Part shown: in pieces, positions 1 through 64,000 of the stretch
Position numbering within the stretch: the first letter of the stretch is position 1
How the letters are laid out: each line of letters opens with the position of its first letter
From: Sphaerodactylus townsendi
Taxonomy: Eukaryota
Assembly: GCF_021028975.2 (NCBI RefSeq)
Contig: NC_059433.1
Location: 40,238,001 to 40,302,000 of the forward strand
Length of the DNA: 64,000 nucleotides
Direction: 5' to 3'
The notes under the pieces: model-generated
The model's input: the letters and a program-made list of their open reading frames with translations, nothing else
What the model was told of the DNA's origin: nothing
The model's database searches: none
Translations under genes and position numbers: made by a program

Positions 1-1039
1 GTGATAGTCCAAGGATTATTCATCATGAAATAAGGATTCGTTTTTAATTATCTAGCATGAGGCTGTATATTCATGCTGTTTAAATTTCTGATAAATTGCA
101 TTACTCCATTCACAATGTCATGCCCTTTCAGATGTTTCTGCAAGTTGATTTTGGACACATTTCCATCCTGAAAGATTTATTACAGATGCTTGGTTCTGCA
201 GTTCTAAAAACTGTAAATTTGTGTCTCCAGAGATAACATGCCTCTTCACAGCAAAAATGTTATAATATATACTTGCAGAGCTAGGAAAAAGACCATAATC
301 CCATTGCTTGTTTGCATATCTACATACACAGAATCAATCCCTTAAGGAAAAAAGAAAAACTGAGAGCCAGTGTGATACAGTTATCAGAGTGTCCAACTAG
401 GGTCTGGGAGATCCCACCAAATCCCCACTACGCTGTGGAAGCTTGCTAGGTGATTAATACGCTTCACATGGTTGATGCGAGGATGAAATGGTAATGAAAA
501 TCACATTAGCTGTTTCCGGTCCCCATGATGGAGAAAGGCAGTGTACCCACAAAAGAAATAAGTAGTCATTAAAGACAAAGACTTGGAGGCACATGGAAAA
601 AAGGCTGACTGATGAAGGGGAGAGATGGACTCAAGGAAAGAGGAGAGGAAATGGGGACAATCAGGAGATGAACAAAGAATAAATAGTGTGGCAGAGGGGA
701 TTCAGTGGGAAAATGAAGTGACTTCCTAAACTTTGTGGGCTCCTTGCTCGTTTACCACTTACCGCCCATGAGCCATTTCCTAACTCAAAACTCATACAAG
801 TGTTTGGAATGCAGAACATTCAGGGCCTGTTAATCAACAAACCACTTATCAGCAGTGCTAAGCTATGCCGTTCAGTTCTGCAAACGGGCTTCCTTGCATT
901 CGGTTCTGCAAACGGGCTTTCTTGACTGAACTCTTGGCAGTACATAAAATGCTGCTGACCCCTGCCCTGGCCTGCAGGACAGAGACCGAGACCAGCCGTC
1001 CAGATTTAGCCACCAGAAGATTGCATCCCAGGCTAAGAA

Positions 1040-1500
1040 GAGAGGAGCGGGCTGTCTCCAACCCTTAGGGCAGACAGAAACTGAGTGTCCCGCCTAGCCG
1101 GAAAACTGCAGGGCTCACAGAAGAGCCAGCGAGCAGCTTGCTTATCAGCAAAATGAGCTTTTCCACCCCCGACACACAAAGCAGAGGCTGCCGCCGCGCC
1201 TCACTTATTGGGGAGCCAGGACGGACCATTCAACTCAACGGGACTCGCCCTCGCCCAGCTCCTCACCTGAACAAAGCCACGGCGCAGTCGCGGGCGCTTT
1301 CCGCAGCCATCCCGTCCCCGGTTCTCTCCCAACCAACAATCGCTTCAATCGCTCGGCCACTCCTTCTTATGCGACGCGGGCCACCCTCGGGTCCGCCCTT
1401 CCGGGGAACCAGGCCGCGGGTCGGGAGGGGGGCTCGTTTCGCAAGGGGAGAACACAGTTGTTTCGGTCTGGTTTTAAGGTCAGGGTTTAATCTGGCCTCT
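1040..1500 (-). promoter_or_regulatory. CpG island / CIDEA promoter
   Basis: CpG-dense GC-rich stretch around the exon. TATA-like CATAAGA on the minus strand near 1364-1370. Confidence 0.65.
1267..1310 (-). CDS. CIDEA: CIDEA coding exon 1 (MAAESARDCAVALFR); the gene continues off the left edge
   Basis: ATG at 1310-1308, 44 bp, phase-2 donor AG|GTGAGG. Resembles the human CIDEA N-terminus MEAARDYAGALIR. Lies in a CpG island with the expected position and orientation relative to IMPA2. Confidence 0.8.
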
Positions 1501-1676
1501 GCAATTGAGGGCGCTTTATGGCTGGTAAAGGTTTCATTGTCGGTGACTTTGTAAACCGTTTTGTGGATTGGTTTTTACCGGCGGTTCCCCCTCTCCCAAA
1601 CCCATAAAGGTATCTCGTGGCAGCTTGAAAGCTGTCAGGTTTAATGAATCCTAATATTTCTTTTGATGAACCCCAG

Positions 1677-1972
1677 AGTAGCTTCATGTTGTAATGGTTA
1701 AGAGCAGTGGGCTCTAATCTGGAGAACCAGGGTTGATTCCCCACTCCTCCACATTGGTGGCGGGCTCTTATTTGGTGAAATGGATTTGTTCCCCCACTCC
1801 TATATTCCTGCTGGGTGACCTTGGGCTAGTCACAGTTATCTCAGCACTCTCCCAGCCCCATCTATCCCACAAGGTGTTTGCTGTGGGGCAAGAGAGGAAA
1901 ATGCGTTTATAAGCTCCTTCGAGTCACCTTACAGGAGTGAAAGGGAGGGCAGTACAAATCCAAACTGTTCTT
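1677..1972 (+). mobile_element. Squam3-like SINE
   Basis: Same head and body (TCTAATCTGGAGAAC, CTGGGTGACCTTGGGCTAGTCACAG). Related to 57118-57404. Confidence 0.75.
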
Positions 1973-2539
1973 GTTAGTCTTTCATAAGTCTGTTGGCCTT
2001 TAAGGTACTAGAAGATTATGGCTTTCTAGCTTTGCGAAGTAAATAATACTGACACTTTTTGTATGTTGGAAAAATAATGCCAAATACCAATTTGTGGACA
2101 GTAGAAAAGGATAGTCGTTATTGCAATAAAGAGGAACACATATGCATCTATTGTTAGCATGTTTGCTGGGAAGTAAGGTTCAGTGGAACTTTTTCTGAAT
2201 CCAATAGGTGAAAGACTTGTAGGATGTCTATAAATAGGTCCATTCCTTTCATTTTGCTCAAAACAAGGGAACTCTGAAAGCTGGGAGTGAAGTTTTTTGT
2301 TTCCTAACAAAGCTGTGTGCCGTTAACAATTGCATGAAAGGCAGATGTTCAATTGCCAGGAGAAGCTGCACATGTGCAATTAATTCATATTGCTTAGCTA
2401 TAAACTGACCCTGGAATTCTGTCAGAAAAATAAAACACTAATTCTGCCTGCACAATTGTATGGGGCAAAGGAGGAGGACGTGGTTAGTTGGCGGTGTAAC
2501 TTCATGTACATTATTAAATAGCATATTCTGAGGTTAAGA

Positions 2540-3950
2540 GTTCATAAGAACATAAGAACATAAGAACAAGCCAGCTGGTTCAGACCAAAGTCCATCTAGT
2601 CCAGCTCTCTGCTACTCGCAGTGGCCCACCAGGTGCCTTTGGGAGCTCACATGTAGGATGTGAACGCAATGGCCTTCTGCGGCTGTTGCTCCCGATCACC
2701 TGGTCTGTTAAGGCATTTGCAATCTCTCAGATCAAAGAGGGATCAAGATTGGTAGCCATAAATCGACTTCTCCTCCATAAATCTGTCCAAGCCCCTTTTA
2801 AAGCTATCCAGGTTAGTGGGCCATCACCACCTCTCCTCTGTGGCAGCATATTCCAAACAATTTCAATCACATCTATGCGTGCGAAGAAGTGTTTCCTTTT
2901 ATTAGTCCCCAATTCTTCCCCCCCAGCATTTTCTGCAATGAATGCCCCTCTGGTTCTAGGTATTAGGAGAAAGAGAGAAAAATTTCTCTCTGTCAACATT
3001 TTCTACCCCATGCATAATTTTATAGACTTCAATCATATCCCCTTAGTCAGCCTCCTCTCCAAACTAAAGAGTCTCAAACGCTGCAGCCTCTCCCCATAGG
3101 GAAGGTGCTCCAGTCCCTCAATCATCCTTGTTGCCCTTCTCTGCACTTTTTCTATCTCCTCAATATCCTTTTTGAGATGCGGCGACCAGAACTGGACACA
3201 GTACTCCAAGTGCGGTCGCACCACTGCTTTATATAAGGGCATGACAATCTTTTGCAGTTTTATTATCAATTCCTTTCCCAATGATCCCCAGCATAGAGTT
3301 TGCTCCTTTCTTTTCACAGCTGCCATGCATTGAGTTGACATTCCCATGGAACTATCAACTAAGACGCTTAAATCCCTTTCCCTCTGGTCTGTGACTTCTG
3401 ATAGCACTGACCCCTCAGAAGGTAGCGTGTATAGTGAAGTTTGATTTCGGGTTGCCCCTGTGTGCATCACTCTTACATTTTTTAAGCTACATTGGAACTG
3501 CATTTGCCATTTCTGGAGCCCACTCACCTAATTTATCAAGGTCCGCTAGGAGTTTTTTTGCAATCCTTTTTGTGGTTCTCACCACCTCTACATAATTTGG
3601 TATCATCTGCAAACTTGGCCACCACGCTACCCACCCCTACTTCCAGGTCTTCATTTATGAATAGGTTAAAGAGCACTGGTCCCAAAACGGATCCTTGGGG
3701 GACACCACTCCCGACATCTCTCCATTGTGAGAACTTCCCATTTACACCCACTCTTTGTTTCCTGTTTCTCAACCAGTTTTTAATCCATAGGAGGACTTCC
3801 CCTCTTATTCCTTCATTGCTGAGTTTTCTCAACAGTCTCTGGTGAGGAACTTTGTCAAAAGCCTTTTGGAAATCCAAGTAGACAATGTCCACCGGTTCAC
3901 CCCTGTCCACGTGCCTGTTTACACCCTCAAAGAACTCTAGTAAGTTTGTA
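2540..3950 (-). mobile_element. CR1 LINE, 5'-truncated 3' fragment (RT plus 3' UTR), frameshifted
   Basis: [38 protein letters not shown] and VRPHLEYCVQFWSP. 8-bp (CATAAGAA)n terminal repeat at 2543-2568. Confidence 0.93.
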
Positions 3951-4087
3951 AGTTCAAAAGTTTGTAAGTTCTAGTAAGTTCAAAAGTGTTAAAGGTCTGA
4001 TTCTTTGGGCCAAGGGTAATGGCTTCCAGGCAGGCTGCAGGAGACACTCTTATATTTAGGTCACAAACCAACCAGTTTATTTCACAG

Positions 4088-7000
4088 TTCTCAGAACCAA
4101 CATGAGACCTGCACTGATGTTAGCAGAATATGGATGGTGTCACAGATCTCAAGCAGAAACACAGTTGAGAGAATACTTAATGCAGACAAGATGGTTTGAA
4201 ATATATTTTAATCCCTATCATTTCCATCCTTTTTGTTCTGAAACCCAGTGATTTGATTAAGAGGTGAAAGATTTTAAAAGGACAGTGTCTGCATGTTAGA
4301 AATATTTCCTATTCCTATTGTGCCATTCTTATCTTAACACCTTATCTCTCAGCCCACATTGTTCCCTGTTACTACTGCTCCCAGAGTTCCTTGTCAAACT
4401 GTTTCCTTAACCCAATCTAGGATCGCCTGTCCTCTTCACCCAATCTAGAATCTCCTGACCTCTTCACCCAATCTAGCCAAGATGGGTCATGAAAGGTGAT
4501 AGCGCAAAGTAAACCCAGCATCATGGTACTTCGGAAATTCCTTTACTTTGAAATTCATCAGTTGCCATGGAGTGTGGTCAGTAGCTTGGTGCAACAATGG
4601 AGTGACAACATCTGTATACCATGCAGTCTGTAAAAGCATTAATTGCCATTAATATAGAATTTAGTGTCAAAGAATGGTATTCTGGATTAATCAGAACTGC
4701 AAGCAGGAATTTGTGGATGCAACCTTAAACAAAATACACATATTGGCAGAAAGTGTGCATGCTAAATATTTAAAGACAATTCATTTTGCCGCTTTCCCTA
4801 CTGCATTACATTATTTTATTTTTAATTTTGTTCTCACAACAAGTTCCATACAGAAAGAGGCAAGATACAAATGTAATACGCAAACAGTTCATAAAATATT
4901 TTAGTTATCTTTTGAATATTTAAGTCCTTGGCAAGTTTCTTAAAGTGTTAACTAGACCACATCTGCTAAGACAGCACAGATTTTTGCAGAAACTGTTATT
5001 ATAAGCTTAGGTTAGATCCCATGTTAAACCCATTCTCTAGGAGACCCAATCCAACGTCCGAGGTTGCTGGGGACAGTGCTACTGCCATGCTGCCCCACCA
5101 TTCCAGAGGGCTTTTAGGTGGTATGGACAGGCAGAAAAACAAACCTCCCTGATCTCCTGAAAACCCTCCATGGGACTAAAGGGTGGCATAAGTCCAGGGC
5201 GCCAGCCATGGCACTCACTGTGTGAAAGCCCGGGTGGAAGTCGACACCCTGGCCTACCCCTCCCCTGCAGTGGCATTCAATTGGACACCAGCGTAGCTCT
5301 GCAGCAGCATCCACTTCTGGGTTTTGCCACCACAGAGCTAAGGGACTGGTGCCTTTGCCCTCCAACTGCATGGGTGCCCCTTATGCTGGTGGAAGGGCCT
5401 TGCATCGCCTCTAATGACCCATTCCCCTCCCCCAATAGGATTGGGCTGTAAATTCTATTCACTTTGGTAGCTAGTTTCCCTAAAATAATGCAATTCAATT
5501 TCTGACTAAAGTCCATTTTTTAAGACAGGCAAAAGAGAAAAAAAATGCAAAGCTCATATTCATCTGTGATGGACTCAGCCAAAAATTGACCCCAGCTGCG
5601 TCCATTTCAAGGGAAGTTATGGCTACCTACACAATAAGTTGTGTCTAAATGATTGTGAATTGATACTTTTTGCTATTTATAACCGATGGCTATCACAGTA
5701 TGAACCAACAAATAATTAAAATTCAGCTACAAGGTCAATCTAGCCAAATAGCTGTCATACTGTCAAAGAACACTAAAAGGTAGATTTGGATTGTTTTAAA
5801 CAAAGGATCTTAAAAACAAGGTAATAATTTGTTGTAAAACATTTATTTTTTTGAGATCTGGGTACACAAAAAATATTGTGTCAGATATTTTGTTCATCAG
5901 CTAACAAATATTTTACAGAATCACAGATAATCAGTTTTCTGAGAATATCTGAAAGGAATCTGTCCATATCAGTAGAAGAATACATAAAGAATGGCTCTTT
6001 CACAACATGCATTGAAAGACTGAAAGTGGCACCTGCAGGAAGAATAAGTGGATGTTGGGGGAGGGGGCGCTTAAACTTTTCCCTGCCCACTAATCCTTTC
6101 TGGCAAATGGTCCTTGCACATCAATTTTAATCCTTCCATCTACAAAACCGAATGTGAACTTGGCAAGGAAGAAAATAACCTTGGGGAAAACAAGGCATTG
6201 GAGACAAGAATTGGCCGATATAGGAGGGATCAAGCACCCTTTCCTCCTCAGATCCTATTTACATCGCTATTGGCAATCGTGAGATTAGGCCTTTGCATTT
6301 GCTCACAACAAACTCCACCTTCACTCGACTTCCTTGTACTGTGTAACGCACCCAGGTTATTTAACTTCAATTCGGTATTCCAGTTCTATATTTCCATTTT
6401 ATTAACTTTCATCCATCCTCACCTAGAGTGATTAATGTGGGAGAAGGATGAGGATGGTATCAGACTGAATCCTGCAGGAGCCCCTCAACTCTGACACATT
6501 TGCTGCCCAACCTGTTTCTGAAGACAGCATAATCAAGCATATATGCTTCATTCCCAACACAGAGGGCACTGGCACTCCATGGTATAGAACCATTTTTCCT
6601 TATGTTCATTGATCGTGCGGACATTTTCCTCATTAATGCAAAGCCAGAAATGTGCAAAGCTGGGGCTCAGTTAACGGTCTGGCAACCTGATGCAGCAGCC
6701 TTGCTAAAGGTAAGAAAGGGTGGGCCTGTTTTAGGGTTGCCAGGTTATTGTTCAGCACCTTCAGGAACTTTGGAGGTGAAAGCCAAGACATATCAGCATA
6801 TTGGGGGAGACTCTGGAACTCCCCCAAAACTCATAGTTGAAAATTCCAGAGCATCACCTCATGTGCTGATGTCACATCCAGGGTTTCCCCCAGATGTTAC
6901 ATGGGCATTTCCACTGCCTGCATTCCTTCCACCAGCCTGGGCACAAGAGTGAGTGGGACAGCTGGAATATATCCTGCCCAGCGCGGGCAAACTGTAAGCT

Positions 7001-10000
7001 TAGTCTGATCAGCAACGTTTTAATTATTATTTGCAAAATGCTAAATGAAAAGATGAGGCATAAATATTTTCATAATATGTAAGAGCAGGATATCAGTTAT
7101 AATAAATATATCAAGGAATTTGCAAACCTGGCATGAAAATTGTTGCCATGATTTTGGTGAACTGTTTGATGCTGTCTGAGTCTACCTGTGATCCCCTTTC
7201 TAATCTCTTTCAGAATGTGATGAGGAGGCACAATAAGATTATCATCTGTTCTATTGATCTCAAAGGCATGCAAACAACACATTGACTTACAGCCCCATCC
7301 AAAGGGGGAAGGGCTTACAGGAGTGGAGTTGCCTTGCGCTGATGCATTTGTCCTCCCCGGGGCACTTACCCTGGCAGAAGGGGCAGACATGCTGGTGGCC
7401 ACCCACCACGTAGCCCCACTACCATAGACCCAGAAGTCTGCACTGGTGTCCCTCTTGGATGCCAGCATGTGGGGGACACACACACACATTCCTAGGGGTG
7501 GAGCCAACAATAGTCGACACTCACCTGGGGTTGAGGGCTGAGACGGTGGAGCCCTGGCCCTTGGACTCACACCACCCTTTTGGTGGCACAAGTCCTGTAT
7601 GCCCTATGGAGCTTTTTGGCAGTGGGTGAGGGTTTCAGGGCTTTTCCCTACTGCCTGCACTGCTGGAAAGCCCTCTTAAAGGCAGTGGGGAACCACTGCA
7701 TTGGTGTGGTTTCCCACTGCCCGTGATTGCATTAAAAAGTACAGCTCAAACTGATATATATTTACTCAGCAAAATAAGTCTAACTATCATGGAAGTTTTT
7801 TCTAGTGAAATGTGCACTGGACTATAGGTATACTTTTATTTATAGTTCTTTGTGCATCAATCAATTTTCAGTCAAATGTTTGCTGTATTGTTTAATATGA
7901 ATTGGCAGAACCAACCTATCTGATTTATATACGTGGAAGAACCAAAGCTTTCTAGGGGTTATCACCTAATGTAGTTTACACCGACTGTTTCAAATCATGT
8001 ACTTTTAATTATTATGTGTGTGTACAGATTTAAGTGCAGGCCCAAACAGAACAGAGACACTGCTTGGAGCGGGGAAAAAATCTCCAGTATTAAAAAAAAA
8101 AAAAAGTACATAAATTATTTTTGCCAGCAGGTGGCATAAATTTGTTGTTTTTCATTGAGTAGTGGAATATTCCAGAGCATCCATCTTTCTTTAAAAAATC
8201 AAATACTGGAAATGTGTTGCATTTTGTAATAAATTTGTTCATCTGCAAAAAATACACAAGAGTACAGAGATTGATTTGCTAACTGTATCTTTCAATCTGA
8301 TTGCTTCAGTGCCCCAAAACAAATCAGACACAGGCATGGATTAATTCAGACTCTGTAGTAGGCTTTGGAGAAACTTGAAAATAGTGACTAGTATCTCTGC
8401 TGTGGATTAACTCTGAAGCTCAAGGCACTGTCAGCAATGATATTGTGTGCGTGTCCTGAATTCAGTAGGTTCTTGTCTCTGACCTCACCCTGGACTTCTG
8501 GACATTTTGAAGCAAAGCAGAATTCAAGTCCAGAAAACATACATCAGTGTTCCTTTCTCTCTGTCCAAATTCAAGCTGACTCTTTCTTGATCTACGTACC
8601 ATATGAAAGATATGCTGCTGCAAATGTCAAAGTGTGAAGAGAATAGTGTCAGGTAATGCTAGAATTTTCCACCTATGCTATGGCTAGATGATGGCAGGTA
8701 GGGCAGCCAGGTATCCTGTTACAGTGGGAGCCTGGATAAGGCTGTTGCTGCCAATAAGGGTAGTTTGAGGAAAAAGGAAGAAAAAAGTAGTTTTGCCACT
8801 TCTAGTTAGCAACAGCCTTACAGTGCTTCCACAACACTGTGTTGTAACTTCTATCCTAGAGTTGTGGAAGCACTGTAAGAACTACCCTATGGTATTTACC
8901 ATATAGTTTTTACCGTAAAGATTTGAGAAATTCCTAGAGCAACAACTCAAAGCACCTTTGTGGCATCATGTACCATAACAGCTGCTAACCCTATGGGCAG
9001 GACTTTTTTTTTTTTTTATGGGCTCAGGCCTGGAGTTTAGTTACTAACCTCAAGATGGAACCTGGGATTCTCTTAGAATTACAACTGAACTCCAGATAGC
9101 AGCAATGAGCTTTCCTGGAGGAACTGGCAGCTTTGGAGCATGAACTCTATGGTGTCTTATCCCTATTGGGTTTTCTCCCCTCCCCAGCCTGAATCTGCTG
9201 GGCCCTGGCCCTTTAAGTCCCAGAAGCTAGAGCTGGCAGCCTTTTCTAGAGCATTCCCTCTTTTTAGGCCTCTTCCCTTTAGATTCAACTTGAACAAGGA
9301 CCAGTAATTCTTGCTCCCAGTTAGGTCCAACCTTCCAAATAATATTTCCCCCAGCAGTCATTTCCCCTTCAAACCCACTCCACAAACCGCTTCTTTATCC
9401 CTGGTGGAAAAGATTTAGAGCCAGCTTGGATTTCTTCCAAAAGAACACCAAGTAATAGGTTAAAACAAAGGAGGCAAACAAAACAAACTACTGTGGAACA
9501 AGTTGCCTAGCAATAATGCTAATTATGGTGACTAGAATGAATTTATTGCTATGCATTAGATTTACTAATTTCCCCCATTCTTTTCTATAGCATAAATTTC
9601 ACTTAAATAAAGACAGAGTGCCAAACAAGAGGTTTACTAGAAATTGCATGAGCAGACAACATACAAGCACTTTTGAGCAAAACTGTAGTGAGTCTGTTAA
9701 CTTTCCTGTTAGCTCAGCCATTTGAGGTTAAAGTTAAGCAGTAGTAGTTACCGAGCAGTTGCTAAGGAAAAGTTTAATGTGCTGTAAGAAAAGTGGGCTT
9801 AAACTAAATCTTATATACTGAACTGAGTTGTGCCATCTCCGAACCATATTATGTAACGTGATGCTGGTGCATAGTAAACCTGTGGACTCTAAAGAATGAT
9901 AATTTTATTCTACGCTTTGGAATAAAGTAGGAACTTATTCAGTTTTTACATTGTGTTACACTGAGCTCCTATAAAGAATAGCAACAGTTTTCAAGAATTT

Positions 10001-13000
10001 GTCCAAACACCATCTGATCTACTACCAAACACAACATTCAAATGCACAGTAGTACACACTGAATTCAGATGCTTGAGAAATAACAGTGTTGCTCTTAGGT
10101 TTAAAAAAAAACGAGTTGCTCCTTGTACCTATATGTTGGTATTTTTACTTAGCTTTACTCCTACACTGAAGGTGCAGATCAGATCTCACTGTGATTTAAG
10201 CTGTAGCCAAGTTGCTGCCTCCTCATACAGTGTACTTGACAGATGTACAGGCCAACAAATCAAATGCTAATTTGGACAGCTGTCCTTCTATGCCCTAAGA
10301 TACACAGACTAGGGCCATTTTTGAACAAATCCACCCATTTAAAGTAATTATTAAGAAGAGCCATTACTTTAAGAGTCTAGCACATTGCACCAGATGCACT
10401 GAATGGGAATGCATTGTACCTTCCATTCCAAGTGGAACACTGCATTTGCACATAAGAGGTAGTAGTAGGTCTCCTATATTTTAAAAAAATTATCAATCAT
10501 GAATGCACCACCTTTACCGAGCAAGAAAATTGATAAATATTAGAGAAGTTATTTTATTGTTACAACTGATATCCAACACAAGAGAAAACTGTTGGCAGCT
10601 AAAGTTGATCTACTCTGGTAGTGTCCATCTGCCACGAAACAATGGTAACCAAACACTCTTGTACAGATCAGCGGGGCATAAATGATAACAGCTATTCCTT
10701 TTTTTAAAAAATTCATATTGGATAAGCACAAGCACATTCCTTCCGAAAAATCAACAGGATGCACTATGTTCATAAGTTCCGGCGGGAAAAAACGGGATCC
10801 CAAATTAAGGATACTTATTATGGCTGGCAGCCACTGATCCAGCCTCTATTAATTTGTCCAAACCTCTTTAAAAACCATCTAAGCCTTGGGCCATCACCAC
10901 ATCTTGAGGTGACTCCTGCGAATATGCAGTGCTTCAACCTATTACCAACCAGTTCATTTGAGAATACATATGCTTCAGTATAGACAGGCTGAAATTTACT
11001 ATTCATGGAAAGCCACAGCATTTACAAGACTTTACTAACATGCATTAATGCTCATAGCCCTTTATGAGGTAGAGATGTATGTATTTCTCAGTAAGATTTA
11101 ACAGCAGACAGGTAATGGAGAACAAGCTGGAGTCACAATTTATGGTAGTGTTCACAACTCCCTTTCATATTTCAGCATTCAGTTAGATGCCATTAAAGGA
11201 AATCATACACCTTCCAAACAATTCTGATGTAAATGCAGCTTATACAGCACTTGATCTGTACAGAATGTTTAATGCTACACAATAGCACTTTTCCCTCTAG
11301 ATTTAGTAAACTTTTTGGGGATATGGAATTCCTCACTGTCTGTGTAACTTTGAGTGAAAAATATTCTTACTGTGTGTGTATCAAATAAGTATCAATGTTA
11401 TTAAAAGACCAAGTAGTATTGTTTTTCAAGGGCATGTGATGGGGGTTGGGTGATGTAAAAAAATAAGTTCACAATTAGGACTAAACTCCTTTGTTCATTC
11501 TGGTCTTCATATATCTCAAGTCAAAGTATCATTCACAAACAAATTGCTTACAGCTGATAAATGCTCTATGAGCAATCATCAAAATGCTGTATAGTTTCTG
11601 AACAAAAATGCAACCCTAACTTTCAAATCAAGGAGTTAGAATGGCCTAATAGCCAAAATACTTACAGCGGAATCCTACAGTTACAGCCTTCTACATCCAT
11701 TTAAATCATTAGGCTTAGAAGGGTGTTGCTGTGTTCAGAATAGGACTGCTGTTAGAAATCACACTCCTTGGTTTTAATCTCACCTCTGCAATTAATTCAC
11801 TAGGCAGATGTAGACTAGCCACCACCATTTCTCAGTTTTCACAACAGCAATAATGGCAGAATACTGACACACTTTACAAGGTGGTTGTAAAGGGTACAAA
11901 GTAATAATGGGAAGTGTTTTGAAAACTCTAAAGTGCTTAATAATACACATTCGTGCTTAGAAATACATGCCCTGGGAATATTTATTTACTTACTGTACAT
12001 GTCCATCACCAAAGTCCCTGAATAAACCTTTACCTAGAGAATGGGCATTTTAATTTTTCAGTGTCACTTTGCAATTTAAGCACATTTCAAAATTAAATAA
12101 CATGGGAGAGCACTTAAAGTCTCAGTATTACATTCTGTGTAGTCTCGGACTGCAGTGGTTATATAATGTCAAGGTTTATAAAGCAGTGATTCTAGGCTAA
12201 TAGTCTAATTATTAGCAAATGATGACTAGTTGCCAACTGGTTCCTAAGATTCTTGTGCCTAATGACTATAAAACAGGAATGAATTCAGCATGCTCCGATT
12301 TTCCATTCTTAGGGATGCATTGAATAGAGCAGTTGCAATGTTGCTTTTTCATTACCATATAAGTGAGACAGGCAAAGATGCATCTTTCTGGAAATGAGTT
12401 GACTGTTTTGTGAGGCAGAAGTTAAGTTACTAGGCAATCATTCAAATATGGCATTAACACAATAATTTAGCATTGGCACAAGAATTGTGTACCCACATAA
12501 AGGAATCAAAAGCTGACCATTAAAAAAAATTAAACTTACAAAATTGGTCCTAGCCTTTAGCACCTGTATTTGTAAGGCCTTTTTACATACAACAGTTTAG
12601 TAGCATTATAATATGATGTGTTAAGCACATTCTTCAAGGTTTCACTAAGGCCGTTTCTGCACGGCCAGGAGGCGCCCCCACGCCGGCAGGAGTTCTGCCG
12701 GGGGCGAGTCTGCTGCACGCAAGCGTCGCGAGCAGGCGAAGAGCGGCAGAGCTTTTGGCTCAAGACGAGTCGCCTCTCTGCCCTCACTCGACGTCCGGAA
12801 ATTGCCTGCGGGCGTCGCAGCCCATGCGACGCTGCCCTCCGACCCCTGGAGGTCGGAGGACAGTGTGGGCGGCTGCGACGCTCGCAGGCTGAATGCAACG
12901 CTGAGGACACCGCGGAGGGCGGAGATGGAGACAGCGTCTCGGCGCGCTGTTCGCGACCGCAGCCTTAGGAAGACGCTCCCTCCCCAACAACAACCCTTTA

Positions 13001-14747
13001 AAGGGTTGTTGTTTAGGGCGGCTTGACGCCGCCCTGGGGGGAGGGAAGAAGAGTCAGGTCGCTGCTGCTGCATTGCAGCAGCGGCGCCTGTGCGAACGGC
13101 GGCCTGGGGGCGCCTTTTTTGGCGCCCCCAGGCCGTCATAAATGGGCCGTGCGGAAGAGGCCTTAGCTTTTGAAGAGATATTGTATTTTCTAAGCCCTCA
13201 AATTGCAATAATTTGTACTTCGGAAAGGAGATATTTCACAACAATCCACATTCATCAGCTTATGGAATATAACTGAGCAAATGACTTAAACTCACAGGTA
13301 TCTGCCAAATAATTTTAGAATACATTTCAAAGTATTATTTCTTAAGAGACTTTGTTTTCTCTCTGGTGTCAGCCCTGGAGATCTTGTATAGGCACACTGT
13401 CCTTTTGAGAAAAAACAACCAGCAGAAAACTGGCCTCCAATGACCTGTCACTTTGCACACATTTAAGTATATTTTGTTTTGACAACAGAATGCTCAATAC
13501 ATTTGCATTCCTGCATCACAGACACCTCTTATTGAATAAGGAAATGCTCACCACCCCTCAGAAAATGGTCTCCCAAGCTAGATTCCCCACCCCCTATTTT
13601 TCTGGAGGAAAAAAAGTATTTTACGCATGTGTGGTCTCCTCCGCATTGACACACATTCCTTTCAGGTTTCCTGTTTACACACATTTCCCCCTCTTCAGCA
13701 ATCACTCCACCTTCATATCAGAGAATCCTCATAGTTTCAGAAAACTCTTCTAGTTCAATTTTTTAATCTCCCTTCACAGGGAAAGCAGAGATTGTCATGT
13801 GTTAAGCTTTTTTCCCATTTTCTTTCTCCTTCTTTCCTCCCCCCATCCACACCACAGCAGTTCCTCCCACTGTTTGGGCTATCATTTCAGATCAGAAAGG
13901 CTTTCTTTTTTAAATTTTAACACTGTGAAAGAGGGCAAAAAAGGGTAGGAGGGTTGCATGGAAACAACAAGGAAGCAACAGGAGAGCAAATTTGGTGGAT
14001 TGGATCAGGTAGGGACCCTTCGCAGGAGGAGAATCCCTGTGCAAATAAAAACTGTGGGAAACCCACTCCATTGGGTCTAGATATACATACTAAGACCCAG
14101 TGGATAAGAAAGCAACCTTAAGAAGATCTATTCAGAGGTCTATTCATTGGAACTTCCTCTTTTTAGGATTATATCATAAATCTCAATCTTAATTCAAACC
14201 TTTTTAATTAAAAACTTTATCTGTTTGAACATCGTTTATTGGCAAGCACTATTTTCAGGACTGAGATCCAAGCAACAGCCCTGATGCAATCTATTTAATA
14301 ACTCGGGATAAAATACTGGCAATAACCATCAGCATTCCATTCTGATAGTTATAGGGAACATTTGCTGGTTCACAGTGCTTTTAAAGGCTAATGCTTCCAA
14401 AAGAGAAGCTAATGTAGAACACACCTCTCTGAATGCCAGTCTTCTAAGCACCGAAATCGTTTTTCTTTTCTTTGTAGCTGGGACCTGGTAATGTGAATAC
14501 CTACCTGCAGTCCAGACCAGAATATTCCAGAATACATGACACACTTCAGTTAGAGTTAGGCTTGAGTGGTGCCCTTCCTCCACTTTGTTCTAAAAAAAAT
14601 ACTACATGGAACTCTATTACCACGCTTTCCTTCAATCGTTCGATCACATCTCCTGCAATGGAAGCCACAAAAGCTCCATCTGGAAAGTCAGCACTGCAAG
14701 CCTTCCATTTATTAATGTTTGATATTCGCAATATAATTCCTTTCTGA
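4088..14747 (+). pseudogene. Possible unannotated or decaying multi-exon gene between CIDEA and IMPA2
   Basis: Splice-bounded open segments at 4088-4193, 6563-6709, 7214-7265, 9591-9687, 10758-10908, and a terminal-type exon at 14478-14747 with AATAAA at 15035. I could not join all of them into one frame. Confidence 0.3.
12649..13162. mobile_element. GC-rich Harbinger/PIF-type MITE
   Basis: TIRs GGCCGTTTCTGCACGG / CCGTGCGGAAGAGGCC, flanked by TAA/TTA. The 3' part is homologous to the element at 43492-43996. Confidence 0.75.
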
Positions 14748-15541
14748 TGAATTGTCAATCTAGGGTTTGCAGTTTAGGTATAGCAGTACCAGGTACTTAC
14801 CTACCTACATATTCATGCTGCCCTTCCTCCAAGGAGGTTGGCTCATCCTCCATTGTATCTGAAAAACCCCATGAGGTAAGTTATGCTGAAAAAGGGACTG
14901 GTACAAGGTCCCCCAGGATCCTTCATGGAGAAGTATGGATTTAAGCTGGTGTCTCCCCAGTTCTGATCTAACCACTACACCTCTTGGTTCTCAGCCAACA
15001 TTGGTCTTCAAACAACTCTGTGCTCAATGCCAATAATAAAGCCAACACTGTCATGCCCTTAAGAAGTGAATACTTATGTCGGATCCTATTGAGTTTGTAA
15101 TCTAAAATTTTGCTAGATATTGTGTTTCTTGAATTACTGATCAATTATTTAAGAAAACAGTTTTTCTTCATCTAATTCGCATTACTGTTAAATATATATT
15201 AATTACATAAAGGCAACCCAGGGTTCAAAGGATATATATGGTAAGCACTCTTGTGTACCACAAAAATAACTATAAAATATCTAACCCAATCCATATACTT
15301 TTAAATTTATAACAGGGTTGTGTCTTCTCAAAGGACTGTCAGATATGAGGGTAATTTAGGCACACAATGCAAGCTACTTGCTTCCTGCTGCAGAACAAAA
15401 TATAGTTGACCTGAGATCTGAAAGAAGTAGCATTTGTTTTTAATTGAATTGTTACAGTCTCTTCCATTTTCCAAGAAGCAAGAAACTTACCCAATCCAGG
15501 ACGCCTGCGACATATTTAAGAAATTACAAGTGAAATAAACT

Positions 15542-15547
15542 TTTATT
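15542..15547 (-). terminator. Candidate IMPA2 poly(A) signal AATAAA
   Basis: TTTATT on + strand about 210 nt past the IMPA2 stop codon. Confidence 0.55.
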
Positions 15548-15757
15548 ATAAAAGGAGCCAAGAAACGTACAAAATTTAAAACTCCCCTTCACCTTCCTAT
15601 AACGTGAGTAGAACCTTTTCCTAATATTTTTGAAATATCGACAGTACAAAAAAGCACACCTTTAAACCATTTACCCTATTAAGTAAGCCATCTTGAAGGA
15701 AGTGAAGTAGTTCAAAGGGCAGGTTCCTAAATATCTTCAGAAACATTTTAAGTCCTG

Positions 15758-15873
15758 TCAACTCTCATCATCTCTTCTATAATGAATAGTCTGTATTTGC
15801 TGAGCTATGAACGCAGCCATTTCTTGGGTACCTGCAGCAATCACCCGGCATGACATTAAGTCTAGAGGGCCAC
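15758..15873 (-). CDS. IMPA2: IMPA2 exon 8 (terminal coding part)
   Basis: [40 protein letters not shown] at 15760-15758. Confidence 0.96.
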
Positions 15874-18800
15874 CTATAAAGAAGAAGAACTGAATCACAA
15901 AAAGCTTCACTTAAATTCATTGTGCAAACCTACCCCTCCATGTGCACTCAGGACACAATGAAGACTCAAACCATTTCTCAGTCATGACTGGCCCAACTTA
16001 TGAAAGAGGTTCCTTCTCAGGACAATCTTCTGAACTGAGCCTTTGACAGACAATTTGGTTTGGGGTTGGAGAGCTGGTCTGAACTATGGCCTAACCTCCA
16101 TCTAATCAAGGCAAGGATGAGTACAGCTCCAATACCCCACAGGAAAAGGGGCCCAGTTAAAGTGGTCTAATCATAAAAGATTATGAACCCTACTGGATTC
16201 CAGAATGTTTTGAGGGATGTTAGAATTCCAAACACATCCTGGTTGTTGAAATCACGTGAAAAATCACATTGATGAGTCAGTGATGTTTGTCATAAGTCAA
16301 TCACTGACTTGGCCCCCTTCCTTAGATACTGAAAGAGTTAGTTATCTGTCCACTACTTTTAAAAGACTATAAATAAAGCAATATGTGGTTTCTAAAACAT
16401 GAAGTCTAAACCACTTCCCCCTAGTAATGTATTCTGCTTACCTGAAGTATCTATGACAACACCACCTGCCTCTCTGATAATAACAGTAGCTGCAGCCAAG
16501 TCCCAGCAATGCAAGCCAAACTGATAATAGGCATCTGCAGCACCAGATGCTAGGTGGCAGAGTGCCAAAGTAGTACTTCCAATTACACGAATCCTGCAGT
16601 AGACAAGGGGATAAGGAACGGAGGGCAGAAGAGATACAACATTTTTGTGAACACCGCAAAACTCTTGATAAAAACTGGAGACAAAATCTACCTATGAAAT
16701 GATTTTAGGAAATGTATCATCAATTCTGCATGATGATATATCTGTTATATACAGATTGAGTTCAGAACATTGTTTCATACATATCTGTCCTAGCATTCTG
16801 GCCCTCTTAACAATTTATCATGTATGTCCAGCAAGCAATGTTGCACTATATTGTTTAAATATCCATGCTGATATTACAATATGGAATTAATCTGTGCATC
16901 TCATTCATAAAAAAAAGGCTTTTGTGTTGTCCAGGGACGGGGCTGCCTCCCAGCACCCAGTTCTACCCCCCCCCCTTTGTAAAAAATGCCCACCCAGGGA
17001 TCTTGAGCATCACACAACTGTCAGCTCTGCCCCCAAACTTACAACAAGGAACAGGGACCTCCAAGAAGCCAGCAGCAAGAAGGAACAGCAGAGAAATGGC
17101 AGAGGAGTCTGACCAGCAAGAACAAGCTCCAGCAGTTCCAGGGACCAGGGTGAAGGCAGCACAGCCCTAGCCAAGCTGCAATCAGCAGTCCTCCACAGTC
17201 TTATAAAATGGGGCAAGACCAGCACAGCCCCAGCCAGATTGCAATCAAGAAGGAGGGCAAGGAAGGCTGAAGAGCCAATCTCAGGTTGGCAGGGCAAGAC
17301 AGAGAGCTTGCCAGACACTGAGAGGTTGGAGCAGGGAGCTCCCAGAAGGATACCTCCTGAGAGGGATAAAAGGGAGGCAGGGAAAGAGGGAGTTGGTATG
17401 ATGTAGGGACTCAAGCTTGCAGGAGTGCTGTTAACTACCTGACACAAGTAAAGAGCTTATGAGCTAAAGCCAGAGTTGTGTCCTGTTTGTTCCAAAAGGG
17501 GCCAAACTCCTACAAGGCTAAGGGGACCTATCCAGCAGGGGTGGCTGATTTGGGGGCACTTACATGTGTTGACTCCAGTGTTGGAGACAGTGCCAGGGAA
17601 TCACTGTGCATTACAATTAATAGGGAAAACTAGACTCATGGGGAGCTGTTAATTGGTACCCTAATACTTGCAAGGCTTTTGATTGGTTCATTGGGTTTAA
17701 ATGGAGGACTGATTAACTGAAATGTTAATAAAATTGTCCATTTACATTTTGGACTATATATGTTGTAGGAAAATGCTTACCCGTGAGCTTGGGCCCTGAG
17801 TAACCTCTCCATGTTACTAAGAAATAGTTTCAGTGTCTCAGGGTCTCGTTTTGGACCAATCTCTGTTAAGATCAAGGCCTTTGAAATGTCTGTAAAACAG
17901 TGGTACACTGGTATTATTCAAACAGTTTTTCCAAGCAGTATTTTTCAATATCTAATTTTTGCCTTTTTTGAAGTTGCATAGCAAAACTCTTTCATGTATG
18001 CGCACACAAGCATGCGATATGTTATCAAATTCTGTTCTGTCCTAAAAACATAACATGGACTAAGCTTCATTTCTGGTGCTCTTCTATCAGCTAAGCAGCA
18101 CAGAACAAAATCCTATGCATAAAGACTTTTTTAAAAGTCTAGAAGAGATATTTTAAAGATATTTTTCTGGGTCACCCAGGGGATGCATCAGCAGCTAGTG
18201 AGCTATTTCCTATTGGAGTCCCCGATCTAATATAACAGCATGGAAACTGTATGGAGACTTTTCACATCAGCACGAGAGGAAATAGTTGAACCCACTATAA
18301 ATTGATGGTTCAGCTATATTTACTCACCTGTCACTGAAGAACTACAGAGCCATACAATGGACTATTGATCCTAATGTTCCTAAGTTTACCATAATTTATA
18401 AAAGACTACCTTATTTGTTAAATTTAAGCTGAAGTGTTACAAAGGAAAAGAGAAAACAAAGGCTACTATTTACATTATCTACGTGACAATGAAAGATACA
18501 TGAAGTTTATCTATAATTAACAACCGCCTTCAAAAAATAAATATTATAATTGTAGAGGGCTAACAAAATCTAAACCAACCTGTCACTTTTGACACCTGAA
18601 GCCTTTTGTCATTACAATATGCCCCTTGACCTTTTCTGCCAGTGTATAATCGTTCTTCAGTGCAGTGATAAATTACACCAAATTCAAGCTTTACAAGAAA
18701 GAAGGGGAAAAGATCAAGAATGCAACTTGCATTACATTAGCATAAACAACTGATAGATTGCAATTATACGTATATAACTAATGGTACTTCATGATAAAAT

Positions 18801-21800
18801 AATTAATTTTAATTACACTAGAATTTCATCTTTATATCCTATAGCGTACAAAATTTGACATGTAGTGGATTATTACATCTCTTTCATCTTAAGGATGATT
18901 CTTACATTACAGCCATCACAGGAAAGCAACTTAATGAGCTGTATAGCACTTTTCATAGCAAGCAAGAGGAACTTGCTATCTATACTCCACTATCTCATGG
19001 AGCTTCCAAACTTTTGCCATGAACTCACAGTGAGGACACAGGATGGGCCAATTCATAGGAAGGGCCAATTTATAGGATGTACAGCTTTTCCTTCTTAGGA
19101 CATGAAGAGTTTAAAATAGCTTCTTTGTAGCAGCTGTTATGGTCAGTAGCTGGTTACTGTTGGGATACTGATCAACTCAGTGTGGGTTACCGTAGCCGTA
19201 GCTTATACCAATTTTTGCACAGAACTGACCAGGTTAAAAATACAGTGCTGCAGTGTGTCTTGATGTTCCATCATTTGCAATCCCATTTTAACAGCAGAAC
19301 TACTGTCTTTAAATGCCTGTGAGGCACAACGGAATAATTTCAAGCGGAAAAGCAGCAAGCAGAAAAGGTTTGTTGAACCCTGCAAATCACAGCTATGTGT
19401 CTCCTAGGTGGGCTTGAAGACCAAAATATAAGCCTGGGCTGTGGAGGAATAAGAGTAGGCTGGGGAAATGCTGACACTCTGCCTCCCACCCATTTCATAC
19501 TTCAAATCTCTTTCACTGTCCACTTCACAGATATCTGGCTGTCACCTCCTGGGCAGTGCAGTTCCACCTATAAAAGTGCAGGCACATGAGGCTGTAATAC
19601 AGGCAGAAAGCTCCACGCTGGCTAGGAAAACTAGAAAGATGAAGCCCAATACCATCAGACCCTGGCTGTCTCTGACACATTTTATGCTCATCCAGTTTTG
19701 TCCTTTGTCACCCCTCACTGGGCAACACTGGTGAAGTTTGGATGAGATACAGTTTTAAATGCTTTCCTCATAGTATGCTGGAGTGAGGGAGAGGAGAATA
19801 AACACACAGCGTCTCTATCCTTAAAGAGGCAGCATCATGCACAGAAATGTGATGGCTGAAAATCACCTGAAGCTAATACAAATGTAGACCAAGCTGTGGC
19901 TGGGGCATCAGGGAGAGGAAGGTTTTATATGTGTAGCACTCTTCACTGCAAGTTCATACACAGTTTCAGATTCTGCCCTAACATGTGCCAGTATGTGACA
20001 ATAAGAAGTTTCCCATCCAATTAGTTGCGCCAGGGCAACTGCAACCACCTCAAGTTAAACAAATGGTATGACTCAGTCTGGTCTACTTTTTCAAGTGATT
20101 CCACTCCTAAATACATTTACTTGTAGTTTCAGTGATTTCAATGGACTCCACTTTTGAAAGAATGTGTTTAAAATCACAAAGTAAGGATACGTCATGACTA
20201 AGCAATCTCTGCATTTAGGGCTCAGCTGTCGTTATGCTCTAGAAAACTGGTACATGCTGTCACTATCATTATATACTCTGAGTAAAGCCATCCATGAATT
20301 AATGACATATCAAAGTAAAAACCTTTGATTAAACTACACATTAACTGAAGGGCTAGTTTTGTACTAACACACAAGACTTGAACATAGGTTTCTACAAATC
20401 ATCACTGACCTGTACCCTAGCCACACCCTGAAGGGTGTGTTCAATATTAAGTCTATATGTCTTAAAGATGGACAGCATCAGATTCACCGGCTTTTTGGGA
20501 AAACTTTACATTCATTACTAACAGTTGCCTATCTCATCAATTTATAGAACATCATTATATACCTCATGATTAACAGCAAACCCAATGCTAACAGCCACAG
20601 TTGGAAACCTGTGCAAATAAAACAAGTATTTGTTAATACATTTTCTGTACACAGATTCTTAGTATCTTCTGCTACAAGCAACAATGTTGCTTAAAAACAA
20701 CACCTGGTTTTCAGCTTCATTTTTACAGGCTCGTCATTATTTGTGTACCTCAGCAAGAACAGCACTGCTGATTTTTATCTGTTAACTACTTATAACAAAA
20801 CATTTAAAAATGATGGTTTCATATGAAGCAGCTGAGCAGCACTTTCCCCATGATATTACAAAGCAACTGAGCAATGAACTTCCCACATCAGATAGCAGAG
20901 ACTGACAACACTGCCTAAATTCTGAGTAATGCACTTCCTTTGAACTGTAAGATACTGTAGAAGCTGCTGGGAACTATTCTTATCCCCACTCTATTCATCA
21001 GCCGGTGAACCTTCAATCACTAACCAGCTGTGAGAAAAAGGCAGCTGCTGTTCCAGCACAAAGGCCAATCTAGTTAAAATCTTGTCCAGATGGGATTGTG
21101 GCTTTAGACTGTGTGTGATGTGCCATCACACTGCTTCTAAGTTATGCTGATCTTATGAATTAATGGCCTCCAAAACTTCATTAATGAAGTCCTATCACAG
21201 ACAGCCTTGCAATAAAGAATACATGTTATTTTGTGATTTTCCCATCACTTCCATCGCATGGAGATGATGCTAATCCCCATGCTCACTGCATCCAGGACAG
21301 CAATGGTACTTCTAAACTCTTGTACTAGTCAGTGTTTCCTTGCTAAAGGATGTTCCTGTTCATGTCCAGGCTGGTGCCACCATTGTTGCTGGGAGCACAT
21401 CAAGTGACATGCGCAGTTATTCAAAACATGCAATATTTGCTCCTCTATTAACAATCTTATCTTTATCAGTTTACGTAGCATAATCATTGTATAAATATGC
21501 AAATCTGGACATGCAAAGAAATCGTGACAATGAAGCTGTTCTCATGCTTCATTTGAACAGGCTGAACATAGAAAAGTGTCTTTCAAGCAGAACTTAAGGA
21601 TTGGTAGATTTAACTTTCATGGCATTATTCTTGTATTTACCTGTGTACAAAATTGCAGGTGCCATCAACTGGATCAATAATCCAGGTGGGGCTAGCACTC
21701 AATATGCACTTTGAACCAGCAGCAGTAGCTTCTTCTGCAATAAACCTGTAATGGTAAGGGGAAAAAAGTTCTTACTTGTTGGAAGTAGGCATGTTTGTAT

Positions 21801-24800
21801 GTGTTAAGAGAAAATGTTCAGGTATTCACATGTGTTGTTGATCCCTAGTGTATCTGGCTTTGAATTAGAAGTTTAGGCCACTAAACACTGGTGTGCAGAC
21901 CGTGGGGCTTATAGGAGTTTTCAAATCTTTTGACCAGTTTTACAAAAAAACTTTGCTGTTTACTATCAGTATCTATTAGAAAATTACATATCTTAGATAA
22001 CAGATTCTTTCCATTACTAATTTTTCAAAACTTGTCAATTGGGTTCTTATTTTATCTTTACATAATAATGCCTGTAAGAGACTTTTTAAACTTGTAGATA
22101 CTGAAACCAATTTATCTGAAACCCATTATTTAAGAGTTCTGCAAAGATAACAAATGTTCACCCATTAGGAATTAAGGATTTATAATCAGACACTTTCAGA
22201 TCTTCCCACATTTTAACATTTTCTTCTTTTGCAGCTTAGCTAAAGTCTGATCACAGAGGCCAATGGTGAAATTCCAGGAGATAATTTTGGTCTAACCTTC
22301 ATCCAGTTATTTTCTAAGGCACTACCAACAAAATTATCCATAGCATAATAACTATATTTATTTATTTTATTCAACCAGATTCAGACAAATTAACACAAAG
22401 GATTGCTCAACTACAGTCAATGTTGTATCCTTATCTACTTTTATCATTTTGTTATCCAACCTATTCTAGTCAAATACTTTTAAACACTGGGAATTCCCAA
22501 GCCCCCTCTTTTGATCTTAATTACAGTATCTTGAAATTTTATCCTAAGTGTCTATATGATTCCAGATACAGTTAGATAAGCATTTATACATATACATTCT
22601 AATTCTTATATCATTACTGGAACATTCCAACACAGTAAATTCAGTATAGGCAGTACTGACATTTTAATTAAATTTCTCTTACCTGGCAATGTCAGTTTTA
22701 ATTGTCACCAGATGGATAATAATTTTTTAATTTCCTTCATGACTCCCTACCAGCCAAGTGTACCTACTATCATTTGCAGACATGAATGTTTTTACCATTA
22801 CAAATCAGAACAATTTGTACTATGGCACACTGAAATTATGGGATATTCTTCATATTATATGACAACTGATTATATCTTCAAGTGTATGTCTAGTGGACAA
22901 CTGAAGCTCATTCTCGTTCTATGATGAGTAAACCTACAAGTGACTACTTTTTCCTACTCATACATCATATTATTTGTTGCATAAAATAGATCTAAAACAC
23001 ACCTGCTTCTGTTGAGATTCCCTGGATGTTGAATCTCAGAATTACAGTTCAAACCTGCTATGCATCAGATAGCACTATATGCAGGCATACCTGTGAGAGG
23101 GAAACTTTTCTTTCAGAGCAGAAACAATTAAGTTTTCCACAAAGTGATCTGTTTCTGTCACAAGATCTGCTGCAGTAGTTTTGGTGGACACTTGTTTTTC
23201 CTCAGTGAAAGCTTTCCTAATAACCTAGATGGGGAAAAAACACAAACATGGTTTTCAAAGTTCTGCCCATAAACTCACAAATCAAGTGAACACAAAACAC
23301 TCGACTCAAATCATCCAACAAACAATATATGGTACTACAAAATAAGAAGTCTCAGGTTAGGGACTCTAACAGCAGTGGCATATAGGTTAAGAGCTCGTGT
23401 ATCTAATCTGGAGGAACCGGGTTTGATTCCCAGCTCTGCCATCTGAGCTGTGGAGGCTTATCTGGGGAATTCAGACTAGCCTGTACACTCCCACACACGC
23501 CAGCTGGGTGACCTTGGGCCAGTCACAGCTTCTCGGAGCTCTCTCAGCCCCACCTACCTCACAGGGTGTTTGTTGTGAGGGGGGAAGGGCAAGGAGATTG
23601 TAAGCCCCTTTGAGTCTCCTGCAGGAGAGAAAGGGGGGATATAAATCCAAACTCCTCCTCCTCTTCCTCTTCTAATCTATGCTGGCACAAAAGTTCTGAA
23701 GTGATATCTTGTTAGTGTGGATAAGACAGAAAAGGTACACTAGAAGCAAATCATTTGTGTAGATACATAGCACCTGGGTAGATTTTCAACCTAAGCACTG
23801 TTTTTGCCACCTCTTGTGTTTAATTACTAAACACTGTACTAAATTTATTATCATGATATTATGTATCAGCATTGGGTCCTTTATGTAATGGCAACAAATA
23901 TGAGTCAATATAAACCTCATCTCAGGTTTCAGCTTCATACAAAACAATTATTAAATGAATGAATTTACTTCCTCAATACACTGTGGTTTGCCCTTAAGTG
24001 TGAGGTTACATAAAACATTTGCTACATTTTGGCAAGAACAATAGCTGATAAGGAGCTATTTGAAGACAGAGGAAGTGTCAGTGAAACAAAAATAACCAAG
24101 CAGCCCCATCCACCCTCATACTGCTAAAATAGCTTTCTTCCAATCTTTTTCATTCAGCTTGTGAAGAACTAGAGAGACATGTAAACAAAAAAACACAATT
24201 TAACGTACCCAGATAATGCCCATAAGGATAGAGGTAGAAAACATATAAATGAACACAGTGTAAAGAATGTATAAACAAGGAAGGAAAAGTGCCCCTTATG
24301 TCACAGTATCAACAGTCCCTAAAATAAATGATCCAGCTCCATAGCATCTCTCCAACAATGTACAGCATGATCCTATGAATGTTTACTGGAAACACAGTTC
24401 AGTGGGTCTTGCATTCAAACAGCTGTGCATAGGACTGCTGATTTCCTTGGTAGCAATCCTTACTGAACTCATCGGAATATTCTTCTAAATGAATGCATGT
24501 AGTAGGATTGTGCTATGCATTACCCAAGCACATCAGCAGATTAGACCCACAGGCCACCGCCAGCTGCTGTACCACATGTTTATTTTAATGAATGGTTAAA
24601 AATAGGAGGAAAAAAGTGCCTGAAACAAACACAAAGTGTTGCCTGATTGCTACCCTTTCAGAACAATGGTAGCAGCTCATTGGAGATTTTCCAGCAGCAA
24701 ACAGCTGCTGCGTAAATTAGTGACAGAAAGTAAAACTAACAAGGGAAGTTAGTTGGCCTCTCACCTGTGTTCTATATTAGGCTGCCCCACCAATCAGATT

Positions 24801-26075
24801 TGTATCTAGTATATTGCATTATACTTTCTCTTCTATATATCTTGCCAGACAAGAATATTTCAGACCCCAAATAACCGTGAGTCATGTTTACATAAAGGGA
24901 AATGCCACATCAGATAATAAGGCAATTTCATACACCTGTAAATTTGGAACACGCTACTCAGTTGTGAAATGATGAAATATTCCAAATGGTCAGTTTGTGG
25001 AGGCTTCTTATATTAATGTAGTTCCATTTACTTGCAAGCAAACTACACCCACAGTAGTGCTGAAAGAGCTTCAGAAATGCCACTAACCAGAAATTAATTT
25101 CTCCTCAATATGCTCCAACTTACCTAAAATTATACATGGCTGTTACTGAAAATAATATGTCTTGACTGCTTAAACTGGATCATTCAAAGTTGGCAGAGGG
25201 GAAAACAAAAAAGGTACACAACCTAAGCTACTACTGAACTGAGAAAAATCTTGACATTCAACATACTGAAAAGCAGTGTTTCCTTTGCCACATCACATAA
25301 TGTCCAGTCAAAAATAACAGGCCGCACTCGCAAAACAATGGGCAACATTTTATCAGTGTTCATACACTCCTCTTGTGATGTTTTAGATCATTTTCCTGTG
25401 GGTTACTTTTTAAATCAGGTACTGAGAGGTTATTTTCATGATCTCCAGACATACAAGGCAGCTTGTGTTTACTGTTTCATCTGACCTGACTTCACCCAGT
25501 CTTTCAATCCAAGCCTTCACCTTCTCTGGGTTCATACCTGAACATTATTTCACCCCCTGATTCTTTTTTCCTCCTCATCCCTTCGAAAGAAATACACAAA
25601 CTGCATGCTAATGCTTGCAAGTGCAACTTTGAATGAAATGCTGCTTGTTTCCGAGTAAACTTGCACAGACCAAGGCTTGACAAACTGGCCAATGCAACGT
25701 GCCAAACTTTGAAAAAGGTTTGACCTAAGAACTATACACGACCCAAGCTTTGGGCTCTTTGTTGTCAGCTCTGCAGCAGCTGCCAGAGAGCTCCCACCCT
25801 TTCCCTCTCCACAAGCACCCGGTTCCACACAACAGCGCGCGCAAACCTTTTCTGCAAAGCCCCAGAAAGAGGCAAAAACCTCGCATAGGAAGGCAAAGGG
25901 CGGCTCCCGCCAAGAACCCACCAGCCGCGAGGCTTGCGGGGAGAGGACGTCAACGTGGCCGACTCACCTGCCCCGCCCGCAGTGCCAACTGCACCGCCAC
26001 CTCCACGCACTCCTTCCAGGGGTCGTCCCCTGTGGCCGCCGCCGCCGCTGTTCTCTGCTCCCCGCTGGGCTTCAT
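15758..26075 (-). CDS. IMPA2: Inositol monophosphatase 2, complete 8-exon CDS, 292 aa
   Basis: Exons: 26075-25968, 23224-23091, 21745-21641, 20608-20563, 18688-18580, 17889-17781, 16593-16442, 15873-15758. All introns are GT-AG, phases are consistent and the total is 879 nt. Motifs [14 protein letters not shown] and [15 protein letters not shown] are present. It ends ...[11 protein letters not shown]. Confidence 0.97.
16442..16593 (-). CDS. IMPA2: IMPA2 exon 7
   Basis: [50 protein letters not shown], 152 bp. Confidence 0.96.
16928..17564 (+). mobile_element. Solo LTR (probably Gypsy-type) in IMPA2 intron 6
   Basis: TGT...ACA termini, perfect 5-bp TSD TGTGT (16923-16927 and 17565-17569), internal GATAAAAG TATA-like and AGTAAA poly(A)-like motifs. 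Confidence 0.65.
17781..17889 (-). CDS. IMPA2: IMPA2 exon 6
   Basis: [37 protein letters not shown], 109 bp. Confidence 0.96.
18580..18688 (-). CDS. IMPA2: IMPA2 exon 5
   Basis: [36 protein letters not shown], 109 bp. Confidence 0.96.
20563..20608 (-). CDS. IMPA2: IMPA2 exon 4
   Basis: [15 protein letters not shown], 46 bp. Confidence 0.95.
21641..21745 (-). CDS. IMPA2: IMPA2 exon 3
   Basis: [34 protein letters not shown], 105 bp. Confidence 0.96.
23091..23224 (-). CDS. IMPA2: IMPA2 exon 2
   Basis: [45 protein letters not shown], 134 bp, AG/GT bounded. Confidence 0.96.
23371..23672 (+). mobile_element. tRNA-derived squamate SINE (Squam3-like), young copy
   Basis: A/B-box head (GTGGCATATAGG, GGTTTGATTCC) and a (CTC/CTT)n tail. 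Highly similar to the copy at 28252-28543. Confidence 0.8.
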
Positions 26076-26580
26076 TGCAGCCACTCGTTGCGCGGTCTCG
26101 CCGTCTCCCCTACGACTCGCCTTCCGGGCGCTTACGGGACCCCCGCTTTGCCCCCACTGCCCGCGACGGACGGGAAACGGCTTGGGTGGCCTTCAGCGGA
26201 GGGATGCTCTTGACTTCCCCCCTCTGCAGGTTGGGGGCGGACCGCTGCTGACTGCAGACCCACGAGGCGTTCTTCCGTCGCCGCTGCAAGACCTCCCCCG
26301 CGCCTTCTGCGCCTCTCGCGCGCTTCTCCCCGGCGTTGAATGAGCGAGCCGCTGCAAGGCGCCGCCTCCTTGGCCGGAGTGACGGCCTTCTCCACCCATC
26401 AAAGGCGGGAAGCCGCCCAGCGACTTAAAACCTGCTTGCTGGCTGCTAATTTTAGGAAGTCGTACCGTTTGGGCCTGGAAGGAGAATTCAAGGGTGTGTG
26501 TTTGGCGCAGGATCGGGGGCGGGGGCGCACGGGGGATTACTGCTCTTTCCCCCTCCAACCATACGCCAGCCCCGAAGACT
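25800..26580. promoter_or_regulatory. CpG island / IMPA2 promoter
   Basis: Very CpG-rich, with GC boxes (GGGGCGG near 26234 and 26516), spanning IMPA2 exon 1. Confidence 0.8.
25968..26075 (-). CDS. IMPA2: IMPA2 exon 1 ([36 protein letters not shown])
   Basis: ATG at 26075, donor CAG|GTGAGT, matches human MKPSGED...[10 protein letters not shown]. Confidence 0.95.
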
Positions 26581-28251
26581 TATGGATGTCTCTTTCACCA
26601 TTGCACCACAATTTCTGCAGAGCATCCCCCTGTATAACCTCAGATGTGTAAACATCGCCTTGGAACAACTGTCAGCTCTGGCACGCAGTATTAATGTTTC
26701 CATTGCAAACGAAAGAGAAGTCAGCTTCGGAGAGGTGTGAGTTCAGCTCTCCCAGGTCCAGAGCTTTCTACTAGATAGACTGGGTAGATGATACTTGAAA
26801 TACACAGGCTGTATGTGTATGCGATATTTATCCAAATGTTAATGTGTAAGGTAGAACTGGCTATCAAAATTGGCCTCTACAAACACCTGGCAAATCTAGT
26901 CCATTTACCAATGTTTTGAGTGTTTTGGGAGATTACAGTATGTTGATCCCCAAGAAACTCGACTTTCTTGAGATGAAAAAGCTCTCTCAGGGATGTACTT
27001 TGCAGCTGAGCAGCAGCCGGATGGTGTCCATCTTTTTCTCATGTTGATGTCCAACCTGATGGCACAGTCCTGAATTAATCTTTATGTTAGGAGACTCCAT
27101 GGCTGTATTTTCCCTCATGATTAACTTCATATGTATAAACTGTTTAACCTTAAACACAGTAACCACACAGATGCAGCAATGTTTCTTTGGGTTCATTAAA
27201 ATGTTACTTCATGTTTCGATCACCCCCTCCTGTTTGCTTTCTTCAGTGAAAATTAATTTGTGTGATTTCAGAGTCTAAAGGAATTAATTATGAAATTTGT
27301 TTGAATTATACATAAGTAGATTTTGAGGTTATGGCCATTGTTAGGCCATATTATACAGAACAATTGAGTTGTTGAAATCTGATTATAACATTAAAAAATC
27401 AGCTACAGTATTTTATGATGGTCTATGCTTAACAGCTGAGATACTGCTTTAATCATTTGGTTACCTCAGAGCTATTTCAACTGCCTAAACATCATATGTT
27501 TTGGATGTTTTTAAAATTATGTACAGAACTACAGAACAGAACAGCTAATTATTGGACTTTGTAATGGGTGTATTTCACTGCAGAAATGTGATATGTTGTA
27601 TGTGCAGATCTGTTCTGGAAAGTACTATTTTGTCATATCCTTATCTGACATTTGTATCAAAATGTTTCAAGAGAATCTATTTGAGAATGTTATATAAGAC
27701 ACTTACCTATTGTCTAGTTCTTCACTTTATTATTTCTGTTGTCTGAAAGCTTATTGTGAATCTACATTATCAATATGTAATCCTAGAGAAGAATATATAT
27801 ACTTGAACCACATTTTTACTCTTCTGCTCTATAATCTCAGTGCACCACTATATAAAATGAGTCACAGAGTTGAGTTGTCACCAAGATATACTTGACTGTC
27901 TATCTTGCTATGACCCTACATACCATATTTGTCCAGTTCATTCATTGGTACTGTCATTACACATGACTTATTTCTGTCAGTGCCCTCACTGCAACCACAT
28001 ACTACACCGTGCAGCTGTTGTGCTATACAATCATTCTCAGCAGTAGTGGCTTAGTTGCTGCAGTTGTAAATGATTGCTATAGTGTCACGCTAGCACAAAA
28101 TCCAACAACGTATGGGTGCAGAATAAGGTCCAACAAATTGTGAGAAACTATTTGGGAGAAGTTTATGTTGGAAACTGGCCATGTTGATTGCGTGTGCATT
28201 TTGTAGTCTGATTCCTTTGTCTTGCTGCTTACTTATGGTTGATTGTGTGTG

Positions 28252-28543
28252 TGAAGAAGAAGAAGAAGAGTTTTGGATTTATATCCCCCTTTCTCTCCTG
28301 TAGGAGACTCAAAGGGGTTTACAATCTCCTTGCCCTTCCCCCCTCACAACAAACACCCTGTGAGGTAGGTGGGGCTGAGAGAGCTCCGAGAAACTGTGAC
28401 TAGCCCAAGGTCACCCAGCTGGCGTGTGTGGGAGTGTACAGGCTAATCTGAATTCCCCAGATAAGCCTCCACAACTCAAGTGGCAGAGCTGGGAATCAAA
28501 CCCGGTTCCTCCAGATCAGAATGCACCTTCTCTTAGCCACTAT
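28252..28543 (-). mobile_element. Squam3-like SINE, young copy
   Basis: Reverse complement of the 23371 copy, with a (GAA)n tail at 28253-28270. Confidence 0.8.
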
Positions 28544-29563
28544 CAAGTCAGAGCTCACTCATAAAAGTAGGGCTTTAAAGGCAAGAGACTAACAGAGGTG
28601 GTTTGCTATTGCCTTCCTGGTTGACTAGGACTGTTTTAGCTGATGTGCAAGCTTGTTCACTGTAAGCTGCCCTGAGCTATTGGAAGTGTGGGTTAGAAAA
28701 GTAACAACGCCATCCTAAGCAAAGTTACACTTATAAGACTATTGAGTTGAATAGACGTAGAAAAATGTAACTTTATTTACAGCCCAAACTGGTGTGTGTG
28801 TGTGTGAAAGGAGTCCTGGGAATGACGTGGGCTCGCACTGGCATGTTTGCCCATACCGCCAGCTTAAGGGGCACCTACTCTGGTGGAGAGAGTAAAGATG
28901 CTGGCAGATGGTCACCACACAGCTCTACTGGACCCAAACCAAGAAGAGCCCATTGCTATGAAACTACACCAGCATAAGAGAGCATGTCAGCACAGCAAGG
29001 GGAGGGCTGGGGGCATTTCCAGGGGTGGAGCCAGCTTTAGTCAGCTTCCAGCATGCTTCCAGCCCAGGAAGTTGAAATTGATGTTATCCTCTACCAATTA
29101 CTTTTTACAGAATGTGCATTATATAAAGTTTGCCATAGTGAGAGTTAGTTAACCACTAAATCCACACTTTGCTACCAGCAATCTATATTTTCTTCTCAGA
29201 ATCAGTGGGTGATCTGATGGGGAAATGAATGGTTTCAGAAGTTACTAAATGTGTATTTAAAAACATATTAATGCCAGGGGAAAAGAAGAAGTCCTTCAAG
29301 AAGTCAAACTGTAAGACATTTAATTAGATGGTCTCATGTGTGCCATTGGTCATATTAAAAGGCTTCAGTTCAGTTTGCTAACTACTGTGTGACATTGTAG
29401 TCAGTCCTAATAAGGGTCCTTCTGTTAATCTAGATATGAGTACTGACACTGCAGTCTATTGAGAGTAAGTTCCATTGAACTTAGGGCTTACCTAGATGCT
29501 TCCCAAATGTTCAGTAACAGGTACTCCTAAGTGTCATACACATTTAATTAAACCTGGTACGAC

Positions 29564-29698
29564 CAGTGGTGGATTCAAATAATTTAACAACCAGTTCTGG
29601 TGGTAGGATTCAAATAATTTAACAACTGGTTGTATACAAGAACCATTTTAACAACCGGTTCTGCCGAAGTGGTGTGAACTTGCTGAATCCCACCACTG
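29564..29698. mobile_element. hAT MITE (about 135 bp)
   Basis: TIR CAGTGGTGG(G)ATTCA, 8-bp TSD GGTA(C/T)GAC. A second copy lies at 50078-50210. Confidence 0.8.
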
Positions 29699-31139
29699 GG
29701 TATGACTGCCACAACTGAAGTTGAATACTATCCGTTAGCTGCTGAGAGGATGGAACACAGCCAGCTTCCTTTGCCAGGCTCATTCTCTCACTTTTCCCAC
29801 TCTCACTGAACAGCCCAGACCGTGGCATTGCTCCAGAAGGACACACTTAGGGAAGGACGTGCTTCCCCCTCTTAGCAAACACATCCTCTTCAAGCCGCCA
29901 TCACTGCTTCCCCCTCATCTTTCCTTACAGGGAAGCAGCCCATTGGTGCTGGACCTTCCACCTTTCCCTGCTCCCACCTCTTCCCCCTCCCCCCAGTTCA
30001 GTGAAGCCTGGTACAGGAAAGAGACTGAGCCCACAAAGGGAACAATGGCATTTTACCCTCTCAACTGCTAACTTGGTGGTGTCAGTGTGTCTAGCCAGAT
30101 GGACATTATGCTTTCATGTGGGCTGGGGTACATGTGAGAAATGTAACATGTAGTTAGGTGCACAGACTTAGTTTTGAACATGTGTGTAAAAAGAATCCAG
30201 TTGCACTCCTTAAAGGGTATTAGGAAAACTGAAGTCTGATATGTACTTACTGGAAATAATAGGTCAGCATCAGTAAAAATACTGTTTGACATGCCCTACT
30301 TCCCTAAGCAGTGAGATTACAGGCCGCACTTATCTGGGTTGATCCCTTTTGCAGCAGAAAGTACTGAAGCCTATGGTATTTTTGTACGTTTTGCTTTATT
30401 AACAAACTAGCAGCAAAAGCCCATTGTGGGGGGGGGGGATGCAATGGACTCTAGCAAGCACACACATCCCCCCCCCCCCAGCAATGGACTGAAGTGTTGG
30501 TACCCTTCCCCTCTCAGGGCACTTACCATTGCTGCTTGAAGGAAAGAGAAGGCAGGGGGTGGGGTCTGCTGAACCTTCTGTGGCCCGGTGCTGCTGGGGG
30601 TTGGAGGGGAAGGCAGGGGGTGGAGAGAGGGCTTCTGAGGGCCAAGGCGCTGTTGCTCTGTGGGCCAGGAAGAACTCGAATGTCCCAACAGCAACCCCTG
30701 CACCAATGGCAGATTGGTGGAGAGTTCGATTTCTTAGCATTTTATTGTTTAGGATATAAAAAACCCTGGAAATACAAACACAGGTATTAGTCCCCGCAGC
30801 AAACCCTAGTGCCAATTCTGTCCTCATGTCCACCCAACTGGCACTATGACAGCACTTAATTATATTTTCATAAAATGCTAATTTTGCTTGTCCTCTGACA
30901 TAAATTAGGGTTTTCAATTCCTGGTTGGGAAATACCTGAATATTTTGGGGGTGGTTCCTGGGGAAAGCAGGGTTTGGTGGAAGGAGGGATCTTTAAAGGG
31001 TATAATCCCATAAAGTCCACCTTTCAAAGTAGTCATTTTCTACAGGTGAACAAGCCTCTGTAGTATGGAGATGTTACAATTCTGGGACAAAAATTCAAGC
31101 AAGTTGTGCAATAAGGTCAAATGGAAGATATACAGGTGC

Positions 31140-31335
31140 CTTTTTTGCCATCAAGTCACAATCAATTTATGGCAACCCCATACGATTCTCCAGATAAGAG
31201 ACAGAGGTGGTTTGCCATCGTCAGCCTCTGCATAACAACCCAGGACATTCCTATCCAAATACTAACCAGGGCTGTCTCTGCTTAGCTTCTGAGAACTGAT
31301 GAGATCAGGCTACGCTGGGCCATCCAGGACAGGCC
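31140..31335 (-). mobile_element. 5S rRNA-derived SINE with a Sauria-type tail (5S-Sauria-like)
   Basis: The minus strand reads AGCCTGATCTCATCAGTTCTCAGAAGCTAAGCAG...TGGTTAGTATTTGGAT (5S internal control region), joined to a GGCAAACCACCTCTG...GACTTGATGGC tail. Confidence 0.75.
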
Positions 31336-31571
31336 TAAATAAATTAAATTATTATACAAATAATGAATGTATAGCAGCTTTTAAATCCCAATTCATTTTG
31401 TTGTGAGGAAGCACTAGCAGCTTTCTAGAGAATTTATGTTAGTAGACATGATCTCAGAAAGGCCTATGGTTATCTGCCATCGATTCAATTATCTCTAAAA
31501 CCGAGTATGCATATGTCTTTGTTACGATTTCTAAGCCCATGTGGTTGACATGTCATAGCCAATTCAACGCT

Positions 31572-31585
31572 GTTTCCACGGGAAC
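31572..31585. promoter_or_regulatory. RFX X-box (GTTTCCACGGGAAC)
   Basis: One mismatch to GTTNCCATGGNAAC. Sits at the 5' edge of a CpG-enriched region (31.55-32.2 kb) just upstream of the candidate first exon. Confidence 0.55.
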
Positions 31586-31796
31586 GCTTTAGCACAAATC
31601 CAGAGGGGGAACCTCAAACAGCCGTCCCTTCCGCGTTTGTCATACACGGTGATTGCCTGTGCAAATGCTTTCTGAAGTATCATTAGGCAGAAAATAATCC
31701 TTTTTCTCCCGAGTTCTGACTGCCTCCACTGATCCTATTCTCCATGTGATAAAATCATTGTGAGACCTGACAGGCGCTGTACGAGCCTACCCGTTT

Positions 31797-34700
31797 ATGG
31801 GGGCTTTCTCTACATCGTCGTCTGCATTTCCAGCCGTTGAGGACCAGAACGCTAGACTTTGGCCCGGATGTCCCACCAGCCAGCTCGCGCACCGCCTATT
31901 CTGCGATTTGATTGGCTGTAGCGGTCTGAGGGAGGGCGTGAGGGCAGGCCCTCGCCCTGCCCTCCAAACCGGCTTCCTGTGCCATGTGGAAAAGGGAGGG
32001 GGTGACTCTGCCCTCCATTCACAGGTGCACCCAAGTGAGTGGAAGGGGGCAGGTCCCGGAAGGGAGGGAAGTCCCAAGCGCCCCTCCCCGTCCGCCAAGA
32101 CGCATCAGGCTAGTTTCAAGTCGGTGGCAAGCGAGGAAATCCTTGGATTTGCCTTGTTACCTGGGCGCCTCCAGGACTCTTAGAAACGCCACCCCCTCAC
32201 AGAGAGTCCAAGAAGATCTGTCCACATTTACAGTGCCAGATGTACATTTCAGAAATAGAATGGGGAAGAGAGATCACCTGATAGTTTATGTTTGGTTTGG
32301 TTTATTAGATTTGTATACCGCCCTACCCCCGAAGGGCTCAAATTATGTGTCTGGAACTGGTCAAATCGACAGAGATAGGATGCCGCCGCCACCACCTCCA
32401 CAGTACTGCGGGGATCATAGCTCAGAGGTAGAGCACTTGCATGCAGAAGGTCCCTGGAGCATCCCCCCCCCCCCCCGCATCTCCTGTTAAAAGGATCTAG
32501 TAATAAGTGATGTGAAAGACCTCTGCTGACATTCTGGAAAACTGCTGCCTATCAAAATAGACAGTAGTGGCTTTGAGGGACTTAGTTTAGGTAGCTTCAT
32601 TTTTTTTCTTGGGAAAAAGTGGTTTCTGTGCTGAATGTCATGCATATGTACATATGCTCTGTAAGGGAACACAGGCAGTGTCCCTAAGGGAAAGTGCACA
32701 TTGTCCACTTGTGCATTCGATTATATATGTCTACTGAAATCTACCCATTGCCTGCTAGAGAAAGAACTGAAGTAAGATCCATACAGTACTTTCTATGCAC
32801 TTGCTAGTTAACAAAACATTTTAAAATGGATTCATTTGCAGTGCAACCCAATTCACTGGTACCATTCCTTTATCCCCCATGAGGGCTCAAAGCAGTTTAC
32901 ATTAATCTCCTCTCTTCCATTTCATTCTCACAACAACCCTGTGAGGTAGGTTTGGCTGAGGACTGTGGGACTGGGTCAAGGTGAGCTTTCATGGGAGAGT
33001 GGAGATTCAAGCCTGGGTCTCCCAGATCCTAGTCCAGCACTGTAAACACTACACCACACAGGCTCTCTGTGCAACACTATGCAGAGTTGTTTCATGCTAT
33101 GCTCATTGAAATAAGTGAAGTAACTATCTTAGAGTTAATCTGTGCAGGCTTATCTGAGAGTAAGTCACACTGAATATAGCAGGCCTTATTTGGGAGTAAA
33201 ATTCTGGGTAAGCAGACTTGCATTTGTCTAATCTAGTGATTTCAGTTGACATTTGTGCAACAACCTGGGTGCTGTAAGATAGGTAGCTGTGGCTGGGTCA
33301 GTGTATAAATTTCAGTCTTTCATGGGGCAATCCAAAATAAATGTGTTATCAGCCACTTATTGGCCCCCATAACACTATCATAATCCTTGTGTGAATATGA
33401 TGGATAAGACCCTTTTCTCCAAGTAAAGACACAATCTCATGGCTTTACAGGGGCATGTTTCTTAACTATGTTGTTAATACAGTGTTTTGCCACTGGGAAC
33501 TATGGAACACTTATGTATTTATGCAGATGGAAATAATTTTGTGCCTCTTATTAGTAGGGTCAATGATCAATGTCCCCTAAAGCATGTATCATCATTCCAC
33601 TGCAGGAAATTGTCTAACTCTTCAATTGACAAACGGCTGCTATATCTGATAATACGATTACATGAGAATACCAGAATCCAAGTGAGATATAGTTGTGAAG
33701 GTCACTTGTCAAACACAGAAAGGTGTGAGATGGGTGTATCCTTGCTCCTTCCCTTTTTAATATTTATGTTGACTTCCTAATAAAGCGGCTTCAAAATGTA
33801 GACATTCATGCACCAAAACTATACAATAAAAAACTAGCATTGTTGATGTATGCAGATGATGCTGTGATTTTATCACAGACAAAAACAGGGCTGAAACGAG
33901 CTCTGGAAATTCTGAAGGGGGATTGTTGCGAGGAGCATCTAATTATCAATTATAATAAAACAAAGATAATTCATTTCAATAACAGATTTAGGAGATCCTC
34001 TCGGCAAATTGATAAACATAAAATTGAGCAGAGTTTCAAATATCTAGGAGTAATTTTCCAATATAATGGTGGACAAATGGCTCATATCCAAGCAGTTATT
34101 AATGCTGCTAAGAAAAGCTCTGCAGCCATACTTAAGATTCTTTCATACCAAAGGTGGGAATTTTATTCCAGCAGCACTTAGACTATTTATGGCCAAGTAA
34201 ACACTCTCATGACTTTACAGGGGCATGTTTCTTAACTATGTTGTTAATACAGTGTTTTGCCCGGAAAACCCACCAGAACCACAAATCACAATTAACCTAT
34301 GAAGCCCAGCTCCATACTCCCTTTGCGGGTAGAGCGGTTAAGAAATTGACTTAACAACAACAACAACAACAACTGGGTCCCTATAACAATACTGCCATGC
34401 TGGAATGGGTACAATCAAGCTTTTAAAGAGCTCTTTTCAATGCTCCTAACTGCATATAAAATGTGAAAAGTCAAAAGAGATCGCTATGAGAAAGTTAAGT
34501 TTGTAAAATGTTTTTCATTAAAGCAAGAACTTATTTCAAGAATGGAAACAGATGCAGTAAGAATTTTCAATTGTATCAGATCACCCTAACCTACACCTGT
34601 TTTCCTCCTTTTACTTCTTCAGTTTAATCAGGAAAATGAACAGTTGCGCAAGAACCTGAGGCACATATACCTAAAAAACAAGCAGTTGGAATATGAGTTG

Positions 34701-37700
34701 GCACAGATGCAAGAGCAGCTGCATGCACAAAATCAGTTCACGCCTATTTGCGTTACAAAGAGAAAGTAAGAAATGGACAATCTATGTTCCTTGAGTGTCT
34801 CAGTTTCCAGTCCGGGTTCTCATTCTGGCTATCACTCTGAGTGCTGTTTTAACAACCTTGTTAGCATCCCAGCTAAGCAGCACTGAATCCAAGCTGACTT
34901 AACGTTACTGTCAAATCAGTATTCTTCACAATTTACACTCTTGTTTTTGGAAGAAAGGAAACATGAGTTGACTGTTTCAATAATTTTTGATATGTTAACA
35001 ATGTTGTGAATGTTAACACTTGTACAGACTGTTAACTCCATTTGCCTTGAAGAACTTAGAAGAGTATACAGGATCAGAGCATATGGCGATCTGTAATTTG
35101 AATGTGTTCCATTTTTTATGAGATTAATATTTAACATATCATAATCAGCTGTAAAGTGGGCAGCATTGTCTTAAAGGCATAATCATTTTCTGTAAGTTGT
35201 GAATTTTTATAGCTAATCACAAGGCCACCAAGACGGGGAGAATAGGGATACAGAAAGTTTTGGGGCCTATTTAAGTTGGGACATGTGGAACTTGGCAAGA
35301 TACTGGTGGGATAGTAGCAAGATTCCTGTTCTACTTTGGAGGGAAAACAATGTTAGAACTACAAAAATGTGATCAAATTTAGATGATATCCTAATGGATG
35401 TAAATGTATTTTTGATTAACCTTTGGTAGTGGAATTCCAGTTGCAAATGTTAAGATTAAAAGGTCCAGTAAACAAATGTACAGCTTTTCAGTTAACAGAA
35501 TTACATTATTAAGTCACAGTGTTTATTTGATTTAGTGTTCAAATTCAAACAGAAATCCATTCATTGGACACAGTTCATGCCAGGCATCGTGAAGTAGCAA
35601 AGGAAAATTCAAGGTAATCTTTTTCAATGACAATATGTTTGTTACTTATTTAGTGAGATATACTCCTACATATGTGAGCATAATGATGATGGTCTTAACA
35701 GTGCAATTGGCGAAGGCAGCGGCTTACTCGTGAGTAGGACACCTCGCAGAGTGCAATGCAAACAAGAACCGAAAGACACAGTCACCGTGCAGTTCTGTTT
35801 ATTTGCTAACTACCGTCAAAGTGCTCCGCCAGACCACAGGTGTTTCCAGGCTCTTTTCACTCTGTAGTCTGTGCCAACTATATACAATTGAGGTGCCAAT
35901 CCGGTGCCCATGTCTTATCAGACTTTGCACACGGTACACAGTTATGCACACAGCCCTAATATGCACACGGCACTTACTGGAGGGAGTGTCCACCTGTCAT
36001 CTAGATTTTGCCATCTAAACACATGTTCTGACAGCAATCCTAAGCAGAGTTGTACCTACGTTGTCAAATGTCAACCCCCCCTTCAGTTTTATACAGTGAT
36101 GCTGCTTTTAGTCAAACGCAGTTCTTCGCGTAGCTCTTATTGCTGCTGCAACCAGACAGGAAAATCCACACAGCAGTTTTCCTCACAGTTCTCTTATGTC
36201 ATAACCCCCATAACCACCCTATCTCCCAGCAGATGAGTGCCTTTAAAAAAGAAAGAAAGCCCAGAGTAGATTGTGGCAGTAGATCAACGGCATAATACTA
36301 AAATTCCAGATTTTTTCAAGGCGTGAAAAAGGCCATCTGGTGTTGGCTGGAATGGCTGAATGTGTAAGGAAAGTATTGCAAGGAAAGTAGTGTCAATATG
36401 GGTGGAGCCTTAAAAATGCACACTTTTCTGTCTACGCAGCATCCAAAGGAAGTTTGAGGTGTCTTTACTCCAGCTCTTCTTAGGTCTGCAAAACTGGGCA
36501 TGATGACCTCTCCTGTCTGTCTTTCTCTTGTTTCGGCTCTCCTTTTTTTTTCTTTCTAGTGCAGGAGCAGATGCCAACCAATTAACAGAGTTGCAGCCTC
36601 TGTGTATATACCTGTCAGGACTATAATCCTGTGATCTCCATTATCTCCAGAGACATCTGATCTCAGCATCACCTGAAAGGCTGCTAGCATGTCAAAGGCC
36701 GTTTGGGGCCTGCTGCAGTTTCTCTGCCTCTTGTTGAAGTTGCTCTGGATCTTCTTATTATTTTGCCACATTTGTCCTCCCAAGCCATTCGCGCTGTCCC
36801 TACAGAAGCCTTGTCATGCACATCCTGCATTTCACCTTTTCTTTAAGGAAGGAACTCAAACAATAGCATTGAAAGGTAGTGAGTAAAAGACCCAGAGCCG
36901 TTTATTTATACAACTTCATTTGCTTTCAGCTGGGTTTGTATAGGCCGTTTTGTTTTGTGTATATGTGTATGTTTAAAACATCTGTGATTCCTTCTTATTT
37001 TGCATGTTTTGGTTTCTAGATTGCGTCAGTTGTACAATAATCTCCTGAGGAAGCATAATAAAGAAATAAAAGCAAATCAAGAACACAGTGAAACAATTGC
37101 AGTACTTTCTGTAAGATTTATGTCACTTCAAAGTATATGCTAAATAAGGCTGCATCGACACAGTGCGCATTCTTTGTTTTGCATTCCTTGCTGCTGTGAA
37201 TGCTGAGGCATGTGCATCAGAAATGGAGCATCCAGACAGGAATTTTCTGTGTACTTTCATCTGTATGTGGCCATTTTCCCTGCACCAGTGGGCTTTTTGA
37301 AGGGACTTTTTAACCATTAAAAAAAGACTTCTGGTGGTGTGGCAAAGAAAATGGACGTTGTGAGCAACTCAGGGAAGAAAAATAGAAGAAAAATGAATAG
37401 CAGCTTTGGGAATGCACACCTTTCCATCCAGACAGTGTGATAGCACTATTCGACTGCCTTCTTCCCAAAAAGATTGGAACAAAGCAGAGAGTGCTCTCAG
37501 GTCCAGAAAAGGACAACTAGAGCATATTGTATAGAAGATGCTTTCCTTCCAAATCACTACAGGGAAAGGTCTCCATATGGAGACAGCCAAAGAGTGTCCA
37601 AGATCTGCTAGAGCCTTTGAGACCTGATCTGGTGTAGTGATTAAAGTGTTGGACTTGATTTAGGGCAGTGGTTCTCAATCTTCCCAATGCCGCGACCCTT

Positions 37701-40700
37701 TAATACAGTTCCTCATGTTGTGGTGACCCCCAACCCTAACATTTATCCATTTTACAGATGGAGAGCACTGATGCAGAGAGACTTAGGTGACCCCTGTGAA
37801 AGGGTCGTTCGACCCCCAAAGGGGTCCCGACCCCCAGGTTGAGAACCACTGATTTAGGGAGACCTGGATTGAAATCTCCACTCATCATGCAACTCATGGG
37901 TAACCTTGGACCTTGTTGCTGCCTTTGCCTCAACCTCCCACAGTTGTGAAGTTAAATGGAGGATGGAAGAAAATCATGTTCATCACTCTGAGCTCCTTAG
38001 AGGAAGGGCAGATAAAAATATACTAAAGAAATTAAAAGATATTGCACATGTTGAGTAACCATAAGGAATTCCATGAGTGAGTGATAGACAATTGGGATTC
38101 CTTCCCCCAGAATGAGATTGCTGAATTCTAAGGCTATATGAGTAGCCTCCTGCTTACCTGGCCTTCCCAAGCTGCTATATTGGAGTGCCCTATAACGCTG
38201 GCTGCTGAGGTTCATGGTTTAGGGAGAAGGAAGATACTTATCCAGCCATGAATGTGAGTAGTATAGTGTATGACCGTGATGACCTTTCCTTGTTTCATTC
38301 TTTGTTTTTCCCTTGTTTGCCTCCATCCCCATGCCGTGTGGAACTTTAGGTACAGTTGGGTTTGAGGGGCATGCATCTCCATTTGAGAATATTTAACTTG
38401 GTTAGGGAGCTCAGCTTCCTTCACAGATGGAAAGAGTCTTCTTGGGATGGGGGGGTGGGTGGGTGGCGCTGGCTGAATTCCAAAGAGTCTCTTTTCCTGT
38501 GGTCCTGGTAACTCCTCTTTCCCCAACACTCACTAGTGTGTGACTCATTTGAGACATTTACAGCATCTTGGACTCAGGAGGCAGGGATTAGGAGTGAGAG
38601 ATGCTTGCCTCTTGATGCATACCTTGATGCCCACCAAGGCTAGGAGCTCAAGCAGGGAAGGACCCTTCCCCTTTCATTTCCTTTTCTGGCTTCATCAACT
38701 GTCCTCAACTTTCCACAGCTGCTGGAGGTTGGTGAGGATGCGTGGGTCCCAAAGAGCTGTTTTTTCCCCTCCTTTCTTATTTTACAAGAAAAAAACCCAG
38801 AATGTTTCAGGAGTTCTGAGTTTGAAAGAACTTGTATCTCATCTTGCCCTCCTGATAGGTTTAGGACCACCAAGTTTGATGCTGAGCAAGTAGCTGCTCG
38901 TGTGTGCAAAGTTACAGCAACATCCTATGCAAGGCAGATGAGCTTTCCCCTTGCGTTGTCTGTCAGTTGCAGTTACTTTACTACTGTGACATATTATATG
39001 GTACATTTCTTTGTACTATCACCAGCACTAAGATCTACTGAGAATGGTCCTATTTTGTTTTGTTTTTAAACAGTTCTAGCCTACTTTTCTTCACTCATGT
39101 TCTCTAAACTATATCATCTGCCTGTGCTCCTCATTGGTGAGAAAAGTGGGCTATAACTGAATACATAAATGCTAAATAAATAAAGAGTAGGTGCCTTGCA
39201 ACTGTATAGTTTCCATCTCCAATGCATTAGTCAGAGTCCATCCCAAACCCTGAATCAATGAGGTCTAAAACGTTTGATTAGCATTTAACAGAATTTGGAA
39301 AGTACGGGATAACTTCCTTGGCTCTTATGTATTTCAGATGCATTCCATATATATAAAATACACTAGCTTTGTGGTATGTGTCTTGCTCACCATAGCTGTC
39401 CTATAGGGCAGGCCCTCCCTGAGCTCAGCCCCAATACCTCTGCTCACTGGTGGCTCCCAACAGACTCTTCAGTCTTGACAGAGAGCTAGATGGGTAGCAA
39501 GAGCAGTACTTTAGTTAAACACCCAGTCATCCAAAGGAGACAATTTTTGCCCTCTGTTAGTACTTGAGAAGGGTAGAGTAGAAATTGAATTAGCAAGTGC
39601 TTACAGAAACAGACCTCTGCAAACAGATCCCCTTTGGGATCTGTTCCATGAGTGCCTGGGATCCTGCATCTTTGAAAAGGTCATGCATCTTTGGCTATGC
39701 ATTTAGTGCCATTGCTGGATTGGGGCTGAATGTGTTCCTGCTGAACTGTTTATTGGTATTGCCTTGTCCATCAGCTTTGCTTAACTGTGGATCAATTCCT
39801 TCTTTATTTACTTTTGTAGTAGATCACAGGATTGGGGTTTTAAGAACTCAGATAGAAGCTGGGTATCATGAAATATGTGACTGTAGAAAGACTGAGTCTT
39901 TCTAAAAGTCCTTTTCTTTATCTCAGCTGTGGATATCTTGATCTAGGTCAGATTCTGCTCTTTTATCTTGTTTTTGTTGCCTATTATTAGTAAACAAAGA
40001 AGTCTCCCTGAATTAATTTACCAAGTATGCTTGTAGGTAGGCTTGAGGTGGCAAGTATTTGTCATGTTTTAAATATGTTCTACTGTTTTACCACAGGTTA
40101 AAGTGAATGAGGTGCAACATCAACTTCAGTTGGCAAGGCAAAAGATTAGGGTGTTAGAAAGCAAAAAGGTTTCACAAAAGGGCAAAACTGTTCCAGGCGA
40201 TTCTTCAGCTCGGAGAAGAATGTCATCTCACAAATGTATTTGCAAAAAGAAGGGGGGTTGTTCCTGCAGATATTTAGGTAAGAATATTGGATTACCTGAT
40301 GGTTTTTTGTCACATCCTATTCCAGAAGAAGTATGACTGTGGATTGTGGTAGATTCATTTTCTATCTGTAGATAGACTTACAAAGCACTTTAATTCTGGA
40401 GGTAGGGAATTACTCTGATTTCTGGAACGGAATGGAGTTTGGTTTGTAGGGCCTTTATGGCCGATTATGTGCAATGTGCTCACTGCACAATGGGGGCGAA
40501 TGTACGTCGCAGCAAGGTTTCTTGTACAGACCTGTTTCCTGGAGCCCCACTTTCACTTTCCATTCTCTCCGCGGCAAGCGAGGCCACTTTTAGCACAACT
40601 TTTTATTTGCTTTGCCGCCAGGGCAGACAGATTTGCCAGTGAGCATAGCTTTGCCCAGACATCTTCCCTCTGCCCACAGCAAGCCTGCCCACTCCCTCAA

Positions 40701-43040
40701 GCTGTTTTGCATGCCTTTCCCCTCCCCAGATGCAGCTGACTCCTTCTAGCTTCTCTACGTGTACATATCAAGAGATTGGTATCTAGATATAATAACAACA
40801 GAGGGCCTTTGCAAGGAATAGTACAAGCAGGGCGTCTTTTTGGCTCCACCCCACCTCTCCCATTTTACTTCCGCCCTTCCCGAAGATTGGGAGGACTTTT
40901 AAAACTTTATTTCAGACAAGGCTCTGTTTTAAAACAAGGCTTTTTCTTCCTCTTCTCAATCTGTTACTATAAATTGCTCTTAGCCGCTACTGATGGAGGT
41001 TTGCATTGTAGCTAAAGCCAACCTTCTGTGCTTGGTAGGTGGACCAGAGCTGTACACCCCAGCTCTTCATGTCATATAACACTATCTCCCTCCCACTTCC
41101 CTGATCTTTTTTGTACTCTGAAATCCATGTGCTGCTTGTATCAATATTTGCAGTTCAAAGACTTCCATGGCTTTTATATACCCCTTCCTACAGCTATACT
41201 TTCCTACCAGTGTAGTGATCCTTAAGGCTGATGATATGAAGTGCTTTGAACAGCAGAGTGAAGTTATAAGCAGTCAACAAAACGGTACTTGGCTAAACAG
41301 CATCCAGGGTATGTGGGTTTCCAGCTAATAGGACTTCATACTAGCAACTCTTTCTCTGAATAGAATTTTGTAAGAAACAACTAATTTCAGTTTTGCCTAG
41401 AAGTATAATCTGAAAATTAAGGAGATGTATCATGACTATGCTTTTGAGTGATCTTTTGGTGTTAAAAATATATTTAAATTGTAGACCAGTTGCTTTTGGA
41501 GATCCAGCATTTGAAGAAGGAAAATGAAAAGCTGTCTGGAGAGAGAAGAATGCTGAGAAATGAACTTGCTGCATTAGACAAGGTGATTTGTTTGCATGTT
41601 AGGACCATGACTTAAGTGTATCAGCTATGTATGAATAATTCTGCTGTCACAGTTCTCTTGAACCCAAAGTTTCAGTTTATGCATGCACTGTTCCAGTATA
41701 TGTGGCTGTGAGGACTAACATAGGCCCTTTCCCCACTTACCTTAAGCCCCGCGCTACTCTCCTCAAGTAGCGCGGGGTCCAGCTGCCCTCCCCACTTCAG
41801 GGGCGGCGAGAATGCAGCCGCCCCGACGCTGCCTCTCTCCCGCCCCCTCGACGCGCGTAATTCCTGGTGCCTTTTGAAATGGCGCCTTTTGACGACCCCG
41901 TGCAGAGCGCGGGGTCGTGGGGAAGCCAGGGCACGCGCTGGGAATTGCGCGCGCTGGGAATTGCCCGCAGCAACCTTCGGGCAAAGGTGAGTGGGGAAAG
42001 GGCCATAGTTCATCATTGGGGGGGCGTGTATTTAGGTATGTCCTTCCTCTTCAAAATGTGGTCAGAACTATCCACTTAGAACTGGATGTGTTGGCCAATA
42101 GCTGGGGAGGGTTATGCATGCCTGGCAAGGCCTATACATCTTTTTGTTGCATTCAGAATAGACAACCTGTGTTGTCTTTGGAGAACTCCCTATCAAGTCT
42201 CTTTGCTTGAGAGGTTCATCTTTTAGGTTTAAGGATTCTGGGTTGGGTCCAAATAGTTTTGTACTGGCGGAAAGGAAGGAGGACATTCCCTTTGACCACC
42301 AAAAGGCTATTCTAAGGATCACGGGACAAAAGTCATGTAGGATAGGGCCTGTCATAAATAGGGAATTAGATGAGAATGAATGAAAAAAGATGGCTGCATT
42401 CACCCCACCCCACCCATAAATACCTCTATCTGTAGAAAGTATGTGAAGAGATGATGTTTCACATTCAATGTCTTTATTTTGGAGTCATGGCAAATGTTAC
42501 TTTGACTGAGCTTTCCTTGTTTATTCAGCTGAAATAAGCAACAACATATTTCCTGTAAAGTCTTCATTGCCACAGAAATTCATTTGGCAGGAACAGAAGC
42601 CTTTTCAGTTTTACAAAGTATAAGTAGGGTTTGGCCATGATGCCTCTCTGCTTTTCCAAATATCTGATATATTGCAACAGATGAGAATATTAAGAAGGGG
42701 ATCAGGAGAATATCCTAAATTACCGGTACATGGAAGTTAAATAGAATATGGGAGCCTTGTGAAAGTTTCTACTGCTTTCATTAGCAAATCTTTTGGTTTT
42801 TAGATTCCTCCCCCAAAAATGTTGAGTAGTAACTTAGAAAATCTTAGATGTTTTATCCAACTGGGAAGTGCTTTTTAATTAAAACATATGACCTGGTCTT
42901 CTTTTCAGGATTTTTTCGATGAAATAAAAGATTTAAAATATAATCTTCGAGAATCCTTAAAACTGAACAATCACTATGAGAAGTGCTTGAAACTATGTTC
43001 AACATATGGAATAAATTTTGCACCAGTTTTTTCCAAGTAG
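31797..43040 (+). CDS. Uncharacterised coiled-coil protein with a CEP290-like C-terminus (about 381 aa; 5' exons tentative)
   Basis: Firm phase-consistent GT-AG exons: 34524(or 34478)-34556, 34623-34765, 35536-35613, 37020-37110, 40097-40277, 41485-41582, 42909-43040 (TAG). Tentative upstream exons: 31797-32034 and 32666-32771. The joined total using 34478 is 1146 nt with no internal stop. The protein is heptad-rich and ends ELAALDKDFFDEIKDLKYNLRESLKLNNHYEKCLK..., similar to CEP290 ELENFDPSFFEEIEDLKYNYKEEVKKN. Confidence 0.8.
32410..32600 (+). mobile_element. tRNA-Ala-derived SINE (Squam2-like), diverged
   Basis: TAGCTCAGAGGTAGAGC...GCATGCAGAAGGTCCC head followed by the GTGATGTGAAAGACCTCTG body. 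Confidence 0.6.
33492..34192 (+). mobile_element. Degenerate non-LTR retrotransposon RT fragment
   Basis: LMYADDAVILSQT...INYNKTKII...FKYLGV, with stops and frameshifts upstream. Flanked by a direct repeat of about 70 bp. Confidence 0.8.
34623..34765 (+). CDS. CEP290-like gene internal exon (FNQENEQLRKNLRHIYLKNKQLEYELAQMQEQLHAQNQFTPICVTKR)
   Basis: Strong pyrimidine tract plus CAG acceptor, donor AA|GTAAGA, coiled-coil composition. Confidence 0.85.
35536..35613 (+). CDS. CEP290-like gene internal exon (VQIQTEIHSLDTVHARHREVAKENS)
   Basis: 78 bp phase 2-2 exon, TTTAG acceptor, AG|GTAATC donor. Confidence 0.75.
37020..37110 (+). CDS. CEP290-like gene internal exon (LRQLYNNLLRKHNKEIKANQEHSETIAVLS)
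   Basis: TTTCTAG acceptor, TCT|GTAAGA donor, phase 2-0. Confidence 0.82.
37666..37851. mobile_element. SPIN (Space Invaders, URR1-like) non-autonomous hAT MITE nested in a SINE
   Basis: CAGTGGTTCTCAA TIRs, internal GCGACCCTTTAATACAGTTCCTCATGTTGTGGTGACCCCCAACC, perfect 8-bp TSD ATTTAGGG. Confidence 0.85.
40097..40277 (+). CDS. CEP290-like gene internal exon (VKVNEVQHQLQLARQKIRVLESKK...HKCICKKKGGCSCRYL)
   Basis: CCACAG acceptor, G|GTAAGA donor, phase 0-1. Overlaps ORF-track entry 40103-40336. Confidence 0.85.
41485..41582 (+). CDS. CEP290-like gene penultimate exon (DQLLLEIQHLKKENEKLSGERRMLRNELAALDK)
   Basis: Phase 1-0, AAG|GTGATT donor, clear heptads. Confidence 0.85.
41723..42004. mobile_element. 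Harbinger/PIF-type MITE in the last intron of the CEP290-like gene
   Basis: 21-bp TIR GGCCCTTTCCCCACT(T/C)ACCTT, 3-bp TSD ATA. Confidence 0.8.
42909..43040 (+). CDS. CEP290-like gene terminal exon (DFFDEIKDLKYNLRESLKLNNHYEKCLKLCSTYGINFAPVFSK*)
   Basis: TTCTTTTCAG acceptor, TAG stop, AATAAA at 43133-43138. Confidence 0.88.
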   Translation, partial: DFFDEIKDLKYNLRESLKLNNHYEKCLKLCSTYGINFAPVFSK

Positions 43041-43132
43041 CAGTCACCCCAGAAGTTTATAGAAATGAAATGCCCATAGAAGATTATTGACAATGTGTTT
43101 AATATCTTGACTATTCATAAAATATATTTATG

Positions 43133-43138
43133 AATAAA
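43133..43138 (+). terminator. Poly(A) signal of the CEP290-like gene
   Basis: AATAAA about 90 nt after the stop, followed by a GT/T-rich tract (GTCTGTTTTTGTG). Confidence 0.7.
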
Positions 43139-43491
43139 GGTCTGTTTTTGTGATAAAATCATGATTGAACCATTTTTTTTGTTTTGCATAATTTGTGCAG
43201 TACTTCCCACCCCCTGCCATTTACTTGCAACCAGTTTGTGAAGTGCCTGCCATTTACCTGACAGATGTTATTAGTTACTGACCAGTATCCAAAAAATTGT
43301 GGCACTAGTTCAGTGAGCCCATGAGTAGTTGAGACTGGTTTTATTCAAACAGCAGCCCCCAGACTGCATGTGAAACTGTTCCAAAATGATGAGAAACTAC
43401 TTAAAGAAAAAGAGTCAAAATTTATATATGGCTGGTGCAATTCAGCCTAAGCATCACTGAATCCAGGTTATGTGGCATTGGCTAAAACTGA

Positions 43492-43996
43492 GGCCGTTTC
43501 CGCACGAATGCGGAAGCAGCCAGGTCGGCGTTTCTGACTCCGACCCGACGACACTGGGACCGTCCACACGGACAGTCCTGGAAAGAGCCGGGCAGCCGGC
43601 GCCACGGAGCACTGGCGCCCGGCTGACCCGGCATGTCCCCGGGCCTCCGGCGCGTCGCTGAGGCCTGGGGACACGCCCCCCTGGCCCTGCGCTCCTGTTC
43701 CAGCGGCGCAGGGCAGGGGGGCGTGTCCCCAGGCCTCAGCGACGCGCCGGAGGCCCGGGGACAAGGTAAGTACCGGGTGGGGGAGGCGTCTCGAAGCCGC
43801 TGCCGTTCGATCGGCAGCAGCTTTGAGGCGGCGTTTCCGCAACAAGAGCGCTTCCGAGCGCTCTGGGGAAACGCCGGCTTCGCGGCGGTAGGGCGGCACG
43901 GCTGCGATGCAGCTGTACCCCCTGTGCGAATGGAGGCCTGGAGACAGCGTTTTTGCCGTCTCCAGGCCGCCATTAAATGCCCATGCGGAAACGGCC
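43492..43996. mobile_element. GC-rich Harbinger/PIF-type MITE with an internal palindrome
   Basis: TIR GGCCGTTTCCGCA / TGCGGAAACGGCC, 3-bp TSD TGA. Confidence 0.8.
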
Positions 43997-44539
43997 TGAG
44001 GTCCCATGTAGGCCCCATGTAGACCAAGCCACAGTTAAACACTGTGACATTCTCTTGATTTCAATAGAAGATTAACATTGCAATCTAGTGAAGAATTACT
44101 GCACTTCCAAGCCCACTGGAAATCAAGACTGAGGGAACCTGTATAAGGCTGCAGTGTAAAGCATGTAGCTTTTGGTAGCTTAAAAGATTTTATTTGCATT
44201 TTCAGCCTGCTGCTTGAGGGGTATTATAATTTATAATACCTAATTGTGTCTCATGATGGAAATCCATGGAACTGTTTTAACTAAAATTGGGTTGATTGTG
44301 CCCAATATAAAATGGCACCCTGGAATCTACAACAGACACAGACTACACGGGGGAGGATCCATACAAACAAACTAGATTAATAAAATATAACTTTGCAACC
44401 GCTTCTGATAGGAAAAGCCAGTTTTTTTCCTGGGCTGCCTCACTGGCAGGTGCTTCTGTCAGTCTTCTGGATTGCTACACACCACCATTAACATTTGCAA
44501 CTCTGAACGGTTCCTTATTTTAGTGAATACCTTGCATAG

Positions 44540-45130
44540 CATTTGCGGAGGGTCATCCCGGTGCACCATCATCGCCTCTCACAGGAGCATCCTCAGTGGC
44601 CCACGTGCTCCCAGAAAGAGGGGCGAGAAAGGGCAAAAACAGTCATCAACCAAACGGCCAATGAGAGGCGAAGAGCGAAATCCCTGGGCAGCCAATGACA
44701 GCTTTCATCGAGGCCGAACCCGGAAGTGGAGCACTGGGACACGTGCAAGCCGCAGGGGCGTTTCTTGTGGCGGGGAGTTTGGCTTTTTCCTCGGGCGCCT
44801 CCTGCGCTTTCGGTGGCGCTCGTCCTCCTGGGGTGAGGGCGGGCCGGCCGGAGGTGGCGTCTGGGCTGGCTGGACACAGGACAGGGTCTGACTTCCATCA
44901 TTGGTGTTTTTTCTCGGGCTTCCCGAAGTCGGGCCTTACCTGGCCTGGCCGTCTCTTGGAGCCTTCCGGCAGGCCACGGCCCCGCGTTGCCCGCCCCCTT
45001 CCCCGAGAGCTGCAGAGGGGTCAGTGTTTATTTGAGGGGAGGGGATCCGGAGGGGTTGCGTGAGCCTCTCTCCCGGTTGCTGCTGCGCGGCCACGATCCG
45101 CAGCCTTTCGCCTCCTAGAACATCGCATTT
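44540..45130 (+). promoter_or_regulatory. CpG island / MPPE1 promoter with non-coding first exon (about 44730-44832)
   Basis: CCAAT boxes at 44658 and 44692, ETS motif CCGGAAGT at 44720-44727, donor GG|GTGAGG at 44833. Confidence 0.75.
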
Positions 45131-47892
45131 GTATTGGAAGCGCTTCAGGTACATTTCCTGTTATCCTTATAAAACGTGTAAGGTACAGGGTTTTTAAACC
45201 CCAGGGTCACAGTTCCTTTCTTCTGTGTATTAAACAAATCTTGCAGGATTTTCTGAATTGCGTCTGACCCAGTGGGCGTAAAGATCAAAAGGTTTGTTAA
45301 GGTGCAGCAGGACTTTTTGTGTGTGTATGTGTGGTTTTTTCTTTCTTTCTTTTTTTTTTGTTTTGCAGCAGGCTGATCAGTGGGTGTTTCCCTCTCCTGG
45401 TGGGATGGGCAGCTGAAGCAGGGCGCTTGGCTAAATCTCCCTGCTTATGTTTAGTTCACGACCCTTCTAAAGTGAGAACTTCCTGGAGCACAGATCAGTT
45501 TTTGTTCTGCGTGCAAGTGGAGAGCTAATCCATAGTTTGCTTGACTTTCCTTCCAGGGAAAGCTGAACACCTTCGTGCAAAGGTGCAAGGCTTGGTTTGG
45601 TGCAAAGCTGACCACCTTGATACATCTAATTGTGATGAGATTTGCTGCCTGTGAATTCGCCCCCCCCCCCATTTTCTCTGGACAAAGTAAAAATCCAGTG
45701 GCATCTTAGGGACTAATCATATCTATTTTAAGGTGAGCTTTCAACCGTAACCTATGAAAGCCATGGCCTTTCCACATACACAGCTTACTACGGATTTTCC
45801 CAGTGGTCAAATCTTCTGTCTTGGAATCACTTTCTGTAAAATAATTCTGCATATCTCTTTCCCCCTGTCATTATGGGGTTTCCCCCCTTGTCCTTCTGCA
45901 GTTGCATTTATTTCATGCTCTATTGCTGAAAGTGTATTATTCCTGGTGATGGTGGGATATAATCTATAACACAAAAAACAACTCTCTCCAAGCCTGTAGC
46001 CCCCCCCCAAAAAATTATTGTGTGTGGGGGAAAATAAGTATATGGAAGGCCATCCATCACTATTTACTTCATTTATAGACCCATTTTTACAAGACTCAAG
46101 GTTGATTACATGGTATAAAGCAATGTAAACACTTAGCACTAGAATTCTCTAAAGCATTGCAACAGGGCTAAGACTACAAAATCCAAAAAGTTCAAAATGA
46201 TCAGCCATTCTTTGTCAAGCAATGCAGAAAATGGAATCACAAAAAAATGAAAACTGCTGTTAAGATCATGATTGAATAGCATCCACTGTGCCATGGACTG
46301 CAGTCATGTTCTCTATTAGCTTTATAAAAGTGTCCTCCCCAAAAAACTATTTTACAGAGTTTGCAGAATTAAAGAAGTGTGGGAGTCTTTCTTCCAGTTA
46401 TTGACACCTGAAACTCCAGATACAACCTCCTTTTCTCCATAAATTTTCTGCTAAGGAAAGAGAAAGCTCTGTCACTCAAAACACTTTTCAAATCAAGAAT
46501 GCCTATCATACCATCAGTAGCTAACTGTTCAGCGTTCTTAATTTGTTTTGGGGTAAATAAACTGAGGTCCATTTACAAATGGAACATCAAACTGACATCA
46601 TTAGCTCAAGATTTCTAATTGTGCCATCCATTAAATGTGTGAGATCAACAACATAGGCATGCATTTTTTTGTGGAATGGCCTTTCTGAGGATGTCAGGAA
46701 AGCTTTTGTCATTCTGCAAACTATGTAAAGCAGAATGGTTCAAGAGGGCATTTTTATAAAGATGATATTGCTACATGATAATGGAATAATTCCGGAAGAA
46801 GCTTTTATAAAAGCAACAGAACTGTGGATTATATCAATGTATGTTACGTATTATCTGTTTGCTGCATGCATTATCGTTCTCTTACTGTATTGCTGTCTAC
46901 CTTTGTAATACCATTTGCTGCACTGTTTGAGATATGTGTAATGATTTTACTGTTTTACTGCGACTATTCTTATCGCATTGTTTGTTAGATGTCTCATCTG
47001 ATTGATTGCATTGATTTACACTTTGTAATCTGTTTTGAGTCTCATTGAGAATGGTGGACTATAACTAAAGTAAATAAAATGAATAAATAAAATGCATAGT
47101 AACAGGCTGTGAGTAGGATTCTTTTCTAAGTGAACACACAAGTGTCAAGCAACTGTGGCATGATCCCTGAGCTTCTCACAGGGAAGGAATCCTTTCCCAG
47201 CAACTTTCCATCTTCAGAGCAAAAATCACAACCCTCCCTTGTGAATAAGATTCCTGTGGGGTCATATAAATTAGCAAAAGGCTTGTGCTCACTTACATCT
47301 GGGCCTAAATGTCTTCTTATTTGTCTCCTGTCCTGTCAAAAATGATTTCCCAACACTAAGAGTTCTTCAGGACTACTGTGGAACACTGTCCTGTTCTCTT
47401 TGTCTTTTTCCTTTGCTTTGTTCAGAGTCTGGTACTGCATGATTTTTATGCCTTCACTGCTTAATCTCTCTCTATATATACGCCAACATAATTTTACTGC
47501 AATACTTGCAGGCTTTTAAAATCAGGACTCTTCAGCCTTGCTAACTGTTCATTCTGTTTTAACCAACTGCATAAAGAATTTACGCTTGGAAAGGATTCAC
47601 ACATTTGGAAAGGATTCACACATTTTTGCCTCAACTCCTTTCTTTTCCCTTTACATAGAGAATTTACACATGAAGAACTCGGGACAGATTTCACACCAAC
47701 CCTTAGTGCTGATTGGAGGGGTATGACAAATGATGGATGAGACACTGCCCCCCCCCCCTTTACCCCACTATGGCTGCAGGCCTGACTCTCCTCACTTTTC
47801 CCCTTTTGTGCAACACTCTAGCTTCTCTGAGCAGTAACATTTTGAAGCAGCAATTCAAAAATTCAATTTCTACTAGTGAGAACTATCGACCC

Positions 47893-48680
47893 AAAATGGA
47901 AGCCAAAACAACTCCTGGAGCAGCCGCCATTATCTGAAGGAACAGAAACGTAACCCTGTCCCTCCCCACCCACCCACCCACGGGCCAAATTTGATCTGCA
48001 GTAACACATGATTGTTACTGCAGCAGTCCTTGATAACATGCAGCACTTAACTCCTAGTACTCTTTTCGACCACCTCTCTGTTCTAATGTAACATCGGTAG
48101 TTCAATATGAAATTGACAAAGCTGATCCAGTCAACCATGTTCAATTGTATCTCTACCTTAATTTTACACTGATAGTTTAATAGGACAAGCAGAATTTTTT
48201 GAAAATGGAGGAGGAGAGAAAGGAGAAAACCATTGAAAGGTGTGTGCGGTGTAGTTAAGGACCAGATGTTGGCACAAAATGGATGCAAAAAATCCTACTG
48301 CAGCAGGTTCCATTACATGAAGGAAAGAAACACATAGCCTATCCCCCCCCCACAAACAAAGAACCACGTATTCGTCTAAATTAGTGCTGCAGTAACACAT
48401 GATCATTACTACAGCAGTCTCTTGTGATTTTCCTCCTGCAAAAGCAACTTCCTTTGTCAATACCATTCACTCTTAACAGCAGAAACAGTGTATCTTCACC
48501 TTAGTGTTACATTGCTAGTTCAAGATGAAATTGATCAAACTGATGCAATCAACATGGTGTGTGTCTGTGCCCTAATTTTACATTGCTAATGTGATATGAC
48601 AAAAGAGAAAAAAAATCCTTCAAAAAATGGAGGATGAAGGGGAGGAGAAAATGGCTGTAGGGGAAGTTGGGCGATTACAT
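47893..48680 (+). repeat. Diverged tandem duplication (2 units of about 385-400 bp) in MPPE1 intron 1
   Basis: Collinear shared anchors in both units: AAAATGGA, CTGCAGTAACACATGAT, TAGTTCAA.ATGAAATTGA, TAATTTTACA and AAAATGGAGGA. Confidence 0.7.
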
Positions 48681-49184
48681 ATGGGCGTAGGTAAGGGGTG
48701 GAGAAATAAAATCAGCTTCAACATGATCACATGCTCAAGGGAAGCTGGTTTGAGAACAGACAAAAAAAACATTGCAGCAAAATTGTTAAGGGAGATGACA
48801 GAGGAAAAATGTAGTAAAAACATTTCTGGAACCAAATGGGGTAAAGAACAAGCGGAGGTAAAAGGAAAAAAATGTAGCATTTAATAGCAGCATATGTTGT
48901 ACACAACTCATGCAGAAAAGGCCTTCATCTTGAAATAACTGCTGTTAATCTTTAAAGGGCCACAGGGCTTTTATTTGCTGTAACAGTCTAACATGGCTTC
49001 TCTTGACAAACCAAAATATCAGTATTGGTCTCACTATATAAACAATTATTCTGCAGAGGCACAGTGAAATTTTTTTCTGTGTCTCTTGCAGGGTTTCCAG
49101 TTGAAATGAAGAAACGTACATTTGTCCTAACAGTCTGAATTGGTGAATCATAATGCCATCTATGGGGAAACAGGATCACCTGAT

Positions 49185-49459
49185 ATGGCATTTCCACGCT
49201 TTAGCATTGTGAGCAAGCTCTTTTTGAGGAAAAGAGTCTCACTTACCCTGAAACTGTTATGTGTTATTCTCTCTGTCCTTGTCTTCTGTGAATTTTTAAT
49301 TTATTACATAGTTATAATTCAGTGTCACTGGCCACAAGTCAAAACTGAGACTCCAGAGGGCAGTGAACAGACTTCAGCCTCTGTCTTGAAGGTTGTGTTT
49401 TTATCTGATACTCACTTGCTTGGTGAAATCCAAGGACATTGGTTGGACAAGCTAAGGAG
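49185..49459 (+). CDS. MPPE1: MPPE1 first coding exon
   Basis: MAFPRF...FCEFLIYY...[20 protein letters not shown]. Acceptor at 49092, donor AG|GTAAGA. Confidence 0.93.
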
Positions 49460-52400
49460 GTAAGAACTAACTGTAAATAACCTTTTTAAAGGGATTAATA
49501 GATATTTTTAGTACAGTTGGCACATACTGTTAGTTGAAGGTCCAAAAATGTTAAAGTTGTGATCCAGTTTAAGAGTTGATTGGCCTCAGCTCATCATTTT
49601 ACAAAGGGTGTGTAGTCATGCCCTAGACATAGATGCCCTTTTTTAAAGAAGGAGGAGGTAATATACAGTCCATCACTCAAGCTTCCAAAACCCTGGTCTG
49701 TATACCGTCACTTGCTAAAGTGAGTCATGTGGCAAGCAGGGATGGAACATCTCTTGATGTGGAATAGAACAACTTCATAGAAATGGGCGGAGTCAATCCC
49801 TCTATCCTTCTACACTCACATAAAGCTGAAATTCTGGGCACATTTGGGAAGTAAGCTCCATTGGACTCATTGAGTAAATGAGCCTACAATCAGGCTGTGC
49901 GCCCCCATGTCTGATATCTGGGTTTTCAGCAACTTGTTTGAGAATATGCCTAATGTGATGGTGGAAAGTGTGGTTTCATAGTTGGCTCCGCCTCTTATGG
50001 CAGTCATATTAGGGCTAGCTCTGTTTCTTCGAGCAGCCATTTTGTGGTTGTCCCCTCTCTTTTGGCAGCCATTTTGTCAGTGGTGGGATTCAGCAGGTTC
50101 ACACCACTTTTGCAGAACTGGTTGTTGAAATGGTGCTTGTAAGCAATCAGTTGTTAAATTATTTGAATCCCACCACCAGAACTGGTTACATTTTTTGAAC
50201 CCCATCACTGCATTTTGTGCTTGTGCGCATCACCCTGTGATGCGCACAAATGTGCCCACAGGACCCCAAATGTGGCCACAGGATCAAAAACATTGGGGAC
50301 CACTGAACTAGAGAAACTGGAAGTGATCGTGGCTAGAAATGTTGGTTCTGATATGCTTTCACCCAATACTTGCAGGAAATTTTTAACAGGTGCACATTCA
50401 AAAATGGCATCCACCGCCAGCAATAGTACAGTCTGCTTTGCCACCTTATTTCTGTTGCTTGAGTAGCCTAGGACATCAATTGCAAGCTTTGTGTAGCTCA
50501 GAACTCCAGAACCAAACTAACATAACTGAAAATTTTGAAGGGTGATAGTTGGACATTTCTGCTGATAGTCTGTGCTGATATTTTCTGTGTTGATATTCAT
50601 GCTATTGTTTGTCTAGTTCTGATGGGTTTTTGGGGGGTGGGGGTGGATTGCACCCTGAGACATTTGTTGAAGTAAGATGCACACAAAAAGTATTCCCTAA
50701 GTTTATCAGAGTGGAAAACTGGTTTTTTCCACATCTGCGTATCCCCTTTCCTTTTCATGCAAATCTGGACAAGTTTTTGTGATATTAATTGGAAGATATT
50801 AGACTGGCTCTTTTTTTTTCTCCTCTTAGAGAATGGCAAATGGAAAGAGCCTTCCAAACTGCCCTATGGCTGCTGCAACCGGAAGTTGTTTTTATTTTAG
50901 GTGATATCTTTGATGAAGGGAAATGGAGTTCTTCTCAGGTCAGTATTGTGTGCAGTGCTATTCTTGAAGAAAAATAGGGTTATATTGAAATAATTGTACA
51001 CACAAGCACAGAATTGTGGAATAAATACATTGCTTTGATGTTGTCTTCATTTCATGGTCATGTTTACTAACCAGTAGCTTAATCCATAATCTAGTTAAGC
51101 AAAAGTACTTGGAAATCATTGGGTTACACTTGCAATGTATTCTGGCATTTCACTGTAACAAGATAGTGTATAAGAATCTTTTGTGTGCTAAAATCCAGAT
51201 TGATGTTTGAAAGAAAAGGTGGGTTAAACTAGGATATACTGTGTAATCTAGATACAGGCTGAACCAAGTCATGCAACATCCTCTAGCATAAAGTTGCTGA
51301 AAACCATCCAATCATGACTTAAAAGTTAAACTGTGATCCTTTTCTTACACAATCCTTTGTCGCTGTTGGTATCAGATCAATTAATGGACCAAGTAGGAAA
51401 TTACTGCTTGATTATTTTTTAAAATATAGTGCTGCATTTTGTCCAATGTTAGTGAGATTCTGGTGCTTGAAAAATATTTTTAGGGACGCATGAAAGGTTT
51501 TGCATTCCTCTGTGGTTGTTTGCATGTGCTTAGCTTAAAATGTATAATTGTGGACATCTCTCACAGAAAGTTGGTCAGAGTGCCTGCATTCTGAAATGTG
51601 TCTACCATGTTAATTGAAATATTAATACTGTGTTTTAACCAGGTTAGGGCGTGAGAGCATTGGTAGCTGAGAACTGGGACAAATAGCAATTTCTGACAAT
51701 AAAGAAAAGATTTGAGTAGCCTCTTAAGTAGCATTATTCAACAACGGAAGCCTTATATATTTTCTGCAGGCCTGGTCAGATGATGTAAGACGCTTTCAGA
51801 ACATGTTTAGGCATCCAGCCCACATTGAGCTAATTGTGATTGTTGGCAACCATGACATCGGCTTTCATTATGAGTGAGTATTTGGTGAAACAGGATATAG
51901 TACCATGGTGGGATATGTCAGAATGAGAACAATAACTGCCTTCTATAAGAATTCAAGCCTTTGATTTTATGGTAAGGTAGAACTTTCATTTTAACTGTAT
52001 AATCTGTGTCTGCATGGGAGAAGATCGCTCTGAAAAACTGAACATGACTGTGATGACCACACTCTTTTTCTTTTGTGAATGAATATGTATAAAAGATACT
52101 ATTTATAAAATATAAAAATATATAATACTGTTTATTTCTTCTTTTCTTTCCAAGGTATTTATAACTTCCACCAGGAATTTAATTCCAACCCCTTTTTAAT
52201 TTCTCCTAAAGTATTGTGTCTGAGCTCTAAAACAGTTTCAAAGGTCTATGTGACCCTGACAAAGAAACCTTCCTAAGTTATTGGTGTAAGATTCCAGGTT
52301 AATTTGAACAAATTAAAATTCTAGTTATATGTTTTCTTCAGTTTAATGGTCACAAGAAGTAATTTATCTTATCTCTACAATCAGTGAAATTATTTGAGGC

Positions 52401-55400
52401 AATAACTACATTGTTCCTGTGGATCTCCAGGTCTTCAGGAGCAGCTTTTCTGGCGGCTTAGAGAGTTTCTGAGGATGGATCCATTCCATCAGTGGTGCTT
52501 CAATTGCAGTTCTTCTGACTCCGCGTATGTGCCCCCAAGAGAGAGTTGCTGGAAAATCACAAAAGCCTTCTGTGATGGACAGCTAACTGCAGATCAGTGA
52601 TATCTGTCTGAGAACACTGATTGACAGAGGATTAAAAAAAACCTCTACAGTTGACTTGTGAGAGTTCAATTGACATTGCTGGTTAGGAAGGAAAATGCGG
52701 AAAGTAGAGAGGATTGAAGAGGATAGGATCCTGCAATAGGGAAGTGGAGCTAGTAGTCTTTCCCTGAGGGAAATAGCTTCTAGAAATTGGTGGTGGATGG
52801 GAGAATCCCTATCAAGTGCTAAAGAAGGAAAATTGGAACCTGTGTGTATGATCTTGCCTCCATACTTCAGAAATTTTGTGTCGAATAAATTTGTTCGTGT
52901 TTAAGCAGCGACAACCAAGCGCTCTCTTTCCAGTTACAAACACTTGCGTGTAGAACAAAACCACTACATTTTTGTGACAAACTATTGTATATAGTTGTAC
53001 CAATTTCCCCTAATTTCTGTTACCTTTTCACCTCTCAAGTTTAAACCTGAAACTTTCCCTAACAGCCTGCCTTGACCATTTCTATGTAAGAGTAAAATAA
53101 AATAGTTTATGTATTGTGAATTTATATCAGCCTCAAGCGTGCTGTATTCAGATATATACCAATAAACGGTTTTCAGTTCTTTCACATCCTTGGGTCAGTC
53201 AGAATATATATTTATCCATCTTAACATCTGGGGGAACAGACAAAAGAAAAAAGGAGCAGATTGGCAAAGTAAAAAGGGGAGGGGAGAAGCATCATAGCCA
53301 CATATTTCATTAATCAAATCTCACTTATGACAAGTGTTTTAGTAACGTTACTGGGGGAAATAATACACTTAACTGCCATTTAAATAATATATCTGTCATG
53401 TGCTAGCTATTTATCAGCCAATATTTCAGTAGAAATGCTTAGAACGAATTCTAAGTCAAATGCATCATACGCTTTATTTTTTTTCACACAGAATGACTGC
53501 GTTCAAGTTAAAGCGCTTTTCACAAGTTTTCAACTTCACCTCAGAAAAGCTGGTAACTCGGAAAGGGATAAAGTGAGTGATTTAAAAAAAAGTTTTAATA
53601 TTTATTTACCCTTCATATCCTTATGCTGCCAAGGAGTGATGATGAATTAAAATAATGAATAACGAACAGATTTCTTTACCTAAGCTATCTTGCTGTATCC
53701 TTGTGAGTTTTTGTTTTGTTTTGTTTAAGGCAAGCCTTTTACCCAGATTAAAGCGACTTCTCATATTGGCTAATACATGTGGTAATTTGTTGTGAACTTT
53801 AAAATGAAGAGAATACAAAGCTGTTGTGTATTGTGTGTCAATCTTCATTACATTCATGTGCTCATGTAAGTGGGAATGAGTTCTACTAAATACAGTGGAA
53901 GTAAGAGTGAAACTAGGGAGGATGTCGGGAGTACAATGTTCAGAGCTCAGGCATTGTTTGTTTCTAAATAGCAGAGGAGTCCCCAATTTTAGATCTGCAG
54001 AATTAAGGTAAAGTTTAACTGTTTTCTCCATGCCATTTTTTTCAGTTGAAACAGCAAACGTGCAGCATTCTATATTCCAGGTGTTGAGTTTTGGATATGC
54101 TGTTCTGAGGAACCCCCAATGAATATAATCCTATTAAAATTACCAGCATACCTGCGTGTTTAGGAGTTATCAGAATGGGTTGGGCAGTGTTCTCTGTATT
54201 ATTTGTAATGGTTAAAAGATGTTCAAATGGTTGCAGTTTACTTGCTGTTTCCTACATCCTTTTATTCATAAACAAGTGGATAGTGTTTATGATCCCGAGG
54301 ATTCTTTGTATGAACTCTTCTATAGGTATGTGTGCCCGAAAGGATGTTCTCCAGCTCTTTCCTTGTTGAGTAGACCAACTGCATTTTAAAGTTCTACAGT
54401 ATATTAAGCCATGCAAATGTATACAGGTGGAAATACTACAATACTACAGTCTTTTGTGTTGTGTGCAGGGGATAAATAATGACATTTGATTGAGAGGCTA
54501 CCATCTCAGTTGGTTGGAAACGATATCAAAGGGTTGGCAAGTGCATGTTTAGGTGTATACACACACCATATAACACTCATCGGTCGTTGCCTGAAGACCC
54601 TCCATGTGGGAAGCTGTTTTTCAAAAGGAGAGTGACTTTGGTATTCTTTTCCTACTGAATTCACCCGGGGTGACTCCCACTTGATGTGGATTATCCTTCC
54701 TTGTTTCTGAGAAATACTTGAGTAGACAGATACAATACAGGGAGGTAGGGCTGGGGCTGCATTGCTGCAGTGGGATGAGAGACAACAGGGAAGAGATTTT
54801 GATCATACTCATGGTTACCAATTCCTGTTTATAGATAAATGCAAGGAGGTAGATTGCTACTTCTCTGAACTTTGCAAGACAACCAAGTTTACTGGACTGG
54901 ATGCAGTTCTGAATCTGATAAAAGCTCTGTGCCCATCCCACAAATCCATTGGATGTCAAATGTAATTTCCCCTCCTCCTCTACAATTCCTTTCAGTTTTG
55001 TCCTGGTGAACAGTGTCGCAATGGAGGGAGACGGATGCAAAATCTGCAGGACGGCAGAGGCAAAACTTGTGGAGCTCTCTCACAGACTGAACTGCTCATT
55101 GCAGGTAAGAAGACATTCATCGTTAAGAAACTCTGACAATGTAAAGCATCCCTTAACCATGTCTCTAGTTTGTGCCTTTTCCTGTTAACAATTTTGTTTT
55201 CTTAATTCTGAAGCTGCTTCAGTGTGCAGACAAAGAGCCCCATCCAGGGAGGGTCCCCGAATCCACTGGTGGAAGTGCCATGCAGATTTACCTTCCCCAG
55301 GGCACTTACTCTGGCAGAGTGGTGAAATTGCCAGAGTGTGGCCGCTCTGGCCCTCTCCGGTGCTGAGATGTGGTGCCAGATGCAGCACCAGCATTCGCTG

Positions 55401-58400
55401 CCCCCCGCTGCCAGTGTAGCTGGGGCAGGCCCAAGACAGGGCCTGGGGAGAAGCTGACGCTAATTAGCCAGCGGCTGAGAGTTGAGACTTCAGCTATCCT
55501 TTTGGATGGTGCAAGTCTATTAAGCCTAATGGAGGCTTCTAGGTGACGGGAAGGCTTTCACGCTTTTGAAGCCTCCCCACGCCACTAGGAAGCTGTGTGC
55601 CACTCTGGCTGCCTGGACTCATGGATGGGGCTGAAAGTTCCTATCTCTTAACCATCCTTTTATATTAGCAGAATCAAGCAGCTCTTTCAATGTGAGAAGC
55701 TGTTGCCTGTATTAAAATGAACGACCAAGCCTTTGTGAGCGAACGTGTAAAAATTGCCCTTTTTTGGAGGGGGCTCAGTTTGTATCCCTCTCCCCTTCTT
55801 TTGCACTCGTGGGTAGGTGCGATCATTCCATCTCATATGGTTTTCTACCGTCAGCTATTCCCTGCATTTCTGATGCATGCTTTGCTGCAAGCCCAAGTTC
55901 CTTGTGTTTGGTAGGTGCATCCTTGGGGATAGAGTTATATATCCTGGGTTCCTGTCTTTTCCTCTAATTCTCTAGGTTTCTGGCATGTAATCTCATTTTT
56001 GATTGAAAAACAATTGTGAAACCACTTCCATTTCTTCCACTACAAAGTATTTGACGGATATGTACAAAACCTCACTTGATTTTTTTGTTGACAGGAGCAA
56101 AGTCAGCATCAAAAGAAGTGCAGCAATGTGGACAAACTTCCACCTTCATTTCCAATACTATTACAGGTGTGTTTGAGACCATATTGTGTTTTGGCTTTAT
56201 TTATCATAAGAATTGCTGAATTATTTGTTAGTGAATTGATGGCTTGGTTTTTGCTTTGAACACCTTTCAGCACTATCCTCTTTACAGAAGAAGTGACTCT
56301 CAATGTACAGGAGAAGATGCTGCACCACTGGATAAAAGGAATGACCCTTTCAAAGAGAAGTATGATGTGCTTTCTGAGGAAGCTTCCCAAAAGGTACGTT
56401 AACTCCCATCAGTTTTATTTAATGGAACTTCATATCTGTTCCTGCTATCCATATTTTCAGTTTCTGGGAAGAGCTGTAGAAGTGATCTTTGATGAATGGA
56501 ACACTAGTAGAATCTCATCGACCTGATCCCATAGATTAATATAACTGCAATAGATGGCTACAGACCATAAAAGCTGATACAGGCATGAACATCAACCAGC
56601 TGAAGGCAGCAGTACTTAATCAAAAAATGTGGAAAGAGCTTACATATCAGGTCGCCAAGGGTCGAGAACGACTGAATGGATAACATCATCATCAGGCTTG
56701 GTTTCTTTCTTTTTTTTTGCTATCAAGTCACAGCTGACTTATGGCAATCCCTCAGGGTTTCCAAGGCAAGAGATGTTCAGAAATGGTTTGCCATTGTGTG
56801 CTTTTGTGTCACAACCCTGGTATTTCTTCATGGTCTCCCAACAAAATAGTTGCCAGGGTCAGGGCTGAAAGTGTGTGATTGGTCCAAGGTTACCCTGCAA
56901 GTTTCCATGGTGCAGTGGGGATTTGAACCTGGTTTTCCCAGATCCTATTCTGACACTTTAACCACTACACCATGCTGTCTCTCATTTACAGGCTTACTGC
57001 CAATAAAAAATAAATGCGAAAGTAGCTATATGCTGAGGAGTGGCTATAATTGCCTACCCTGCATACAAAAGCTGAGAACACATTAAAATATTTGGACCAA
57101 AATTTTAAGTCAAAATAGCAAGCCTGCGTGAAATAGTGGTTAAAAGTGGTGGACTGTGACCTGGAGAACCTGATTTGATCCCCACTCCTCCATATGAGTG
57201 GTGGACTCTTTATCTGGTGAACTGGATTTGTTTCTCCACTCCTACACATGAAGCCTGCTGGGTGATCTTGAGCTAGTCACAGTTCTCTCTCAGAACTCTC
57301 CCCACCTACCTACTTCATGATATGTCCGCTGTGGGGAGAGGAAGGTAAGGAGTTTGTAAGCTCCTATTGGAGAGAAAAGCGGGGTAAAACTCCAAACTGT
57401 TCTTTAACACTTCTAATGCTTGTCTGTTAAAAAATTTTTTTTAGATAATTTAATAAAATCTCCATTACCTCTTTCTTAATGCAGTTATTATGGTGGTTCC
57501 AGCCTCGGCTAATTCTGAGTGGTCACACCCACAGTGCCTGTGAAGTGTTGCATCATGGGAAAATTCCAGAAATCAGCGTTCCGTCGTTCAGTTGGAGGAA
57601 CAGAAACAATCCCAGTTTCATCATGGTAAATTTAAATCGCTTTTATTTTGTCAGATTTCTCATAATATAAATCAACATAGCAATCAGCTATTTTCTCAAA
57701 CTGATGCTACCTGTAGAAAAGCAAAACAAAACAGTTTCTCCCCATCCCTTCCAAAAGTACACTTAACTTGAATACAAAGCACCCACTTTATGAAGCACAT
57801 ACCTGGGGAGCTATCCAGCTTGTATAGTGCAAAGTATTTTTTTTCCTCGGTTTTACAACCTTTTTTACATACAAGCATATTTAGTACGTTTCTATAAAGA
57901 AGGTGCTGTGTAAACAATTTGACTGCAACAATCATCAGTAGTCTGCAACAAACAGTATTAAGACTTGTTTTTGCTTGGCTAATTTATTCACAATACCATA
58001 TCTTTCTGCATGGCTCTTTCATCGTTCAGAAGTGCAAACTATCCCATAGGGCAGCAAAATTCTATTCAGACGAACCTAATATTTGTGATACAGGTTTTTC
58101 CCCCTACTTTGGGTATACTAGATTACAACTTTCAGTAGATTAACCTGGAGCACAGTTTCCCAGTTGTACCTTTTACTTTTGTTTTCAAAACCAATCCTAA
58201 GCTACATTTACTTATTTAGCCTTCTGTGCATGGGAAAAGGCAAGCAGTTACAGATCTCTATTTCTTAGTTCCTAGGTATAATTCTTTCACACCTAAACAA
58301 GTAAACATGATGCTAAACAGTTCTGCTTGTAAAGCATGGTGTCTTTTCCTTCTATTCAGAGTGGTTGCTTACCAAAGCATTCCACACTTCAGAATGTATT

Positions 58401-59108
58401 ACTTCCTGCACTTTGAAATGTGGACGATATTTGGCTATTGGCTTATATTACCTGTAAAGCTTCCTCCTTGCCCCTCGCATTGGTATATGAAGCTAACCAA
58501 TCAGGCCTCCCGTCCAGCTCTCTCAAACACTGGGTCTTCCGTACGTAACACAATATACTAAATCCAGTGATTTCAATGGGAATGAAAGTGTATGTTGGAT
58601 TGTGGTCAGTAGTCACTACGTGACTTGGGACAATCCACATTGTTTTGTAGAGCCTGCCCAGACAAAAAGATACTTCTGCTGTGTTCATATTGAGGACCCA
58701 AATGCTTTCAAGTGGCACAAAATGGCCCAGAGCAGCTCAATGCTTAACAGGAGAATAGCTTAACATAAGCAATTTGAAAGCAAAATAGATTTTCATCCAC
58801 TGGACAGTTGAAAGCCCTGGTGCTAAGCAAGGAGCTGCCATTAAGGCAAACTTTTTAAAAAACCCAGCTTGATAACCTTTTGGCCCCAGTCATATGTGAA
58901 TGGCGTTTGTTTTCTTTCTCAGGGCAGCATGACATCGACAGATTTCTCCCTCTACAAATGCTTTCTTCCATTTGAGAACACAGTTGTTGCTGTCTACTGT
59001 GCAGCTGGAGCTATGCTGGTCCTCCTTATAACAGCTCACTTTCAATCATGCCTCAGCTTCCCTTTCTCATTTGTTCAGCATTTAATCACTAAGCATAAAG
59101 CAGTATGA
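49185..59108 (+). CDS. MPPE1: Metallophosphoesterase 1 (PGAP5), complete 9-exon CDS, 399 aa
   Basis: Exons: 49185-49459, 50830-50938, 51770-51873, 53492-53572, 54996-55104, 56095-56166, 56271-56393, 57485-57625, 58923-59108, total 1200 nt, all GT-AG. Motifs DTH, GDIFD, GNHD, HYP and GHTH are present, with N- and C-terminal TM segments and a KxKxx ER-retrieval end (KHKAV*). Confidence 0.97.
50078..50210. mobile_element. hAT MITE of the same family, opposite orientation, nested in an older hAT-like element
   Basis: Perfect 8-bp TSD CATTTTGT. The host element has GGCAGCCATTTTGT repeats and ends GGGGACCACTG near 50305. Confidence 0.78.
50830..50938 (+). CDS. MPPE1: MPPE1 coding exon 2
   Basis: [36 protein letters not shown]. 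Confidence 0.96.
51770..51873 (+). CDS. MPPE1: MPPE1 coding exon 3
   Basis: [34 protein letters not shown]. Confidence 0.96.
53492..53572 (+). CDS. MPPE1: MPPE1 coding exon 4
   Basis: [26 protein letters not shown], phase 2-2. Confidence 0.93.
54996..55104 (+). CDS. MPPE1: MPPE1 coding exon 5
   Basis: [36 protein letters not shown]. Confidence 0.95.
55235..55633. mobile_element. Non-autonomous DNA-transposon family (AGCCCCATCC...GGATGGGGCT TIRs)
   Basis: Terminal inverted repeats plus the shared internal motif GGCACTTACYCTGGCAGA. Relatives lie near 7290-7730, 28780-29070, 63058-63508 and 5010-5450. Confidence 0.6.
56095..56166 (+). CDS. MPPE1: MPPE1 coding exon 6
   Basis: [24 protein letters not shown]. 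Confidence 0.92.
56271..56393 (+). CDS. MPPE1: MPPE1 coding exon 7
   Basis: [41 protein letters not shown]. Confidence 0.96.
56725..56980 (-). mobile_element. Composite SINE (tRNA/Squam3-like head plus Sauria-type tail)
   Basis: The left part matches the tail of the 31140 element and the right part matches the head of the 32865-33066 SINE. Confidence 0.6.
57118..57404 (+). mobile_element. Squam3-like SINE
   Basis: Homologous to 1677-1972. Older diverged copies lie near 361-560, 14815-14992, 32865-33066 and 37620-38030. Confidence 0.72.
57485..57625 (+). CDS. MPPE1: MPPE1 coding exon 8
   Basis: [47 protein letters not shown]. Confidence 0.96.
58923..59108 (+). CDS. MPPE1: MPPE1 terminal coding exon
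   Basis: [21 protein letters not shown]...ITKHKAV*. Confidence 0.95.
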   Translation, partial: GSMTSTDFSLYKCFLPFENTVVAVYCAAGAMLVLLITAHFQSCLSFPFSFVQHLITKHKAV

Positions 59109-61667
59109 AGAGCTGGACATTTGTAATCGGTTACTGACACATCAAAGCTAAAGAACAGTCCATCAGACTACATTCATGCCAGCAAATGCATACTTGAGTT
59201 GCTAGCCCAAAAGGCAAGGTCGCCTTTACACACAGAAAGTCTTATACAGTTGATATGACTTTTTTTTCTACAGGATTAAATTAACCGAATGCTTCATGCT
59301 GTACAAAAATATTGTATTCTACAATCAAATGAGTTATTTTTTTCTTGCTAAAGTTTTTTTGTATCAAACATGTATATTAAAAGTTTGTAACTGTACACTA
59401 TAAGTCTACAAGCCTCCTCTTGTGTCTGCACTAGTGTCCTATGCTGCTAGAGGCTTAGTCTTTCTAACTGGAAACAATTCTAAAGTGTTATTGCTGCGTG
59501 ACCATCTAATGTGGTACTTCTCTTCCTTGATGTCAGCAATACAAGATGTAGAGTTACTTTACAGTAAGATGTTGCAAACAAAAGGCTCTTGTTTGGGAGA
59601 AGTAACTTACTGGCCTCAGATGAGTCACCTTGCTTATGTTCAATATAAAGTAGTTTTAGATGATATTTGTGTGTTGTCTACTTGACAATCATTCAAAACC
59701 CCTGGCTAGCTGGCTTGCAAACTAATGGCAAACCAGGCAGAAAAGTGAGGACAAGCCTTTTGAGCTATCTTGGTAGTTGTGTGTAGTCTGTGCACATCCC
59801 ATTGACTTATGTCAAGAGTTCTGCTTGGATGTCTTCCTCAGAATAGAATGTTAGCAGCTGTTCTTCTACCCCAGCATGGTTCATAGAGAGTTTAAAAACA
59901 ATAAGAGCACCCTGTACTTCAGATAGGATTCTAAGGAATTGCTCATGGGGAGAACCTAAGGATGTCCACCCTAATTCTAAACATTCTGAAGCAAAAGGAA
60001 GTCCCCACTGAGTCCAGTGGCATTTTTAAGTATTGCACTTATGTGCAAAAGTTTAGCTACAACTTTCAGTCCTTAACTCAGTCTCGAGGCTGAGTTTTAA
60101 AGGTGTCCCAAGTGCTTAGGGTATGGGTGAACCAATGCAACATCATACAACCACTGCTGACAGTTACATCCTTTGGATGTAGTCCAAGTTTTTGAATTTG
60201 GGAAGGGAGGAAATGGCATATAAGCAGAGGTCCCCCCATAACTGTTTTGAATTACGTTCTCCTACTTTCAGCAGGCAACAGTTTTTTTTCCTGTATCTTC
60301 AGGAGGAAGTATAGAAAAATGTTTATTTCTGTAACAGTGACAACTCTGACCCTTCAAAATAAGAATTCCTCTCAAACATTCTGGGAACATGCTTGGTTAT
60401 CCTTACTGAAACACCACAGAATATGTCCAACTAGCAGTTTCAGAGTGGGACTAAAATGTTGAGGAATTTCAGAAAATACAGTACCCAGAAAGATTACTAA
60501 TTCCTCTTTAAATCTGCAACCACAACATGTCTGTCCAATTTTCTGGGGGCGAGGGGGAGAGAAAAGGTTTATGTAAAGAACAAACATGCTGTTGTTATAA
60601 ATATCTGTTTAGGTTGTGTGGTTGAAAATATTTCCAGGAACAATTTGTCTTTAAATTTAAAGGATGAATATAATCTAAGTGATTAAATCATCTACAAAGT
60701 TATGTAGGCTAACGCTTCTAAATTTGTTATTGCAGCTATAATTTTAAAACTTTTGTACAGGTTATCTTGGACACAGGGAAGTATGTACTCAGACATAACA
60801 CCTATGTATAAAATATAAAGCAATGTTATATTTAGAGGAGGACATGCCTTATTGCTACAGCAGTTCTTGCTTTTATATTGTACTGTACCACAACTTATTA
60901 TGTGAATGTCATTTGCATAAATTATTCAAGTTTGAGAAATATCCACACATTGTGATTTTACAATATTTAAAATAAACCATTTTCTAAGGTCTCTTTATTA
61001 AGAGAAATAAAAACGTCATCTTGTAATTCTCTTAGGCCAAACACAAGGGTTACAGCTTTTCTTCTCTCTCCTGCAATTTTCTAGCACAATGAAAGCATCT
61101 GTTGCAGCAAAGATATAAGAACCTTTATCTAATGATGCTTTTATGCATTCACAATCTGCCTCTGCAATTGTGAAAGATCTCTGAATGACCAAAGAATTAC
61201 CCAACATACTTTTTCTAAAGGTAAAAACAAAACCCTTGGTTCCCATGAAAACCACACCAGGTTGCAATTTGGACACTTGAATCAATTTCAGTGTTTTAAA
61301 GCTGAGACTGAGAGAAAGGCATGTTGCTGCAACATCTGGTGGCGATAACAACTTGCTTGGAAAGGTGATGACTAAAATTTGCATAATTTATAATTTTTTT
61401 ATACTAAAGAGCATTTTTATATAAACCAGAAAAAAAACCCTAAACTCTACAGAGAAGTTTTTCACCTCCAGCCGCTGTTGCAGGTGAAGTTGACATCAAG
61501 CTGTACAGCGCAATCAAAAACATACTTACATCTTAGCTCAATTTACAGGTACAGCCATAATCAAGGCACAAAGATCTTCTACAAGTATTTTTCTTCAATA
61601 AAATTGTACAAAATAATATTACACTTTACAGTCTGTACAATATAATAAACCAGCGGTAAAACAAAAA

Positions 61668-61675
61668 TATGTATG

Positions 61676-61706
<31 letters not shown>

Positions 61707-61714
61707 TATATATA
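61668..61714. repeat. (TA)n microsatellite in the GNAL 3' UTR region
   Basis: Directly visible. Confidence 0.9.
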
Positions 61715-62512
61715 GGGAGAAGACTGTTGTCCAAAGAGGATCTAAGCTAGCTGGATCATTTTTGGACAAACAAACAACATAAATGAAGGTGGTGGATTTT
61801 CTGCCTAGATGCAATAGGCTGAAAAAGTAGCTCTAAATTCAAATGCCTGAGGTGCGTAGAGACTCTTACTTCAAACCTCCCCAAAATTGCTTATCTTCCC
61901 TGTGCCTCGTTTTCTATTCTATTTCCTGTGCCAGTAATGGCTTAGAAGAGGCCACTGGTTCAGTGGACCTGCAGCTCAGTTGTGTTAAAAACTGACAGTG
62001 TAATAAATATTGTGGTGCTGCTACATCACGCATGTATACATCCTCTACATTACTTCATAACCCTGATACAAAGTGCATTATTTTTTTTCACCATCCATCA
62101 AGTACTCTTCAGTGTCATGGTAAAAAAGGGACCTGCGCACACTAGAGGTATGACATGGTATCACCCAACTAGCAGATACCAGCTTGAACTAACAAACCTG
62201 CTGGGGAAAAAATGAGCAGGCTGTGTCCAATTAATTAAAAAAACCCACCCCACATGCAACCGAACCTAAGAAAACAGAGGTAGCCAAGTGGCTTAGTGGA
62301 ATGACAAAGTAGTGGCATATCAAAATTAAGCACATTGTCTGCAACAGTATGAACAAGGGGGGGGGGGGGATGCTGCAAACTTGCCCAAAGGCTAACCAAA
62401 GTAAACAAACAGGCTGCAGACATATCTAGACAGCTACATCCTCTACTTTGTGTTAGGAAGTTCAGAAAGAAAAAGAAGCTGCTTAAAACCACAGGCTGTA
62501 TGGTATTTTCAA

Positions 62513-62695
<183 letters not shown>

Positions 62696-63622
62696 TCATG
62701 AACATTTAAGAAGTACAAAGGGCAAGCTTTCAGCCCAGTTATGACAAGAGGACACATTTCCGAGAAATAGGAGACCAACCCTCGAGTTTTCAAAACACGA
62801 CCTGATTCAACGCAAGATCAAAACTCAACTGATAGTGGCCCTGATGAGGGCAGAAAGGCAGGGTATAAATTTTGTAAACAATAATGTAAGTAATACCTAT
62901 TACTTACATTAGCCAGTTGCTGCACAAAGGGGTCAGATATCAGAGTCAAAGACATTGTGGCTTAAAATGGAAAGAAGCGCCAAATGGAAGAATTTTGTGA
63001 CACAAATGGGCAGGTGATATGATAGGCCTTTTCTGACTTTCACAATTCAGTGACAAATAACCCCATCCTAAGAGGGGAGGCAATCGTATTGTGGAAGCAG
63101 CCCACGCTAGTGAATTTGCCCTCCTTAGGGTACTTACCCTGGCAGAGAGGCAGACATGCCAGTGGGCAGCTGTCGTGGTGCCCAACATTTATGTCAGCGC
63201 TCTCACACTGTCGCTAGCTGCATTGGCACAGTGGGGGCATGATGGGGGGGCAGGGGGGTCTCAGGGGTAGTCAATGTTAGTCAGCTTCCACCCCAGGTTT
63301 GTGGCAGTTATGCTGTGGCTCCAGCTACTGGACTATTCCACGCTTTTGGGTGGCATAAGTCCATTGAGCCCAGTGGAGGGCGCTATTTGATGGTGGGTTT
63401 TTTTCCTTTGTTGTTTGCCTCCCCATGCTGCCAGAAAGCCCTCTTGAAGGCGGTGGGGTGGTGGCATTGCAGTGCCATTTCCTGCTGCAAGGACTCTGGA
63501 TGGGGCTGAAAAACAATTATTTTTTTTGGTTGCTAGGTTTCAAGCTGCTGCCACTTGTCTGTAATCTTTAATATTATCATCAACCAAGCTGAAAGACAAT
63601 AATACATTATCTCAAAACTTTA

Positions 63623-63793
<171 letters not shown>

Positions 63794-64000
63794 TTACTAG
63801 TTTCTGTCTATGGAAGATTCATGGCTGATATTCTTGGAATGCAAGGCCATTACTTAGATAAAACTAGACAACTGTCTTTAAATGCTTGTTAGCTAGAATC
63901 TCCAGAACAGCAATAAACCTTACAGGGTCTTCAGGCATATTGGATTCTACAGTTTTCCAATATTCTGGCTTTAATATGCATATATCACAATCTTATTTTG

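Follow-up and report, generated by a model that had tools for sequence, protein, structure and literature searches.

The locus raises two questions: whether the interval between IMPA2 and MPPE1 in the gecko Sphaerodactylus townsendi holds a gene of its own and, if so, how its coiled-coil product is related to CEP290 (NPHP6), which is approximately 2,480 residues long and belongs to the transition zone of cilia. DNA of the window, the whole 64,000-nucleotide stretch that was analysed, is identical to S. townsendi assembly GCA_021028975.2, the matching stretch being window positions 21984–53040. The gene is real and intact, as a sequence-only reading of the window had claimed, and is the S. townsendi orthologue of an ancient single-copy animal family labelled ‘centrosomal protein of 290 kDa-like’.

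Gene model and annotation

On the forward strand, seven coding exons extending from 31984 to 43040 form a stop-free chain, with GT-AG sites throughout, that is closed by a TAG stop codon at 43038–43040. Exon 1 (31984–32034) begins with ATG, encodes MWKREGVTLPSIHRCTQ in agreement with the family N-terminus ‘M..P.[IV]H.C’, and has GTGAGT as its donor. A moderately CpG-rich stretch around it (31400–32200; GC up to 0.61, CpG observed/expected approx. 0.7) would correspond to the promoter region. Exon 2 (34623–34765; end phase 2) encodes the first long helix and is 57–73% identical to squamate orthologues, while exon 3 (35536–35613; 78 nt, phase 2 to 2) carries the VQTE motif and is a cassette in annotated isoforms of other species, from sharks to squamates. 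Exon 4 (37020–37110; LRQLYNNLLRKHNKEIKANQEHSETIAVLS) is among the best conserved. Exon 5 (40097–40277; end phase 1) contains the end of helix 2 followed by a basic, Cys-rich linker (HKCICKKKGGCSCRYL) predicted with low pLDDT, and exon 6 (41485–41582; QLLLEIQHLKKENEKLSGERRMLRNELAALDK) shows the lowest dN/dS among the exons (0.12–0.16). The tail module is encoded, with the stop codon, by exon 7 (42909–43040; DFFDEIKDLKYNL...), which retains the invariant F, E, D, K, N and Y, and an AATAAA polyadenylation signal (43133–43138, same strand) is found 93 nt 3' of the stop. Each of the six exons shared with the earlier model matches orthologous proteins exon by exon. Of seven exons previously called firm, six were placed exactly, together with the stop and the AATAAA, and the phases listed from exon 34623–34765 to exon 42909–43040 (2, 2, 0, 1, 0) are correct; the remaining one, the first of the seven and a 33-nt segment at 34524–34556, is unsupported.

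The gene corresponds to RefSeq entry XP_048364490.1 (P0045), a ‘centrosomal protein of 290 kDa-like’ of 257 residues. Exon-by-exon translation matches the entry at 254 of 254 in-frame residues, the exon 1 peptide is its start, the annotated gene start maps to exon 1, and length and gene span are equal, so that no difference emerges between the two. The record is an automated prediction that carries no functional annotation, and its name is the automated ‘CEP290-like’ label that had been anticipated. The gene model is therefore already known, and the gene itself adds nothing, since RefSeq holds exactly the same model under the same label.

An ancient single-copy family at a conserved locus

Members of the family are single-copy proteins of approximately 250 residues (about 240–280) for which there is no Pfam model. 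With Pogona vitticeps LOC110078905 (P0004) as the query 51 matches were obtained, the S. townsendi protein being found at E 5.7e-80, and a profile search yielded 152. The matches cover Cnidaria (corals), Mollusca, Annelida, Brachiopoda, Nemertea, Echinodermata, Hemichordata, amphioxus and most vertebrate classes, with sharks, sturgeon, lungfish, caecilians, turtles, crocodiles, birds and squamates represented. A paralogue retained in reptiles, as the gene had been described, is not what is found: single-copy members run from cnidarians to sauropsids. No mammalian, teleost, frog, insect or nematode member is present among the matches listed, which agrees, for mammals, with the absence from human that had been proposed. 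Alignments of the gecko protein with the amphioxus (E 2e-40) and coral (E 6e-31) proteins run end to end, the gene tree agrees with the species tree, and seven coding exons with shared boundaries are found in starfish, acorn worm, limpet (partly seen), bird and gecko. Named orthologues are those of Heteronotia binoei (P0034), Paroedura picta (P0039), Chiloscyllium plagiosum (P0015), Branchiostoma belcheri (P0128), Lottia gigantea (LOTGIDRAFT_231712, P0016) and Montipora foliosa (P0173). A metagenome scan with family-specific patterns returned family members alone. A Logan contig (L007), whose nearest relative is a skink, represents a spliced mRNA because exons 2 and 4–7 are contiguous in it. 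No paper on the family or its function was found.

The location between IMPA2 and MPPE1 is as proposed. The Inositol_P gene IMPA2 (16395–26075, reverse strand) is the divergent upstream neighbour, with exon-bearing segments at 16395–16691, 17780–17917, 21640–21771 and 23078–23224 and a start-codon exon ending at 26075. The Metallophos gene MPPE1 (49185–57667, forward strand) is the tandem downstream neighbour, with a coding sequence that begins at 49185 and further exon-bearing segments at 50789–50974, 51728–51874, 56235–56399 and 57449–57667. The arrangement IMPA2(−)/gene(+)/MPPE1(+) is kept from sharks to birds, as judged from all three genes in Paroedura, from MPPE1 in Heteronotia, Eublepharis and a vulture, and from the inositol monophosphatase gene in shark; in amphioxus the family gene lies head-to-head with an inositol monophosphatase gene. 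Outside chordates, adjacency to an inositol monophosphatase gene was not found in limpet, starfish or acorn worm, and no Metallophos neighbour is present within their 10-kb flanks. An Rfam search of the 26–50 kb region gave no match.

The gene is intact and under purifying selection. Comparison with three geckos gives a dN/dS ratio of 0.38 (Fisher p approx. 1e-5), and the ratio is 0.2–0.25 at greater depth and approximately 0.2 against a bird and the skink-like mRNA, i.e. 0.2–0.4 overall. A pseudogene reading was rejected; the frame is open, the splice sites are intact and dN is below dS. In an alignment of 46 sequences the family-invariant residues are Q and T of VQTE, one E in exon 4, and nine tail residues (E, L, D, F, E, D, K, N and Y). 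The gecko protein keeps all 12 of these invariant columns and 32 of the 39 columns conserved at a level of at least 90%.

Three other readings of the locus can be weighed against this background. It is improbable that the exons belong to the MPPE1 transcription unit, as alternative exons at its upstream end or through read-through, rather than to an independent gene. Such an arrangement would fit the filing of the family protein under ‘metallophosphoesterase 1 isoform X3/X4’ in two passerines, a sturgeon model in which it is fused to MPPE1, and the presence of a CpG island only approximately 0.3–0.9 kb past the AATAAA. However, the passerine ‘isoforms’ contain zero MPPE1 residues, the S. townsendi gene ends in a stop codon and AATAAA of its own and is modelled separately from MPPE1 in RefSeq, and the limpet, starfish and acorn worm genes have no Metallophos neighbour within their 10-kb flanks. 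Even less likely is that the copy in the S. townsendi lineage is losing function under relaxed constraint with the frame still open. The protein departs from 7 of the 39 conserved columns, the second most among the 46 sequences (3–4 in other geckos), with three of the changes (E to K, A to N and Q to R) in the core tail motif; it also has one 1-residue and one 3-residue deletion, and its dN/dS of 0.38 compares with 0.29–0.34 among other geckos. Against this stand the intact splice sites and open frame, the full set of invariant residues and a dN significantly below dS.

The least credible of the three is the longer product of approximately 381 residues that the sequence-only reading had assembled from an ATG at 31797, including the exon at 34478/34524–34556. 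The 33-nt segment does have AG and GT sites and preserves the frame in S. townsendi, approximately 60 nt of intron 1 around it are well conserved among geckos, and a 360-residue form with an N-terminal extension is annotated in Heteronotia. But the segment lies inside intron 1, outside the conserved and annotated coding sequence, and is missing from the RefSeq coding sequence and from all homologues examined, which pass from ‘HRC.Q’ to ‘LNQEN’ without an insert; its GT donor is lost in two of four geckos (Heteronotia and Eublepharis). Furthermore, the conserved exon 1 peptide is not read in the frame set by the ATG at 31797, and stops close the exon 1 frame upstream of 31984. The protein is therefore of 257 residues, the RefSeq length, rather than approximately 381, because exon 34524–34556 is unsupported and the true exon 1 is 31984–32034. 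An independent, intact seven-exon gene remains our reading of the locus.

The CEP290 label and a proposed function

The predicted structure (mean pLDDT, 82.5; helices, > 90) consists of three long alpha-helices (residues 12–56, 76–148 and 178–246) that would be separated by two flexible linkers, the first holding the invariant and alternatively spliced VQTE motif and the second being basic and Cys-rich. The third helix brings in the question of CEP290. The last approximately 55 residues of CEP290 may bear the same ...ELxxFDxxFFEEIEDLKY... module as the gecko family, and the similarity of human CEP290 to the family may continue colinearly further upstream. The 17 identities in 35 positions previously counted between the gecko and human C-termini are arithmetically correct for the pair of strings compared, of which the human one is provisional. 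A search with the gecko last exon against 1.84 billion representatives gave no genuine CEP290 at E ≤ 1e-3, and the Pfam CEP290 model CEP209_CC5 matched neither the exons nor XP_048364490.1 nor five orthologues; the tail itself is not represented by any Pfam model. Searching the PDB, which has no CEP290 entry, with a profile returned generic coiled coils only, and in the ESM Atlas the tail was matched, with chance-level scores, to clusters of generic coiled-coil proteins. Names derived from CEP290 are found for approximately 66 of the 120 matches listed, which span many phyla and were annotated by pipelines independent of one another, and only one of the 120 bears the name of another coiled-coil protein. 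Homology with the CEP290 tail is a lead that draws on these annotation names, and the gecko protein may be a paralogue of the CEP290 tail but is not an orthologue of CEP290.

Two alternatives concern this label. That the name ‘CEP290-like’ is an artefact, brought about by coiled-coil similarity and attached to a conserved small coiled-coil family with no specific tie to CEP290 or cilia, is a less likely reading, suggested by the absence of CEP290 from the E ≤ 1e-3 matches of the last exon, the weak generic coiled-coil matches that are all Pfam yields for the gecko protein, the generic character of its Atlas neighbours and the fact that ciliated lineages, mammals and teleosts among them, are missing from the matches listed. 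On the other side, the names are consistently those of CEP290 across phyla and pipelines, not those of myosins or golgins, and the core FFxEIEDLKY, invariant in the family and perhaps shared with the human CEP290 tail, is aromatic-rich and atypical for heptad repeats. In the opposite direction, and somewhat less likely still, the family could be the free-standing counterpart of the CEP290 C-terminus, perhaps colinear with its last 250–330 residues, as an ancient 3' duplicate or donor. At the ciliary base or centriolar satellites it would then dock where the CEP290 tail does, either partnering that tail or competing with it, with the VQTE exon acting as a switch.

Our own proposal, which is tentative and goes less far, is that the protein is a small coiled-coil adaptor acting via a CEP290-tail-like surface. 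The C-terminal helix, its most conserved part, with ...ELxxLDKxFFxEIxDLKY...KLN..YE..., would be a putative protein-binding surface of the kind found at the extreme C-terminus of CEP290. From a surface of this type, action at the centrosome or the ciliary base could be expected, via a partner shared with the CEP290 tail or consisting of it, and inclusion of the VQTE cassette exon would tune the adaptor. Mammals and teleosts have normal cilia; the protein would not be a core ciliary component, since neither lineage has the family among the matches listed. As a whole, the account given here, with the identity shown, the architecture predicted and the adaptor mechanism tentative, is probably the best explanation of the locus.

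Comparison with known systems

The family, rather than the gene, may merit specialist attention. It has been conserved since before the cnidarian–bilaterian split with a frozen seven-exon structure, its head-to-head pairing with an inositol monophosphatase gene dates from the chordate ancestor, and it was not encountered in the lineages on which almost the whole of cilia and centrosome biology is built. If its absence from mammals, teleosts, frogs, flies and worms, in which none turned up, is true, cilia research in model organisms would have missed it entirely. If the tail truly is equivalent to that of CEP290, the family would offer a small, tractable handle on the binding partners of the extreme CEP290 C-terminus.

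With respect to CEP290 itself, the gecko protein differs in being a tenth of the size, encoded by a separate single-copy gene at another locus, and without a match to CEP209_CC5. The C-terminal part of CEP290 has been proposed to carry a microtubule-binding domain, and CEP290 carrying a C-terminal tag labels the transition zone at its centre (PMC7793253). At 257 residues, the gecko protein is too short for the membrane-binding or microtubule-binding regions of CEP290. The same tail module is also found in uncharacterized proteins of the tunicate Clavelina lepadiformis (P0003, P0184–P0187; 1,720–2,710 residues), with 37–39% identity over 62–76 residues to the shark member, but there it occurs three times within a long repetitive protein that, like the gecko protein, has no CEP209_CC5 match; the tail region of the 2,551-residue tunicate protein, used as the query, retrieved tunicate paralogues only. 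The closest correspondence is with the orthologues, which resemble the gecko protein in length (approximately 240–280 residues), in having seven coding exons, and in combining three conserved helical blocks with the VQTE motif and, at the C-terminus, the FFxEIEDLKY module, at loci that likewise have an IMPA neighbour in chordates and an MPPE1 neighbour in vertebrates. Within this common plan the S. townsendi protein has an upstream ATG, as in other geckos, ends earlier at the C-terminus than its orthologues, and in the tail core carries K, N and R in place of their near-invariant E, A and Q.

Gene model, constraint and expression

The small coiled-coil gene under study occupies positions 31984-43040 of the forward strand, and its seven coding exons, all on that strand, were located by tblastn of orthologous proteins and then queried singly in searches: E1 (31984-32034), E2 (34623-34765), E3 or the 'VQTE' exon (35536-35613), E4 (37020-37110), E5 (40097-40277), E6 (41485-41582) and the TAG-terminated E7 (42909-43040). 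An AG acceptor is found at E2-E7 and a GT donor at E1-E6, the end phases are 0,2,2,0,1,0, frame continuity over the junctions was verified by script, and 257 open codons lead to the TAG, with an AATAAA at 43133. The in-frame exon translations are identical (254/254 residues) to the 257-residue RefSeq protein XP_048364490.1 (P0045), 'centrosomal protein of 290 kDa-like' of Sphaerodactylus townsendi, and the public locus (L010; GCA_021028975.2, CM037622.2) equals window 21984-53040 at every base, its annotated gene span coinciding with 31984-43040. Thus, the gene was already annotated and, with gene and label both present in RefSeq, the finding was already known; the label is the automated 'CEP290-like' one at which the sequence-only reading had guessed. 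Literature searches returned no paper specific to the family.

The same reading had correctly drawn the exons equivalent to E2-E7, phases included, within a longer gene at 31797-43138 encoding about 381 residues. Its 33-nt exon at 34524-34556 has a counterpart in no homologue examined, and the donor GT is absent in Heteronotia and Eublepharis; its ATG at 31797 lies in a frame different from that of the conserved exon-1 peptide (…LPSIHRC.Q), and the exon-1 frame is interrupted by stops 5' of 31984. The 381-residue product is therefore unsupported, and can hardly be credited as the correct one. A decay of the gene specific to the Sphaerodactylus lineage is also very improbable. Of the 39 columns with a conservation of ≥90%, the window protein departs at 7, and only one of the 46 sequences departs at more; three of these departures (E to K, A to N and Q to R) fall within the core of the C-terminal tail; all 12 invariant columns are retained, indicating a gene that is intact and somewhat fast-evolving in this lineage.

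By summing Nei-Gojobori counts obtained per exon, dN/dS values of 0.38-0.39 were calculated for the window against three other geckos (Fisher p 1.4e-5 to 1.8e-4), all below 1. Those three geckos compared with one another gave 0.29-0.34, and comparisons with a bird and with a skink-like mRNA gave 0.18-0.25. Among the exons, E6 had the lowest values (0.12-0.16). The 907-nt Logan contig L007 (SRR12657022) carries E2 and E4-E7 contiguously with the same junctions, and thus represents a spliced mRNA of another lizard, nearest to Tiliqua. Isoforms devoid of exactly the E3 equivalent are annotated in Pogona, in Candoia and in two sharks (whale shark and basking shark); in paddlefish, too, one isoform is without it when compared with the sturgeon protein. 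Since E3 is 78 nt long, with phase 2 at both ends, its skipping preserves the frame; it contains 2 of the 12 invariant residues of the family, yet it is skipped in these annotated isoforms. These data show a conserved, constrained and spliced protein with three predicted helices, the C-terminal one being highly conserved, and with a linker motif that is subject to alternative splicing.

Two features of intron 1 were also observed. About 60 nt just 5' of E2 (34500-34560) are conserved above their flanks in four geckos, only two of which retain the GT donor. The proposed 33-nt 'exon' falls within this stretch, as does an ATG in good context, and its role could be that of an element regulating splicing or of a micro-exon restricted to some lineages. 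Further upstream, at 33729-34178 (+), lies a LINE-type reverse-transcriptase fragment (Pfam RVT_1, E 2.5e-15), flanked at approximately 33.4-33.6 kb and 34.1-34.35 kb by similar short peptide stretches, which suggest repeated pieces of the element.

Distribution of the family and its genomic neighbours

A search with the Pogona orthologue yielded 51 relatives, and a profile built from 15 sequences gave 152 matches, the strongest 120 of which are listed. The vertebrate members listed come from squamates, turtles, crocodilians, many birds, caecilians, coelacanth, lungfish, sturgeon, paddlefish, sharks and rays, and the others from amphioxus, hemichordates, echinoderms, molluscs, a brachiopod, an annelid, nemerteans and a coral; at the protein level, mammals, teleosts, frogs, salamanders, insects and nematodes have no member among the 120 listed matches, which is absence of evidence only. 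Lengths concentrate at 240-280 residues, and the gecko protein can be aligned over its whole length with those of amphioxus (34% identity, E 2e-40) and of coral (28% identity, E 6e-31). The maximum-likelihood tree of 44 members agrees with the species tree, with monophyletic vertebrates divided into chondrichthyans, sturgeon, sarcopterygian fishes, caecilians, turtles plus archosaurs, and squamates (geckos branching first), and fits single-copy vertical descent. The seven-exon boundaries are identical in starfish and acorn worm and consistent, as far as seen, in limpet, amphioxus, vulture and gecko. Some Logan fragments ending in a 'TTTTP…RRRKR' tail are similar to the coral protein and not to a fish protein.

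Five long proteins of the tunicate Clavelina lepadiformis (P0003 and P0184-P0187, of 1.7-2.7 thousand residues) match the C-terminal module of the family, which occurs three times, approximately 270 residues apart, inside the repetitive coiled-coil protein P0003; these may be either real proteins or merged tandem genes.

The gene was correctly placed by the sequence-only reading between IMPA2, upstream on the reverse strand (exon-bearing segments at 16.4, 17.8, 21.7 and 23.1 kb, start codon at 26075), and MPPE1, downstream on the forward strand (coding sequence from 49185). A syntenic orthologue is found in Paroedura, where Inositol_P(−), the CEP290-like gene(+) and Metallophos(+) follow in the window order. 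A Metallophos gene also lies downstream in Heteronotia, Eublepharis and vulture, and an Inositol_P gene upstream in bamboo shark. At a Branchiostoma belcheri locus (L005, 5269-10001) the family member stands head to head with a gene for inositol monophosphatase, at a distance of 379 bp, which suggests a bidirectional promoter that has been retained in sharks and geckos at a wider spacing (6-9 kb). Neither neighbour is found within 10-kb flanks in limpet, starfish and acorn worm. From these loci, the pairing with inositol monophosphatase is chordate-wide and the linkage to MPPE1 at least gnathostome-wide.

Between the AATAAA of the gene and MPPE1 there is a CpG island at 43.4-44.0 kb, whose GC content reaches 0.77 and which contains a 53-nt inverted repeat (43634-43686 and 43711-43763, 98% complementary, 24-nt spacer), and a further CpG-rich block is found at 44.6-45.2 kb.

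Predicted architecture

The AlphaFold2 model of P0045, calculated with a 46-sequence alignment (mean pLDDT 82.5, pTM 0.36), predicts three long helices (residues 12-56, 76-148 and 178-246), mostly of pLDDT > 90; the low pTM leaves their mutual arrangement undefined. Heptad-like hydrophobic spacing occurs in all three. Of the two low-confidence linkers that connect them, that at residues 57-75 includes the VQTE motif with its invariant Q and T, and that at residues 149-177 is basic, with a C-x-C…C-x-C pattern in sauropsids. The FFDEIKDLKY module runs unbroken inside the third predicted helix, and the most conserved exons are E4, E6 and E7. No Pfam domain was matched above threshold, the sub-threshold matches being generic coiled coils.

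Residues 164-180 (exon 5, about 40220-40277), within the low-confidence linker, form a basic, Cys-rich motif, HKCxCKKKGxCSCxYL, which squamates share and of which turtles and crocodilians have a looser version.

Relation to CEP290 and possible role

When the 43 residues of E7 were compared with 1.84 billion representatives (E<=1e-3), 22 proteins and no CEP290 were retrieved, all of them short family members or fragments except one 2,551-residue tunicate protein with three copies of the tail module and no CEP290 Pfam domain; a region search from the latter returned tunicate paralogues only. A metagenome scan with family-specific patterns found family members only, and searches of the PDB and the ESM Atlas gave no specific match.

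It might be argued that the 'CEP290-like' name is an artefact of coiled-coil similarity, a view that is doubtful but deserves serious weight. However, there is indirect evidence in the names: NCBI, UniProt and bird-genome annotation call approximately 66 of the 120 listed members, which belong to many phyla, after CEP290, as opposed to one named after another coiled-coil protein, which is unlike the outcome of random coiled-coil similarity. It is unlikely that the exons are part of the MPPE1 transcription unit. The passerine P0062 and P0087 bear the name 'metallophosphoesterase 1 isoform X3/X4', but they comprise just the CEP290-like protein, extended at its N-terminus, and no MPPE1 residues. 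The sturgeon P0008 is, by contrast, a genuine fusion to MPPE1. The three records point to read-through transcription or to annotation pipelines having merged loci.

Some family-level facts are modestly interesting, namely the apparent animal-wide single-copy descent, the frozen exon structure, the cassette exon annotated from shark to squamate, the chordate-wide inositol monophosphatase linkage and the main model organisms having no match among those listed; they would gain interest if the homology with the CEP290 tail were true. The human CEP290 tail, which we take to read …FFEEIEDLKY…, presumably resembles the family module, and the resemblance, a lead rather than evidence, may extend colinearly upstream. 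The protein may tentatively be viewed as a coiled-coil adaptor, the tail helix of which would provide a putative CEP290-tail-type binding surface at the centrosome or the ciliary base, a possible assignment rather than a probable one. As to CEP290 itself, a microtubule-binding domain has been proposed in its C-terminal part, and the C-terminally tagged protein labels the centre of the transition zone (PMC7793253).
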